Program-made: the position numbers and the translations under genes | The notes under the pieces: model-generated | The model's input: the letters and a program-made list of their open reading frames with translations, nothing else | The model's database searches: none | Told to the model about the DNA's origin: nothing | Part shown: in pieces, positions 1 to 64,000 of the stretch | How positions within the stretch are numbered: the stretch's first letter is position 1 | How the letters are laid out: every line of letters starts with the position of its first letter | Assembly: GCA_046563655.1 (NCBI GenBank) | Contig: CM102284.1 | Coordinates: 4,154,001 to 4,218,000, forward strand | Source: Yuukianura sp. NJ FZ-2021 | Taxonomy: Eukaryota | Length of the DNA stretch: 64,000 bases | Direction of reading: 5' to 3'

Positions 1-500
1 ACTGGACTGGAGGTTCTCAGTTGTTGTTGGTGAGGTTGGATAAGGTAAGTAAATCGTAAAAATCGAATAATACTAAAGTCACCAAACATGTCACGTTAGC
101 TGCGTACTTTAGTTTTGTATTCTGCACTCTGCAGACTGCAGTACAAGGTCTTAACGCTTACGTAATTTTTGTTGTTTTAGAGCATCACAAGAACACAATA
201 AACAAGCGTCAGCTGATTATTTTTTCACGTGGGTAATCTCAGCACAAGTCAGTGTTGTTACAGCACGGCGTATACGATTCCGGGATACACCGTTGACGAC
301 GACGTTTCAACCTAAAATAACTTCTGGAAGGCAGTAACGTCGTAGTTGACGTGAGTTACGCTTACGGAGTCTATCTTAACCTTCAAGGTCCTAAAACTGC
401 AGCTAAAGTAATTCGTATTATGAATTGTACCGTTAGAATAATCGTATCGTTTTAAATCCCGGTCATATATTTTTATTATTTTTCAGTTCTCACACGGAAA

Positions 501-977
501 ATGTCTGGCGTGATGGCCAGAATGATTCTTACGGGTGGTTTCGCCTTAATTGTTGCAGCGTTTGCCTATTTTTCAACGAGGGAGGAGCAGAACAGGAACC
601 ACGAGCACGCCCATACTAACCACCGTTCGGGTCGTGGTGGTGGATCGAGACCCCGACCAGATCCGGATCCTCCGAAAAACGCTTGGCATGATGCAAGGGA
701 TGCCCCACCAAGACGTCGGGCATCTCGTCGAGACTCGAACTCCTCGAAAAAACCAGCATCAAAGCGACATCAATTGGCATGCACAATCTGCCTTAACGAA
801 TTCTCAGAGTTACTTGACGCCGGAGCCGACATTTGCAGCACTTCCTGTGGTCACGTTTTTTGCATGAAATGTATCACGGCATACATCGCTTCACAAGACC
901 ATCCATCCATGGTCAAATGCCCAATTTGTCGCAGCTTTTTCAGTAAGGATTCATTGTCGCGTGTTTTCTTTTCATAG
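501..977 (+). CDS. Small RING-finger (C3HC4) protein with N-terminal hydrophobic anchor; putative E3 ubiquitin ligase
   Basis: Single-exon ORF with CTIC...CGHVFCMKC...CPIC; hydrophobic MILTGGFALIVAAFAYF at the N-terminus; 5'UTR intron gtaagt(45)...tttcag(486). Confidence 0.8.
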   Translation: MSGVMARMILTGGFALIVAAFAYFSTREEQNRNHEHAHTNHRSGRGGGSRPRPDPDPPKNAWHDARDAPPRRRASRRDSNSSKKPASKRHQLACTICLNEFSELLDAGADICSTSCGHVFCMKCITAYIASQDHPSMVKCPICRSFFSKDSLSRVFFS

Positions 978-1395
978 ATTATTCGGCCTACCAAACGCAC
1001 TTTATGTTCGGAGAGGAAATATACTTGCCAAGTATCATGACTCAAGTCTAATTATAATTAATATTTGAAAACCAACCATTAGATTACTAATTGGTACTGC
1101 CAAATCTAGGGGCAGCGTTTGTCGACTCCGATTTCTGGAGTTGATTGCGCATGAGATTATGCAATAAAAATAAGTATATTGTTAAAGTCACTGAGGTGTC
1201 ATTAATCGTATGAAGGCAATTAATTAAATTAGAAACTTACACTTACAAAATTTAATTTAGACCATTAATAATTTGCGAATAGTTTAATCATTTTCAGGTG
1301 TAATGTGTGGAGGTGGTGAAAATTACAGAATGGATTGGTAACAAAAGACAGTTTTTCTCCACATTTTTCGGACATACTTATCAGATCGGGTATTT

Positions 1396-2515
1396 TTACA
1401 TTAAATTTTGTCTGTGTGTAGGTCGGATGTATCTCACTCCGCCATTTTTGGCCCATTCTTTTTCAAATTCCAATTCAAGGATATGAGTTCCGGGTCTCCG
1501 GGTGAGTCCCGTTTCTTGTAATTTTAATCTACACATGTTGACATCGTCACGTCCTAAAAATAGGATCAAAAACGTTTATAATGTATTGTGCAAATTGTTT
1601 TTTTACGTTTTAAAACGAGTAACGGTGTACCTACCTGAAACGTAGAGAGCAGGAATCCGTCCAGCGTAGATTTCCATCTCTCGTTCGATATTCTCGCCGT
1701 CAAAGTGAACATACCACCATCCTTTGTTTTGTACATCTTTGGTAAACGGTACACGGAAGTATCGCTGCTGCTGCTGCTCAACATCGGGTGTTGGTAACAA
1801 CGGGGGAGCTGACGGAGCGAAGCTGTTGTTTTGCATGGGCTGGTAAACGGAGTTCGGAGCTCGTTCGGCCACCCCAGCTCGACCTTTGCTCTTGGACTTC
1901 CACGCGTCATAAACTTTCAAGCGACGATGGCATTCCTTACTGGACAAAGGAAAACAAGATTCAGCGACCTTGTACTTGCAACGTAGCAAGCTGATTGGAC
2001 TTACTGACAGGCCTCGACGAGAGTAACATCACAAGAAGTGTTGATAGTGTCTCGCAAGTCAGCATCCTTCCAACCGTCAAAGTTGGGTTTCTTTCCAGCC
2101 TTTAACGCTTCTACTACGTTTGATATGCTTAGACTGAATCCACTGCTGTTCGAACAATACGCAGGGAAGTTGGATTCTTGCGCTAGTCTAAAAGCCAGTT
2201 CTGAATCCCTTCGTTCCTGCTCATTCCGTGCAGTGTCTGCGCCAACCAATAGTCGCCCTGCGGCAGCAAACATGCTAATGGATGCCAGTCGAGCTGCGTT
2301 GGAGATTCCTTGCGTCTTGCCTTGTTCCCAATTTACTGAAACAAAGCTAACGGAAACCAAATTCTTATCATATCTATTCGCATATCACATTATTATAATC
2401 ATATTTTTGCACTAATCTATTTGATTAACGATATATTTCATGGTCAATTACCGTTTTTTCTTTAGCGATTCGCTGAGATTTTTCAGCTTCCTCTCGGTTC
2501 TCCGATGTAATTTGT
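1396..2515 (-). CDS. Diverged tandem duplicate of the myosin VI 3' exons (tail/cargo-binding domain only): short motorless gene (ATG 2273) or young pseudogene
   Basis: Exons ~2335-2005, ~1940-1635 and ~1554-1396 match the last three exons of the neighbouring myosin VI, keep GT/AG sites and splice in frame to a stop at the same position (…[22 protein letters not shown]). Upstream homologous exons (2452-2515, ~2600-2680) are deleted or out of phase. Confidence 0.7.
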
Positions 2516-3311
2516 CTAAAAGTCAAGCAGACTTGATGCATCAGCCTAATGCCTAACCTTGTTACTTGGTTGTGGTTAAGCTGAATTAAGTTAGTTTTCA
2601 TGTAACCTTAATTTGTAGAATTGCAATTTCAATGGTATCTTATGCTACTTATGGTACTTCCATGCCACAGTGGACGGATTGTAAGAAAAAAGTTCGGTCG
2701 CTTTTTGTAACAAACTCAGACCCAAACGACAAAGAATAAGCTAAAAATTTCAGACTTTGTTTTTGAAAGTATAGATTTGGCGAGTACAAAGTTGTGACGC
2801 CAAGTCTCAATATAACATCAGGTTATGAATACGAAATCACAAAATCGCAAATTAAGATTATTGCAACCGAGAAAATCAACAAGAATTTGGAATTACTTTG
2901 GATAAGCATTGCTCATTAATTAAGCATTATTCACCGATTTGCACCTCAAAATGTTGAAGTTCAAGTCTTTCAGAACGCTAATCACTCTTCGGTTTGTCAT
3001 TAGAGGGTACTGTGCATGCTACCAAGTTCATTGACAACGCTTGTCAACTCGGATTTTTTGTTGAGTTGATGGGGTTTGGTGATGATGTTTGAAACAAATA
3101 TACGTTTATTGTTGAATTCATTGGGGTGGGTGCGACTAATTTCACGACGGCAATGGATAATTACACTTGCAAAATTTAATTAAGACGATTAGTAATTTGT
3201 GATTTAGTTTACTCATTTTCAGGTGTGAAGATGGTGGAATGTGCAGACTGGAATAATGGTAACAAAAGACAATTTTTCCGTATTTTTTCGACGTAAGATG
3301 AGCTGCTATTT

Positions 3312-6300
3312 TTACATTGAATTTTTTCTGTCCGCAGGTCTGACGTAACTCGCGCCGCCATTTTTGGCCCATTCTTTTTCAAATTCCGATTCAAGGATTT
3401 CAGCTCCGCGTTTCCGTGTGAGTCCCGTTTCACGTAGTTTTAGTTCACACATTTCCATATCGTCACGTCCTAAAAATCAGATCAAGAACAGTTTACAATT
3501 GATTTTTCAAATTGCGTTTATGACACAAGTAGTAGCGGTGTGCCTTACCTGCAACCAAAAGAGCTGGAACTCGTCCAGCGTAGATTTCCATTTGTCGAGC
3601 GATGTACTCACCGTCAAAGTGAGCGTACCACAAGCCTTTGTTTTGTCCATCCTTGGTAAACGGTACACGGAAGTATCTTTGCTGCTGTAGCTCAGCATCC
3701 GGTGTTGGTGACGGAGTTGATGTAGCGAAGTTGTTGGTCTGCATGTGCTGGTAAACGGACTTCGGAGCTCGTTCGGCCACTTCGGCTGCGCCCTTGGCTC
3801 CACCTTTATTCTTGGCCTTCCAAGCGTGGTAAACTTTCAAGCGACGATGGAATTCCTCACTGGATGAAAGAAACCAAGAATCAGCGACCATGAAGAAGCC
3901 TCAATGCTGTTTGGACTTACCGACAAGCATCGAGAAGTTCGACATCGCAAGAAGTGTTGATTGTATCCCGTAACTCAGAATACTTCCAACCACTAAGGTC
4001 ATGTTTCTTTCCAGCCTTTGATGCTGCTGCGACATTTGACCTCCTCAGGCTAAGTCCGCTGCTTTCCGAAGAATCCACGGTGAGGTTGGATTCTTGCGCT
4101 AATCGGAAAGCTAGCTCTGAATCTCTTCGTTCTTGTTCCACCGCTGCAGTGAATCCGCCAACCAATGGAGCGTCACCGTTTCCGTTTTGCTTGCCTGCAA
4201 GACGTTGCTGCTCAGCTATTTTCATGACAGCTGCCAACCGAGCTTCTTCTTCCTTTCGTTTTGCTTCAATTTCCAATTTACTGAAACAAAGTAAAGACGT
4301 AGATCGTATTCATAACGTTGCTTTTTATCGAAAAATGTCAAGGTAACTTTCAAAATTTCAACTTAATTTTAATTTCAACTTACCGCTTCCGATTTTCTTC
4401 TTCAGCAATTCTTTGTCGCTCAGCCTCTTCCTTTTCCCGTTTTTGTCTTTCCATTTCTTCCCGGATTTTTCTAGCTCGAGCTTGTTCTTCAGCGTTTTTC
4501 TCAGCTTCGACCCGTTGACTCAACGTTTTAATTAGAGTATCACATTTTCCTAGGAGATCTTGATAGACTTGTTCAATTTCCTTCTCCGAAATTTTGTCAT
4601 TGGTCTAAAAGTTCAAAGTTCAGAGCCATAAGTTAGCCTAACTTCGTTAACTGGTTTAGATTTAGCTAGGTTAATCTAGTTTTCAACTAGCCTTGATTTG
4701 TTGAATTGCACCGGTAATTGTTGCGTTGAGTTTCTCAACTTCCTTCTGACTTATTTCACGATCTTTCTTTAGCTTTGCCACAGTTTCGCCCATGGCCGTA
4801 ATCTGGGTCAAAAGTTTCCTGACCTTGAGGATTCCCTTATACCGCGGACGATACTTTTTCTTGGCCAAGTGCATCCGAACTGTCTTCTGCATGATGATCA
4901 AGTTTTCGCGGCGGTAAGCGATTTTGTTTTTCACTGAAATGAAAAAGAAATTCGAAATTTTTTAACTCCAAGTTTTTCTTTTTGTGTTGCAGCGCATTGG
5001 AGCAAGTGACCTTACGTTTGATAACAGAGAGACCTGCGTACTGCACTTTTTTCCACTTGGATTGGATGATCCATTTGGCCACAGTGGACACCATTTCAAC
5101 CAAGGACTGTGGATCATTTCGCATGATTTGATCAAATTCTTTAAATTTTCCTGGACGAAAGAAGACCCGGGTCAACCCAAATCGGAAATCTTCTTCGGAG
5201 AGACCAAGGGCCTTGAACAGAGCTCGGCAAAAGAAGCGCGGGTCAAGCGATGACAACTTTGGTGGCAACAAATCCTTGTAAGTTGCATACAGTGATGCAA
5301 ATTGAACTCGAGATGGGAACCCCTACAAAGGCAAGATTCAGCGTTAGTTATAACTACTTTGAGAAGAGAATTTACGCTTCTTGTAACATGAGCGCTGATT
5401 GGCTGTCACCTTTTGCATTAGTTCCAGAACCGACGTCATGCCAGCCGATTGTAACTGGGACAGGATCTGCCCGCCTTCGAATTCGGACTGAATCATTTTA
5501 GCGTTCGGTTTGATGCAACGAATGAACGATGTTCCAGTGCCTCTCAACTTTTCTAAAAGTTCGCTCAACTGCATTCTAAATTTTGAGGCGACGCTGACAT
5601 AAACGAGTTTTCCTTTCTGCTGCGGCTGATTCGTCAAGGAAAAGAGGCTCATCAGGAATGGATTCTTGGACTCCTGGACCAATCCTTCCAGCGATGCATG
5701 CAAAGCGTCATTGTTCTTCTCGATAAATTGCGTCTATTAATCAAGAAAGAGTTAGGAGAGGTACTAGGTTACTAAAACTTTCAAAATGTAATTCCCCAAT
5801 TGTCAAACGAAATCTTAAGAACTGCTGGATACCAGGGATTTGTCGAGATTTTACGAAATGGCGACTGTGCTTACTGTTTTGTAGCAAACGGCTCCAGCGA
5901 AATGTCTGACCAAAAATCCTTCTTCATCTCTGATTTCACGGTGTTCTTTAATTTTAGATTTTCGGGGAAGAGCCAATCGGAAGTGAGATGGAAACGCTTT
6001 GTGAACTTGGGAAGTAAAATGTGACGCTGCGGGTTTAGGAAGTTTTGATTCTTCGTCCAGAATCGACAGGATACCGAGTTTAGGTGACTCGATTAACTCA
6101 ATACAGTCTGGAATAATATAAAACAATAAATTAATGCAAATGCGTGATTTGCTAATTATTTGCAGTGTTTTTTCAATGATTTGGATTAAATTTTACCAGA
6201 GTTGTCAATGTACTCAATTCGATCGACTCCAAGACCCTCTTTTTCGTACAGCGTTTGTTCGTCACTGAGAACACGTTCGTTGAAAAACTGTTGTAATTTT

Positions 6301-8310
6301 TCATTGCAGTAGTTGATACAAAATTGTTCAAAAGAGTTGATTGTGAAAAATTCAAATCCAGCGATGTCCAGAACTCCAATGTAAGTGTTGGAGTCTTTGA
6401 ACGGAATCGCTTGATTGATTCGACTAACGATGTAGTCGAAGAGTCTGGAGTACATTGCTTTGGCCAAAGCGTCTCGAGCGTTGTTGGCTTCATATACTTT
6501 TAACACCACCCTAGAAGCATTTTACGTTAGTTAAGTCATGGTTAAATTTTGTTACGTTTAACCTCATGGACTCACAAAATTACGGTGCCCTTGACTCCAC
6601 CTTTAGCCGCCTGCATGATTCTGGAGGTCAAAGCTTGCCGAAGTTCGTCAGCGTCAACTCCAAGCAGGTTAGAAGCCAATTTAAGCGCAGCCTCACACCG
6701 CGCCATGACTCTGTTGATGCAAACATGTTTCAAAATTTCGAAAATTTTCATGATTTTTTATTTTCGTTTTAAATTTTAGACCTACCGACACCCACCACGT
6801 TGATCTTCCGGATCATCTTCAAATTGAATATTCCCAAGATGGAGAACTGCTGCCACGACGGTGTAAATTGCAAGTCTGTCGGCATCGCTAAGACCGAAAC
6901 GAGTCAAAGCCTTTTCTAAGTTGACGAAATCCTTGAAATCGTCGACAATTGGATCGTGCAGGGTAGCCTTCTTGTCGGTACCAAAAAACTGTTGACATCC
7001 TTGACTCAAGTAGTGAAAATCCTTCAGCGCCAAATTATCCAGGCCAAGCTGTTTCTTTAACTTTGCGTCTCCACCAGCTAGAAGCTGGTAGAAGATATGG
7101 TAACTCCGTTCTTCAGGACTCAAGGTACAAATTCTGATGCAAAATTTTAAAAATTTAGAAATTTTAAGATTATACTTATAAAAATTTCGGTTTTTCTCAC
7201 CTAGACTTCTCCAGAAGATAATGAGAAATGAATCCACCAGCGACTTTGTACGTCTTTTCGAAATGGATTTCAATAAATTTTCCAAAACGAGAAGAATTGT
7301 TGTTCCGAGTGGTTTTGGCGTTACCGAAGGATTCAAGTACAGGATTTGCTGTAAGTGAGGAGAAATCACGCAAGTTGTAAAGATCACAATTTTTTGCCCA
7401 ATTTGCACAATTTTTTGCAAAAACAAGAATTTACCGTCGAGAATTTTTTGCTCAATGGATCCCGCTGTTGATCCCCACGAACCACACAAGTACCGCAGAA
7501 TGTACTTGGTGGACTCTGTTTTTCCAGCGCCTGACTCACCAGAGACAATGATCGACTGAGACTGCTTTGTTACTTTCATGTCACGAAATGCTTTGTCACC
7601 TTTACAAAAAACATAAAGTATAAATCAAAATTTCCAAAACAGTACTCCAAGTTAGATTGTTCGTTAGTAGGGAGCAAATTATCAGCAAGTTGAAGTGAAT
7701 ATTTTCAAAATTCAGTATCATTGTGGTATTTTTTTCATTTTTTTTTTTGAAATTTTCAAAAATTGATTTCGGAAGCCTTACCAATAGCGAATACATGAGG
7801 GGGAAGCGTTCCCAGGGATTTGCCTTGGTATCGCTTAATGGTCTCTGCAGAGTACAAGTTCTGAATGTCAAAGTACGGATTGACTGCGATCAGCATATTG
7901 GCAATGTACGTCTGGAATAACAATTAGAAAACGAAAATTTCAAAATTTGAAACCAGAAAATTCCAGATTAGAAAGTTCGAATTTTAAAAACGTTGAATCT
8001 GGTTTCAAAAACCAGAAATTTTTAAATTTCTTACGTAGATTTGGTTCCTTTTATATCTAAGTCGGACATTGTTGAGCAGCGTGGCTTCGTTGAGGTACAT
8101 TAGAGAACAGTTGTCGTCGTAGTCTTCTGTGGAATTATCTTCCGCTGGATACACGTATTCATACGGAACAGTAATCGCTGCAGAAGGCTTAGTCCTGTGT
8201 CCTGGCGGTGGGTCCGGTTCCACCGTGACCTTGTCACTACCGAGGTCAATGATTTGACCCAGGATGAACCCATGCTTGGGATCTGATACCCACACTTTCT
8301 GCGACGCCAT
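3312..8310 (-). CDS. Myo6: Unconventional myosin VI (jaguar), multi-exon
   Basis: [15 protein letters not shown] start, P-loop [10 protein letters not shown], switch [16 protein letters not shown], charged SAH tail, RRL ([10 protein letters not shown]) and LWY ([10 protein letters not shown]) motifs, last exon [25 protein letters not shown]…NSM*. Confidence 0.97.
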
Positions 8311-10844
8311 CAACAGGAAGTGATCTTGCAAAAGATATTGATTCTGGTTAGACTTCATTTTGGTTTCAAAATTTCGAAAAACCAAAATCCTAACTAAAAT
8401 TTAGTTTTCCCAAAAAGTCCACTGCTGGAAACCATCAGCAGCTCAATGATTCTAACTCTGTGTGACAAGTGCTGAGACTCACAAAGGTAACTGATGACGC
8501 TACCAGGTGAAAATCCAGGATAAGATAAATCCTTACAACTTTACACAATGGGATGATTTTTTTTTTGCTAACCTAACCAAAAATGCTTTTGAAAAAAAAA
8601 CTTCCTCCCACAACCACTTTGAAATGCTGAAGCCATGTAGATTTTGAACTGGTTGATGATGGGATCTCATGCATTTATTTTAGGACCTGTAGTGCAGAAC
8701 GACAGGGTACATTACTCCCACCTTCGGCTCTAAGTTAGGTTATAGTTACGTTAGGTTTTGGGTTAGTCAGATACACCAGGAACGCTCTCGTGCATAAAGT
8801 AGAATGGAAGTGGACCAAAATTCCGAAAATTGCTTTCCACTTCCCAGTAGCAACTGACGATGGTGGAAAACAACTACCTTACAAGTACATCAGATGAAGG
8901 ATTTACTTCCTGCTCCACTTGAGAGATGATGCGTTCAACAATTTCAACTTACTGCAAAAACGTGAAAAATTGCAGGGAGATACTTTACAGTATCTGCAAC
9001 TAAAGCGAGAAGCCGAGAATGACTAAGTTGCACTTCTATGGTATTAAATATCTGTAATTTGGGTTCGGTTGCTCAAATTAAAGCATCTTCATATTCCAAT
9101 TTGAATTTGTTTGAAAAAGCGAATGATATGTTTAAGCCGGTGAGAAGTTTTTAAATTATTGCATTTAGTATGTCTTATGGAAAATAAAAGTTGGAAGGTT
9201 AATCTTGAGTTTATAAATCGTTTTGGGCATTACAGATTCAAAATATTTTTGTCATATTTTAATATTTTTTAATTTTTTCTTTTTCTTTTTTGCTTTTGTA
9301 AGAAAATGCGATTTTTAAAGTACAAAAAGAAGCACTTTTTTTAAAAGTATTTCTTGAGTGCTAATGTCAGTACTTTTATGATTTGAAACAGCTCGTGGTG
9401 TTGTTTGGCTTCTTTGTGTACTGCTTGTACCGGCATCACTTAACTAAAGTTCTAGTTATTAAAATATTTTTTTGGTTTTCTAAAATTCTTACTAAATTCT
9501 CATTGTCTCGTTAGCTTTTTATCTCAAAAATTAGTGAAAGCCGTTCAAATTTTGGGGTTTTGGTTTCTGTAAGAACTTTGGGCTAAAGAGATGATGGGTT
9601 TTGGTTAGACTAACTAACCTGAAAATGGATTTCTTTTTTGCAAATTGGAAGTTGAAAATGGGCTTAACTCACTTTCCAAATGACAGCAGAGGAGTATTAA
9701 ATCCTAATTACACTTTAACTCTAGCATTTAAACACAAAACAATGGATTTTGAGTTTTCAAATTGCAAAATTGCAATTATCGTGCTCAGTTTAGCAGAACA
9801 GGAAAAGTAAATAACGAAGCAGTGGAGTACCAAAAACAAATTACAGAGAATTCCAAAAAGATTCGATTTTTTTCAAATGTTGGAAGTTTGAACAAAATTT
9901 CTAAAAATTTACCAAACTTTGATGTTTTCATAGCAGGAACGACAGGAACGCCTCCGTTCTGAGTTTGGCCAAATACTTTTTTGAGATGACTTTGTACAAT
10001 TGTCGGTTCATCTCTGATCACTTTCTGAAAGTTTTCCACTTTGTATGACCGGAACATTTTTCTTAAAATTTTTTAACACGTTTTTAACTTTTCCAACTCG
10101 TTTAACCTCAACTTTGATAGCATTTGGCAGTTGGAGGTCACTGCTCTGTTGACTCAGAATTGGAATGGGAGTATATGCGAGGGAACGTACAAACAGAAAC
10201 TGACGTTTAATAAGGAAGGCCACTTTTAATTCTTTTCTTTCAAAATGATTTATGCCTCTCTAGACACAAGGGTGGAAATAATACAGGAAATTCACTACCC
10301 CTTGCTAACATTGGGCGATGCAAAAAAGTGCAAAAAGATTCGCATGTCTTGAGTGGAGTCTGGCCCAACTGGATAAATAAACTTCGACAGCATGTTGGTG
10401 AGTGACTCATAGGACTTTTTGTGGGTCGTTTGCACTGCGCACAGGCGATGCAGTGCAAAAAGATGCATTTTTCGTGCTTTTAGTTCTTGAACAAGTGTTT
10501 GAAAGTGCAGGTAAAGACATTTCCACGGTGGTGCACATTTGGCGTTGGTGCACTTTTCATTGTTGACAAAAGTGACAGATTTAAGACAACTTTCACAAAG
10601 GAAGTGTCAAATAACAATGAGACGCAGGACGCAGGCTAATTCCTTGGGTAATCTTGGGTTGTAAAGTTTAGTAATGTTGTTGCTCGAAAAAAGTTTACTT
10701 TGAGAAAAATTAAAATTCAAAAATCAGAATTTTCAAAAATATTTTAATTGTTACTTTCACTTTTAAGTTTGCTCTAGTTGTCTTTTAACGTACAATTTTG
10801 AACGAACGAACCGTTTGACCACATTAAGTTAACTGGGTACGAAT

Positions 10845-13203
10845 TCAGCTCTTTTTCTTTAAAGTTTTTCTGTAAGCTGTTGAACGCCGTGTTGACCCAA
10901 CCACCAACAGTATAAGTTCCAGTATTCTTAACAATTTACGACCAATGTAACTGAAAATTTTTAAAACAAGGTAAACAACAATCGCAATTGAAACTATTAG
11001 GAGTCCAATGACATCAAGCGAGTGATACTGGAAGAAGTTAAGATCTCTAGCGGCAGAACGTAGGTGGGTAGCTCCTGAAATTAAATAGAAATTAAAAGAA
11101 GAAACAAATTGTCGTAAACGAAATTTAAAAAGCATAATAAGATTCCTTACCCTTATGCCTCATCACATATTCTGTCCAGAAAACTGCTCTATCCAAGGCT
11201 CCCATTGGCTGATCCAGCAGCATCTCGGAAAGTCGCTTAGCATTTGCTTTGAAACTGCGAACACAAAATTCATATTTAAAAGAATAGACGAATTAATTAA
11301 AACAGGCACTCAATGTGTTAGTAAATGGGGTTGTCGGGAATTGATCGGTCTGTTACTCAGAAGAGCTGATTTTTTTTAACTTTAAAAAAAAATTAAAAAA
11401 AAATTTTCACTCTTTCACGGAGTCAGAACTCTCAACAAAAAATTTTTAAACGTCAAAGAAAGTGGGGTTGTACATAGGTAGGTTCATGTACTTCAATTGT
11501 GAAAGACAACGTTCAATGGTGAAAATAGATGGAAAGAATGGGAAAATTAAAAATAAAATCTTACACTTACACACATTCTTTGATTCTTTTTTCAATTTTT
11601 GAATTTCGAAAAAAAAATTTTTTTTTGTCGAATTTGCTGATTTCAGTTTACAAATCCAATTCAACTTTCAACAAGTTAAGTACCTGGGATCGTCAACGAC
11701 GCGCTGGATTGTCCGGAGTAGGCTGTCAGCCGTCACTGTCACAAAATTTACTGTGAGTGCGAATCCAGCATTTTCCGCTCCTTCCATATTGTTATGTTGG
11801 TCAGCGAACATTGGGATACCAACAAGCGGAGTTCCATGACACACTGCCTCAGTCGTACTGCCAAACCCACCGTGGGTCACAAAAGCTCTATTTTGGACAG
11901 AAAACAGCAAAAGCTTTGTTAGGTCAAAGGTCAAGTGAAAACTCTAAGGACAGCACTAGTTTCAGAATTCTGTTTACCTAATTTTAGGATGACCAAGAAG
12001 ATCCTGCTGGGGAAGCCATTTGCTCAGCTTGATATTCTTCGGTAAATTAGGAACAATTGGAGTGTCCAGTTCCCATTTCCACAAAACTTTCTGTTTCAAT
12101 TTAGAAAATGCTTCGAGGAACACAAGTCGCTTGTGTTCCGGCATGTCACTGGATTTCGCATTTGACCCCATGCTGAACAAAATGAATCCATCAGATCCAG
12201 AACTTTCAACAAATTCCGCCAAATCCTAAACCACAAAAAAAAATTAGAACTTCGTCGGAAATGTTTAGATTAACCACTCCAACCTAATATAAACTTTACA
12301 TGACAAAAACATAAAATTCTACCTTTCTGTTTATTTTACATTTACATTTACCTTGGGAAGAGGCTGTGGTTTCCGACAATGCATGCCACCGACTTCAACA
12401 ATGTCTGGAAGAAATGGGCGTGGTTTGGAAATGGCAAAATTACTATTTGACAGGATCAAGCTCGAATTTTTCAAGATGTCGCTCAAGTTTGGGAATTCCG
12501 GGTCATTGAACTGCTGACGAACAACGTTTTCCATGGCTGGAACATACACGAAGTCGTACATGGCGCGTACCAATCCCTCTGTCAGCAAATTCTCCAGTCG
12601 CTGGAGAAACGACATTCGATCGGAAGAGAAACCCGTGAAAGCATTCGGAACAATGGATGTCGGAGTTGGATTTCCGAAGAGTGACGAAATGTGACCAACG
12701 ACACTGAGGGGACTCGTGAAAATAGTTGTGGTATTGAAAGTATGAGCAAATGCTGCCGAGCATTCGTTGTACAACATTGGCATGATGATGAGGTCAAACT
12801 TTTCCTTCTGGAGGTCACGAAGATGTGGTTGTTCCAGTGTAAATCGACAAGCGTCGACAACCAATTGGAGCACTTCCAAGTGCAAACTGATCCAGTGGAG
12901 CCCAGTAGTTTGTTCCTTCATTTCAAAAACGTTTGTGAACCCTTTACTCCTGCTGGCCATGAATACATCGAAGTCTGAACTGAGTATCTCCCGCATGTTG
13001 GGCACTGTAGTTTTGGCAGGAATTGGTGACAGGACGGTGACATTGTGACCTTTAGCGGCTAAAGCTTCTAGAAGTGGTTGGTAAGTGATTTTGTGTGACT
13101 TTGAGGACCAAAACGCTATGGCCAAAATATTTTCTCCATGTCCTCCAATTACCAAAATTACTAAAAATATTGACAGTTGAATCAAAGTATTTGGAAAATT
13201 CAT
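10845..13203 (-). CDS. UDP-glycosyltransferase (UGT), ER membrane type
   Basis: Signal peptide, SH motif (SKSHKITY), UGT signature [12 protein letters not shown]…[33 protein letters not shown]-terminal TM and basic KKKS tail; about 5 exons. Confidence 0.95.
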
Positions 13204-14083
13204 TTCCAAAATTTAAAAAATTAGAATTGACCCCTAACGAACTAATTGTACAGCGCTCAAAACATGACTGAAGGGCTCTTGAAACGATAATTGATGTCCA
13301 CCGTGTGTTAAAAGCACATCTTCACACTTCTTTATCAGGTTAGCTTTGTAACACTTTTGCTAATCAATTGACACTTTGGAGTTAGATAAGGAAAAAGAAA
13401 ACAACTCTCAAACAATCGGTATTTTCCAACGATTCCAACCGAAGCCTATAATTTTCATACATTCTCGCACTAAAATCTAAAACAAGTTGACCTGTGACCT
13501 TGTCGCAACCTTTAGATGCTTTTACCGGGGCGCAAATGTTTTCTGAGTTTACGCTATTTTTCCCATTTTGCGACTGCTACGCCAAAACTGCTGATGCCAA
13601 AGTATGGCAAGAGGTTTCTCAGTTTAAATTTTGAAAATGGCCTCGGAAGTACAAAGTACGACAATAACTACGACGAATGGGAGCTGAAGATGGAACTGCG
13701 TGCACCTGCAAATTAAAGTTTAAAATACTATTATACTATTTAACGTTATGATTGAAACTGAAAAACAAATTAACTTTAACTTGACTTTGCTAGTTATGGT
13801 TAGGTTGTATTTATTAATGTCCCAAAAAAAGCCACACTTGATCTGGAAGAAGATCTTTATAGGACACAGTGGCGCTAAAGTTACCGTTGTCAAAATATTG
13901 CATACTGTAACTTCAAAAGGTTCTTATGTCATTCTTTTAGTAATCGTCCATTCGTCAATCGGTCGAACCAATTTCGTTTTATCCGTCTATCATCGATTTT
14001 TTGCTTATTATCAAGTAATTATATAATTAATTAGAACTTGTTTTCGCTTTAGTTCTTGTCTTTCAGTGGGAATCTGCAACAGG

Positions 14084-16581
14084 ATGCCTTCAATCGCAGT
14101 CAAAAGGGACGTGCTGTACGAACGGTTGGGAAGGAAAATGTGTAAGTTTAATAAATTGAATTTTAACTTTAGTTAATTCATTCAGGCGTGACGAAGCGAA
14201 TAATAATTTTTGAACTTTTGATGTAGCGGACGAAGAGTTCGATGTTCTCTGTTTCCAGTTCGGCGTAGAGTTGGATGAAGTGGTAAGCTTCATTAATCGT
14301 TAACTTTTAACATTTAAGTTGTTTGTAGTCAGTCTCTGTGTTGTGTACTAAGTTCGTGTACGTACGGTGACGACGATACTGCGAAAATGAAAGTTTTAAC
14401 ATGTTTGTGACATATTGAAATCAAAATTATTGTCTAATTGAAGTTTCTTGAATTTAGTTTGTAGACCCAAATAACACCACGGGACAAGTTCAATACAAAA
14501 TTGACATTCCGGCCAATCGTTACGATTTGCTTTGCATTGAAGGGTTGTCAAGATCTCTGTTGGTATTTTTGGGAACGTAAGTATAACACTCAAAACCGAA
14601 TTAAGGATGTTGTACAGACGAAATGATCATTCGAGTGTTTGTGTTTCTTCTTTTTAGGATCCAGCCTCCAGTGTATAAGAGCCTTCCTCCTCCAAAGGAT
14701 CAAATCCAGACGACAGTGAAGACATCGACGAAGGGAGTGCGTCCCTATGTTGTTACTGCTGTTCTTCGAAATGTAACTCTGGATCAAGTTGCATATGACA
14801 GTCTCATCGAACTCCAGGAAAAACTCCATCATAACATTTGTCGCAGGCGAACTCTTGTAGCAATCGGTGTGCATGACTTGGACACGCTGTCACCACCATT
14901 CGTTTATTCCGCAGAACCTCAAGCAGAAATCAGCTTCAAGCCACTCAATCAAGACAAGGAGTTTCGAACAGACGAATTGCTCGTTTTCTATCAGAATAGT
15001 CCCCATCTGAAGCAGTATCTTCACATCACGAAAGACGAACCACTCCATCCCGTAATTCGGGATTCCAAAGGAGTTGTTCTCTCTCTACCACCAATTATCA
15101 ATGGGGATCACTCAAAGTTAACGGTGAATACCAAGAACATTTTCATCGAATGCACTGCAACTGACATGACCAAAGCTAACATTGTGTTGGACATTTTGGT
15201 CACGATGATTGGGGAACATGCAGCGACGAAGTTCATCGCAGAGGAGACTTTGGTTGTGTACGAGGAAACCGGAGAAGTCAAGAAGTATCCATCGCTGGCT
15301 TACCGCAAGGAGCCACTGAAAGTAAAACAAGTCAATGAATTCATCGGAATTGAGTATGTGAGCGTACTAGTGCAAAAACGTTTCTCTTTTTTGAAAGTTA
15401 AAGTTATTAAGGGAAGTTTTATTTTTGTAGAATTTCAGCGGATGAGATGGCGAAGGGACTCACTCGTATGACACTAAAGACACAAGTGTGTGATGCTGAT
15501 TCTTTGGAAGTCGAAATACCTCCGACTCGTCACGACGTCATTCACGCTTGCGACATAATGGAGGATGTTGCAATCGCATATGGCTACGACAACATTGAAA
15601 AGAATTTACCAAAGACAGTTACTGTGGCAGAACAAGTAAGCCCAGGTTTAAAAAAATATTCCTCCGTAGCATTTCAATTCACCAATTTTCTTGTTTTTTT
15701 CCCCAAAGTTCCCATTGAATAAGCTGACGGATCAGCTTAGAGAAAGTTTGGCGCAATCGGGATTTACGGAAGGACTCACTTTCTCATTAGTAAGTAGCTT
15801 TAATTCTTAAACGTTTTCGTATTCTTGTATAACTTGTAAAAATTTGATAGTGTTCTGTGGATGATGAATGTGAGAAAATTCGTCATCCGAGAGCCGAGAA
15901 AGAGCCAACGTTAGCCAGAATTTCTAATCCAAAGACACTGGAATTCCAAGCTGCGAGGCAATCGCTTCTTCCTGGTAAGCAACTTATACTAAATTGCGTA
16001 AATTCGAACTGACAGTGTAATTAAACTCGCTTACTATGATGGATTTAAGGGCTGCTAAAGACAATACTAGCAAACAAGAAAATGCCCCTGCCTCTGAAAC
16101 TCTTTGAAATCTCGGATGTTGTATTGTTGGATGAAAACGACGGTAACTCCATGTTTTCTAACAAAGTTAATTAAAAGTTTAAGGCTAAAATTGCAAATGT
16201 TTTTCAGATTCGGGAGCAAGGAACGAGCGTCGTCTGTGCGCAATCCACTACAATAAATCACCAGGCTTTGAAATAATTCATGGATTACTGGACAGAGTAA
16301 TGCAACTTGTTGAAATTCCATTTCATCCTACGCAAGGCTACAGCCTGAGGGCCACTGATGGTAACCTTCAAAGTTAAATTCGAAGTTATGGTTACCGAAT
16401 TTACACCAATTTTATTTCTAATCATTCAGATCCAACTTACTTTGATGGACGTTGTGCGGAAATCGTATGGAAAGGAAAAGTAATCGGGAAATTCGGAGTT
16501 TTGCATCCAGAAGTTCTGGAAAACTTTGAACTCAATCTTCTTGGAGCTGCGATAGAAATTTCAATTGAACACTTCTTATAG
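14084..16581 (+). CDS. FARSB: Phenylalanyl-tRNA synthetase beta subunit (cytosolic)
   Basis: Spliced exons give MPSIAVKRD…[17 protein letters not shown]…[17 protein letters not shown]…[28 protein letters not shown]…[23 protein letters not shown]…SNPKTLEFQ…EISIEHFL*. Confidence 0.96.
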
Positions 16582-16677
16582 ATTGACTTGACTTTTACTA
16601 AACCCCATTTGGAGTTGTGAATTGCTGCAGGAATTATGCAAATAAAAACTGGGGAACTGGATATTTGCTGGATTGTT

Positions 16678-17259
16678 CTAAACATATTTGAAAATCATGT
16701 CTTTCTTGTCATCAGTTGTCTGTAGTTCCAGTTTGATAGGACACTGGAGCCAATAGGATAGTAGCTCTTCTGTGTAGCCAATTAGGAAGTACATCTTACG
16801 AGCAGTAACTGCTCGTTGAACAATTCCAGCTATCCGAATCAAATTGTTTTGTCGTTTGATTATTATTTCAGACACGAAGAGGTTGTGCCAGGTTCCAGTC
16901 ATGAAGCGACGGATGAACATGTCCTCAACGGAGGTTTCTGATTTGCGGATCCCGTATTCTGGAAAACTGGCTGGAAACAGAAAATATGAAACCCACGAGA
17001 TCAATACTTCATCACAACATTCCAGGAATGATTTGTTTAGCAACTTACATGTGTTGTATGAATTCCAAGCTTTCCTGCGTGCAATGAAATGAGGTTTCTG
17101 TGCCTGTTCATAGGTCAACGGGTTGTTCATCTTTAGGGTCACGCGAAATCGTCCAGACTTGCATTTGTCCAGTTGCGCTGTAGTGAAAATCCCTCGAGCC
17201 CAAATCGGAGTAACTGTCGGTAATGTCGGTCGAGATATAACACACGATATGAAAGTCAT
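16678..17259 (-). CDS. mRpS24: Mitochondrial ribosomal protein S24 (uS3m)
   Basis: PLTYEQAQKPHFIARRKAWNS…EDMFIRRFMTGTWHNLFVSEIIIKRQNN…YFLIGYTEELLSYWLQCPIKLELQT; one intron at 16971-17048. Confidence 0.92.
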   Translation of the reverse strand: MTFISCVISRPTLPTVTPIWARGIFTTAQLDKCKSGRFRVTLKMNNPLTYEQAQKPHFIARRKAWNSYNTCKLLNKSFLECCDEVLISWVSYFLFPASFPEYGIRKSETSVEDMFIRRFMTGTWHNLFVSEIIIKRQNNLIRIAGIVQRAVTARKMYFLIGYTEELLSYWLQCPIKLELQTTDDKKDMIFKYV

Positions 17260-17768
17260 TTTTACTAAACCTGAAAGCAATAAATCAGCATAAGTTAGAA
17301 ATTCGATAATCGGCTTAAGTGATACGTTCTTACAGGAGTGCTGTCGTCCTGGATGTCACCAGATAAGAACTGACGAAATTCGATTACTAATCAGATCCTT
17401 ATTCAATTAATTGTTCAATTTTTAAGTCTTGTCGCTTCGGCCCAAAAACAAAACAAGAAACAATCAATTAGCGCCTCCCGCTCTTAATTTTTTAAATTCT
17501 TACCAAAGAGAAGCATCGCTGAAAATTTGAAATTGAATCAAATATTAAAAATATGTAACTTTTTATTTATGTATTAACAAAAGTTTCAATCTATACTTTT
17601 AGTACATAATTCATTAATATTATAAACACTTAGGTTACTGACTTCAATTCTGGACTTTTACGTCGAGAATACTGTATGTGGGTCGGATTTTAGTCCGTCC
17701 CGTTCCCGTTTCAATTTTAGAAATGAATTATTGTTAAAAATATCTGTAAACTTGGATTACTCCGCGGG

Positions 17769-20383
17769 TTATCCTTCACTGATTGTAAATTGTTCTCCCT
17801 TTACATCCAAACCAACTTCCCTAATTTCCATGTCAAGGTCAAGGTCAACTCCATCCGTTTGACCAAACTCCGCAGGGGACTCTGGTGGTGAAGAAGTCGT
17901 AACATTCAAAGCATGTTTCTCATGGGCAAGAGTATGTTTCCTCAGATCATTTGCCAGAATAAATCCTGTAGTAATCACAATTAAAATCAATTAAATCAAA
18001 GAATGTGTACGTACCTCGTTTATGAACATCAGACGATCGGAAAACTCTAAAATTGATGTTACCTTTTCCACATATTGTGCATTTGTGTGGCCTTTCCAAG
18101 GTGTGAACTTTCTTCCTGAAATTCAAGTCAAACAATTTATTCTCCAGTTCTCACTTTCAGTTTTGAAGTTGAAAGTGCTTGTATTAAAACGTACTTGTGA
18201 TAATTGAGCGACACGAGTTCATAAAACCTAAAACCAAAGCATACAAAAAAGACGTGTTACTAAAAGTTCCAATTCAAACACTAAAATGCTAGAAAGTTGA
18301 TTTCATAAAAGTGGAGAAAAGCGGTTACCTTTGACCACAAGTTACACATTTATAAGGCATCTCTCCTAAAATAGAAAAACGATTTTCTTTCACAATACTT
18401 TTACATCAAAATTTTAACCACCAAAATCGAAACACGAAATTCTCACCAGTATGGGTCCTCAAGTGTCGCTTCAGAAGTGAACTGTAATTGTATCCTCTTG
18501 GGCACAAATGACAAACGAAAGCACGATCCTTACAGTGAGCACGCATATGTAATGCCAGTGAAGGTTTTGTTCTAAATCGTTTGTTGCAACCCTCCACTGT
18601 ACACCTAAGAACAAAATTTATAAATTAGAACTTTCTTCAAATTGAATTCCAGGAGAAAAGTGATTATAAGATGAAACAATTACTTGAATTTAAGCTCAGT
18701 ATGCGAAGCGAAATGTTCTTCGAAAGTGGAGTATGGAACAAGTTTTTTGCAAACGTAGCAAGTTTTCTGGGGTTCGACCTTTGTCGTTCCCTCGGTTGAG
18801 TTCGATTTCCCATTCATTTCCCTGATAATTTGATCCACCTTAATAAGAGGTTGTAGTTTCTTCGTATACTGTTTCCCAGTACTCTTGATAGTTGCAGTAA
18901 CAGTCGTAGGATTTGAAGCCCTTGGACTTGGAATCGGAGTGATTACGGTACCATTGGTTACGCTTTCGTCTAGTTTTTCAGCAGACTCAGTAGACGCAGT
19001 TGACATTGTGTCAATGGACAAAGCTCCAGGATTTGGACTCGGAAGATCATCGTCCAGTTGAGCAATATTTGTAAGCGAAGGTGGTGAATCTGGTGACGGC
19101 ATCGGTGGTGGTACTGGCGGAGGAGGTGGCTTGGCAGCATATGGATGAACGAAACGAACAAATGAGGCTGCAATGGTTCTGAAATGAGCCTCTGCTTCGA
19201 TAAATGACCAAACTTTGGCATAGCCTTCCAGATAGTATTGTAAGTAGTTGAGTCCATGATCAAGAGTTAAATGATTCTTGAGAATAGAAAATTCTTTGTA
19301 GATTCTTGTAACCTTCCCATTCTGACACAATTTACAGGATATGAATGCGTGGAAGTCTTTGTAATGTTCATTTAGTTTGTCAGAAGTGTCGAAGTCCTCG
19401 GCACATTCTAAACATTTGTGTTTAAAGTTGGCAATTTTCTTAAGCACAGCGTCAGCTTCTTCAATGTCGCCTCGTAATGGCTTTGGTGGGTGGACGCCCT
19501 CTAGAAAGTGATTCGGTACAACTCCCAACGTCGGGACTCCGTTGCTGTCGATATACCTATTTGGCATTGCAAGAAATTGTTCAGCGGACATAAACGTAAA
19601 AAGTGAAAGTATTTGTTCTTGTGCTGGGAGTCTTACTTTTCATATGGTAATGTCGGTTGGAACTTGTGAGCTTCTTGATGTCTTTCTAAAAGGAATTCGG
19701 TGACATACTTTTTATTGCAAGTTCTACAAACGTGAAACCGTGCTGATGGAATATGGACGGATTTCATGTGCTCCGAAAGTTCCTCCTTTGTCTCTGTCCA
19801 GCAGTAGCAGAATCCGCACATCCAATCTGAAATTAATTGAGGACTTGTTAATTAGATCGTTATAACTAAACTAACTTAAAAAAGTACTGTAAATCGGTGT
19901 TTCACAATCCCAGTGGGCGTTGTGTTTCTCTGGTCTCCCATTCCGCTTAAATCACTCTCGCCATCTATCCATAATTCCCTCGAGTGTTTCTTAACTCTTT
20001 GTCGCTCGTAATTTAGTAATTAACGAACACCTTTATCTTGCTAATTTCACCCTGTAAGTTGAAATGTACTCTTTTATGAATCACTTACTGCCGTTTCTTG
20101 GTCTTTTCCTTGCGTTGACCAGTAATTTATCAGTTTCTGGATTAAGTCCATTCCAAAAGAAATCTAGCTTCCCTGGTACTGGTTTAGGTTCAAACGGTGA
20201 CTCTGGCAGAGGGTAATTGCATGTGACTTCCTGGACATCAAGCTTCGAGGTCATCAAGTAGTCACAGTTACGTAAGTCAATGACAGCAGGTTCGGATTCG
20301 ATTTCGAACTCATCTTCCTCGTCACTACTGCCTGTATGATCTTCCATTATCGTGAATTCGACAATGTCATCTTCAACTTCCAT
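17769..20383 (-). CDS. Multi-C2H2 zinc-finger transcription factor
   Basis: Repeated C-x2/4-C…H-x3/4-H fingers, HTGEMP and HTLERP linkers, acidic N-terminus, Pro-rich spacer; several short exons. Confidence 0.85.
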
Positions 20384-21275
20384 CGTTCAACTTCCACGAG
20401 GTAGATGAATCGAATCAAAGAGCTTCAATTATTCAGTTAACGTACTTTCTACCTGTAACAAAGAAAAAGAAATGGATGATTAAACTGGCCAACACCGACT
20501 GCGTAATAATGTTATATCCACTTCCAACTCATTCATTTACTTTAACATAGTCGTACCCTACTCGACTAACAAAGAATTTCTGGATGGACCACCACACACA
20601 TGCGCACTAGTTCTTACCTTACTTATCAGCTGTCACGCCTTATCCGCCATGTTGAATATTTGACACACTACTGGAACTTGTTTTAAAAATTGAACAAAGA
20701 AGTGCAACTGCTGAAGTTGGACTGTGAGAGAAGTGTGTTCAAATGTGGCTCTCCTCACTTTCCTTTGTTTCACATCCACTCCACTCAAAAACACATGATC
20801 CTAATCCCCTGAAAAAGCACAACTCATAACAAGGTTTGAGGATTGATGGTAATCTTCATTTAGATCAATGGTTAATTCCATTCCAATATTTAATTACATT
20901 TTATAACTAATTAACACACGTTTGAGTACGTATGCATGTAAAGCCATGGCGAGTTGGTACCGCGACGGACAAAAAGCCTTGTTGCGTTCTGCTGAATACC
21001 GACAACAGGTTAAAAGTTACAAGATGTTAAATACTAAACATTCTTCCGCCACTTCTAAACATCAGTCTCAACGCTTAAGTTAGAATTAATTGAACTATAT
21101 AAAAGGAATTGAAAAGACTAAAGTTGACTTGTTGAAAACCTTGATTTACCAAATTCAGCAATTTTAACTAATTAAAATTGATTTCCATTTTCAGAATGAG
21201 ACAGAAGTTTAGGGATTTTAATTTCGGCACTTTCGGTTTTCGAAAAAATAAGATGTCTGAACAATTTCCGTTCTG

Positions 21276-21647
21276 CTAAGCAACATGGCCTTTTCCTGAT
21301 TGAGAATTCGTAGCTTTGGCTGTACTAGCTCCAATTCCAAGTCCAACGACTCCATTTTTGAATCCAAACGCAGACGCATTTGCTGTTGCTGCAGCTTCAG
21401 CTTTCGAACCACCAGCATTAGCCTTCAAAGTTAATTGTTTAATTGTTAATTAATTATTTAGCAAATTGCAAACATTATTGGATTTTTCAGTATTTACCAC
21501 GCTTGTAGCCTTCGAGTCGGACCTTGACTTTTCCCAATCGTTTTTCTCCAGTTTTGCTTCTAGACCTGTATCGACGACGTGACGTGGTCGTGCTAAAATC
21601 TGCGCGACAAACACAGTCAGAAAAATTGTAACTAAAAATTTCCTCAT
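21276..21647 (-). CDS. Small secreted Ala/Gly-rich protein of unknown function (2 exons)
   Basis: Signal peptide MRKFLVTIFLTVFVAQILA; exon 1 ends KSNN|gtttg and splices in frame (tttgaag|) to ANAGGSKAEAAATANASAFGFKNGVVGLGIGAS…HVA*. Confidence 0.6.
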
Positions 21648-21882
21648 TTTGAGAAATTGAACTTTGAACTTTCGGAAGAACAAGTATGGTATATGTGTCT
21701 TCACAGACTCAAAAGTTTCGAAGTCATTTTATACAATTTCTGGTTAAGTTGTCATCATCGTTAACAATCAATTGATGATTTATCTGTAAATGGTAATTGA
21801 GTATGTAATAACTGAGAGTTTCGTGTTGATACAAACAATAATGTTAGGTTAAGTTAAACTTAATTATAAGTTATGTAATAAG

Positions 21883-24800
21883 TTAACTCCTTCGTAGAAC
21901 ACTAATGGGCAGTGCAATTCCGTCAATTTGTTTCTGGACACGATAGCAGTTGGCGTCTTCTCCAGAATAGGATCTTACAATTCCACACAGAATGCGTTTG
22001 CGACAATGAACATTGCATGTCACTGGGTCATCAGTGTCCATTTGCTTGTAAAAATGTCTAAAATTTTGGAAAAAAAAAACAATGTTTGTGAATTGTACAA
22101 TTTAACTAGATTTTTGCATTTACTTGTAGTATTTCTGGAAAGCTTTGCCATCCGACGCCATTTTGTCGACGAACATGCCCATGCTTTCCGGCGTTACATC
22201 TGGAAGACCGTAGGCTTCACTTCCGCTGTAAAGACTAAACCACTTGAGGTTACTTGCGTTTTGATTGGCCGCTTTGAGGTCAAAGATCCATGTTTCATGG
22301 TCCATGATCTGATAGGTGACTGGATCTGCGTAGAAGACGCGATATGCTATGTTGTTGGTTTCGTAGGGAGTTAGGCTAGGAGAGATCCATAAAGTGTTGA
22401 TTGGATTATTGCCAAGGTCATACAGGACTTTGACCTCTCCGTAGTGCGTGTGACCGTAGAACTGGCCTGTGACGGTAGCATGATACCTTTCAAAAAATTT
22501 CCAAAGTCGAAATTTTAATACTGAAAATTTCAAATTAGGTAATGAAAATTTTCCAGTCTAGTCAAAGTCAAATGGCGTCTAACCTTAAAATGATTTCATA
22601 AAAATTCTTAGAGAAAACGCGGAAACATTCTTCGTGTCCCGGTGGAACATGACCTACTATGTGGACATGTTGACCTTTGACCTCTGCTTCTTGTAGGTGC
22701 CCAATGAGCCACTTCAGTTGACCTCCCGTGTCACCCGGTTCGTACATTTGCCACCTAAAACGTTACAAACACACAAATCAACTAAATCGCAAATTATTTC
22801 GATGGTTTAAACATAAGTCACTAATTTTATCCGTAATTTTCTTTTACAAAAAAAAATCAACTGAGTTTTTCAACTAAATTTTCCGAATTTTTTTTCGTAA
22901 GATTTTCCTTTCTCCGTCGCATTTTCCATTTTCCATTCGCAGCAGGTTTATGCTCTGCAAATTCTTGAATCCAATAGGAGTCTCATCGCGTAATGAGGAG
23001 AAACACAAGACTCGAATCGAGGTATTTTTTGTGTAGCGTAGTGGTACAGCGGTCTCACTCATTTTGAGAGTGAACGAGATCGAATCTCGGAGAAAGTGGA
23101 GTTGATGATTGGCTTACTATCCTTGTAACTGAGCTGTTACCAGCACTGCTGAAATAACGCTCGCCGTTCTGATCCACTTTTTTGTGTTTTAAATGATAAA
23201 CTTGATTCGGAATTCTTAAAAATGCACATTAAAAGTGACATTTAGAACTTACACGTTAAATTCATAGCAGAAGTTGGTGTTGAGAACGACAATTTTGAAT
23301 TTGTCGCTGATTTCTAGCGCGTAAAAACCGTAGGTCAAGTAGAGGTCAGCCTGATCCTGAGGAATCCACTGCTTATAGGCTTCGTAAGTGACGTTGTAGA
23401 TCCACGTCGTGGATAATTCTCCAGGAGCGTCACGTGGACTATAACTGTATTACAAAAGAAATGTTGCTGTAATGACGTTTTTGATTAATCTTAAGTTAAT
23501 TGAAGTTATTGTTAAACTAATTAGTTTGACCAAAAGCATTTGAATTAAAAAATAACCTACAAATTGACGGGATGTGGCTCATGATTTCCGAGTACTGGGA
23601 TGACCGGTGTCACTGGAAAGTACTTAGCAATTAACAGGGCCACGTTTTGGATGACCTTGACATTGTCCTCTTCCGTTGTGGACCAAATGTTGTGTGGCAC
23701 AACGTCACCCGTCATGTAGAAAAATTTAGCGTCCTTTGTACAACGAAAATTGAAAATTTTAAAGTCAAAAATCGGTTTTTTAAAAAAGTCGTTTTTGAAA
23801 AACTTTTCCAGTTTTCAAGAACTTGATGACCTACTGAATGCTGTTCTGTAATGTGCTTCAAGGTCAACTCCAGCGTTGAATACGGAACGTCACATTTCCT
23901 GGCGTCACCAAATTCTCCCGCTTGCTGCTTCGTGTCCAAGGGCCGTCCATGACGCTCTTGACAACACAGAATTTTGTTGTCACAGTCGGAATTGGTGCCT
24001 TGTTCATAAAGGGGGTCAATGTGAAGGTCAGACATCTGAATGATCTTGATCCTTCCAGCCTCCAATTAGAATTATCAAGTATGAATTACAAATTATGAAT
24101 AACTTAGTCAACATAAGCCCAATATTGGATCAATTGATCTTGACTAAATTTAGGAACCATTACGATCAGTGGCCTTACATTGGTTATTGGAGGACTTTTG
24201 ACCTTCAGTGACCTCGTGGCTGGATTCTTCGGAGGAATATCCACTTTCCATTCAAGTCTGGGTGCATCGGTGGAACAACCATAAGATTGTAGAAAAACTC
24301 CGCAAAATGCTCCAGAGGTCATGTCAGGTACTTCTTTAAACAAAAATTTGAAAGCAGGTCCATAACGTTCGATGATTCCAGAACAGACTTCCGGAGTTGC
24401 AATTCGGAACAATTTGCAACCAAATGTCGCCATCCGCTGCATATCTTCTGCGCTATAATTTGCATCACGAACCTTTGCAAAAAAAAAGTTGAATTTACAC
24501 TGAGAAATTCAAATTTTTACTAATCTTGAAGTTGGATTTACACTGACAACCTACAAATTCAAGTTCTTGCAAAATTTGCAACATTACATGCAGTTTTAGA
24601 ATAATTTGTAAAAATTTTGTTTTTCATTCACCTTCCACATGAGCAGCCCAATTCCAATTTTGCATCCAGTGCAAATCCCTGCGATTTTTATCTTGTCTCC
24701 AGCAGTTTCATAGAGTTGACCAAAAATTGACAAGTCAGGGACGTCTCTTGGAGGCATTTCGTCAGTTTTGTTGGGACGCTTTGCATTCATCTGACTTTGG

Positions 24801-24994
24801 ATGTATTTGTCCAGTGCTAAAATTTGATCTTGTAAGTCTACAGGGTCTTCTGTTAAAAAAGTCCAATAAAAATTGAAATTTTGATTAGCTTTGATATGGA
24901 TATGCAAGCATTTAGTACCTTCTTGAGACAAGGCTGGATGTAGAATGAAGCTAGCGGTTACTAATAACACAAATACAAAGTACTGGACACCCAT
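21883..24994 (-). CDS. Acid sphingomyelinase-like phosphodiesterase (saposin domain + calcineurin-like metallophosphoesterase)
   Basis: Signal peptide, saposin cysteines (CTGC…GCKL…EVCSG…FCGV), metal motifs SDLH, GDVVPH, GNHE, GHVPPG, GHTH; PSLTPY motif. Confidence 0.92.
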
Positions 24995-25661
24995 GACTGG
25001 AATTTGTGAAACTGTCGTAAATTGCTGGGATCCAATTTATATCTGTCCAATAGTGAGCAGAAGGTTCTGGATTCACAGAAATCAGTGTTACACCTTTGAT
25101 GGAGATCTTTATGAAGGATGCTGGCAGCACATAAGTGATGGGCACAGTATTGAACTTGGATTCTCATTCCACGGTAGGGACCTCGACCCACTTACAAATA
25201 CAAGCCATTTTCCTTGTTCCATTCAACCTTTGATCTGCTCAAGTTCATATTCCATAGAATTGGTTTGCATGCATTTCAATTCAAGCTTTACCGATTGGTC
25301 CTATCTCTACAATCTTAAAAATAGAAATAAACGACACAAATTGCGAAATCTTCTTACAAGATTTGACATAAATTTTTATTTTTAAAAGCAAAAAAATAAG
25401 TTAAATGAACAATTAAAATTAAATAATGTCATATGGTTTTGTCTTCGAGTCAAGAGTCAAGTGAAGTTGAAGTGTCAAAGTGTGGCAGTCTTTGTCAGTT
25501 TTTGTCACGTCTGAGTGGTTGCCAGGCTCCTGGAAGCGTTTGTATGTCATGTAGAGGTCACCCGGGTCAAGTCAGTCAATCCAGCGTCTATCATATGTCA
25601 GCAAGTCAAGACAGCGTCATTTTCTCAAAAATTTTAAAATTTGGCGCTCAGAGAAGTAGTT

Positions 25662-26659
25662 TTAGTCGGTTATTTTGGATTCCAATTGTTTTGCAGCTGA
25701 TTTCATTGACCTTTTCAAAATGGATGTGGGACTACACGAAAACTTTTTGCAGTCGGCAGACGCTTTGATTCCTTTGGACACTCTTTCGATCCACTTTGTG
25801 TTCGGATTTGAATTCTTCTCCAGCATTCTAAAAGTAAATAATTGAAGAATAAAAATATTATAAATATAACTAGAATATATTGAATAATCATAATATATTA
25901 AATTATGTTGTAATTTATTTTGTGCGTTTCGTACTCCTGAACCCAGGTAGCATTGAAGCCTTGACTTCTAGCGAACCGCGTCACTTCACAACTGATTCGT
26001 TCGATGCAGTCTTCAGAGAGCGCCAGATCTCGAAACTCCCGCGCAGTGCCCATCAACCGTCCATTGTTCGGAACAGTGACGACTGGAACCGGAACAAACA
26101 GTAGCAGAAGTAACAGCGGAAGTAGCAGCGGCAGGAGGAGGGGCAACGCTAGAATCAATTTGAATGGTAGAAGCAGTGGGAGGAGGAATGGCAGAAGGCC
26201 CTTGAGGCCCTTAAGGCCTAACAGACCGAGCAGACCGGTCAATCCGCTGTCCATCATCCCCATCGGTTCATCTTGCCATGGGCTGCTCATACCGTAGCTA
26301 CTGGAGGGTTCATGAGGAGGTGCATACGACGGTTGGTAAGAAGCCATGTGACCAATGCTGTCCGACGCCGGAAACATTTGGTACTGATATTTGATCGCTT
26401 GACCTTGACCTGCCTGGGTCAAGTCCCCTGAAACACCAGCGGCTGCGTCTGCGTACGAGTCACGTTCACGCGCCATAGTCTGTCCGGCAGAGTACATTGC
26501 TGGGTCATAGTTCGCTGGGCTGTTCGTGTACTGTCCAGTATACCAGTCTTTTCCCACTGGCCCACCTCCAGCACTGTCAATTTGTACAGTTTCACCGGAG
26601 AGTACTAATAGAATAGAGAACAGTAGCACTGGAACGCTGCAAATGGCGTCCCGAAACAT
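25662..26659 (-). CDS. Uncharacterised protein with signal peptide, very long Leu/Pro hydrophobic segment and C-terminal CxERxxCE…CxxFxC module (paralog A)
   Basis: ORF 26659-~25935 splices (GA|gtacg…tag|A) to EMLEKNSNPNTKWIERVSKGIKASADCKKFSCSP…ITD*; architecture and intron position shared with paralog B. Confidence 0.75.
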
Positions 26660-27464
26660 TTCAAACTTTTCGAGAAAAAAAAATGTTTTTTTTTGAAACT
26701 GAAATTTTTTAAACTTTTCAATTTTTTACTTTCATTCTACCTACTACGGAAGGATCACCTCTACCACCTCCCGGACCAAAACTGTGACGGATGTATTGAC
26801 ACTAATGAGCATTTTATACCGAAATTGCTTTCAGGAACTTTTGTTTGAAAAGTGTGACACCCAATGATCACCAATAGGTCAAGTGACATGACTCCTCCGG
26901 ATCCTTTGAGACAAAAAATTTAGCCAAAAGCCACGGAATTGGCAAATTGAGTTTTGTTGATCTGCGGAGAGGGCTTTCGTGCTGTTTGCTTTTGCTTTTC
27001 TCAACTTCATCACTTCAACCAACTCATCACTTGACACCCAAAAATTGAGATTATTTAAACAGGGGGAATGAGTATGACAGAATTCACAAATTCCTTCACC
27101 TATTCATCAACTCTAAACAAAAACCTAATTTTGGAAGTAGTAATTAGGTTTGCATCAATTGAATCTTCCCATGCTCTAAAAGTCTAAAGAAAAAAATTTT
27201 TCATTTCATTTAAGTAAGAAAGTCATTTTCAAAAGAATTGTGAGATAATAAGCATCATGAAATAAGAACAAAAAAAAAAACTTAAGAAGCTCAATTTTTA
27301 TTTCGGTTTTGTCCAAAATTTTCTCCTTACTTTCTAATTTTAGTTGAAAGTCAAGAAAGTTAAAAATTAATTTAAACTTTTGTCTAAAAAGTCATGGAAG
27401 TGTCCATTCCGTTGTGTCAGGAACGTTTGGTATCTGGAATAAGTTAAGTTAGGTAGGATACAGT

Positions 27465-27918
27465 CACGGATGGGCAAGGTCGCTGACGCCAGACCCCTCC
27501 CTGACAAGGGAATCTACACCCCTCCCCCCCCCTCCGGTCATCGGTTTTTGGAAAATCGTAAATTATATAACTGGAAAAAAAATTGCCAAAAAATTTCGAT
27601 TCGTGGCGACGAAATTAACCGCAAAAGCTATATTTGTGCAAAAAATTTTCAGATTTCATTGACTAAGTCAATTTGATCCCGGTTAGATGGCTAAAACACC
27701 CCGAGAACGATGTATTTGCGCCGAAGGCGCAAGAAATTTTGAGATTTTTGAGGAGGAAAGTCAATTTGAGCACGATTAACACGGTCAGGAAACGCCGTAA
27801 TGAGTATCTAGGCTCCAAGATTTTTTAAATTTTTGCTCAAAAATCCGGACCCCTCCTGGCGGCCTTCGGCCGCCAGACCCCTTTTTCCCTGGCTGCCCCC
27901 CCTCCTTGCCCATCCGTG
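27465..27918. mobile_element. Non-autonomous DNA transposon (MITE), 15-bp TIR, 9-bp TSD
   Basis: CACGGATGGGCAAGG (27465) / CCTTGCCCATCCGTG (ends 27918) perfect TIR; GGATACAGT duplicated at 27456-27464 and 27919-27927. Confidence 0.9.
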
Positions 27919-28123
27919 GGATACAGTAGTTTGCGTTAGGTTAACATGAAATTGTTAACTTTGTAATTTGTGAATTGTTGTTAAGTAAGTCTTGATTAGT
28001 CGTAAATTAAAAATTAACCTAACAAAGTTCAGTCTTGAGTCAGTCTAACGTTAACGTTCTTTTGTCATTGGAAGGTAAGTTTCCATGTCTTCAAGGTCAA
28101 AGTTGTAGGTCACGAAGGTCAAG

Positions 28124-29314
28124 TCAGTTGTTTTTTAAATACTTCCGGAACGCTCCTACCGGATTGCAAGTGTATGCCTCACATCCTCCACTTTTTGCAG
28201 CACTTTTCCCAGCTCTTGCAACTCTGTCAACCCACTTTGGATAAGACGTCGGATTTTCCAGGAATCTAAAAATTGTCAACTTATTTTAGATTTTGAAAAA
28301 CTTTTCAAATTATTGTTTTAAAACGGAACGCTCTACTCTATGCTTACTTCTGAACCCAAGGAGCTTCATATTCATAAGCTTTAGAAAGTTTGGAGACTTC
28401 GCAACTGACTCTCTCCAGACACTGTTCGCTGAATAGCGTTTCGTGAAGACTCCGGGCTCCGATCATCGACAGGCGACGAGCATTGACCAGCACCGGAACG
28501 ATCGGGAGGAACCAAGATGCAATGAAAAGTGGAATTCCTATTACCACTACCACTGGAAGCAGAATGGGCAAAGCCACTAGCAGTAAAAGTGGAACTATCA
28601 GAATTGGTAGGAATGGAAGAAGAAATGGCAGAAATATTTTGAAAGGCTTCAGCGGTAGGAGGAGCTTAAGCAACGGTGAAAGTTTTAGGGCTTTGAGTAC
28701 TGCAACTACGACGGCCACAATTGCAGCGACTCCACCGGCAATTCCTCCACCGATTGCTAAGGGGTCCTCTGGACCATCTTGACGATGGGTTCCATCGTCA
28801 TCACACAGTCCTGCCAACATACTGCATAGCCAACTCGATTCTGCAAAAATACATTTTATGACGCATGCTAATTTCAAACTTTTCAAAATTTTGAATTAAT
28901 TTTTTTTGAAAATTTTGATTCCAAACCTTCTTGTACCGAAGAATAAACCGAACTTCCCCCGCCAGTACCAGGATAGTCATAATTTTGATAAGTTCCGGAA
29001 CCTGGGTAATGTGGATAAATTGCATAGTGGTAAGCATGCGGGGGTCCAACGGTCACGTGACCAAAAGTACTGGCGTATGGTAACTGGTGCTGGGATTGCG
29101 CACTGGAATGCTGTGGAAGTTGTTGGTGTTGAACATTTTGTTTCGGGTATTTTTGTCTGAAATCACCAACATTTTCCACATGCGCTTCACGGCTCAGAAC
29201 TTGACCTGACCCCGAAGACTCCGGTACGTCATCATGATGTGTCCACACTATGTTGTTTGCTGATGAAAGCGAGGTCACCGTGACCAGAACTAGGGTCAGG
29301 CAGATTAGGGTCAT
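28124..29314 (-). CDS. Uncharacterised protein with signal peptide, long Leu/Pro hydrophobic segment and CLERVSCE…CEAYTC module (paralog B)
   Basis: MTLICLTLVLVTVTSLSSA signal peptide; 3 exons (29314-~28927, ~28840-28348, ~28265-28124) ending FLENPTSYPKWVDRVARAGKSAAKSGGCEAYTCNP…KNN*. Confidence 0.75.
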
Positions 29315-31252
29315 TGTGTAACGTATATGGTACACTTTGTACCGTACAAATAACTTCTTACAGTTAAAAGTTTTAGGTCACAGATGCAGAAAAAGTGCTG
29401 ACGACAATGACATGCTCAAAGACGTTTGTGAAAGACTGAAGTGTTTGGATTGATCTTGACTTATTTTTATAGAAGCGTAGGATTATCAAGACATCGTGAC
29501 TTGAATGCCATGGTCACTAAAAATGGCCAGTGTCAACTTAAACACAAGTCAATTAGCGCCTATGGGTGTGTCGTTGTGCCTTTGACCTACTGCCGGGACT
29601 CGCACTACAGTTTTAGTCCACTCAATTATCAATTTAAACCATTTAGCAACGTATTAAGCGGAAGCGGACATTCCACTTTGTAAAGATTTTGCGATGGCAT
29701 AGTCTTAACTAAGTGACACATCAATTCAATTGAGAGTGTCAAAAATTAGCACCTCTTTTATGTGTGTTTTTAGAGAAAGTTTTCACTTTTTCGCTGACTC
29801 TTCTCGTTCCTTCTAAATAACACATAACCCTAACTTCTGTGACCTTTTGCCTAAATGGCGGGGTCACGAGGTCAGTCCAGGATGAAAAGTTGGAACATTC
29901 AATTTTTGATTGTAAAATGTTTGACGCAACACGGAACGACGGAACACGGAGGAAATGGAGATTGCCTCAAAAATTTTGGTCGCTTTCACTACGTCGGCAT
30001 CTAGCGGTTCCATTTGCTTTCTTTTTGCCAAAATCCTGGACGAATCAATACATTTGAAAATTGGAGCTTTTTATTTGGCACAAGGAGTGGACTGGACGGA
30101 CATACGGGAAACGGGAGAACAGAAAGAATCTGCCCCAGTTCGGTTAAGTTCAGTTCAATTCATATTCATTAAAAACCTGCCTCGATCACTTGATAAGGTA
30201 AGTTTTTATACGACGAGTTAATTACTTTCCGAAGTTTGCTAATTAATTAATAGCAACAAACTAATAGTTCGGGGTCGGGTAAGCCAGTAAAAATCCGGAT
30301 AATTAGGGAGGAACGGGGAAGGAAGCGAATCGCTTCAAGCGATCAATACATGATACTAAGTAAATATGATGATAAGTAAACGATGCTAACTCGTCAATTC
30401 CAATTCCAGGTCCTGGTTTGCCGAGAATCTTCCTGCTCCTGGGATACATTTTGTATTGAGCAAAACTTCGATATTTGCTGTTTTCACTGATCACCGTCTC
30501 ATTCGTGACCCAGTTTCTATACGTGTTTGGCTTCGCCAGTTCGACCAAGACAAGACATAAGGTATTTGGTTAAAACAATTGCAGTTCTGTTGCTATTTTT
30601 AGAGTGAGATGATCTCCGTTAGTACGTTGTAAGGAGATGATGTTCCAATCGGCAAAGAAAGTTAGGAGGGCAAGAGCTTGTAGACTCTGACGCTTATGGC
30701 ATATATCTACCGATCCCTGTACGTAACAAGCAGTAAAACAGCACACCCCGAAGCCGAACTAATGATCAAGGAAGTAAGAAATGGCAAGGGAATCTGCAAG
30801 CTATGCAGAAGCGTAACCGAATTCTCTATTGCGTCTATGGATCTCTCCACATGGCTGTGGTTATGGAATGGAGGAAGGAGGATGATGGCATTGGCAATGC
30901 AATCTTGTGAAGATATGGATATGACTGAATGAAGTGGTCTGGGGTTATCTGGTTTCATCCCGTCAAGGCAGAAGGCACGTCTCCTCCTCTGGATACTACG
31001 AACTGTTTTTAAAGTGACTAGAATTGGCTGGCCGAGCTGGACTTGCCGTCGTTTTCGTCACCTTGCTGAAGCTCTATTATCCAATTTTGAATTTTTATAG
31101 GCCACGAAACACTAATTTTCTATCGCCAGGGGTTTTCAGTACGTAGCCGTAGTCGCGTGTGAAGGTGTGATTTAGTTTGTCTTGGTTATTGCTCGTTTAA
31201 GATTCAGTAACTTTTTCTTTTTGTTCACTTTCAGATTTTCAATCAACCGAGG

Positions 31253-33694
<2,442 letters not shown>

Positions 33695-34536
33695 CCTTGT
33701 GACTCCCTTGCAATCGTCTAGTGATTTAAGTCCTTGTTTCCCGTATTCCGTATACTCACAAGTATTAAGAACAGGTCAGGTGAATGGTTATTAACACTAA
33801 CTGTGCCATTAAGTTGAATCGAATTGCGGAACCCATAGTGTAACTTAACTAAATTCTAAATTGACTTTGAACCTTGGTCTCTAACTTGTCGTCATTCAAA
33901 AAAACGAAACCAAAAACAGTCAGTCATGAAAATAAAATGCGTAGATTCAAAATTCAATTAAGCCGAATCGCCTATTACTGTTCACTGATTGAGTCTAGTT
34001 ACTACTTTATAATCAACTAAGTACCAACCAACAGCTTTGACGCCGCAAGCAACTAAATGTAAAGGTGGAAACATTTCTTTGTTTGCTGCCTTCTTGCAAC
34101 CGGAAGAAAACTCCCCCCCCCCCCCTCACTTCGCTGCTCGCTCATCTGTTCTGACTCTGCTCCTTGCTCCTTCCTACCTGTTGTGAATTTAAAAAATTGA
34201 AGATCATAAATAAGTAGTTACTTAAAAACTTAACGTACGCTCCCGTTAATTTGCATTTGACCTTCAATGAATCGCCTCAGGTCACTTACTGGTGGACGAT
34301 AACACTCCGTTCGTTCGCCCGTTCTCTCTTGTCCAGTTAAAACTGCAAAAGTGGTAAGATTTGCCGTACTGTAATTGAATTTCATTTTCAAAATTTAATA
34401 AGATACGATTCCGAACTGATTGATTACATAATTCATAATGGAATTTCCATACCAAGTTCTATACCAAGAGCTGCGACTCCAATGCAAGTTCAATCGTAAT
34501 TGGTGTGGGTTCTCATTTTGCAGATTCCTGTTACAA

Positions 34537-36528
34537 ATGCCGAATTCGGAGGATTACAAATGGCCGTCTTTCCCAAATCCATTTGGTGTGACAGACTATG
34601 GTGAAGGTCCTGAACCGAAAACGCTAAGGGAGCTGGAGATGACGAAATTGAGTGCCAGCATTCGTCGAAAACCATATTGGTTTGACAAAATGAAAAATCC
34701 AGAAATCCTTGCGAAATGGAAAGAAGAAGCCAAGGCCCAAGGACTAACTGACAATCAAATCTCATACGTCCTGCAAGAACTCACTTACTATGACGCATTG
34801 AGACAGCCGGAAAATGGCATTCAAGTATCCGATGTGGATGGAGTTTGGCACTCTGACACTTTGGTTGAAGATGCTCTACGAAAAGAGCTTCTGAACGGGG
34901 TCGAGCGACTGGAAGATATCCCTGTAGCTAAGAGAGACTGGCATCCAGGAAGTAGGAAGCAAGTATGGAACCTCGTTCATCCATCGTTGTACCCATTGAT
35001 GTATGGGAAGACACGTATTGTTCCAAAAGCTAAGCCCGCACTAAAGTTCTGCGGTGGAGGGAACCTTGTAGCTGTGTTTGAACTTCATCACGCCAAAATA
35101 TTAGAGCATAAGCCAAAGGCTGGTCAAGACAACGATTCCGTTGAAGGTGAAGAAGAAGCAGCCGATGATGAAGCAAATGACTTTGTCTCAAGCCAAGAAC
35201 AAGACGACACGGAGAAGGCAGGTGGAGGTAACGAAACGGCACACGAAGATGACGATGATGGGTTAGCAGATGAAGAAGATGAGGGTGCAGACGAAGTTCA
35301 AGAAGAAGCTGAAGCCGAAGTAGACGATGGAGAAGAAGGTTCTGAAGCTGACGAATCGGACAATGAAGAAGGTGCTAAAGAAGCAACTGACGACGATGAG
35401 GCTACCACTGACGAAGAAGAGGAGTCCGATTGGGAGAGTGACCCTGGCAATCCCTATGGAATCGACGAGGACGACTTCTGGATTTCCAAAAAATTTAGTT
35501 GGCTCCCAACTGACGTTGCCGTGAACAAGGATGGAACTGTCAAGATTCTCTCTTACATTAACAATTTACACCCAAAACACCACAAGGGTTTGTATGGAAC
35601 GCTGGAGAAAATACTTTCCAAGTTCATTCCGCTCTTTGAAAAAGTATTGCAAGACCAGACAGTTGCACGACCAAACCGAATCATTTTGGAGTCAAATAAC
35701 TTTTACGGTGATGCTGAATATCCAGGAGAAGATGACGATGAGGATGAAAACTATGACGAGAACTATGAAGAATGGGCACGAAATCGGCCTTTGATCTTGC
35801 CGGATGCTCCGGAAAAATTCGTCCCACCACCAGCCGTTGCCGAAACTAACCGAATCAGCCTTCGTGGAAAAAGTCTTCAAGTGATTGTCAAGTTGGCCAA
35901 CATCGTTCTCACTCCAGAAAATCCCAAGTTCCGTGGCGGAGTTTGGCATGTCGAGGGAATGGAGAACGAGCGTATCGTGGCATCCGGGATTTACTACTAC
36001 GATGTCTCCAACATTTCAAACAGCGAACTTGCCTTCAGACAACATGTCTGTGAACCTGGTTATGAGCAGGGTGACGATCGTGGAGTAGAAGGAGTCTACG
36101 GTCTGCAAAACGAAGAGGCCCTCAATCAGTTCCTGGGATCCGTCCAAACCAGTGAGAATCGCTGCCTTGCCTTTCCCAACATTTACCAGCATCGTGTTCA
36201 ACCATTTCAGCTGACCGACAGTACAAAACCAGGTCATCGCAAGATTCTTGTGTTCTTCTTGGTGGATCCAGGGAACCCGGTGACCGTGTCCACTTCAAGT
36301 GTACCACCACAGCAACTGGATTGGTACTTGGAAGAACTACAGAAGATTCCGCCCTTCAATACGCTTCCGTACGAAGTTTTTTGCCACATTGCAAGCTTTA
36401 TAGAGTGGCCACTCTCCTTGAAAGCAGCGAAGAAGATGCGACGGAAGTTGATGAGGGAACGGAAGTACTTCGTGTCCAAAAACAGCGAGCAGTATTTTGA
36501 GCGACCATTCTCTCTCTGTGAGCACTAA
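34537..36528 (+). CDS. DUF4246-family protein (2OG-Fe(II) oxygenase-like), intronless CDS with long acidic insert; HGT candidate
   Basis: Family motifs DWHPGS…LVHPSLYPL, SKKFSWLPTDV…SYINNLHP, LQVIVKLANIVLTPENP…WHVEGMENERIVASGIYYYD, AFPNIYQHRVQPFQLTDSTKPGHRKILVFFLVDP, end FSLCEH. Likely start ATG 34537 after a 5'UTR intron (gtaag 34354…ttgcag 34523). Confidence 0.85.
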   Translation: MPNSEDYKWPSFPNPFGVTDYGEGPEPKTLRELEMTKLSASIRRKPYWFDKMKNPEILAKWKEEAKAQGLTDNQISYVLQELTYYDALRQPENGIQVSDVDGVWHSDTLVEDALRKELLNGVERLEDIPVAKRDWHPGSRKQVWNLVHPSLYPLMYGKTRIVPKAKPALKFCGGGNLVAVFELHHAKILEHKPKAGQDNDSVEGEEEAADDEANDFVSSQEQDDTEKAGGGNETAHEDDDDGLADEEDEGADEVQEEAEAEVDDGEEGSEADESDNEEGAKEATDDDEATTDEEEESDWESDPGNPYGIDEDDFWISKKFSWLPTDVAVNKDGTVKILSYINNLHPKHHKGLYGTLEKILSKFIPLFEKVLQDQTVARPNRIILESNNFYGDAEYPGEDDDEDENYDENYEEWARNRPLILPDAPEKFVPPPAVAETNRISLRGKSLQVIVKLANIVLTPENPKFRGGVWHVEGMENERIVASGIYYYDVSNISNSELAFRQHVCEPGYEQGDDRGVEGVYGLQNEEALNQFLGSVQTSENRCLAFPNIYQHRVQPFQLTDSTKPGHRKILVFFLVDPGNPVTVSTSSVPPQQLDWYLEELQKIPPFNTLPYEVFCHIASFIEWPLSLKAAKKMRRKLMRERKYFVSKNSEQYFERPFSLCEH

Positions 36529-36551
36529 GCACAGTGGAAAAAGAGTTTTCC

Positions 36552-36747
36552 TTTTGAGACAGGGAGTCTCATTTAACAATAGCTCGGCACTTTTGCTCCG
36601 CTCCCGATCCTGCAATCCCCGTTCTTTTAGCCTACCCCTCCGCTCCCCGTTGCTGAGAGCAGAGATCGGGGATTGCAAAGTGCCGAGTTAAACGTTATGC
36701 AGTTAAATCCGAGATTTAACTGCATAACGTAAACTCGTGTCTCAAAA
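36552..36747. repeat. ~200-bp nested palindromic element just 3' of the DUF4246 stop (MITE-like)
   Basis: Outer TTTTGAGACA/TGTCTCAAAA; inner CTCGGCACTTT…AAAGTGCCGAG (36583-36687); perfect 18-bp hairpin ACGTTATGCAGTTAAATC-cga-GATTTAACTGCATAACGT (36692-36730). Confidence 0.65.
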
Positions 36748-37085
36748 CCTCGCTTTTTTCTACTATACTTAGATCAACATACGGGGGATGCTGGATGCCC
36801 CTTATGCCGTTTCTATTTTATGTGATACATGTGTAGTACCTAGTACCTAAAAGTTCGTCAAACACTGCTCTTCATTTTCAAGTCACACATTGCAAAACTC
36901 AGTTAATTTTAGTCTATTATTTCGGTGTAATCGATTGCTGCAGTGTGTGAAATGGGATCAATTTTTGAGAAATAAAAATTCAGGATGACCTGAATATTTT
37001 TTAAAGGTGAACTCAGAAGATGGTGTAATTTCTTCTTCCATTTATTTCCTTCAAACTGAAAATTATGAACAAATGCTGTTTTTGA

Positions 37086-38000
37086 TTATGGATCGGGTAA
37101 CCTTCGGATGATTCTTGCTGGGTTTCCGGCCACAACCACATTTGATGGAATGTCCTTTGTAACAACGGCTATTTTAAATTAAAAAAATTGAATAAAATGT
37201 AAAAATACTATTATTACAATTTACAATTAGTATAGTAATCACAAATATGTGTGAAGTTGTGTGGTAACTCACATCCTGCTCCAATGGTAACTCCATTTCC
37301 AATTGTGACTCCTGGACAAATCGTCACGTGGCCCCCGATCCAAACGTCGTCGCCAATCGTCACTGGATACGCCAACTCAAAGTCCAGTCGCTGCTTTGGA
37401 CACAGTGGATGCGTAGCTGCATAGATGTGGACTCCTGGAGCGATCATCACGTTCTTTCCTATTTCAAAGCATCAGTACACAGCGTTGCTTTTCAGTGACC
37501 TTTGACCTTGGTAAATAAGTAAACATACCAATGGTGATGGGAGCGCAGTCCAGGATACACATATCAAAGTTGATTTGGGCGTTGGCGCCAAGGGTGATGT
37601 TATATCCATAATCACACCGAAAGTTCGGTTCAATGAAAGCGTCAGGAGCCGAATTCGGATTCAGCAATTTTTTCAGGATTGCTCTGCGCTGTTCTTTAGC
37701 TTCCACTGGAGCATCATTGAATTCACGCACAAGCAGTCGAGCTGCAAGTCTCTCTCGCGTCAGCTCGGGATCACTCGGCTTATACGGAAACCTAAAGAAT
37801 ACATAAAACTTAAAACCATGAAAATCCTGAAAATCCATCCCCTAAAAACACACTGTAGAAGCTTGTGACCTTGAATGACCTTACCCTGCATTCATTCGTT
37901 CCTTCTCTGTCAAGTGGGCGTAGGTGGATGGATCTGGTTGTACTGGAATGTCACGCTTCACGTTCCTCTCACTAGCCTTACAACAATTAGGAGTTGCCAT
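37086..38000 (-). CDS. Maltose/galactoside O-acetyltransferase-like protein (Mac domain + hexapeptide repeats), bacterial/fungal type, with 3 coding introns
   Basis: Spliced model MATPNCC…[19 protein letters not shown]…[16 protein letters not shown]…DCAPITIG|…ATHP…[23 protein letters not shown]…GAG|…[26 protein letters not shown]. Confidence 0.9.
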
Positions 38001-38506
38001 CGTTTGACCTGTCAATGTCACACCAAAAATCTGCAAAAGAACAAAAGTATGAAGTATCGATCTGTTTCTAGGCGAAATCCAGCAGAGATGATTCGGCTCC
38101 AGTTGGCGCTTCTTTATCTAATCTCAAGTGCCTAAAAAGTTTCAAGCTGATTCAATTGACTTAAGTTCCAGAGGAGATTCACTTTTGCAATTTCCGAATG
38201 CTGAGAAGATTTAATTTTTCATAAAGACAGAGAAAATTAAAGTTGTGGCTTTTAAGCTTTGTGAAATGTAAGTTGAGAATGCATTGACGATGACGATAGA
38301 ATTGGAAAGATAATAATAATTCGTAATACTTAAAGTCATACATAATACTGGTTAATTGAAAATAATTTGGAGTCATGGAAGGGAAGAGAAAATACTGAAT
38401 GTTAGTCAAAAATAAATGCTTAAATAAGTTCCTTTGTATAAGTTCAGTTTAAAGCGTCCGTTTCAATTGAAGTTACACGAACCTAAGTCTTCAAGTAGTA
38501 TCTGAG

Positions 38507-40552
38507 TTATTCCATTCGTTGGTTCATCATTTCTTTGAAGTGTCTTCTCGCGTTCAAGTACATCATTGACTCTGAAATTGAAAAATTGAATGCAGTAAAC
38601 TTATGAACAAATGTTATTTAAGAATGTAATAACCTTGGTAAGTGTGTGGCATTATCAGAGGCGGAAGAGGAGGTGAATCCACCCTGAACGTGAAATGGAA
38701 AATATTCGTCACATCACTTTTTCCACTCTCGGGATCCATGACCTCTGCAATGACCGGCGTATGCACAAAGTTATCCTCGACGTAACCGATCTTAACATAG
38801 CAAAAAATACAATAATTTTTAAAATGTAAATCACCAGAGACAATAGTAGAGAAAAAGTCAGAGGAATTATAAGTTGATTTCACACCTCTGCACCAAATCT
38901 AAGTATAGATCCGATCTCCACTGGCTTACGGAAGAGAATATCATCGATGTTAATTATTTTTGGCCGAGTCTTTCTAAATGTCAAGTTCAAAATTTTAATT
39001 GAAGTGCTCCAATTCTGTATATGTATTTTTGAATACATATTTTCTAAACTTACGTGTACAAATAGACATTTGAAAATGCAAGTTCGAATGCTTGTCGCAT
39101 TATGAAACCCCCGAAAATTTTGTTGAACCGATTTCGGTACTAAAAAAAACAAAAGAAAACTTAGAATTTGGAGATTTTTGAAAAAAAAAATAATAATTGG
39201 TTACTCTCACGTTTTACCTGCGGATGACACAATAGAAGTGTATTTAGACGAGAGTCTTCCATAGTGGCCATGTTGGAATCCTTTTGGATATGATTCACTT
39301 TCTGGAGAGAAGATGGATGGAATCCACAATAATTTGGATTTAGAGTGGACATGAACAGGTTGTGAATAACTTCGCGTTCTTCCTCGACCGGTGGTTTCAG
39401 AAACAGCGACTCCTGTGATGTACGCTTCCGTTTGATTGATCTCTCTGTAAAATCAGAAGTTTAAATGAAAGAATGAAAAGTTATGAATCAAAAATTATGA
39501 TGCTCAGAACATGAAATTCTAAACGTTTTACCTGTTCCTAACGCAATAAAGGCTGCTTCTTCTGGAGTGTCAGCGACTAGAGGGTTGATAATTGCTGAGC
39601 CTTGATTTAAAGGATCACGAGCGACAAACACAAAAACTGCTGAAGTTAGTTTCTTCCAAGAGCCTGGTTCGAGTTGTTGATCCACCAATACTGATACTTC
39701 CATTGAAGATTTTCCAACCCATGAAACATGACCAGACATTCGAATGTCCTTGTTTGCCTGAATAAAGAGACAAACATTAACTAAACAATACCACAAAATC
39801 GTAGTAAGTGAAACCTCTATAAAAGAAAAGTATCTAAATCCCTTACGTCGATTATGTCACCGGAGAAGTGAATTGTATCAACCAAGGCTGTGACACAAGA
39901 GTATGGATTTGGGTATCCCTCGGCTTTCGGATTCTTAATATGATTGTAGCAACACCATGCTGAACCAAAAAAGAAATAGAATGCTATTCTAAAAAACAAG
40001 TTTTAAGACGTATTTGATAAGCCTTCTAACCAGCAAAAACGTCAAGGTCTTCAAGTAATCGTCCAACTCGCACAGTTCCAAAGTATGTGGTATACCTTTC
40101 CTTCAGTTCTCGATTTTGATTAACTGGAATAATGGCTGAAATAAAGCTATCTTGCATTCTCCGTGCTGGCAGTTCTTCCTGAGTCTTCGGCAACAGACCC
40201 ATTAACTTCCGACGACTCTCCAGCTTCTCTTCAACAGTAGCCGGACTTCCATATTGTTTAGACGCCCCAATCAAGTTTGTAAACTTATCCAGCACTGAAA
40301 AGAAAAATGGTTTCGTAAATTAATGAAAATATTTTCGAAATAAGCTTAAATATTCGTTTTGGCCCCTTTCGGGTGGGCGTTGCACTTACATTGTAAATTC
40401 GTAAGAGTCGGCACGAAATGTGGATCTGGGTTGACAAAAAGCGTCTTCTTGCAAGTACTGGCAGTAGGGGTGCTTCCAATTTCTCGGAACAAGAGACGAA
40501 ATGAACATAACTTGTGTTTCCATGTTCCATTCGCTGATTTGACAAACAACAT
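38507..40552 (-). CDS. ACOT9: Acyl-CoA thioesterase 9-like (mitochondrial, double hotdog fold)
   Basis: GTVRVGRLLEDLDVFA, VTALVDTI, SGHVSWVGKSSMEV, FVFVARDP, IDDILFRKPVEIGSIL, TNIFHFTF; ends ESMMYLNARRHFKEMMNQRME*. Confidence 0.9.
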
Positions 40553-41230
40553 TATGCTATCTTAATTCCGAACCAACCCTTAACTACACTTTCTTTCTGC
40601 ATGATAAAGCCATACAGTTGACACTGGAGTCTAAATGTAATCCTATTCCTACCGAAAAGAGCAATACTAATTACTTGATTGCAATTAACTTAATTGAGAT
40701 AACCCCTAACAGCTAGCCAACAATAATGAAAATGTTATGTGAGTTTGGTTTTTTGTTTTGTTTTGATTTTAAAGTTAAGTTTTAGCTTGTCTGAATTTTT
40801 CCAAATGACTTCCCGCCTAATCTCAATTGGTACAAATTTCAAATGATGCCTAATTCAATGATAACTCCGATAACACTTCGTGTTACCGGTTCGCGTTCGT
40901 AGTTTAGCAGCATTTTAGCGCTATTAAATTTGCAAACCTATTGAGATTGAAAAAGTTACAGCTAACGTAACGTAAAGTTTTATTTTCGTCCATGCTATGT
41001 AATGGTACAAAGGCCAGTTTGTTGAAGGTCAGCCATGAGTAATGCAACATAAATACATCTCTTTTGTTGTCCACAAATTGCACAAGGTCCTAGTGGATCT
41101 GGACAGAGTTAGAATTTAGTAATAGATGTTCTGCATCAATTCAATGCATTGAAACTTTTTGGTCAGCGTGACTCTTTAGATTTTGCCACTTGAAGATTAC
41201 GTTCGAGTGGAAATTGGCAAAAACATACTA

Positions 41231-41641
41231 CCAAGTGTTTTTTAATTTGTGTCCAAGCCATGTATAAGAGCGTAACGGAGTTGGGCGGAGTTTGGATGGC
41301 GGGAACCGAAAATTTGAACGGTTGACTATTCAGCTGAGGTGACAAAGGTGTTCACACCAGGTGTTGTTTATTCTCATCCTTTTACTCATTCTTTTACTTA
41401 ACTTTAGTCAATTGTTTTAACAATTAACGTCATTAATAAATACTTTAAAACAATTAACAATAAGAATAAGTTAAATAAAAGAATGAGTAAAAGGATGAGA
41501 ATAAACAAGACCTGGTGTGAACACCTTTGTCACCTCAGCTGAATAGTCAACCGTTCAAATTTTCGGTTCCCGCCATCCAAACTCCGGCCAACTCCGTTAC
41601 GCTCTTATACATGGCTTGGACACAAATTAAAAAACACTTGG
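41231..41641. mobile_element. Foldback MITE with ~170-bp near-perfect arms and TA target duplication (Tc1/mariner-type)
   Basis: TA|CCAAGTGTTTTTTAATTTGTGTCC… mirrored by …GGACACAAATTAAAAAACACTTGG|TA; arms match with only a few mismatches; AT-rich spacer ~41405-41470. Confidence 0.92.
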
Positions 41642-41699
41642 TACTTCGATAAATACTGACATCCAGTATTAGTATTCGCTGTTGAAGCTGTTTTAAAAC

Positions 41700-43657
41700 A
41701 TGGCTTTGCTTCGAGCTTTTATTGTCTTCACTGTGACGCTATTTTACTTTCTATGGAGAAGATCAAAGTACTACAAGGACAAGGAACTCCCGCCGGGTAA
41801 CTACTAATTTGTCTCCAAAGATTTCATTCTTCTGCGAGTGACCTTTGACCTCAATTTTGCTTTATTTCAAAATTTCAGGTCCAATCCGGTGGCCACTGAT
41901 TGGAAGCATTCCGCAGTTGATGATGGTTGACAAGAAATATCCGTACAAGCAATTTACCAAGCTGAGTGAACGATACGGAGACATCATGTCCATAGGTCTC
42001 GGAGTCCATTACGCCGGTAAAGTCAAATTCTGTAACAATGACGTTTGACCTTGACTTTCATGTTTTTTTTTCAGTTGTAATCTCCAACATTGACATTATG
42101 AAGGACTTGCTCAAGCGACCTGAATTTTTCATGGAGCGGTTCTTGGTGCAATTTGTATATCAGCGATCAGAAAACCCTAACTTAGGAATTGTGTTTGCAA
42201 GTGGCGAGTCGTGGGCAGAGATTAGGAGATTCACAATGAAGAAATTGCGGGACTTTGGATTTGGAAAAGCAGCATTTATTGAGGAAACGATCCAAGACGA
42301 AATGAGATCCCTCATGCAGCACATTCGGGATAAATCGGAGAATTCCGACTGCGTTTGGAAAGTCGACAATAGCAGAATTTCAATGATTTCGATCAATGTT
42401 CTTTGGACTAGCGTGGCTGGGTATCGTTTTGACACTTCTACTGACTTTCTCAGAAGACACATCGAAATGAATTCTAAAGTGTTTGAAGCAATGAAGCCAA
42501 GCAACTTGCTTCAAGTACTTCCGTTCCTCAAAATCTTCCCGGAATGGAGTGGCTATAACCGAAACGGAGAAATATTTAAGGCTGGTTGGAACCTCATGCG
42601 GGTATGAGAAAGCAAATTTTAAAAGAAAACTTAAAAAAGAAACAGCTTTGTATTTGAAAATTTTAGGAGCAAGTGGCTGATGCCAAACTGAAACGGCAGG
42701 GTAGAATGGCGGGTGACACGGAAAGCTTTGTCGACGCATTTTTAGATGAAATTGAAAAGAACCGCGGAAATCCTGACACTCTATTTACAGGTGACTTGTA
42801 CTGTAAAATGTTAAAATTTTTAGTTTTTAGTTTTGTTTAAGGTTCTAAACTAAAACTTTGTTTAGTTTTTGTTCTTCTATTGAATTATAGAAGATCAGTT
42901 GGCGGTGGTCCTCTTAGACCTGTTTTTAGCAGCGACGGATACGACAAGTTCTACTATTAGTTGGTTGACGCAGTACTTTGCGGTGTTTCCGAAAATTCAA
43001 AATCGTGCACGCGCCGAAATTATGAAAATGTCTGAAAATGGAACAAAATCAATTCCAGTGTCGGCGCGTAACAAGTAAGTTGCAACCTTACTATATTTCA
43101 ATTTTCTCATTTCAAGATTTTGAAAAGCCGTTGCTTTTAGAATGCCGTACGTCGTAGCTTGTATTTACGAGGTGATGCGACACGCTCCTTTTGGTTCATT
43201 GCCTCCAACACGTCAGACATCTTGCGACGTTGTATATGAAAATTACATCATTCCCAAGGGAACTTGTATCCTGTACAACCTGTACCCGGGGTTCCATGAC
43301 ACCAAATACTGGGGTGACCCTGAAGAAGTTCGACCTGAACGATTTCTTGACCCCACTGGAACAGCATTGAACCAAGAAAAAGTTGATCGAGTTGCTACTC
43401 AATTTGGATTTGGTAAACTGTCGAAAACTTCAATTTAAAGGAAATTAAGTTTTACAATGTGAATATGTTTAGGTAAACGAACTTGCCCAGGAGAATCAAT
43501 GGCTATGGATACTATTTTTTGTTACATAGTGACTCTGCTTTCGACGTTTTCAGTTGAGGTCAAAGCCGGAATGGAACCAACACTCAAACCAGGAACGCCT
43601 GCCATCGCAATGGCTCCAGCAGATTATGTCGCCAAATTCGTCCCTCTGACTCACTAA
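41700..43657 (+). CDS. Cytochrome P450, CYP2 clan
   Basis: N-terminal TM + PPGPIRWPLIG, WAEIRRF, I-helix DLFLAATDTT, EVMR, PERF, heme motif FGFG|KRTCPGE; about 7 exons. Confidence 0.93.
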
Positions 43658-44851
43658 AAAGCACAACTCAAAAAAAGCATACTTATTTTCAAAATTTTTA
43701 ACTTTTAAACACATTACAGAACGTTGTAGCAAATTCTATTAAAAGAGCAAAATTTTTGACAAGTCAGTCAATAATGCCAAAGTTTCATTAGCCATCTTTC
43801 ATCAAAAACCTTTGAATCTGGATTAGCGACGTAAATTTTAACATTTGACCCAACCTTTCGCACTGTAAAACATTATTTCCTCCAGGAATTCAGTGCGAAA
43901 TTTTCATTAAGTCAATTAATACTTAAAAACAAAGTTAAAGTGAAATGAGGAAGTTGACACTTCGTTAGCGTTTTAGAATCAGGTTTGCATAAATTGAATT
44001 CAAGGTTTTCCGCATCGAGTTAACTTAATTTTTTTGCATCGTTGAAGTTTCGAATTGATTCAATCAGACTGTGGAAGTCATGCCTCCTGCATGAGCGGTT
44101 TTGAACTGCATTAATGAACATCACTTCTCCTAAGATTGGTGACAAATACGCTAATACGAAAACTTCCAAACAGTTTCTAAAATCCTCTTCTTAAACAGTT
44201 AACACGGATTTTCAATCTAGTCAAAGAAATAAAAATGTCAGCCAAAGGAAAGCCTTGATTTCTTAGAAGTTTCATGATGTCTCCTCTGGCCGCCGGACTT
44301 GATGGGAACTCGACGCTTGCGTAATTTCACACTTAATTAAACTTTGCAATTTATCGAAGGTCAAATGTCATCAAATCATAAGTTCACAAAACATTTTCTG
44401 CCTGCAACGTCCAAATATGCTCTGTTTTCCTACTGGTCGCTTTCAAGTTCCAAGCAGGTCCTGTTGCTCCATTCATATTGCATCAACTAGCGTTAATAAG
44501 CGATTCTGTCGGTTTAATTGTAATTAAATCTGACTAACGTTAATTTTTCCTGAATCACTGGACATTCATTGTGGTTTCCATTTGAGTAAATTAAAACAGG
44601 ATACTAGACTGACTCATCCAATTCGTAAGTGGGAAGCCATTAGTTGCAAAGTTAGTTGTCCAGTTAGGCTTTTTGTATTTAAAGGTCAGACGCAATACGA
44701 ATTTTTAGTAGCGATTCCATAACAAAGTCGAATTTTAGAACTTAACCGAAGGAACACTTATCAAACGTAAGCTAACCAAACCCTAACTAACGCTATTTGA
44801 ACATTTTGACTTGAGGTGATGGTCGCCTAACTTAACCTAATGTATTACAGC

Positions 44852-47363
44852 ATGTCGCCCATCCCGTTTGCACTGCTACTGCTCATTGGAACCTTAGCTG
44901 TAGAGGTACAGTCCCCGGTGTTTTATTTTAGGCCGAATTCATGTCTAGTGAACTCTCTCTCCTCAAACTAGACATAGCGTGTGTAGATTGGTTCCTGTCG
45001 GTTGACATGTGCCTAAACATTTGGACACGATGTGGGTCTCCTACTTTTTTTCAGACTCCAGTAGACATGAATTCGACACAGAAAAGAATGCATTCCATCC
45101 TGTAAACAATTACGTATACAGAATATGCAATGCATTGTGTCTAGTCCGGTACTCCAAATCTTTAACTTAACTTTAACCCATCATCCGCGTATCATTTGGA
45201 AGGCTTAAAATGTTTCAACTGTTACACTGGGTCTATGTTTAACAATAAATTTTAAAAAAATTGTTAGTCCAAGGTGAAAAAAAAGGCCCATTTTGAAGGC
45301 TAACTTGGCTGAAAATTGACAGGCGACATAAAATAACCTCAAACGAGTTCGGAAAATGCCGGAAACGTTAACGTTAACGCCAGAGCTACCGGCATTCCTT
45401 TGTCGCTAATTTTTTTTTTGTTTTTGCAATTTTTCTTCTCTAAATTCAGATTAGAGCAAATTCGCACGTTTTTTAAGCAAAGGACGTTTTCACTTGTGAC
45501 TTTTACTCTGATGCTGAGGTCATTTAATTGCGGAAAATTCCAACTGCAATTAATTGTCAAGACGCAATTAATTGTGAAACTGTAATTAATTTTTCTTTCT
45601 TTTTTGCAAATGTAGTATTTCCAAATAATGTCTCCAAGGATAAACAAACTGCCAAAATTTCCGAAAGGAAAAACAAAAGTAAAACGCCTGGATGGAAATA
45701 CCAGTTTTCTGGTTGGATTATACCCATGTGGGTGCATGTTAAAAACTTAGAAAAATTTCGAGAAAAGAATGACCTATGACCTATGGCAACCCAAAAAATG
45801 ACCTCTACAAAAGTTGTTGGGCTTGACGAGGGGATTATTGTTTGTCCTCTGACATATGACCTTGTGACCTTCCGTTGAGGTCATAGATAAATTTGAAAGT
45901 TAGTTAGGTTGGGTTATGTTTAACCTTCAAATTGACCTATGACCTCAACGGAAGGTCACAGGGTCATGTGTCAGAGGATAAAAAATGATCCCCCCATCAA
46001 GCCCAACAATTTTCGTAGAGGTCATTTTTTGGGGTGTCTCGAGATGTCATTGACCGTTTTCTCGAAATTTTTCCAAGTTTTTAACATGCGCCCACATGGG
46101 TATAATCCAACCAGTTTTCTATATTTTGCATGAACAAAGTTTATTATTTAGCCATTTGTATATTTCTAGAATTAAGAAAAAAAATAACAGTGAATGGAAT
46201 TGCAGTGGAAGAAAAATTGCAAGGATTTGAGGGATTACCGAAGTAAAATAACCTAAAGCGTGGATCAAAATTTACAAGGAACTGAATTTTAAAACACCGA
46301 AACGAGAAACAGAGTCAAATACACATTCGTGTGCGAATTTGATTTTTAGTAAAAAAATGGCATGTGGTTAACTAAATTCTATTATTTAAATACTACTCGC
46401 TTGAAATTTAGTTCAGGCTGTTTTATAAATTATGGGAAAATCCAATGCCAATTAATGATTACGTGTTAAATTCCATAGGATTTGAAAATTTTGAACTTTT
46501 TGGACCATCTCCAAAATTTCGAACCATTGCATCAAAAGAAAATGTGAGGGGTCATTGTGAGGTCACGTATTGATTTGCAGCCAAATCTAAAATAACCTGA
46601 ATGATAAGTTAACCGAATCCACGAATCGCCAATTAATAATGTAAAAGATTGATCAAATTAAAGTGTGAAAATTAATGATTGAAAACTTCAAGATTAACGG
46701 ATACATGACAAAGATTAAACAGATTTAAGCAGTAGTTCATCAAAAACTAGGATATGGTAAGGTGGATAGTGGGTGTAACAGAAAATTAGTGCAGCGATGA
46801 TGGACAGTAGATCGAATCCCAGTAAGAAGGTCTTTTTTTTTCTTTTTCTTTTTGGAGTGTCTAAAATACTCGACACAACCATTTCTAAAGCGACTGTTCT
46901 GTATACTGGACCAGACAAACACTCCCAAGTCTTCCTCCTCCGGAAAATTGTCACAGTGTCTAGTCCAGTAGACACAAAAAGGGACCAAGTTTGTGGGTAG
47001 AAGATTCAACATACTACTGTACACAGCCTGTACCCAATTTCATTCACCGGGTCTGCTAAGCGGTCTGATGAGGATCATGAATACTCCTATGAAAATGACG
47101 ATGATCGTATAGCTAGCGCCCTGGAGGAGTTGCAAAACATGCGCAGGAGTCGACTGGGCGTTCTGTCAATTGGGGACAAAGATGGAGACGATAAATTAAG
47201 CTTCGATGAACTGCATGACCTTGTGAAGTCACAAGACAGTAAGGAAAAAGTAACCTCTGCAGAGATTCTGGTTCAATTCAAGAAATTGGACACAGACAAC
47301 GACGGTTTCATTACGCCAGAGGAATTGAGTGCAGCGGGAGAAATTGACTCTGATGAAAAATGA
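44852..47363 (+). CDS. Secreted two-EF-hand protein whose CDS is interrupted after codon 19 by a 2.1-kb insertion (disrupted allele or intronised TE)
   Basis: MSPIPFALLLLIGTLAVEV (44852-44908) joins in frame to HSLYPISFTGSAKRSDEDHE… (47022 onward) when the insert and one TA are removed; EF loops DKDGDDKLSFDE and DTDNDGFITPEE; intact paralog next door. Confidence 0.75.
44909..47019. mobile_element. Composite/nested DNA-transposon insertion with TA target duplication
   Basis: TA|CAGT…ACTG|TA boundaries; internal inverted repeat GCCGAATTCATGTCTAGTG (44932) / CAGTAGACATGAATTCGAC (45059-45077); GTGTCTAGTCC motif near both ends; contains a further MITE. Confidence 0.7.
45711..46112. mobile_element. 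Foldback MITE with GG…CC termini and 8-bp TSD (Merlin-like hallmarks)
   Basis: GGTTGGATTATACCCATGTGGG / CCCACATGGGTATAATCCAACC; imperfect arms ~190 bp; AGTTTTCT at 45703-45710 and 46113-46120. Confidence 0.85.
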
Positions 47364-47812
47364 AGCAAATGAACCTAACCCAACATCGATACTTAAACTT
47401 TGAAAACTTTGTCTAAAAAAATTTTCCAATTGCAACAGTAATAAACGCTTTAAGCAATCTCATTTGGAATTTGGAAATACACGAAATTGCGGTTTGTAAT
47501 TTGACCTTGACCTGGTGTTAATAAGCGAGTCTGTGCGTCCAGCGTTAACTTTAAGTTGAATCTGAAAACATGTCCAATTGAAGTATCGGTTTGTCATTAA
47601 ATGGCCTCAATTAGGAATTGTTACACTTAGGTTCATATTTAAGCTCAGAGCAATAACTTTTTCAATCATTCGACAGATTTTCTGCCTACTACTCTACGCG
47701 ACTTGGTTGAAGCAAACTGTGAGACAACTAAACAATTTGTGTATTCTCCGTAATATTGAAATCGAATTTAATTTGGCGCTTTGAATTATTTAGGCGGGAA
47801 ACTACTGAAAAC

Positions 47813-48181
47813 ATGGCCCCATTTCAATTCGCGATCTTAATCGTTGCTGCTCTGTGCGTCGCTGGAAGTAACGCTTCCGAAGAGCATTCGTTTGAAATCA
47901 TATACGACTATGACTCTATAGAAGCCCCTACGGATGACCAGATCCCGGACTTCCTCCGGGAGCTTGCCACGGTGTCACGTTCCAACCTCGGAGCATTGTC
48001 ACGCGGAGATACAAATATTGATGGGAAACTGAGCTACCAAGAACTTCATGACTTTGTTCGAAATACTGCCAGCAGCGCTCAAGACAAGTCCTCGACTGAA
48101 ATCAAAGAAGAGTTTGATTCAGTCGATACGAACAAGGATGGATTTCTGTCAGAAGACGAGATTAAAGCAAGTCGACAATAA
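47813..48181 (+). CDS. Secreted two-EF-hand protein (single coding exon), paralog of the gene at 44852
   Basis: Signal peptide MAPFQFAILIVAALCVAGSNA; EF loops DTNIDGKLSYQE and DTNKDGFLSEDE; shared RSxLGxLSxGD…ELHD motif. Confidence 0.85.
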   Translation: MAPFQFAILIVAALCVAGSNASEEHSFEIIYDYDSIEAPTDDQIPDFLRELATVSRSNLGALSRGDTNIDGKLSYQELHDFVRNTASSAQDKSSTEIKEEFDSVDTNKDGFLSEDEIKASRQ

Positions 48182-49002
48182 ACGTAATCTGTGTATTCCT
48201 TCATCTCAATTGTAGTCTGGAATTTCCAGATCCAACCTACTTTTTCTAAAAATTGAACCGTGAAAACTGTTTCGGAACTTTAATTCAATGTTTTGTTTTG
48301 AGAGTTTCATGAATGAGGCAAAATTCAAAATTTCTAAGTAAATTTTTATGCAAAATTGTTGCGTTAGAAAGTTTATACTTTCACCTCGATCCAACTGCTT
48401 TCTTCTCAGGCTATGTCAAAACCAGGAAGAGAAAGAGATCTAAAAACCACTATTACCCACGTAAACAAAATCTATAAAATACAAAACAATTAAGAAAAAG
48501 TTAACAAATAGATTGTAAACACAATACGTAATTCTAAAGGTCAATTCTGAAGAATTTACGTAAGAAACAGGAATTCTACGAACGTACAAACCGTGGATGT
48601 GCAGAGGTTGGAGAGATTTTGAGCTAAAAGTAGCAGTACACCACCATAATATATTTGTACAGGTGAAAACCAGTTTTTTTTTCTAACAACGTCAGTAAAT
48701 GTCTATTTGACGACTAATGCACGTCATGATCATCATGATGCTCTGTTGATTGTTTACAAATATTGCGCAAGAAATATTGGTATGCCGTGCCATACGATGG
48801 AACGGAAAACTTCAAAAAAATTGACAATTCAAAAACACAAATGAAAAACATTACCAAGTATGACGCACAAGAAGAAAACACGTTTTCTAAATTCTGAATT
48901 TTGGAGGTGTCCCTTCCAAGAAATCTGTAGATAATGTATCGGTTTCCTAACTTCCTCCCAAGATTAACCAAACACTGTACGACCAAGCATCTCTCCATTT
49001 GA

Positions 49003-49038
49003 TATAAAAGCACTAGCTTCGAGTCAGGTAAATCAGTT
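49003..49038 (+). promoter_or_regulatory. TATA box and arthropod initiator of the diapausin gene
   Basis: TATAAAA at 49003 and TCAGTT at 49033, canonical ~30-bp spacing, 70 bp upstream of the ATG. Confidence 0.6.
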
Positions 49039-49102
49039 CGAAAATCACTTTCGAAAACCAATATTCTCTAGCAAAACCGAAACTCAAATCCACTTCAAGA
49101 AA

Positions 49103-49396
49103 ATGGCTTCAAAACTTTTCGTCTTCTTGGCCGTTCTGGTCTGCGTTGCTGTTGCCATTGGTAAGCCACTTCGTTTTCACAATACTAAATTTCAAATTTC
49201 AAAATTTAATTATTCTTGAAATGATTCCCAAATTATAAAAAATTTCCAATACTTTGCAGGAGTCACTGAGGCTCAAAGGTACAGCGGACCGTGCAGCGTT
49301 GACTGTGGCCGTAGCGATGAGGAAATCGACCAATGCTGTCGGGCTCATGGCAACAGCGGCGGATACTGCCGTGGTTCTTCAGCGTTCTGCTATTGA
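49103..49396 (+). CDS. Diapausin-like antifungal peptide (6 Cys), 2 exons; missed by the ORF track
   Basis: Exons 49103-49160 and 49260-49396 give MASKLFVFLAVLVCVAVAIGVTEAQRYSGPCSVDCGRSDEEIDQCCRAHGNSGGYCRGSSAFCY*; GPC-x3-C…CCRAHG…YC…C is the diapausin pattern. Confidence 0.9.
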
Positions 49397-50328
49397 TCAT
49401 AACTTCAATACTCAATACTTAAACTGCCTAACTCTTATCCTACTGGTCATGATCAAATAAACTATATTTAAATTCTAAAATCTCTCAATGCTGTAAGAAT
49501 TTCAGTTTATTCCTAAACATTAGCCTAGAATTCATAACACTTGTTACGAGTGATATTGGTAATTTCAGTTTCGGACTTTCACCACTAATGTGTCATGTCA
49601 CTTCTGTTTTTAAAATTGCAAATCTTCCTGGCATACTAAAAATTCGAAATCGAAAAAATAATCGAAGGCTCAATCAGCCAAAGTAGTAAATTCAAAATTT
49701 TAGTTGCAAAAATATTAAGGCCGCACCTTTGTAGCAAATAATAGAAAGAGCGAACTAACTTTTGTACAAGATTTAGTACAATGTTAGAAAGCAAACGGGG
49801 TTTTTCCAATCTACTATTTTAAATATGACCTTCATGCCACACTTTGATTAGTCTTACTTCATCAAGAGTCAGTAAAAACGGCGCCTGCGTATTGTCAATT
49901 TTTAACCAACTGCGCTCATCCTTTCTCTTTTGTCGTTGTAAATAAATTGCTTCCAGAGTAATCCATTCCAAGTTCATTCAGGTTTCATGTCAAATTGGAT
50001 TAGGCCTATGCCAATTCGTGCCAAATTTTTGCAAAACTTGAGAAATGGAGAAAGGAGATGAAAAATAGCAAACACTTCACAAGACACGGACCACTTTGTC
50101 ATCGCTTCCGTAACTTTTGTGGAGTTATTGACGTTAGCCCTTCCACGAAAGCGTGTGAATGACTCTTACTTTCCGGAGAAAGAAGACGATTCAGTTGAGT
50201 AGACGCTTCCAGACGTAACACGACTACTTGTCAAAACTTGTTCAAAGTTTGCTCAACCTGAGGTCACGAGAGGTCAAACTTGCAATTTTCAAAAGTCAAT
50301 GTGAAAAAGTTTTTCGAAAATTTACCAA

Positions 50329-53300
50329 ATGGGCTGCAGTTTCAGTGCCGCTCATTCACCAAAAACTCCCACTACGACTAGTAGTACAATAAGTTTTAGA
50401 ACAATGTCTCCGACACGTTCGTCGTCACTTGCTTCCAAAATTCTTGACCTGGATTCCGTAAGTTTTGAAATTTTGAAAACATGTGTACATGCAATCATGT
50501 AATTTTCCAATTACCTGTTGTAACCAATCCAAACTTTTCGAAAGTTTACGTTTCGTAAGAAAGAAAGAAGCTTTGGAGTTCTGTTTTGTTTTCGAACTTT
50601 TCTTTTCCGATTTTTTTTAGTCTTTTACGTGACAGGTTTTTGAAATTTTGTTGAAAAGAGACAGGCACGGTTGAGCGTCCAAATCGATTTCTTGCAAATT
50701 CTTTACACACTTTAGTTTCCAATATTTTCAACCCAAAACAGTCCAAGGTCACCCACAGACTAAATGACTTTGACATGGATCCTCTCATGTAAAATGCATC
50801 TTTTGTTCCAGTCGATTTCCAAAATACAAACAGAGTCATTGCCGCTTCCTGCACAAACTTGGCCTCTATTCAGTTTAGCGCCTACTTTCGATTTTTGTTT
50901 CCCAATAATAAGCGATTAGACATTTTAATTGCATCTTTGTTTTCGCAAATGGAACAGGGAAGCAGTTCGGATATTTTGGATTTGGAGCGCATGCGCTCTT
51001 TACTAGAGGAGTACATGGCCACTGAAGACAGAATCCAAGGTCTTGAGACCACCAATCCAGTAACAGTATTTTACGTCAAGAAATCACAACTGGATCAAAT
51101 TGAAACCAAAATAAAGTACCAACTGGTTGAGATTGAAGCACTCAAGCACATTGTTCAGTCGTAAGAATTTATTTAAAATTTAATTTAACTGAATCTTTAA
51201 AAAATAACTTACGTTTGATTTCCAGAAAACGCGAAAAGCGTAGCTCGAGTTGTAGTAAAAACCGTATACCTTCGCCAAGTTTGCGCATAACAAATACATC
51301 ACAGCACACCGTTTTAAATGTTTTGGAAGGAATGGGGGAGAAAAAAATTAACAAAGAAGAACAAGATATTTTGACGACTATAAACAAATTGGTAAGGGTG
51401 AAAAGAGGTCAAGGTCAAAATTTGGAAATGTCAAATGCTTTAGTTCGAGATTTTGATTCTTTGCCCAGGAAATTGCGACAACTGAGCTGGAAATGCTGTA
51501 TCAAGAAAGGGCGTTGCATGGGGATGAAGTGGCGGCTCTCTATGGAACTCTGTCGCAGCTTAGCGAAGAGTACAAGAAACAAGACTCCATTTTGGGTAAC
51601 TTTTTTTTTTGAAAATCACAAACTTTATGAAAAAGTAAAAAGCTTCCGAAAGTATTTTTTTCAAGAAATGAAGTTTGTTTCAACAGAACAGCTTGGGATT
51701 GATGCTAGTTTCAACGAAGATGCAAAAGAGGAAGCTGAGTTGGTGGACCTCGAGTCTAGGCGTGTCACAATTTCAGAAACGTATGAACGCTGGAAAGAAG
51801 CGCGAGGTCAACTTATTCAAATCTGTGGTCAGTTTTCCATGGTTCTTACAAATATGGACGAAGCATCAGCAACTCCGAGCGAGTAAGACAAAGTACATAA
51901 TGCAACTCACTCAGTGCATCCGATGCACTGCATCAACGTTGCTATAGCGACCATTTATACTAAAATGGCGTAAGAGGTTATGTCATAACTCCGATTTAAA
52001 AAAAAACAAGAAAAAACAACTTTTGTACCAATTTTGTACCAATTTTGTTGATTTTCACAATAATCTTTTAAATTTCTCGTCGCTGAGTTATAGTTTTGAT
52101 TTCGAATTGCTAACGCAACGGAGCAGCGTGAGATGTGCGGTTCAAAAAATTTGAAAAAGAGAATAACGGAGTTTTTGGCATAACCTTCTAAGCAAAAATA
52201 AACAAAATTTCGAGTTAAACAAGCTTGAGGTCAGCAGTCAAAAGTCAGCTGGTCAGCTGATTTTTTTTAGGCGGGAACTTACCCCATGACATTTGACCCT
52301 CCCCATGCTTGTTCCGACTTCCCGTACGGTTTCTCTGCCGAGACACTCGCGTTTGCGCTGTTCCGAGAAAATTTCCAGCTCCACTTTTCGTCGGCGTCAA
52401 GCGATTTGCAGTACCGGTCTTCATTGTCATGTGGCGGGAGTTGCGTCAAAAGCTGTTTCAGGATATTCTTCTCTCCCACAGAATTGATGTAAGGAATCGC
52501 TGATTCCGGAAGGTAACTAAAGTACAAGTGGACCTACAAAATATCACAAAAAGCATTTCTCAAAAACTTAAATTTCAAAAACTAAAATTTTATTCTGGAA
52601 GGAAAATGAAAAATGAAGGTAAATTCCGGCGAAGAAAAAAATTACCTTTCGTATTAATCATCTTCAGAGTCGTATACAGTTTTTGGGTGGAATTCTAACT
52701 TACAATTTGTAAGATAGATAGAAGTTTGCAATATTTTAAATCTGTTTTATTTTTTTCAAAATTGTCAACATTTTTCAAAAATCAAAATCAAACCAGCATT
52801 ATTTTTTACCGGTTTGGATTTTTACCTGTTCCGGTTTGAGTCCTGGTGGCACCCAAGTGTATTCTTCCAGTGCACATCCAGAATCCGAATCGGAGTGACC
52901 GTTCCCATTGTTCCGTCCATGATCGTTGTGGAACGGCGGATTTAAGCGTGTCATTTCCAACGATTGTGTTTCCAAATTTTGAAAAGTGGTGCGAAGCGAT
53001 CTGTTCGGACGTCTGAATTCTGTTGTTCCTCCTGGATTGCTGATTTTGTCAGATTTTGACCTGTGAACCAACAAAATTTGTGCAAATTAGGAACAATTCA
53101 ATTTAAACATCAACGCAATTACTTAGTTTTAACTAAAATTAACACCTTTGTTCAAGATTTTTCAAAAACCTCAAAAATTCAGATTCCCTCTCATCACATT
53201 TTTGAATTTGAGCCAATGACCTAACCTGAGCATCCTATAGTTCCTAGTTTGATCTCCATAGACCCAACACACTTTCCACCAGTTCTTGGACAAAATGAGG

Positions 53301-54971
53301 CAATTGTTGTTGTAGCCACTATTGCTGTTGCTACTATTGCAACTCCCAGTATTGCCCATTTTAGGAGTTGGTGGAACACGATCTGTCGAAGATTTCGTGG
53401 ACATTCCAAAATTTCGAAATTTTGTTTATTTCTTCTTAGAAGGTTATGCCAAAACTCCGTTATTCTCTTTTTCAAATTTTTTGAACCGCACATCTGACGC
53501 GGCTCCGTTGCGTTAGCAATTCGAAATCAAAACTAGAACTCAGCAACGAGAAATTTAAAAGATTATTGTGAAAATCAACAAAATTCCTACAAAAGCAGCT
53601 AGTGGCGGCGGTTTACAATGGTAACTAATGGCAACGCAAAAAAAAATTAAAATCCGTGACGTCAGCGTGGAGAATACAGTGAGTTTTTTAGGATTTCTAG
53701 TGTACGAAAAAGTTTTCAATGACGGTGTTAACACGGAAACAGAGAAAACACACATTGAACATTAAAAAACTCACGGTAGAAATGACGTTGCCGAGGGGAA
53801 AAAAATCACCTCAATTCTTTCTAATTGTAAATAAACCGTACCTAGGAGTATTCTATTTACCTTGGTACAAAAGTTGTTTTTCTTGTTTTTTTTTTTAAAT
53901 CGGAGTTATGGCATAACCTCTTACGCCATTTGTACAAATGGTTGCTATAGCAATCTTGCACTGCATCGTATACATATTTGCTGACGCTCTTGAACGCTTT
54001 GTATCAAATCCTAAACGTTTTAGTGACGTTCCCGTCGTTACGTGCAATGGGCGTGGCCACTATGAAATCGGAGAAGAAATCCGCGACAGACTCGTCTCGA
54101 TCTTCCAGGGAATTCACAATGTCAAATTCCTCGTTCGGATTGACCTGCCCTACTGCGCCGACGCGGAGGTGCTACTTTTGCAAAAAGTACGAAACTAATT
54201 AATTAAACACAGTGAATTAATCAACTCATTGACTAATGCCCTTGGGAAATCTTTGATGTAGGCAATGACATATTTGTTTATTGACTTGAGAACAAAGCAA
54301 AGGAGACAGCATGCCAGAGACTGCTATGCAGCATTTCACCATCGAGCCATTGCGCTTCTGACGTGGATCGACAAGGTAAGTTATGTCTAACTTTGCGTGC
54401 TAAATTTCGCTGACCTGCACATGCTCACTTTTCAGACGATTGGAACCGTGATCGAACCAGCACTGGAGCTCAAAACGATACAAATCCAAGAAAAAGTTCA
54501 CAATTTGAGCCAGCTTCGTCTTCAGAAAATCTGCAAACAGGTTAGCAAGCGTTTTCAAAAAATTCAAATTTAGGTGGGACTACTTTCCCTGAAATGTTCT
54601 AAGTTAGGCAAAGCCGACATTTCTGTCTAATTTCCCAGTTCCCTGACCTTTACGGAAAGAGACGTCACCAGTTGAGGTCACCAACACCATGTACAGCTTC
54701 TGATGAGAAAATGTCTTGGGAATCAACGCTGCAAGATAACTTGGATCCAACCTCCACTGAACTCCTGAAACAAATAGATTTGGACATGTTAATAAAAGTT
54801 CCAGATGAAGTTCAATTGTTTGAAAGTGACAATCAGAGAAAAACGGAACTCAACGACGACACTTCAGCAATATTGGGACATGCCATCATCAATTCAAAAG
54901 ACAGGACGAATCGTTTCACCCGGAAAGCGTCCATGGACAACCTGACACAAATGCTTGTCAGTATTAATTAG
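50329..54971 (+). CDS. Uncharacterised coiled-coil protein with MGC N-terminus (possible myristoylation/palmitoylation), about 9 exons
   Basis: Checked junctions splice in frame: MGCSFSAAH…[16 protein letters not shown]…, …[15 protein letters not shown]…[15 protein letters not shown]…WIDK|TIGTV…CKQ|FPDLY…VSIN*; intron ~51883-54023 hosts the TIR element. Confidence 0.65.
51921..53968. mobile_element. Long-TIR element carrying captured host-gene exons (Pack-TIR-like)
   Basis: Left arm ~51921-52213 is the reverse complement of 53414-53585 plus 53862-53968 (e.g. AAATGGCGTAAGAGGTTATG / CATAACCTCTTACGCCATTT); the interior holds prickle exons and introns; no clean TSD found. Confidence 0.8.
52283..53359 (-). 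pseudogene. pk: Truncated prickle/espinas fragment (N-terminus + PET domain, no LIM domains), one frameshift
   Basis: Exons 53359-53226 (…[13 protein letters not shown]…), 53060-52826 ([22 protein letters not shown]), 52533-52283 ([10 protein letters not shown]…[12 protein letters not shown]…); a 1-nt deletion near 52385 hides …[21 protein letters not shown]…VKCHG. Confidence 0.85.
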
Positions 54972-55113
54972 TTAAATCAGGTTAATTTGTAATGAAACGT
55001 TGCGGCAATAAGTAAAGTTATTTTGGTACATTTAGCAAATACTAGCAAATTGCCCGCAGAATAGTTACAAAATAGTTTTAGACCAAATTGGGTTGAGGTA
55101 AACTTTAACGATC

Positions 55114-55223
55114 GTCATTGTAGCCACACAGTCTAGTCACTCCACCATTTTGAGTGGCTACACCGTGCGGCAACTTTATGTTGCCACTTTCGCCACTAAA
55201 AATAGCGGAGTGGCTACAATGAC
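55114..55223. repeat. Short inverted-repeat element (MITE-like)
   Basis: GTCATTGTAGCCAC / GTGGCTACAATGAC 14-bp perfect IR with internal GCCAC/GTGGC repeats. Confidence 0.55.
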
Positions 55224-55981
55224 AACAGTTAGTTTACTTCAACCAGTTTTATATTCAAGACAAATCGAAAGAGTCACAGTCACAGTCATGAGGATTTCAA
55301 AAGATATGAACCCGAGTTTGTCAGATAGTTTGCTTTATTTGTATAATTTAACTCTGTTTTCAAGCAGAAATATAAAATTCATTAGATCTCAAAATCATTA
55401 TAAGGGAGTTTGTTTTAAGTGTAGTAGTCATAACTTAAGTGTCTTCTTCAATGGAACCTTAAAGTAAAAAGAGAGAAACACTGGAATCACATGTATAACT
55501 AAATTTAACAAATTCTTCATAATTAGGAAGTTCATTTTTGAAATTATAGAGACCATAGTAAGTTGTAACAGTGGGCGGGTGGATGTATTAGAAACAGGGA
55601 AACAAAGTCAATTAAAGTCGATTCGCCTAATGTTGTTCAGTGTTTTTCTTTTCTTGATTTGGGATGTATAAAATTCGCAACTGAATCAACAAAAGCGTTT
55701 CACATGAATTTAAATTGTTTCTGTTCTATTACATTAAAAATGGGTTCCCTATTTAAATACCAAAAACTGTAAGGAAATAACCTTCAAGCACTCTCGTTTC
55801 TGTTTCTTTTGTAATTCCAGTCGCCTCGCCTTTCTCTCTTTTTGATTTTGTTTACTGAATTTGGGTGATTTTGTTTGACGTCAGACGTAGAGCTGTTGGT
55901 TGCTTAATTAAAGTGTCGGGATGAAACGCAAACGACAACGACGACGGTACTGCGACGACGGATGGACATGACTTTGTAATC

Positions 55982-57596
55982 CTAACGACGATTGGACCTT
56001 GGTGACTCCTGCGCTATGGGCGCAATTTCTAACTCCGCGAGGAGTGGAAAGTGATCTAAAACAATCCAAACAACATGATATATTCCTGAACGTATTTTTT
56101 TAAAAAGTACTTTCAAAAAAGTGCATACCAGATGGAATGGATGGGTGCGGAGCGCCGATGATTTTGTTTTCAACCAAATATGTCTGATCCAGAGGACCCA
56201 GAAGACCTAGCGGATTCATATTCGGCTTTGAATAGTAGATGTAGTCAATGATGCCCTTGAACTCAGCGGTGTAATCTGTATAAGGCATCACATCCGGAGC
56301 GTAGGTCGAGCAAAGGTTAAAGGCATGCGTATACTCGTCTACGTCGTTCTTCTCCCCGTTGAAGGAGAGGCGATTCAAAGGTTGCTTGTACGCTAAAGCT
56401 TTAAAATCCGCGTGATTTGATGGGATACGAGACATTTGTAAAAATTCCGTTACGCCTATAGCACAAAAAGTGTTACATTTCAAAAATGAGTAATTTGAAT
56501 AAAGAAAATACAGTGAGTTTATCAAAATTTTAAGCATACCTGATCCGGGCAACGAATTTAAATCACCACATAGCAGAAGATGGACTTTTTCTGCCGGAGG
56601 TGCCTTGGACGTTGGGTTTGACGCTTCAGCGATTAGCCGGAGCTCATGCATTAGCATCATCGTTTGAGCCAACTTGACGTCACAAAACTCAGGATCCCAG
56701 TGAATATGAGTTGTGCAGACCAGGAGCGGGATGTTGTTCGCTGGAACTCCGTTGTCCCAAGCAGCATCTTTGGTACTCAGCAGCGCAGCTAACCCAACAT
56801 TATCTGGAAAACAGAGAAGTCCGGAAGTCAAGACTGTCCGGAAAACGAAGAAAGGCTAACGAATGTACAGAAATGTTTACCTTTCGTCATCACTCGATTC
56901 AGCATGTCATCGGATCCTTCCGCATTGGCCATCGCCAGTTGATTGAACTCCATTAAATGTTCCTTTATTAGAGAAAACTTCGCTGATCGAAAAAATATTG
57001 CACAGCCGTCCACAAACTTCCGATCTGTCTCCGACATCGTCTTCGCCCGAGACTTTGCCGCAAAAATACCCTGTAAACGGACATTTTAAAAAACTTAGCA
57101 ACTTTAGACATATTTAGATCACAATCCAAAAAAAATATTTACTTACGGAGTAACCGTCGGCTTGCAATTCCGGCAAAAAGTAATTAAAAAACTGATCTGT
57201 CTCCTAGAAAGTATAAAAACAAAACAATTGATTTACATTTCACAACAAAAGCAATGCTCTATGATTCAAAATCATACTCTACTTCCGTACCACTTCCTGA
57301 AGACAAATGATATCCGCCGAGTAGTGTTTCAATTCCGTCAAAATGGCTTTTCTTCGATACGACCAATCCAACGCCCACGTTGGACAGTAACCTACAACAA
57401 AAGAATACAAATACAAATCAATATTTACATTTAACCTTCTAACATGTTGACCCAATAGACTCACCGTACATTTGCCGAGTCGCATATTTGTCACAAAGTA
57501 CGTTGTAACAAAGAACCGTGAAAAGACATGCGGGTCGATCTCGAGTGGGCGTTCCAACGGGAATCCAATTCCGTGCAGGAGGTTCGGTTGCAGGAG
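55982..57596 (-). CDS. CNOT6: CCR4/CNOT6 deadenylase (twin), 3' exons only (EEP nuclease domain); LRR exons not found in the window
   Basis: FTVLCYNVLCDKYATRQMYGYCPTWALDW…ADIICLQEVETDQF…KSRAKTMSE…VDGCAIF…THIHWDPEFCDVKL…CGDLNSLP…GIIDYIYY…PSDHFPL. Confidence 0.95.
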
Positions 57597-58214
57597 CTTT
57601 AGAAACAAAACAAACAAAAAACACTTAAAAACTCAATAATTAACGTAATCAATTAAACTTTAATTAGCAAATGAAAACCAATTCTAAATTGATTTGGGGC
57701 ATAAAATTCATCAATAAATCCATTTCTATAGTCTCAAAATACATCCCCAAAGAGAAAGAGTTAAGGTTACCGCACACCGGATGGCGCCGACTGTCGGCGG
57801 TTGTCGGCTCTACTTTTTCTGTCCACTTGACTATGGCACACCGAAAAAAGTAGCCGCCGAACTTTTTCTTCCCGTCGGAGAGGAAAGAAAAAGTTCGTTT
57901 CACTTTTATCTTTCCACCCGGCACACCGGAGAAACTTGTCTGCTCCACTTTTTCTGCAGACAAAAGTGAAACGACAAATTGTCGGCTCACTTTTGGCGCA
58001 GACTATGGCACACCGAACACGAAAATATTCTGCGGTCAAATTTTTGTCGTCTCGGAAAGTTCAACTTGTTGAACTTTTCGAGACGAAAAAATTCGGCGCC
58101 AGTTTTTCCTCTATGGCACACTGCACTTTCGGTCGAAAGTTAACTTTAGTAGAAACTATATAATTCAGTTTACAACCATCGTCTTCTTCGATTTTGCTTA
58201 ATCGTTGCTCAACG

Positions 58215-59129
58215 ATGGAAGATAGTCAAGATAATATTGAGCAATGGTCACAAATGAGTGTTCCAGAAGACAACGGTGAGTCCAAAGACGAATTGATCAA
58301 TTCGGTGAAGTCCAAGACAATTCTCTACAATCCAGGAAGTAATTCTAATCGGAACCGATATTTACGAGAGAACGCTTGGAGTGCAGTAGCAACTGAGGTA
58401 TCTAAATCTGGTAAGAGCATAGCGCTATGCTGGAACTTAACAGCATTCGTAACATAACTAATTAATGTTTTTCTTTAATAGTACTATGGTGCAAATCTGA
58501 GTGGAAGAAGTTGAAAGATCTTTATGGAAAAAAGAAGAAGGCCATAATCGGTAAAACGGGACAAGCACGGAAGAAGATCGAAAGCTGGGAATATTTTCAT
58601 TCATTGCAGTTCCTGGATGACTTCAGCATTCAATCACAGTATGCACAATCTTAAGCAGTTGGTGATAAACATAAGGGATATACTCTAATTAATATATTGG
58701 TTATAGAACAATTGGTAATGTGGAGTCACCAGAAACAGTTGATGTCACGGTTCATGATGACGACAACAACACAGAAGAGGTAACATTTGCATGGATCCAT
58801 GCATCTTCTGTTTTTCAATTTGTCTCTGCACTCAGTTCCAGGTCACAGTTCTAGAGCAGACTCCAACTACCGTTGTACCTCCGAAGGATGTTACACATTC
58901 TAAAAATCGTGCTAGGAAACGTCCGGGAGTGGAACTCGATAGCGAAATCGCCCAATATTTGAAACGAACTTCAAAATCAGTCGAAGACTCGCATCATCAT
59001 TTTGCCATGGCCCTAGCGGATGATCTTCGCAAACTTACTGCTCCCACCGCATCCTATCTTAAGCTACGTATTTCACAGCTAGTTTATGAAACGTCGTATC
59101 CTGAGAAAGGTACTAATGGAACTGAGTAA
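58215..59129 (+). CDS. Harbinger accessory DNA-binding protein (MADF/Myb-SANT with C-terminal BESS-like motif)
   Basis: LINSVKSKTILYNP…YLRENAWSAVATEV…WCKSEWKKLKDLY…WEYFHSLQFL; C-terminal DSHHHFAMALADDLRKL…LKLRISQLVYE; 3 introns. Confidence 0.85.
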
Positions 59130-59170
59130 TTTTTATTTGCAAAATAAACTATGTTGCTCCTAGCATAGCT

Positions 59171-60736
59171 CTATGCTACGGGCAGCGCTGCCCGTTCATT
59201 TTGCCATGGGAGGCTGCCAGTTGTTACAAAGTAGGAAGCTAGGCTGTCTCTCATCGACTTAGCATTTTTAGAATAATTGTGTGATGAAGTAGAGGAAAGA
59301 CTAGGTAAGACTGTGCCATCCTGCCTCCACTCTCCGTTGTCAGAGTCATCTTCATCTACATACCCTGGTGGGCAGTACTTTCGTTTTTCTGGTGCTAGTT
59401 CGTCATCTACTGTCTTCAGGAAGTTGTGTAGGACGACAGCAGCTGTGAATGATTTATTTTTATTAAGCAATGATTGATTGAGGGGGAGAAGAGAATGGAG
59501 CCATTCTATTAATTTAAAATTAAAATCACCTTGAATAATCAAATTTATGTGGTCTTCAATAGCAATGATAACCCTCTTGAAAATTCGAAACCGATTGGCT
59601 AGTATCCCAAAGACATTTTCAATTACTCGTCGGGCCCTGGATAGCCTGTAATTGAATATCCGCTGAGTGGATCCACCGGCTACCTTCCCTGGGTAAGGTC
59701 TCATCATGTACGGTGTTAGAGCAAATGCATCGTCACCGACAAATGCACACGGCATGCAAAGGTTTGTGTTTTTAATGATTCTGTCCCCGGGAATAGGAAG
59801 GCTCCCTGTTTCAAAAAGTAAAATTTATTAATATGGAGCCATATTACTAGAAATAAAATAAAAAATACCATCTTCCAAACGTTGTCCGAGCGATGAGCGG
59901 GCGAAGATTCCCCCGTCGCTCTGTCTTCCGCACGCTCCGATGTCGACTGTTGTGAAACGATATTTAGCATCACAAGTAGCCAGCAGGACGACACTAAAAA
60001 ATCCTTTGTAATTGAAGTTGAGTGAGCCTGAGTTCTTCGGCGCTTGAATCATGATGTGCTTCCCATCGATTGCTCCGAGGCAATTTGGGAAGTTCCAAAT
60101 GGTTTCAAAGTCGTCAACAATACTATTCCATTGGGATTCATCAGGACACTTGAAAATATTAAAAATTTTATAGCAAAATTAGTATTTTATAGAGCTTAGC
60201 GCTAAGCTATTTTTTTTTTTGAAACTGTACCGGTAGATACACGGGACGAAGTGTATCCCAAATCACTTGAAGTGTTTCCCAAATTATAGACCGAACTGTA
60301 GAATTTCCAAGACTGAATCCTGTCGCTATTGTTGAAATTGAATCGCCGGTACTCAAGTACCTACAAAAGAAAAGCGCTTTTCTTAAAAAAAAGTTACACA
60401 GTGCCTTCCTGTGTTAAACGTTTAAAATTACCGTAGAGCAACGAATAATCGTATCCGTGGGTGAATGGAGTCTCTATAATTTGTATCTGCTTTGGTAATC
60501 TTCTCCTCAGTTAAGGCCAAAAGCGTATCAAACTGGGCAGCTGACATTCTGGTGTATTGAAAAAACTTTTCAGGATATTTTGTATACATCAGTTCTACTT
60601 TCAAGTGTTCGCCCATGGTTGGTCGCAGTAAATTCAAAGGATGTATCCAGTATCTCCGCTGACCTTGGCGAATGCGTTGATTTCTTCGTCGCAGTATCAA
60701 CACTAGTGCGAACTTTTCTTTTTGAGTGAGATACAT
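59171..60736 (-). CDS. Harbinger DDE transposase (HARBI1-like)
   Basis: Five exons splice in frame: …RLFVALRYLSTG…FPNCLGAIDGKH…NYKGFFS…GRQSDGGIF…VGDDAF…FNYRLSRARRVIENVFGILANRF…LHNF; catalytic D, D and E present. Confidence 0.95.
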
Positions 60737-63448
60737 ACTTAATTAATCCGCTTTACTTGTTAGCAATTAAGCAAACTAAAGTGTATAAAGTGTTTTATGT
60801 AAAAGTTTTCTATGAAAGACTCGAACAGAATTTACTCTCCAGTTCAAATGGAAAAGAATGGCGCCATTCTATTTGACAAATTCTCAGCAGTGGGAATTTC
60901 TATAGCACACCAAATGAAACGAAAGATTAGAGCAGAAACTTATCGAGTCACTCAATCTGGTGTGCCGGGTGAAAAGAAAAAGTGGAGCAGAAAAAATGGA
61001 GCCCCTGCGCCGTCGGCTCCATTTCTTCTTTCGACTCAGTTTTGGTGTGCCGGGTAGAAAGAACAAATGGAGCAGAAGCCGCTGGGATTCCAATTGTTCG
61101 TTTCACTTTTTTGGTGGGCGGTAAGCTTTACAGTTACAGATGAGAAACCATAAATTCATCTGAATCCATCAGATAATCACTGATTCCCAAGAAACAAAAA
61201 TGCAACCCAGTTGCTCAGTCGTGGTTCCCTGCCTTGTAATCATCCGAATTATGTCAACAGCATCTCCAAACATTGACTTTGACACGACGAGGCAAGGAGC
61301 ATACAGTCAGTCGCACTTTGCTAAACAGAAGCCGTGCTTAAAAATACGATTTTAACTTTTAAGTGCTAATTGTGGTTTTACTTCTCTCCGCTCCCATTTC
61401 AATCAATTCTATACATGGGAGAGCACGATTTGCCCATTTCCCATATACAGAAAATAAACCTTTTCAAGCACAGGAGAAACACGCTTTTGCACAAAAATTG
61501 CAAATTCATCCACTCTTTTCTAAAAGAAGACAAGCAACACACCTATAAACCTCTCACGCAAATTTAACAAGAAAAGACCCCAAACAAAGTGAACCATGAA
61601 CTTGACCTACAACTCAAACCAACCTTAGTCTTTTACGATTTTGGTATCACAAAGAAGTAACGTCTTCATCGTGCCTAAAATAACAGAAAATGTCGAAACT
61701 CTGTCGAATACAGGTTAACCTGAACAGCATAACATACGCTACAGCATCGGTCGTTGATTCCGACATGGTTGAATTACAGATTTCTCCATTTCGGTATAAC
61801 AAAAAAACCGCCAACAAAAACAAGGAACTTACAATTAGAAACACTATTTACCGAAAATACTTCCCCACAAAACCGGTAACTCAAGAAGACTACTTTTGGT
61901 GCTAAAAATTGAAAAAAGAAAATGAAGCTCGACCTAGAAGACGCTTTTTAAAAGAGGAAATGACAGTCAGGAAACAAGTTTCATTTATAAAAAAAAAAAA
62001 CCATTGTTTTGTAGATCATTACATACAACACGGAAGGAAGATGCGCTCCACAATGAGAAATATTGACATCAATAAAAATCACAGCCCCACAAACAAACAA
62101 CAAAAACGACATGATTTATACTCACACTTCAACTGATGATCTCACTCAGGATCAATGCATTTCACACTTTCACTTGCCACTTGATTAGTTACAAATGTAA
62201 TTGGAGCAATTAATTACCAAATGAGACATTAATTATTACCAGAGGCTCCCTAATGCTAAGTAACAACAGAAAATTCAATTGTTCCATTATACATTACTCC
62301 CAAAGCAGAAATTGCCCCGCCTACAAGGAAGGACTGGCTAATATGATCCACTGCAAAATCCAAATAGAGCAATTTGATGCACCGTGAGGAGTAAGGACAA
62401 TTTTAGGTTTTCAATTAAGTTTTTAGCGGTAAATTGTTCCGATTTAAGGAACGTGCTGATATTAAGGAACGTGAAGTTGGATATGGGGGTTTAGCCTTTG
62501 GCCTTTGGCACAAAATACAAATTTTCATGGCCAATCTAGATCTTTACTAGGGCAGAAATACTTCATTCGAGGGAGGGAGGGACGCCGGTCAGCCTTGCCT
62601 TGCTTATGGCGGTCACAATTTAGTTTTAGTTAAAAAAATTATAACGTTGAGCAGCATGAAAAGACTATGGTGGTTCTGGTTCATTGCAATTAAGGGCCGC
62701 ATCCGCAATTTCCCAATTTACTAAAAAAATCAACGAAAGTATCAAGGAAACTCTTTCCATTTTTTCTTACTTTTGTGCCCTACTGAAGATGTCATTTGGC
62801 AAATATGAAGATGATGATGTGACGTGCACTTATCAATTATCCTCAATCTAATTCTTCAATTTCCCTTGAGACAATGGAAAAATGGAAAAGTGGATTAGTG
62901 AAGAAGGGGGGCCTCGGGGGGAGAACAGTTAGTCGGTCATTTCCTGCTCCCAAGTGTGTCACCAGGGCACACTCTCTTATAGTTACGTTGCCATCTTCCG
63001 ACCAACACTCAACCAACCCATAACCAGTATATTTTTCCATTGTGTACGTTCATACCCTCCCCGCCATAATCGTTCCACAACAAATCACGCCCTCAGCCTC
63101 CATTTCAATTGTTAAGTCTACGTTGTCTCAACAATACTAACAATCCGTAACCATCTTCATCATCAACCCCCTTGTTTACTTCACAGTCATCCCCAGTAGT
63201 CTTAGGAGTTATCAGCAACGCAGCCCACCATTTCACAAGTATCAACTACTTACAGTGCTTGCTCATCAGTAAGTCCACGGCAACGGCATTTGGCACACCG
63301 TTCCTCACTACTTGTGCGCAATACTTGTGCCACGGCCTCAAGCATAAATTTTTTCTTCCGATTTCAAAACTCTAACAAGAACGGCTAGCTACAAGTACAC
63401 CGCGGCGGTTGGAGTTTGGACATGGTTACAAGGCCATCGAAATGTTAG

Positions 63449-64000
63449 ATGGACAACGCATACTACACTGGAGCAACTCTCATTCGAGCTGGAAATATAA
63501 ATGGAGGAGGTAATACCAATCCTAACCAACAAGTCAAATATGCATCTTTTTCAGCCAACACGAGAAGCGCCGCTACGCCACCACTTCCACCACCGCCAGC
63601 ATCTTGCCAACTTCAACCGAATCTCCTAACTGGACTTCCGCTAATTCGAAACGGACAACAACACTTACAGCCCAGCCACCATGTGAGACATCCCGGCCAC
63701 GGTCCACAGGGACCACCACCACCGCCCGGAGTCATTTGTTGTTTCCAGCCGATTTACTACATTCCAGCCCCAAGTCCCCCCACACCAGGCTACAACTCAC
63801 AGATTCTGTTGCCGACTAAACAGAACTCATGCGCAGGAACTTTCCTGACGCAACAGTCAAATGGAAAAGGCATTGGACAACCGAAACGACGCAACTACAA
63901 GTCTCTAATTCCGAATCACATGAAACTGAAACCGGTTCACAGTTCACCTCCACCTTTGACCTCACAGTCTGATCGTGATTTCTACCAAAACCAAGTCACT
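63449..64000 (+). CDS. Pro-rich open frame running off the window end (partial, uncharacterised)
   Basis: ATG 63449 after an in-frame TAG; 184 codons with no stop to base 64000 (MDNAYYTGATLIRAG…PPLPPPP…GPPPPPGVICCFQPIYYIPAP…). Confidence 0.5.
   Translation, partial: MDNAYYTGATLIRAGNINGGGNTNPNQQVKYASFSANTRSAATPPLPPPPASCQLQPNLLTGLPLIRNGQQHLQPSHHVRHPGHGPQGPPPPPGVICCFQPIYYIPAPSPPTPGYNSQILLPTKQNSCAGTFLTQQSNGKGIGQPKRRNYKSLIPNHMKLKPVHSSPPPLTSQSDRDFYQNQVT

Follow-up and report, generated by a model that had tools for sequence, protein, structure and literature searches.

A diverged, motorless copy of the myosin VI tail with an open, spliceable reading frame: a candidate new coding unit from partial tandem duplication

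To our knowledge, myosin VI alone among actin motors is minus-end-directed. Its regulation involves back-folding of the tail and adaptor competition at the RRL and WWY sites, and tail-only constructs are a standard laboratory block of myosin VI. Drosophila Sdic and jingwei are new genes that arose by partial tandem duplication, though partial duplicates without a promoter are usually dead. An earlier reading of the DNA described here (below, the original prediction) had named RRL and WWY/LWY as adaptor sites and tail-only constructs as dominant negatives. Both statements agree with the literature: excerpts of two papers present RRL and WWY as the adaptor hot spots of myosin VI (PMC2635068, PMC10853514), and a passage in a third cites Buss et al. 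2001 for tail constructs as dominant-negative inhibitors and reports that expressed tails mis-sort cargo (PMC2064115). For myosin X, an excerpt describes a headless form (Hdl-Myo10) as a proposed negative regulator that would act by dimerising, by competing for cargo and by masking lipids (PMC6345916). Headless forms are described for myosin X and for plant class XI, and the excerpts returned by our literature search describe no natural motorless myosin VI gene.

The locus considered here lies in a window of 64,000 nt, by which we mean the whole stretch of DNA that was analysed. It holds a complete myosin VI gene (8400-3312, minus strand), with ORFs that match Pfam Myosin_N, Myosin_head, MYO6_lever and Myosin-VI_CBD. 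As the original prediction claimed, a diverged copy of the last three exons and 3' flank of this gene lies directly downstream of it; the copy region matches the parent region in blastn at 77.7% identity over 1036 aligned positions, with 52 gap positions and E 7.9e-171. Our best explanation, to which we give a probability of roughly 0.55, is that the copy would be a selected, fast-evolving, spliceable tail-only coding unit derived from myosin VI by partial tandem duplication.

How does this locus compare with the described systems? With the tail of myosin VI (MYO6 / Drosophila Jaguar; PDB 8W41, 3H8D, 6J56, 2KIA), the copy shares the CBD, the RRL and WWY motifs, the linker and the site-I groove. 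However, the class VI architecture of motor, insert 2/IQ, lever-arm extension and SAH, which is present in the parent, is missing from the copy, and the copy changes residues at contacts between CBD1, linker and CBD2 that an excerpt of PMC10853514 describes in the autoinhibited structure (H1113 to D; aromatic 1201 to N). Experimental tail constructs have the same domain content as the copy, a tail without a motor, but they are laboratory truncations of an unchanged tail, whereas the copy is a separate locus with ~31% of its residues changed. Hdl-Myo10 is, like the copy, naturally encoded and headless. It differs in being made from the same gene as the motor by a downstream start, with the same tail, in class X and in vertebrates; the copy is a duplicated and diverged fragment of a class VI gene. 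Sdic and jingwei resemble the copy in that a parental fragment was duplicated nearby, kept an open frame and evolved fast, but the copy shows no sign of a foreign 5' exon or promoter having been recruited.

The duplicate represents ~1.5 kb of the parental 3' end. It lies at 2636-~1100, on the same strand as its parent and ~700 nt past the parental stop (Table 1). The source unit starts with the end of the exon preceding the SAH exon, takes in the SAH exon itself and each of the last three coding exons, and reaches ~300 nt into the 3' flank. Parent and copy form the sole repeat of window 1-3100 inside the whole window, and a tblastn search of the window with the copy protein returned the parent and the copy, with no third locus.

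Table 1. Positions of the duplicate, its parental source and the neighbouring gene in the window
Feature	Position	Strand	Evidence or remark
RING-finger gene, convergent, old downstream neighbour of myosin VI	501..977	+	Pfam zf-RING
Homologous 3' flank of copy	1100..1395	-	alignment
Coding exon C'	1396..1553	-	second half of CBD2; TAA 1398-1396 at homologous position
Copy intron 2, GTAGGT...TTTTTAG	1554..1634	-	parental position
Coding exon B'	1635..1939	-	CBD1 helix with HRRLKVY, CBD linker VAERAPNSVYQ, first half of CBD2 with KGWWYVHFDG
Copy intron 1, GTAAGT...CAG	1940..2004	-	parental position
Coding exon A'	2005..2273	-	start ATG 2273-2271
5' part of old third-last exon, now 5' of ATG	2274..2335	-	MAFFT alignment, anchor searches
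64-nt remnant of 225-nt SAH exon	2452..2515	-	alignment
Remnant, 3' end of exon preceding SAH exon (last ~25 nt)	2607..2636	-	tblastx and alignment
Source unit of duplicate in parental myosin VI	3020..4720	-	blastn, MAFFT alignment, anchor searches
Parental poly(A) signals	ATTAAA at 3180, AATAAA at 3110	-	
Parental stop TAA	3314-3312	-	
Parental last three coding exons	4280-3921, 3859-3549, 3469-3312	-	MAFFT alignment and anchor searches
Parental SAH exon	4604-4381	-	225 nt

Homology extends further upstream than the original prediction saw. The remnant region at the 5' end is ~71% identical to parent 4721-4590 over 134 nt (tblastx and alignment); the remnant itself ends in a GT donor (AAG/GTTACA at 2607/2606) and marks the 5' limit of detectable homology, and the intron after this donor is recognisable too. 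The SAH remnant has lost 161 nt internally while its acceptor (TTTTAG/A) and donor (ACG/GTAATT) are kept, and the parental frame in it runs into TGA. A tblastx comparison of 2340-3100 with the parental gene found nothing beyond these two exon remnants. The statement that the upstream SAH/IQ exons are deleted or out of phase thus holds, with remnants of ~25 nt and 64 nt left and the parental frame hitting stops. The old third-last exon has its acceptor at 2336/2335; between this acceptor and the ATG the parental frame is lost through two indels, of -1 and +5 nt, and a reading of this stretch in parental phase stops at TAG 2277-2275.

Downstream of these remnants, the frame predicted to run from ATG 2273 to a stop at the parental position, with about 240 aa, is found as 243 codons. 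The product of 243 aa is 68.5% identical to the parent across 241 aligned codons. Exon A' encodes a MIU-like helix, in which all 8 differences from the parent are silent, followed by the TINT stretch and by the first part of CBD1, and exon B' encodes the peptide KGWWYVHFDGENIER. Both introns are kept, with GT..AG at homologous positions, as the original prediction said, but its acceptor coordinates (1941 and 1555) were each off by 2; in intron 1, 46 of 61 aligned bases are the same as in the parental intron. The in-frame indels that it reported are 33 nt (near the start, where the alignment is uncertain), 12 nt and 6 nt long, all multiples of three. The two halves of the domain in the copy exceed the curated cut-off of 25.8 for Pfam Myosin-VI_CBD (PF16521): exon B' reaches 46.1 bits over profile 1-53 and exon C' 47.0 bits over profile 53-90, and parental exon B reaches 57.9 bits. 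The best PDB match of the copy is full-length myosin VI, 8W41 (E 1.9e-17). Past the stop, identity to the parental 3' flank is 81% over the first 150 nt, and homology fades ~300 nt downstream. This flank keeps ATTAAA (1256, with a second at 1288), and the parental AATAAA reads AATATA at 1180. Inspection of 3100-2273 by eye for core-promoter motifs found no TATAAA and no well-spaced Inr/DPE pair, an observation that is weightless either way.

When did the duplicate arise? A metagenome contig from a close relative (L003) carries the 3' end of a myosin VI with the same exon structure and the motif LWY, and its three tail exons are 76, 74 and 84% identical to those of the parent. There, the RING-finger ortholog (6464-6051, opposite strand; tblastn 35%, E 7e-17) comes directly after myosin VI with no copy between them, and the distance from stop to stop is ~345 nt, versus 2335 nt in the window, with the copy inside. 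Because L003 has myosin VI directly before the same neighbour without the copy, the duplicate is, by this gene order, lineage-specific, and arose after the split from the species of L003. The sequence supports the original prediction's partial tandem duplicate, in which the cargo-binding tail alone is coding. In the databases no ortholog of the copy turned up: for 151 of 152 relatives the parent is the nearer of the two sequences, and seven copy-specific motifs are absent from all 152. Scanning metagenome contigs with exon B' gave 83 pattern matches, none of them a relative, and searching longer proteins with the same exon gave 35 candidates, none of which scored.

Divergence between parent and copy falls from 5' to 3': in the codon model the branch length is 0.41 in exon A', 0.22 in B' and 0.11 in C'. 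This fall may reflect homogenisation of the 3' part of the copy by an older gene conversion. Recent gene conversion was considered as a cause of the open frame and rejected, since all 159 coding differences postdate any conversion.

The sequence bears out the original prediction that RRL is retained and that the parental LWY reads WWY. In the copy these motifs stand as HRRLKVY and KGWWYVHFDG; the parent and its nearest relatives have LWY. Residues are numbered here after the cryo-EM structure (PMC10853514) and the Tom1 complex (PMC6673701), and assignments to the copy are alignment-based. The first W of WWY falls at position 1192, where the parent, L003 and P0002-P0004 have L; a tick sequence reads LWF, and most other animals have W. 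Because the closest relatives, L003 and P0002-P0004, all have LWY, the W of the copy is a reversal through one base change (TTG to TGG) along the copy branch and not a retained ancestral state. An excerpt of PMC6673701 places position 1192 in site II, the Dab2 dimerisation site, and gives the groove residues of site I common to Tom1 and Dab2 binding as I1173, F1175, W1193, C1227, L1229, E1233, T1234 and L1236. In our alignment all eight groove positions are the same in copy and parent, with V at 1173 in both. Partner-specific residues are divided: E1207 and R1238 are kept, and Q1205 has become E and E1225 N.

Other parts of the tail are likewise partly kept and partly replaced. The copy retains R1107-R1108-L1109, R1129, the CBD-linker block VAERAP-SVYQ, the TINT stretch, W1193 and Y1194, as well as H1106, Y1112 and W1115 on the head-contacting face of CBD1. 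The replacements are F1105C, H1113D, A1195V, Y to N at 1201, A1203E, Q1205E, L1217Y, E1225N, E1228R, R1240P, A1242T and E1243H; F1105C, H1113D, A1203E, Q1205E, E1228R and the KRGAEIL stretch fall among the near-invariant columns that are replaced. As described in an excerpt of PMC10853514, H1113 (through a cation-pi contact with R1129) and the aromatic residue at 1201 (which stacks on H1106) hold CBD1, linker and CBD2 together. The change of two of five named residues in the copy is not significant given that about a quarter of residues have changed. Altogether, the many replacements argue for an altered rather than an identical specificity of the putative protein.

The main rival explanation is that the copy could be an unprocessed pseudogene, that is, a promoterless partial duplicate that drifts neutrally or was recently released from selection and has not yet been broken in its last 243 codons. 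We consider this reading possible, though less likely. Much in the rate of protein evolution speaks for it. Taking L003 as the outgroup gives a dN of 0.177 for the copy branch versus 0.013 for the parental branch, so that the copy evolves about 14 times faster, and the copy value is close to the neutral rate, matching half the four-fold, intron or flank distance. The 75 amino-acid differences, when polarised by L003, divide into 54 changes in the copy, 2 in the parent and 19 ambiguous; polarisation by a second set of 20 more distant myosins VI gives 30, 5 and 37, respectively. At the 65 columns with at least 90% conservation across 20 other myosins VI, the parent departs once (64 kept) and the copy 13 times (52 kept). 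A pseudogene is also favoured by the plain decay of the upstream part of the duplicate, by the loss of the parental AATAAA and by the lack of an ortholog of the copy among the 152 database relatives.

The original prediction had proposed dN/dS against the parent as a check, with a value near 1 pointing to a decaying pseudogene, and this check proved equivocal. The Nei-Gojobori pairwise value between parent and copy is 0.35 (bootstrap 0.24-0.51), and the copy-branch value is 0.64 if dS is split evenly (CI 0.42-0.94). The Nei-Gojobori dS of 0.55, however, exceeds the distances at four-fold sites (21/72, JC 0.37), introns (34/138, 0.30) and the 3' flank (75/282, 0.33). The pairwise ratio was therefore set aside as support for selection, dS being inflated relative to these classes of sites and the codon model giving 0.76. 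In that model, a Goldman-Yang-type branch model with kappa and F3x4 frequencies, omega is 0.76 for the copy and 0.04 for the parent, and the copy value does not differ from 1 (2dlnL=1.93, p=0.16). By region, omega of the copy is 0.68 in A' (p 0.20), 0.63 in B' (p 0.15) and 1.49 in C' (p 0.44); for A' and B' together it is 0.67 (p=0.067). The silent sites of L003 are saturated (raw pS 0.88 to the parent and 0.85 to the copy), which makes silent changes impossible to polarise and leaves a codon model with free branches unidentifiable. Differences by codon position (46/43/70) follow the pattern expected of a constrained parent and a neutral copy, and GC3 (0.46 in the copy, 0.44 in the parent) is uninformative. 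Because omega is 0.76 with p=0.16 against 1, the amino-acid evolution of the copy is indistinguishable from neutral drift.

In contrast, the integrity of the frame speaks against a pseudogene. The 243 codons of the copy contain no stop, and there is no disabling lesion 3' of the ATG. When 80-140 random substitutions were placed in the parental sequence (5000 trials per setting), 241 codons stayed open in 0.26-3.8% of trials, a probability of 0.003-0.04 under neutrality, although the intact frame is why the finding was picked and such selection bias inflates chance estimates. Under neutrality, the codon-model fit puts ~150 changes on the branch of the copy. Indels point the same way. Coding sequence from the LVG position onward shows 2 indels against ~150 mismatches, each a multiple of 3 in length, whereas aligned sequence that is non-coding or ex-coding shows 17 against 126 mismatches, and 13 of these 17 are not multiples of 3 (Fisher p=2e-4). 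The non-coding ratio of 0.135 indels per mismatch is about that of dead-on-arrival elements in Drosophila. A neutral copy should at this rate have gathered 11-16 indels and would lack a frameshift with a probability of 3e-4 to 4e-6, or of 0.06-0.016 if the rate were one third as high. The assumed indel rate thus sets how far the lack of frameshifts, with a probability anywhere from 0.06 to 4e-6, counts further against a pseudogene. In both the stop and the indel tests, the preservation of frame, introns and stop to which the original prediction drew attention exceeds what a neutral model predicts.

The distribution of damage also argues against neutral decay. Disabling lesions are restricted to the region 5' of ~2297 (the 161-nt loss, -1, +5 and parental-frame stops), with none 3' of there. 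None of the six splice signals is lost: the 2607 donor, the two sites that flank the 64-nt remnant (acceptor and donor), the acceptor of A', and those of both internal introns. The A' acceptor region has 19 of 19 bases as in the parent (about 2345-2327), beside an intron body randomised to p~0.5. The hypothetical spliced leader of 180 nt would contain no ATG, versus eight in the unspliced 2700-2274, all of them in would-be introns or upstream, but this is a post-hoc observation. Within the coding part, the two longest identical protein blocks (18 + 11 = 29 codons) hold 14 silent and no replacement differences; in a permutation test, the three longest identical runs summed give P=0.024 and the longest alone P=0.059. 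Differences are also depleted at conserved columns (13/65 versus 63/176, Fisher p=0.02). Each of these items is modest. Taken together they make a lifelong pseudogene unlikely, and a recently dead gene is still compatible with them. Selection on the frame is favoured because there is no stop and no frameshift, decay is found only 5' of the ATG, and the splice signals are kept. The retained functional residues of the tail, and the ATTAAA with its closely matching 3' flank, also count in favour of a preserved coding unit.

The copy exons could instead serve as alternative 3' exons of myosin VI, with read-through giving a full-length motor that carries a second, divergent CBD. The position of the copy, on the same strand and a short distance past the parental stop, suits this arrangement, and several junctions would be in frame: from the exon A donor (3921/3920, phase 2) to the B' acceptor (1940/1939), from the exon B donor (3549/3548, phase 1) to the C' acceptor (1554/1553), and from the exon B donor to the A' acceptor (2336/2335), which continues through the whole copy ORF (open from 2384). 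However, all of these need transcription to run past the poly(A) signals of the parent (3180 and 3110), and the natural junction into A', from the SAH-exon or exon A donor (phase 2), hits the TAG at 2277-2275. A product of the B-to-A' junction would have a truncated first CBD2, and use of B' and C' alone leaves the intact frame of A' and the silent-only blocks unexplained. Nor is a second tail a conserved gene architecture: a metagenome scan with P0004 gave 57 related loci, of which 56 have a tail match and 18 have at least 1500 nt downstream, and a second tail is present in none of these 18. We regard alternative exons as improbable. An assembly artefact or uncollapsed haplotype is ruled out by the 22% divergence and the structured decay.

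How might a selected tail-only coding unit work? The copy would be transcribed as its own short mRNA, with a 5' leader spliced from the decayed upstream exon remnants, and translation would begin at ATG 2273. The resulting motorless protein may bind part of the tail partner set (RRL and site-I/WWY adaptors, ubiquitin or lipids) without binding actin, and could compete with or modulate the motor, like experimental tail constructs and headless Myo10. A function as decoy or regulator, which the original prediction had put forward, is suggested by analogy with those systems. Judged by its residues, the copy is not a faithful decoy, because 13 of 65 near-invariant positions are replaced. A more specific proposal, which we offer tentatively and think unlikely to be right in all its parts, is that a separate gene for a motorless myosin VI tail would act as a built-in regulator of the motor: with the site-II tryptophan of WWY, absent from the motor in this lineage, re-created and the H1113 and aromatic 1201 contacts lost, its product would compete for a subset of adaptors as a fast-evolving tail that is constitutively open.

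Should the copy be a pseudogene, it is no more than what tandem duplication ordinarily leaves behind, of interest only as an example of how long chance can leave a frame open. If it is instead a selected tail-only unit, genomes can themselves evolve an inhibitor or modulator of myosin VI, and the copy would be a natural experiment on which tail residues matter without the motor.

Neutral divergence between the myosin VI gene (the parent) and its partial tandem duplicate (the copy) is uneven, declining 5' to 3' along the three coding exons of the copy (2273-1396), from 0.41 per branch in the first (A') to 0.22 in the second (B') and 0.11 in the third (C'). In the 3' flank, p between parent and copy is 0.19 over the first 150 nt and 0.35 over the following 150 nt. 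It is possible that an old partial gene conversion left this pattern.

A second comparison is with L003, a metagenome contig that carries the myosin VI 3' end of a close relative. In the tail coding exons, parent and L003 show a raw synonymous difference of 0.88, whereas random sequence would be expected to give only 0.75; this excess points to strongly different codon usage despite a protein identity of 74-84%. The relative has G+C-rich third positions. The exon preceding the SAH exon apparently ends at a GC donor in the parent (AAG/GCTAGT, minus strand, ~4683), a reading based on the phase 0 acceptor of the SAH exon. The equivalent donor in the copy is a canonical GT (AAG/GTTACA, minus strand, 2607/2606), and L003 has AAG/GTGAGA at this donor.

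Further genes and ORFs in the window
Feature	Position	Strand	Match E value
UDP-glycosyltransferase	11668-13212	-	
B3_4-domain ORF	14605-15468		
MRP-S24	16681-17355		
Glutamate dehydrogenase	31945-33450	+	
DUF4246 ORF (698 aa, without introns)	34432-36525	+	4e-128
Mac (maltose-acetyltransferase capping motif) ORF	37467-37841	-	5e-12
Cytochrome P450 fragment	41996-42604	+	
EF-hand ORFs (two, side by side)	47001-48178	+	
DDE_Tnp_4 (two adjoining ORFs)	59174-60178	-	1e-10, 1e-11

The DDE_Tnp_4 pair is a Harbinger/PIF-type transposase, apparently split across its two ORFs. The DUF4246 ORF sits where the G+C content of the window peaks (0.447), with the Mac ORF ~1 kb away. Both families are typical of fungi and bacteria, and for this reason the animal may have gained these two genes by horizontal transfer.

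Follow-up and report, generated by a model that had tools for sequence, protein, structure and literature searches.

The locus studied here lies in an intron of a host gene on the + strand of the window, by which we mean the whole 64-kb stretch of DNA that was analysed. The exons of this gene stop at 51882 and resume at 54024 in matching phase (2+1), reading ..TPSD/DVPVV.. across the junction, and the GT..AG intron between them (51883..54023, + strand) measures 2,141 nt with, and 108 nt without, an element of 2,025 bp at 51934-53958. This element consists of two inverted arms and, between them on the - strand, a piece of the genomic prickle gene. The earlier note had already placed the element antisense within an intron of an unrelated gene, and the intron borders and host exon phases bear this out.

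The captured prickle segment (52228..53413, - strand) is 1,186 bp long and holds a leader of 7-9 nt, exons 1 to 3 and introns 1 and 2, and ends after 55 nt of intron 3. Exon 1 (53226..53404, -) has 179 nt, that is an ATG, 59 codons and 2 nt, followed by a donor GT at 53225-53224. Exon 2 (52826..53060, -; 235 nt), which encodes the linker and the start of the PET domain, lies between an acceptor AG at 53062-53061 and a donor GT at 52825-52824, whereas exon 3 (52283..52533, -; 251 nt) encodes the remaining PET and is bordered by an acceptor AG and, at 52282, a donor GTAAGT. The exon phases are compatible (2+1, then 0) and all GT/AG sites are in phase. Since two introns with their GT/AG borders and 55 nt of a third have been kept, the segment is not a retrocopy. 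Two of the four translated pieces matched the Pfam PET profile, namely the opening stretch of exon 3, with E 1.5e-13, and the 3' end of exon 2, with E 2e-4 (its 21.8 bits lie under the 25-bit cut-off), and no match was obtained with this profile for exon 1 or for the piece behind a frameshift in exon 3. The frameshift is caused by one T that is absent from the + strand run at 52385-52388; an extra T after 52384, which restores the PET reading frame, is found in the parent-like contigs described below (4/4 runs) and in L001, a contig of a related organism, so the 1-nt deletion that the earlier note had read from this position is genuine. The in-frame PET match covers profile positions 7-76 of 102 and the rest of the domain lies behind the deletion, which takes away the last third of PET; in its own frame, the captured exon 3 reads through its donor to a stop at ~52279. 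In a tblastn search of the 64-kb window with nine prickle-family proteins, matches were confined to 52304-52999, and neither LIM homology nor a parental prickle gene was found within the window. We rejected the captured fragment as a prickle protein on the incomplete PET and on the absence, in this nine-query search of 64 kb, of the three LIM domains. The exon and splice analysis, Pfam and tblastn thus agree with the earlier description of about 1.2 kb of intron-containing prickle, with an ATG exon, a linker exon and a PET exon in correct phase and the LIM domains missing.

Comparison with the related organism supports the gene structure. In L001, exons 1 (with its ATG), 2 and 3 are in frame, the LIM exons follow directly after exon 3, and the Pfam profile matches are strong (PET 1.5e-25, LIM 1e-17). 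The exon boundaries of the captured copy agree with those of L001. For exon 1, the last 28 residues share 82% protein identity with L001 and 80 nt share 85% DNA identity; exon 2 is 70% identical to L001 over 63 residues and 83% identical to P0208 over 47 residues. In organism B, an interior contig is circularly permuted.

The earlier note had supposed a separate parental prickle gene, and indeed a parent-like copy is present in the same sample at full single-copy depth, as two variants whose depths in X1 sum to 253.6 (163.4 + 90.2), both with the extra T after 52384. Among the alignments listed, these parent-like contigs match the element solely at 52228-53411. One of them, X4 record 19 (6,857 nt), differs at 20/324 letters over 52228-52551 (~94% identity) and at 49/592 letters over 52820-53411 (~92%), with 268 nt of intron 2 unaligned at >=80% identity; beyond the match it continues for 2.4 kb on one side and 3.3 kb on the other in different sequence, and no arm piece stands beside it among the alignments listed. 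Contigs identical to the captured copy (zero differences) occur alongside the two parent-like variants, in X1 records 4-6 and X2 record 11, and X1 record 4 crosses the frameshift site. Two residues distinguish the copy from both the parent-like contigs and L001: exon 3 codon 24 is R in these and I in the captured copy, and codon 18 after the break is G in these and E in the copy. On this comparison the missing base and both replacements are apparently derived changes of the captured copy.

The left arm (51934..52227, +) is one whole unit, ~294 bp long, of a high-copy, MITE-like small repeat, in which 52021-52042 is an 11-nt tandem duplication. The right arm is split into an inner part (53414..53594, -), with 95% identity to the reverse complement of 52032-52213, and an outer part with the terminus (53862..53958, -), with 92% identity to the reverse complement of 51939-52031. 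With the intervening insert removed, 263 of the 282 aligned columns are identical, 13 are mismatches and 6 are gap columns. At its inner end the right arm falls 14 nt short of the full repeat unit; other copies have 14 extra letters before 53414, mirroring 52214-52227. Thus, the ~290-bp inverted arms of the earlier note are real, but one of them is interrupted by a nested repeat and each is a full small repeat unit with imperfect terminal inverted repeats of its own, which is more than a long TIR. The terminal inverted repeat of the unit scored 29.5 against 8.2 +/- 6.1 for shuffled sequence, and none of 300 shuffles reached 29.5. Sequencing depth over the arms is 50-250x that of unique sequence (in X1, ~1e4-6e4 over the left arm vs ~200-250), and same-sample contigs have loose ends before 51934 and behind 52227/52228, where they run into unrelated sequence (agreement 0.41-0.45). 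X1 has 30, X2 has 22 and X4 has 18 contigs in which other copies show a loose end behind 53958. Some contigs omit the middle of the unit and retain both its ends. Depth, loose ends, middle-skipping contigs and the unit's own TIR all mark this family of arms as a mobile repeat. Its outer ends, at 51934 and 53958, follow from where the loose ends in other copies lie. The derived 11-nt duplication is common to both arms and is absent from at least 11 other contigs of the family. Within the right arm, the nested repeat (53595..53861, 267 nt) lies between two nearly identical 11-nt stretches, 53584-53594 and 53862-53872, has a depth of ~4,000-4,600 in X1 and turns up within different surroundings in X4 and X5; a search of it for TIR, tRNA and Rfam matches found none.

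Flanking the element are two identical 8-bp copies of CACTGCAT, at 51926..51933 and 53959..53966, which we regard as its target-site duplication (TSD). The 11-nt flanking repeat alone would permit a length of 8-11 bp, and it is the family ends in other copies that fix it at 8 bp. The TIR element that the earlier note drew at 51921..53968 is therefore upheld, with its true ends at 51934 and 53958; the remainder is the TSD plus chance matches. Neither arm has a duplication of its own, as the letters adjoining the inner ends differ, and a single TSD encloses the composite, which disposes of the concern that the arms might be two independent insertions each with its own TSD. An empty allele with one target copy is also present: in X1 and X2, contigs join 51923 to 53957 and omit 2,033 nt (2,025 + 8), with 11 letters that fit on either side. 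The depth of this empty site is 120.7 in X1 and 194.3 in X2, the latter on a 254-nt record with one other letter in 250 aligned, and a second, diverged haplotype is also without the element (X4 record 15; X1). In X1, the contigs with the exact interior have depths of 86-104, the two empty alleles 120.7 and 57.9, and the unique flanks 212-253. The insertion is still segregating, at intermediate frequency, and a TSD on both sides together with an empty allele is what cut-and-paste insertion leaves. This site is the one insertion of the composite that is known.

Among the same-sample contigs listed, none runs from one flank through both arms and the interior to the other flank, so that the linkage of these parts depends on the assembly from which the window was taken, and high-copy arms are places where assemblies break. 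Moreover, in X4, which comes from the same sample, the interior is solely parent-like and the host haplotype solely the empty, diverged one. Could the interior then be the true prickle locus, or one of its haplotypes, misjoined to repeat copies in the intron? We consider this extremely unlikely. A misjoin would not give a perfect 8-bp TSD with a spacing, 2,033, that matches the skip of an independent empty-site contig, zero-difference copy contigs are found in X1 and X2 at about half of unique depth alongside the parent-like variants, and the captured copy has derived changes of its own.

As to superfamily, the hAT family makes TSDs of 8 bp, P elements likewise make 8 bp and Merlin 8-9 bp. With a single 8-bp duplication as the basis (n=1 insertion), the element may be called hAT-like or P-like, and hAT is not singled out. 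Of the outer termini, CAACG on the left fits the hAT motif YARNG and CAAGA on the right departs from it at the fifth letter; on the inner side the termini read CAAGC, and CAAGG in other copies. An assignment to Pack-MULEs or other Mutator-like elements was rejected, as these call for a TSD of 9-11 bp and the duplication here, delimited by the family ends in other copies, has 8 bp. The sole transposase in the window is of the Harbinger type (DDE_Tnp_4) and is unrelated to the element.

Taken together, these data are best explained by a non-autonomous, cut-and-paste Pack-TIR that still segregates, with MITE ends and a DNA copy of the 5' end of prickle that moved as a unit, and with a cargo that is most likely non-functional; we put the probability of this reading at roughly 0.78. 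Two inverted, MITE-like copies form the ends of the element, with the DNA copy of the species' own prickle 5' end between them, and the whole composite would have been mobilised through its two outermost termini and recently inserted antisense into the host intron, duplicating 8 bp of target. Capture would have taken place elsewhere and earlier, followed by transposition to the present intron, presumably by a transposase of hAT or P type acting in trans. The cargo may have been acquired by two MITE insertions on either side of exons 1-3 at the parent locus, or an inverted MITE dimer may have broken at its centre and been repaired by copying prickle. The TSD, empty site, parent-like copy, high-copy arms and L001 exons all support the earlier proposal of a DNA-level capture, by a TIR element, of prickle exons together with their introns. 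The interior differs from the parent-like contigs by 6-8% while the flanks of filled and empty alleles differ at 1/250 letters, which fits with capture having preceded the move to the present site. This timing argument is weakened because the 6-8% distance from the parent could be partly allelic, as same-sample haplotypes at the host locus differ by up to 6.8%.

Alternatively, a MITE or an inverted MITE dimer may have entered the intron first, producing the 8-bp TSD, and a later internal break may have been repaired in situ by copying 1.2 kb of prickle. Such gap filling near the parent is the origin proposed for most single-copy animal Pack-TIRs in the survey of Tan et al. (2021, Nat Commun 12:4280, PMC8277862), and the composite here is single-copy by depth, its exact interior contigs standing at about half of unique depth. 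A break at the dimer centre with slight resection would also be expected to leave what is seen, a left junction exactly at the inner terminus of the unit and a right arm short by 14 nt, and the derived 11-nt duplication common to both arms fits copying from one unit. We nevertheless hold this route to be unlikely. Among the joints listed, the site occurs as filled, empty and diverged empty classes with no MITE-only allele; the cargo, with its 6-8% divergence, frameshift and derived replacements beside nearly identical flanks, has changed much for an event younger than the insertion; and the parent is absent from the 64-kb window, whereas 56.9% of the cases in the survey lie within 15 kb of their parent (PMC8277862).

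The earlier remark that gene capture by animal TIR elements is less often described is dated, as 370 animal Pack-TIRs are in print, with hAT the commonest carrier (208/370; PMC8277862). Like these, the present element holds non-TE sequence within the range of 100-5,000 bp between the ends of one TIR family, here arm pieces including the termini, with introns kept, a parent-like copy elsewhere and an 8-bp TSD that is hAT-like as in their commonest carrier; the survey's definition also asks for a unique parent at >=90% identity over 80-120% of the length and no TE within 100 bp of that parent (PMC8277862). The differences are equally clear. The cargo of 1,186 bp with three exons contrasts with a published median of 224 bp and with 13.4% of cases that contain exonic sequence (PMC8277862); each end is a whole MITE unit and not half of one element; and the TSD and empty allele mean that the unit or its carrier was inserted. 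The nearest arthropod counterpart in that report is Ssk-FB4 of Drosophila melanogaster, likewise a polymorphic, transposed, multi-exon gene copy made at the DNA level between long inverted arms, for which, as here among the listed joints, the insertion site showed no allele of the carrier alone (PMC8277862). Ssk-FB4 contains nearly a whole gene and its upstream region, is multicopy and highly expressed, belongs to a protein family reported to be positively selected, and has arms of ~700 bp and a MULE-like TSD of 9-10 bp (PMC8277862), whereas the cargo described here is a promoterless, frameshifted 5' fragment, single-copy and with an 8-bp TSD. Plant Pack-MULEs also carry gene fragments with introns between long TIRs, in copies that are often truncated and pseudogene-like (PMC8277862), but differ from the present element in their Mutator-like TSD. 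In alternative transposition and macrotransposons of maize Ac/Ds, the ends of two nearby elements are used (PMC4270019, PMC9910405); if two MITEs once flanked prickle exons 1-3, their outermost termini may have moved the intervening segment in a similar manner. Unlike maize Ac/Ds, this would involve ~294-bp MITE units in an animal, and no MITE stands at the parental breakpoints among the alignments listed; the route is one that we infer.

Read in this manner, as a Pack-TIR that has transposed and still segregates in an arthropod-like genome, the locus clearly illustrates a type of gene capture that is already known, with no new mechanism and no new kind of element (Tan et al. 2021, PMC8277862), and what is known of prickle is unchanged. 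Its value lies in being a clean, datable case of animal exon shuffling by a DNA transposon, with filled allele, empty allele and parent in one sample. Arthropod cases are rare, the 2021 survey giving no Pack-TIRs for insect reference genomes and one polymorphic fly family (PMC8277862). As the insertion still segregates, the models for its origin, that is two-element transposition, palindromic-dimer gap filling and replication template switching, could be separable by simple genotyping.

It may finally be asked whether the captured fragment is functional, either through a truncated PET protein or as a source of antisense or double-stranded RNA against prickle, much as the earlier note had suggested with its PET-only product or antisense/small RNA. 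The copy has an ATG and three splice-competent exons with all GT/AG sites intact, the two collinear parts of the arms are predicted to form RNA duplexes of -263 and -130 kcal/mol, and from geometry alone antisense prickle would be expected in the host pre-mRNA. Across three species, at least 30% of profiled Pack-TIRs are reported to be transcribed, often as chimeras with host genes (PMC8277862). Even so, the functional proposal finds no support, and we judge a functional cargo very unlikely. With a leader of only 7-9 nt, no parental promoter was captured, PET is cut short and the LIM domains are missing as described above, two residues that agree in the parent-like contigs and L001 are replaced, and the insertion, at intermediate frequency, coexists with intact empty alleles. 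In any hairpin the prickle part would form the unpaired loop, so that Dicer products would derive from the arms. We would give the same slight chance to a broader scenario, in which an active MITE family mobilises host exons via the outer ends of two units, the prickle composite is not inert and feeds antisense or double-stranded RNA, or a PET peptide, into planar-polarity regulation, and the permuted contig of organism B is a trace of a tandem or circular capture intermediate; if true, a ~280-bp stem would close the composite, antisense within a transcribed intron. Because promoter, LIM domains and C-terminus are absent, a base is lost and conserved residues are changed, the cargo is most likely a dead fragment, its sole direct effect being to lengthen the host intron from 108 to 2,141 nt.

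In the host-gene intron at 51883-54023, two inverted, MITE-like arms enclose a captured fragment of prickle, forming a composite of 2,025 bp given the repeat-family ends at 51934 and 53958. An 8-bp duplication, CACTGCAT, lies on both sides of the composite (51926-51933 and 53959-53966). We aligned Logan contigs of four public sequencing runs to 51000-55000 at 80% likeness. X1, X2 and X4 come from one sample of organism A, possibly the source of the window's assembly, and are not independent of the window; X5 comes from organism B. Contigs of an empty site, joining 51923 directly to 53957, occurred once in X1 (depth 120.7) and once in X2 (depth 194.3; 254 nt, 1 differing letter in 250 aligned). 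The joint skips 2,033 nt, that is, the 2,025 of the element plus 8, and 11 letters fit either side. Arm, cargo and arm are thus shown to be a single unit that is present or absent entire, together with its 8-bp duplication. We reject a reading as two separate arm insertions around a resident prickle fragment, because no duplication brackets either arm singly and the empty allele misses arms and interior jointly.

Contigs identical to the interior had a depth of 86-104 in X1 and 100.5 in X2. The X1 value amounts to about half that of unique sequence, which places the insertion at intermediate frequency in the organism A sample, segregating and not fixed. A diverged haplotype (X4 record 15) also lacks the element, carrying about 45 letters in place of the window's 51897-54011, with 61 differing letters out of 897 and 26 out of 989; a similar empty contig in X1 had a depth of 57.9. 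The host locus itself (51000-51896 and 54012-55000) is extremely polymorphic within one sample, and the intron of the second haplotype is much shorter. Such haplotype divergence suggests a pooled or a hyperdiverse, outbred source.

The length of the duplication points to a hAT element as the candidate carrier, at a length that P and Merlin elements also make; P elements generate 8-bp duplications and Merlin elements 8-9 bp. A Mutator-like carrier is excluded by the 8-bp duplication. CAGTGC-like words near both ends prompted a Tc1/mariner reading, which we reject since other copies set the family ends at 51934 and 53958 and the element is flanked by an 8-bp duplication instead of TA.

The left arm spans 51934-52227, and the right arm (53414-53594 and 53862-53958) is split by 267 nt (53595-53861) not present in the left. 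With this insert removed, the arms align with 263 of 282 columns identical, 13 mismatches and 6 gap columns, around an interior at 52228-53413, which bears out the earlier note's description of inverted arms enclosing about 1.2 kb. Both arms are members of a repeat family, and their depth in X1 was about 1e4-6e4 against about 200-250 for unique flanking contigs. The repeat unit is about 294 nt long and usually solitary, since contigs from other copies diverge into unrelated sequence before 51934, behind 52227/52228, before 53414/53469 and behind 53958. In some family contigs the middle of the unit is skipped and its two ends remain (as at joints 51958->52188 and 51994->52194), and the outer and inner ends of the unit are imperfect inverted repeats of one another (identity in 46 of 89 columns; a score of 29.5, compared with 8.2 +/- 6.1 in 300 shuffles, none of them as high). 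No further arm copies were found elsewhere in the 64-kb window or in the 42 metagenome loci examined. The left junction with the cargo coincides exactly with the inner terminus of the unit, and the innermost 14 nt of the unit are missing from the right arm.

The two arms share a further mark. An 11-nt word is tandemly doubled in the left arm (52021-52042) and, as near-copies with 9 of 11 letters matching (53584-53594 and 53862-53872), stands on either side of the 267-nt repeat nested in the right arm; it is present once in at least 11 other family contigs of X1. The doubled word is a derived state common to both arms. This state fits arms that trace back to a single unit with the nested repeat formerly in it, and an active subfamily bearing the mark would also explain it. 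The left-arm tandem, with nothing between its two words, resembles an excision footprint. The nested sequence is moderately repeated; TIR, tRNA and Rfam matches were sought for it and none was found. Across 51800-54100 the Rfam and tRNA scans returned two Rfam matches, both far under the gathering score, and 0 tRNAs, and a tRNA-derived SINE was rejected as a reading of the nested repeat.

All three cargo exons lie on the minus strand: exon 1 at 53404..53226 (ATG, 59 codons plus 2 nt, donor GT), exon 2 at 53060..52826 (acceptor AG, 235 nt, donor GT) and exon 3 at 52533..52283 (acceptor AG, 251 nt, donor GTAAGT), with phases that fit across all three. Two of the four pieces searched matched Pfam, with PET found at the end of exon 2 (E 2e-4; 21.8 bits, below the 25-bit cut-off) and in the opening part of exon 3 (E 1.5e-13), and no family for exon 1 or for the piece after the frameshift. 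Coordinates, phases and Pfam PET therefore agree with the ATG, linker and PET exons with in-phase GT/AG sites that had been proposed. When nine prickle-family proteins were compared with the whole window by tblastn, matches were confined to 52304-52999 and their LIM parts matched nowhere in the 64 kb, in keeping with the LIM absence reported earlier. The frame of exon 3 is lost by one base after codon 49, and the copy's own frame reads past the exon 3 donor to a stop near 52279. Upstream of the ATG, only 7-9 nt were captured.

A normal prickle gene in a related organism provides the reference for this structure. Among longer proteins, 87 passed the prickle search, with a best coverage of at most 63% of the query, and those of highest coverage were 48-64% identical; among proteins of near length, 164 passed, the best being the 74-aa P0208 (39 of 47 residues identical, 83%). 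No near-identical prickle protein was found among these 87 and 164, which means that the collection lacks the species' own prickle protein. P0208 is encoded on a 7,034-nt metagenome contig, L001. Its first exon, with ATG, has no Pfam family, and the last 28 residues of that exon are 82% identical to exon 1 of the window. A linker-plus-PET-start exon follows, then an in-frame PET exon that includes the base missing in the window and, directly after it, LIM exons. Three of the four L001 pieces matched Pfam (PET, 1.5e-25 and 1.4e-4; LIM, 1e-17), and DNA identity to the window is 78-85% in exons only. Judged against L001, which shows the same exons and then LIM exons, the cargo comprises exons 1-3 from the 5' end of a prickle gene, ending 55 nt into intron 3.

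The cargo is also shown to have a parent-like copy elsewhere, as the earlier note had supposed. In X1 the interior occurs in its exact version and in two variant contigs whose depths, 163.4 and 90.2, add up to 253.6, about single-copy depth. Moreover, the 6,857-nt X4 record 19 aligns solely at 52228-52551 (20 differing letters, 2 gaps) and 52820-53411 (49 differing letters, 64 gap letters); its homology stops where the arms start, and flanking sequence of about 2.4 kb on its upstream side and 3.3 kb on its downstream side falls outside the stretch. The copy-specific interior had no cover among the X4 contigs, which was counted neither for nor against. Both X1 variants and the X4 and X5 interior contigs carry an extra T after 52384; the 1-nt deletion noted near 52385 is unique to the copy, parent-like contigs and L001 retaining the base. 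Exon 3 differences were polarised with L001 as outgroup, using the best-supported ones, which are a sample and not a rate, since 387 more exist. Among those listed, replacements private to the copy are I in place of R at codon 24 and E in place of G at codon 18 past the break; one replacement (D versus A; V in L001) and two synonymous differences were unpolarised. Besides the missing T, bases at 52463-52464, 52418 and 52332 are diagnostic of the copy. Some parent-like contigs have other sequence midway through intron 2 (joint 52606->52822, 215 nt giving way to 198 other letters), and in others this part is alignable (X2 record 13 and X5 record 23). Depth is raised in the intron 2 bin 52742-52875 (2,318 in X1), and there is probably a small repeat within intron 2 of the copy or the parent. 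In organism B, the 1,308-nt X5 record 23 has exactly the extent of the captured interior (52227-53411) in circularly permuted order: 53411 is joined to 52227 via 74 unplaced letters, the contig ends overlap by 30 nt, the bases are parent-like, and the depth of 17.4 compares with 4-7 in most contigs from the flanking locus. A tandem array, circular DNA or an assembly cycle could each account for it.

We infer that capture of the cargo preceded the move to this site: between filled and empty alleles there is 1 difference in 250 flanking letters, against a distance of 6-8% between the cargo and either parent-like variant. Divergence among alleles of up to 6.8% in the sample weakens this argument. 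The composite may have arisen by either of two routes, and the position of the left junction, the 14 nt missing from the right arm and the 11-nt mark shared by the arms are relevant to deciding between them. Two MITE insertions may have bracketed exons 1-3 at the parent locus, the outermost termini then being used, which would resemble the use of termini from two nearby elements by maize Ac/Ds, as far as the cited accounts describe it (PMC4270019, PMC9910405). Alternatively, an inverted MITE dimer may have broken at its centre and been mended by copying prickle, corresponding to gap filling or template switching as presented by Tan et al. 2021 (PMC8277862).

The survey of Tan et al. (PMC8277862) covers 100 animal genomes and gives 370 Pack-TIRs, 208 of them on hAT and 115 on Tc/mariner, with a median cargo of 224 bp and exonic sequence in 13.4%. 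[quoted passage not shown] The prickle element has the structural features of a Pack-TIR that we examined from this source, and unit-wise presence or absence, the 8-bp duplication and a parent-like copy elsewhere support the Pack-TIR reading first put forward from the sequence. However, compared with the animal Pack-TIRs as surveyed there, its cargo is larger and multi-exon, its ends are whole MITE units, it is segregating with the empty allele visible, and its parent does not lie within the 64-kb window (PMC8277862). The element is mainly of value as a tractable, still-polymorphic case for how animal DNA transposons acquire exons.

As to function, the cargo is most likely an inert fragment whose effect would be to enlarge the host intron from 108 to 2,141 nt, given the 7-9-nt leader, the broken PET frame, two changed conserved residues, the absent LIM/C-terminus, and its single-copy and unfixed state. 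The putative functional role for the captured fragment is unsupported. In host-strand RNA the arms are predicted to pair at -263 and -130 kcal/mol (two collinear parts). The prickle part would form the loop of this hairpin, and any small RNAs would thus come from the arms. For the host gene, four ORF pieces and a fifth returned no Pfam family, and its exons fell in unnamed Atlas clusters only (scores of 0.87 for one exon, and 0.92 and 0.91 for the other, whose taxon label was arthropod-leaning with low recognition).

Beyond the host gene, exons of a CCR4/twin-type deadenylase (CNOT6-like) lie at 56100-57632 on the minus strand. The ORF at 56100-56855 (minus) matched 250 proteins at E <= 1e-20; among the 120 of these matches listed, named ones were mostly arthropod, and the top ones were 45-59% identical. 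These matches mark the genome as arthropod-like. As the best named arthropod relatives are only this similar over a domain that is normally well conserved, public protein sets cover the lineage poorly. A Harbinger/PIF-like unit occupies 58164-60178. Its plus-strand ORFs match MADF (Pfam E 1.3e-6) and BESS (E 5.7e-4), and two neighbouring ORFs on the minus strand, with a stop or a short intron between them, encode a DDE_Tnp_4 transposase (E 1e-11 and 1.4e-10). On the other side, neighbouring plus-strand ORFs at 47001-47363 and 47732-48181 each encode an EF-hand pair (EF-hand_7, Pfam E 1e-7 to 5e-9) and are probably a tandem gene pair.
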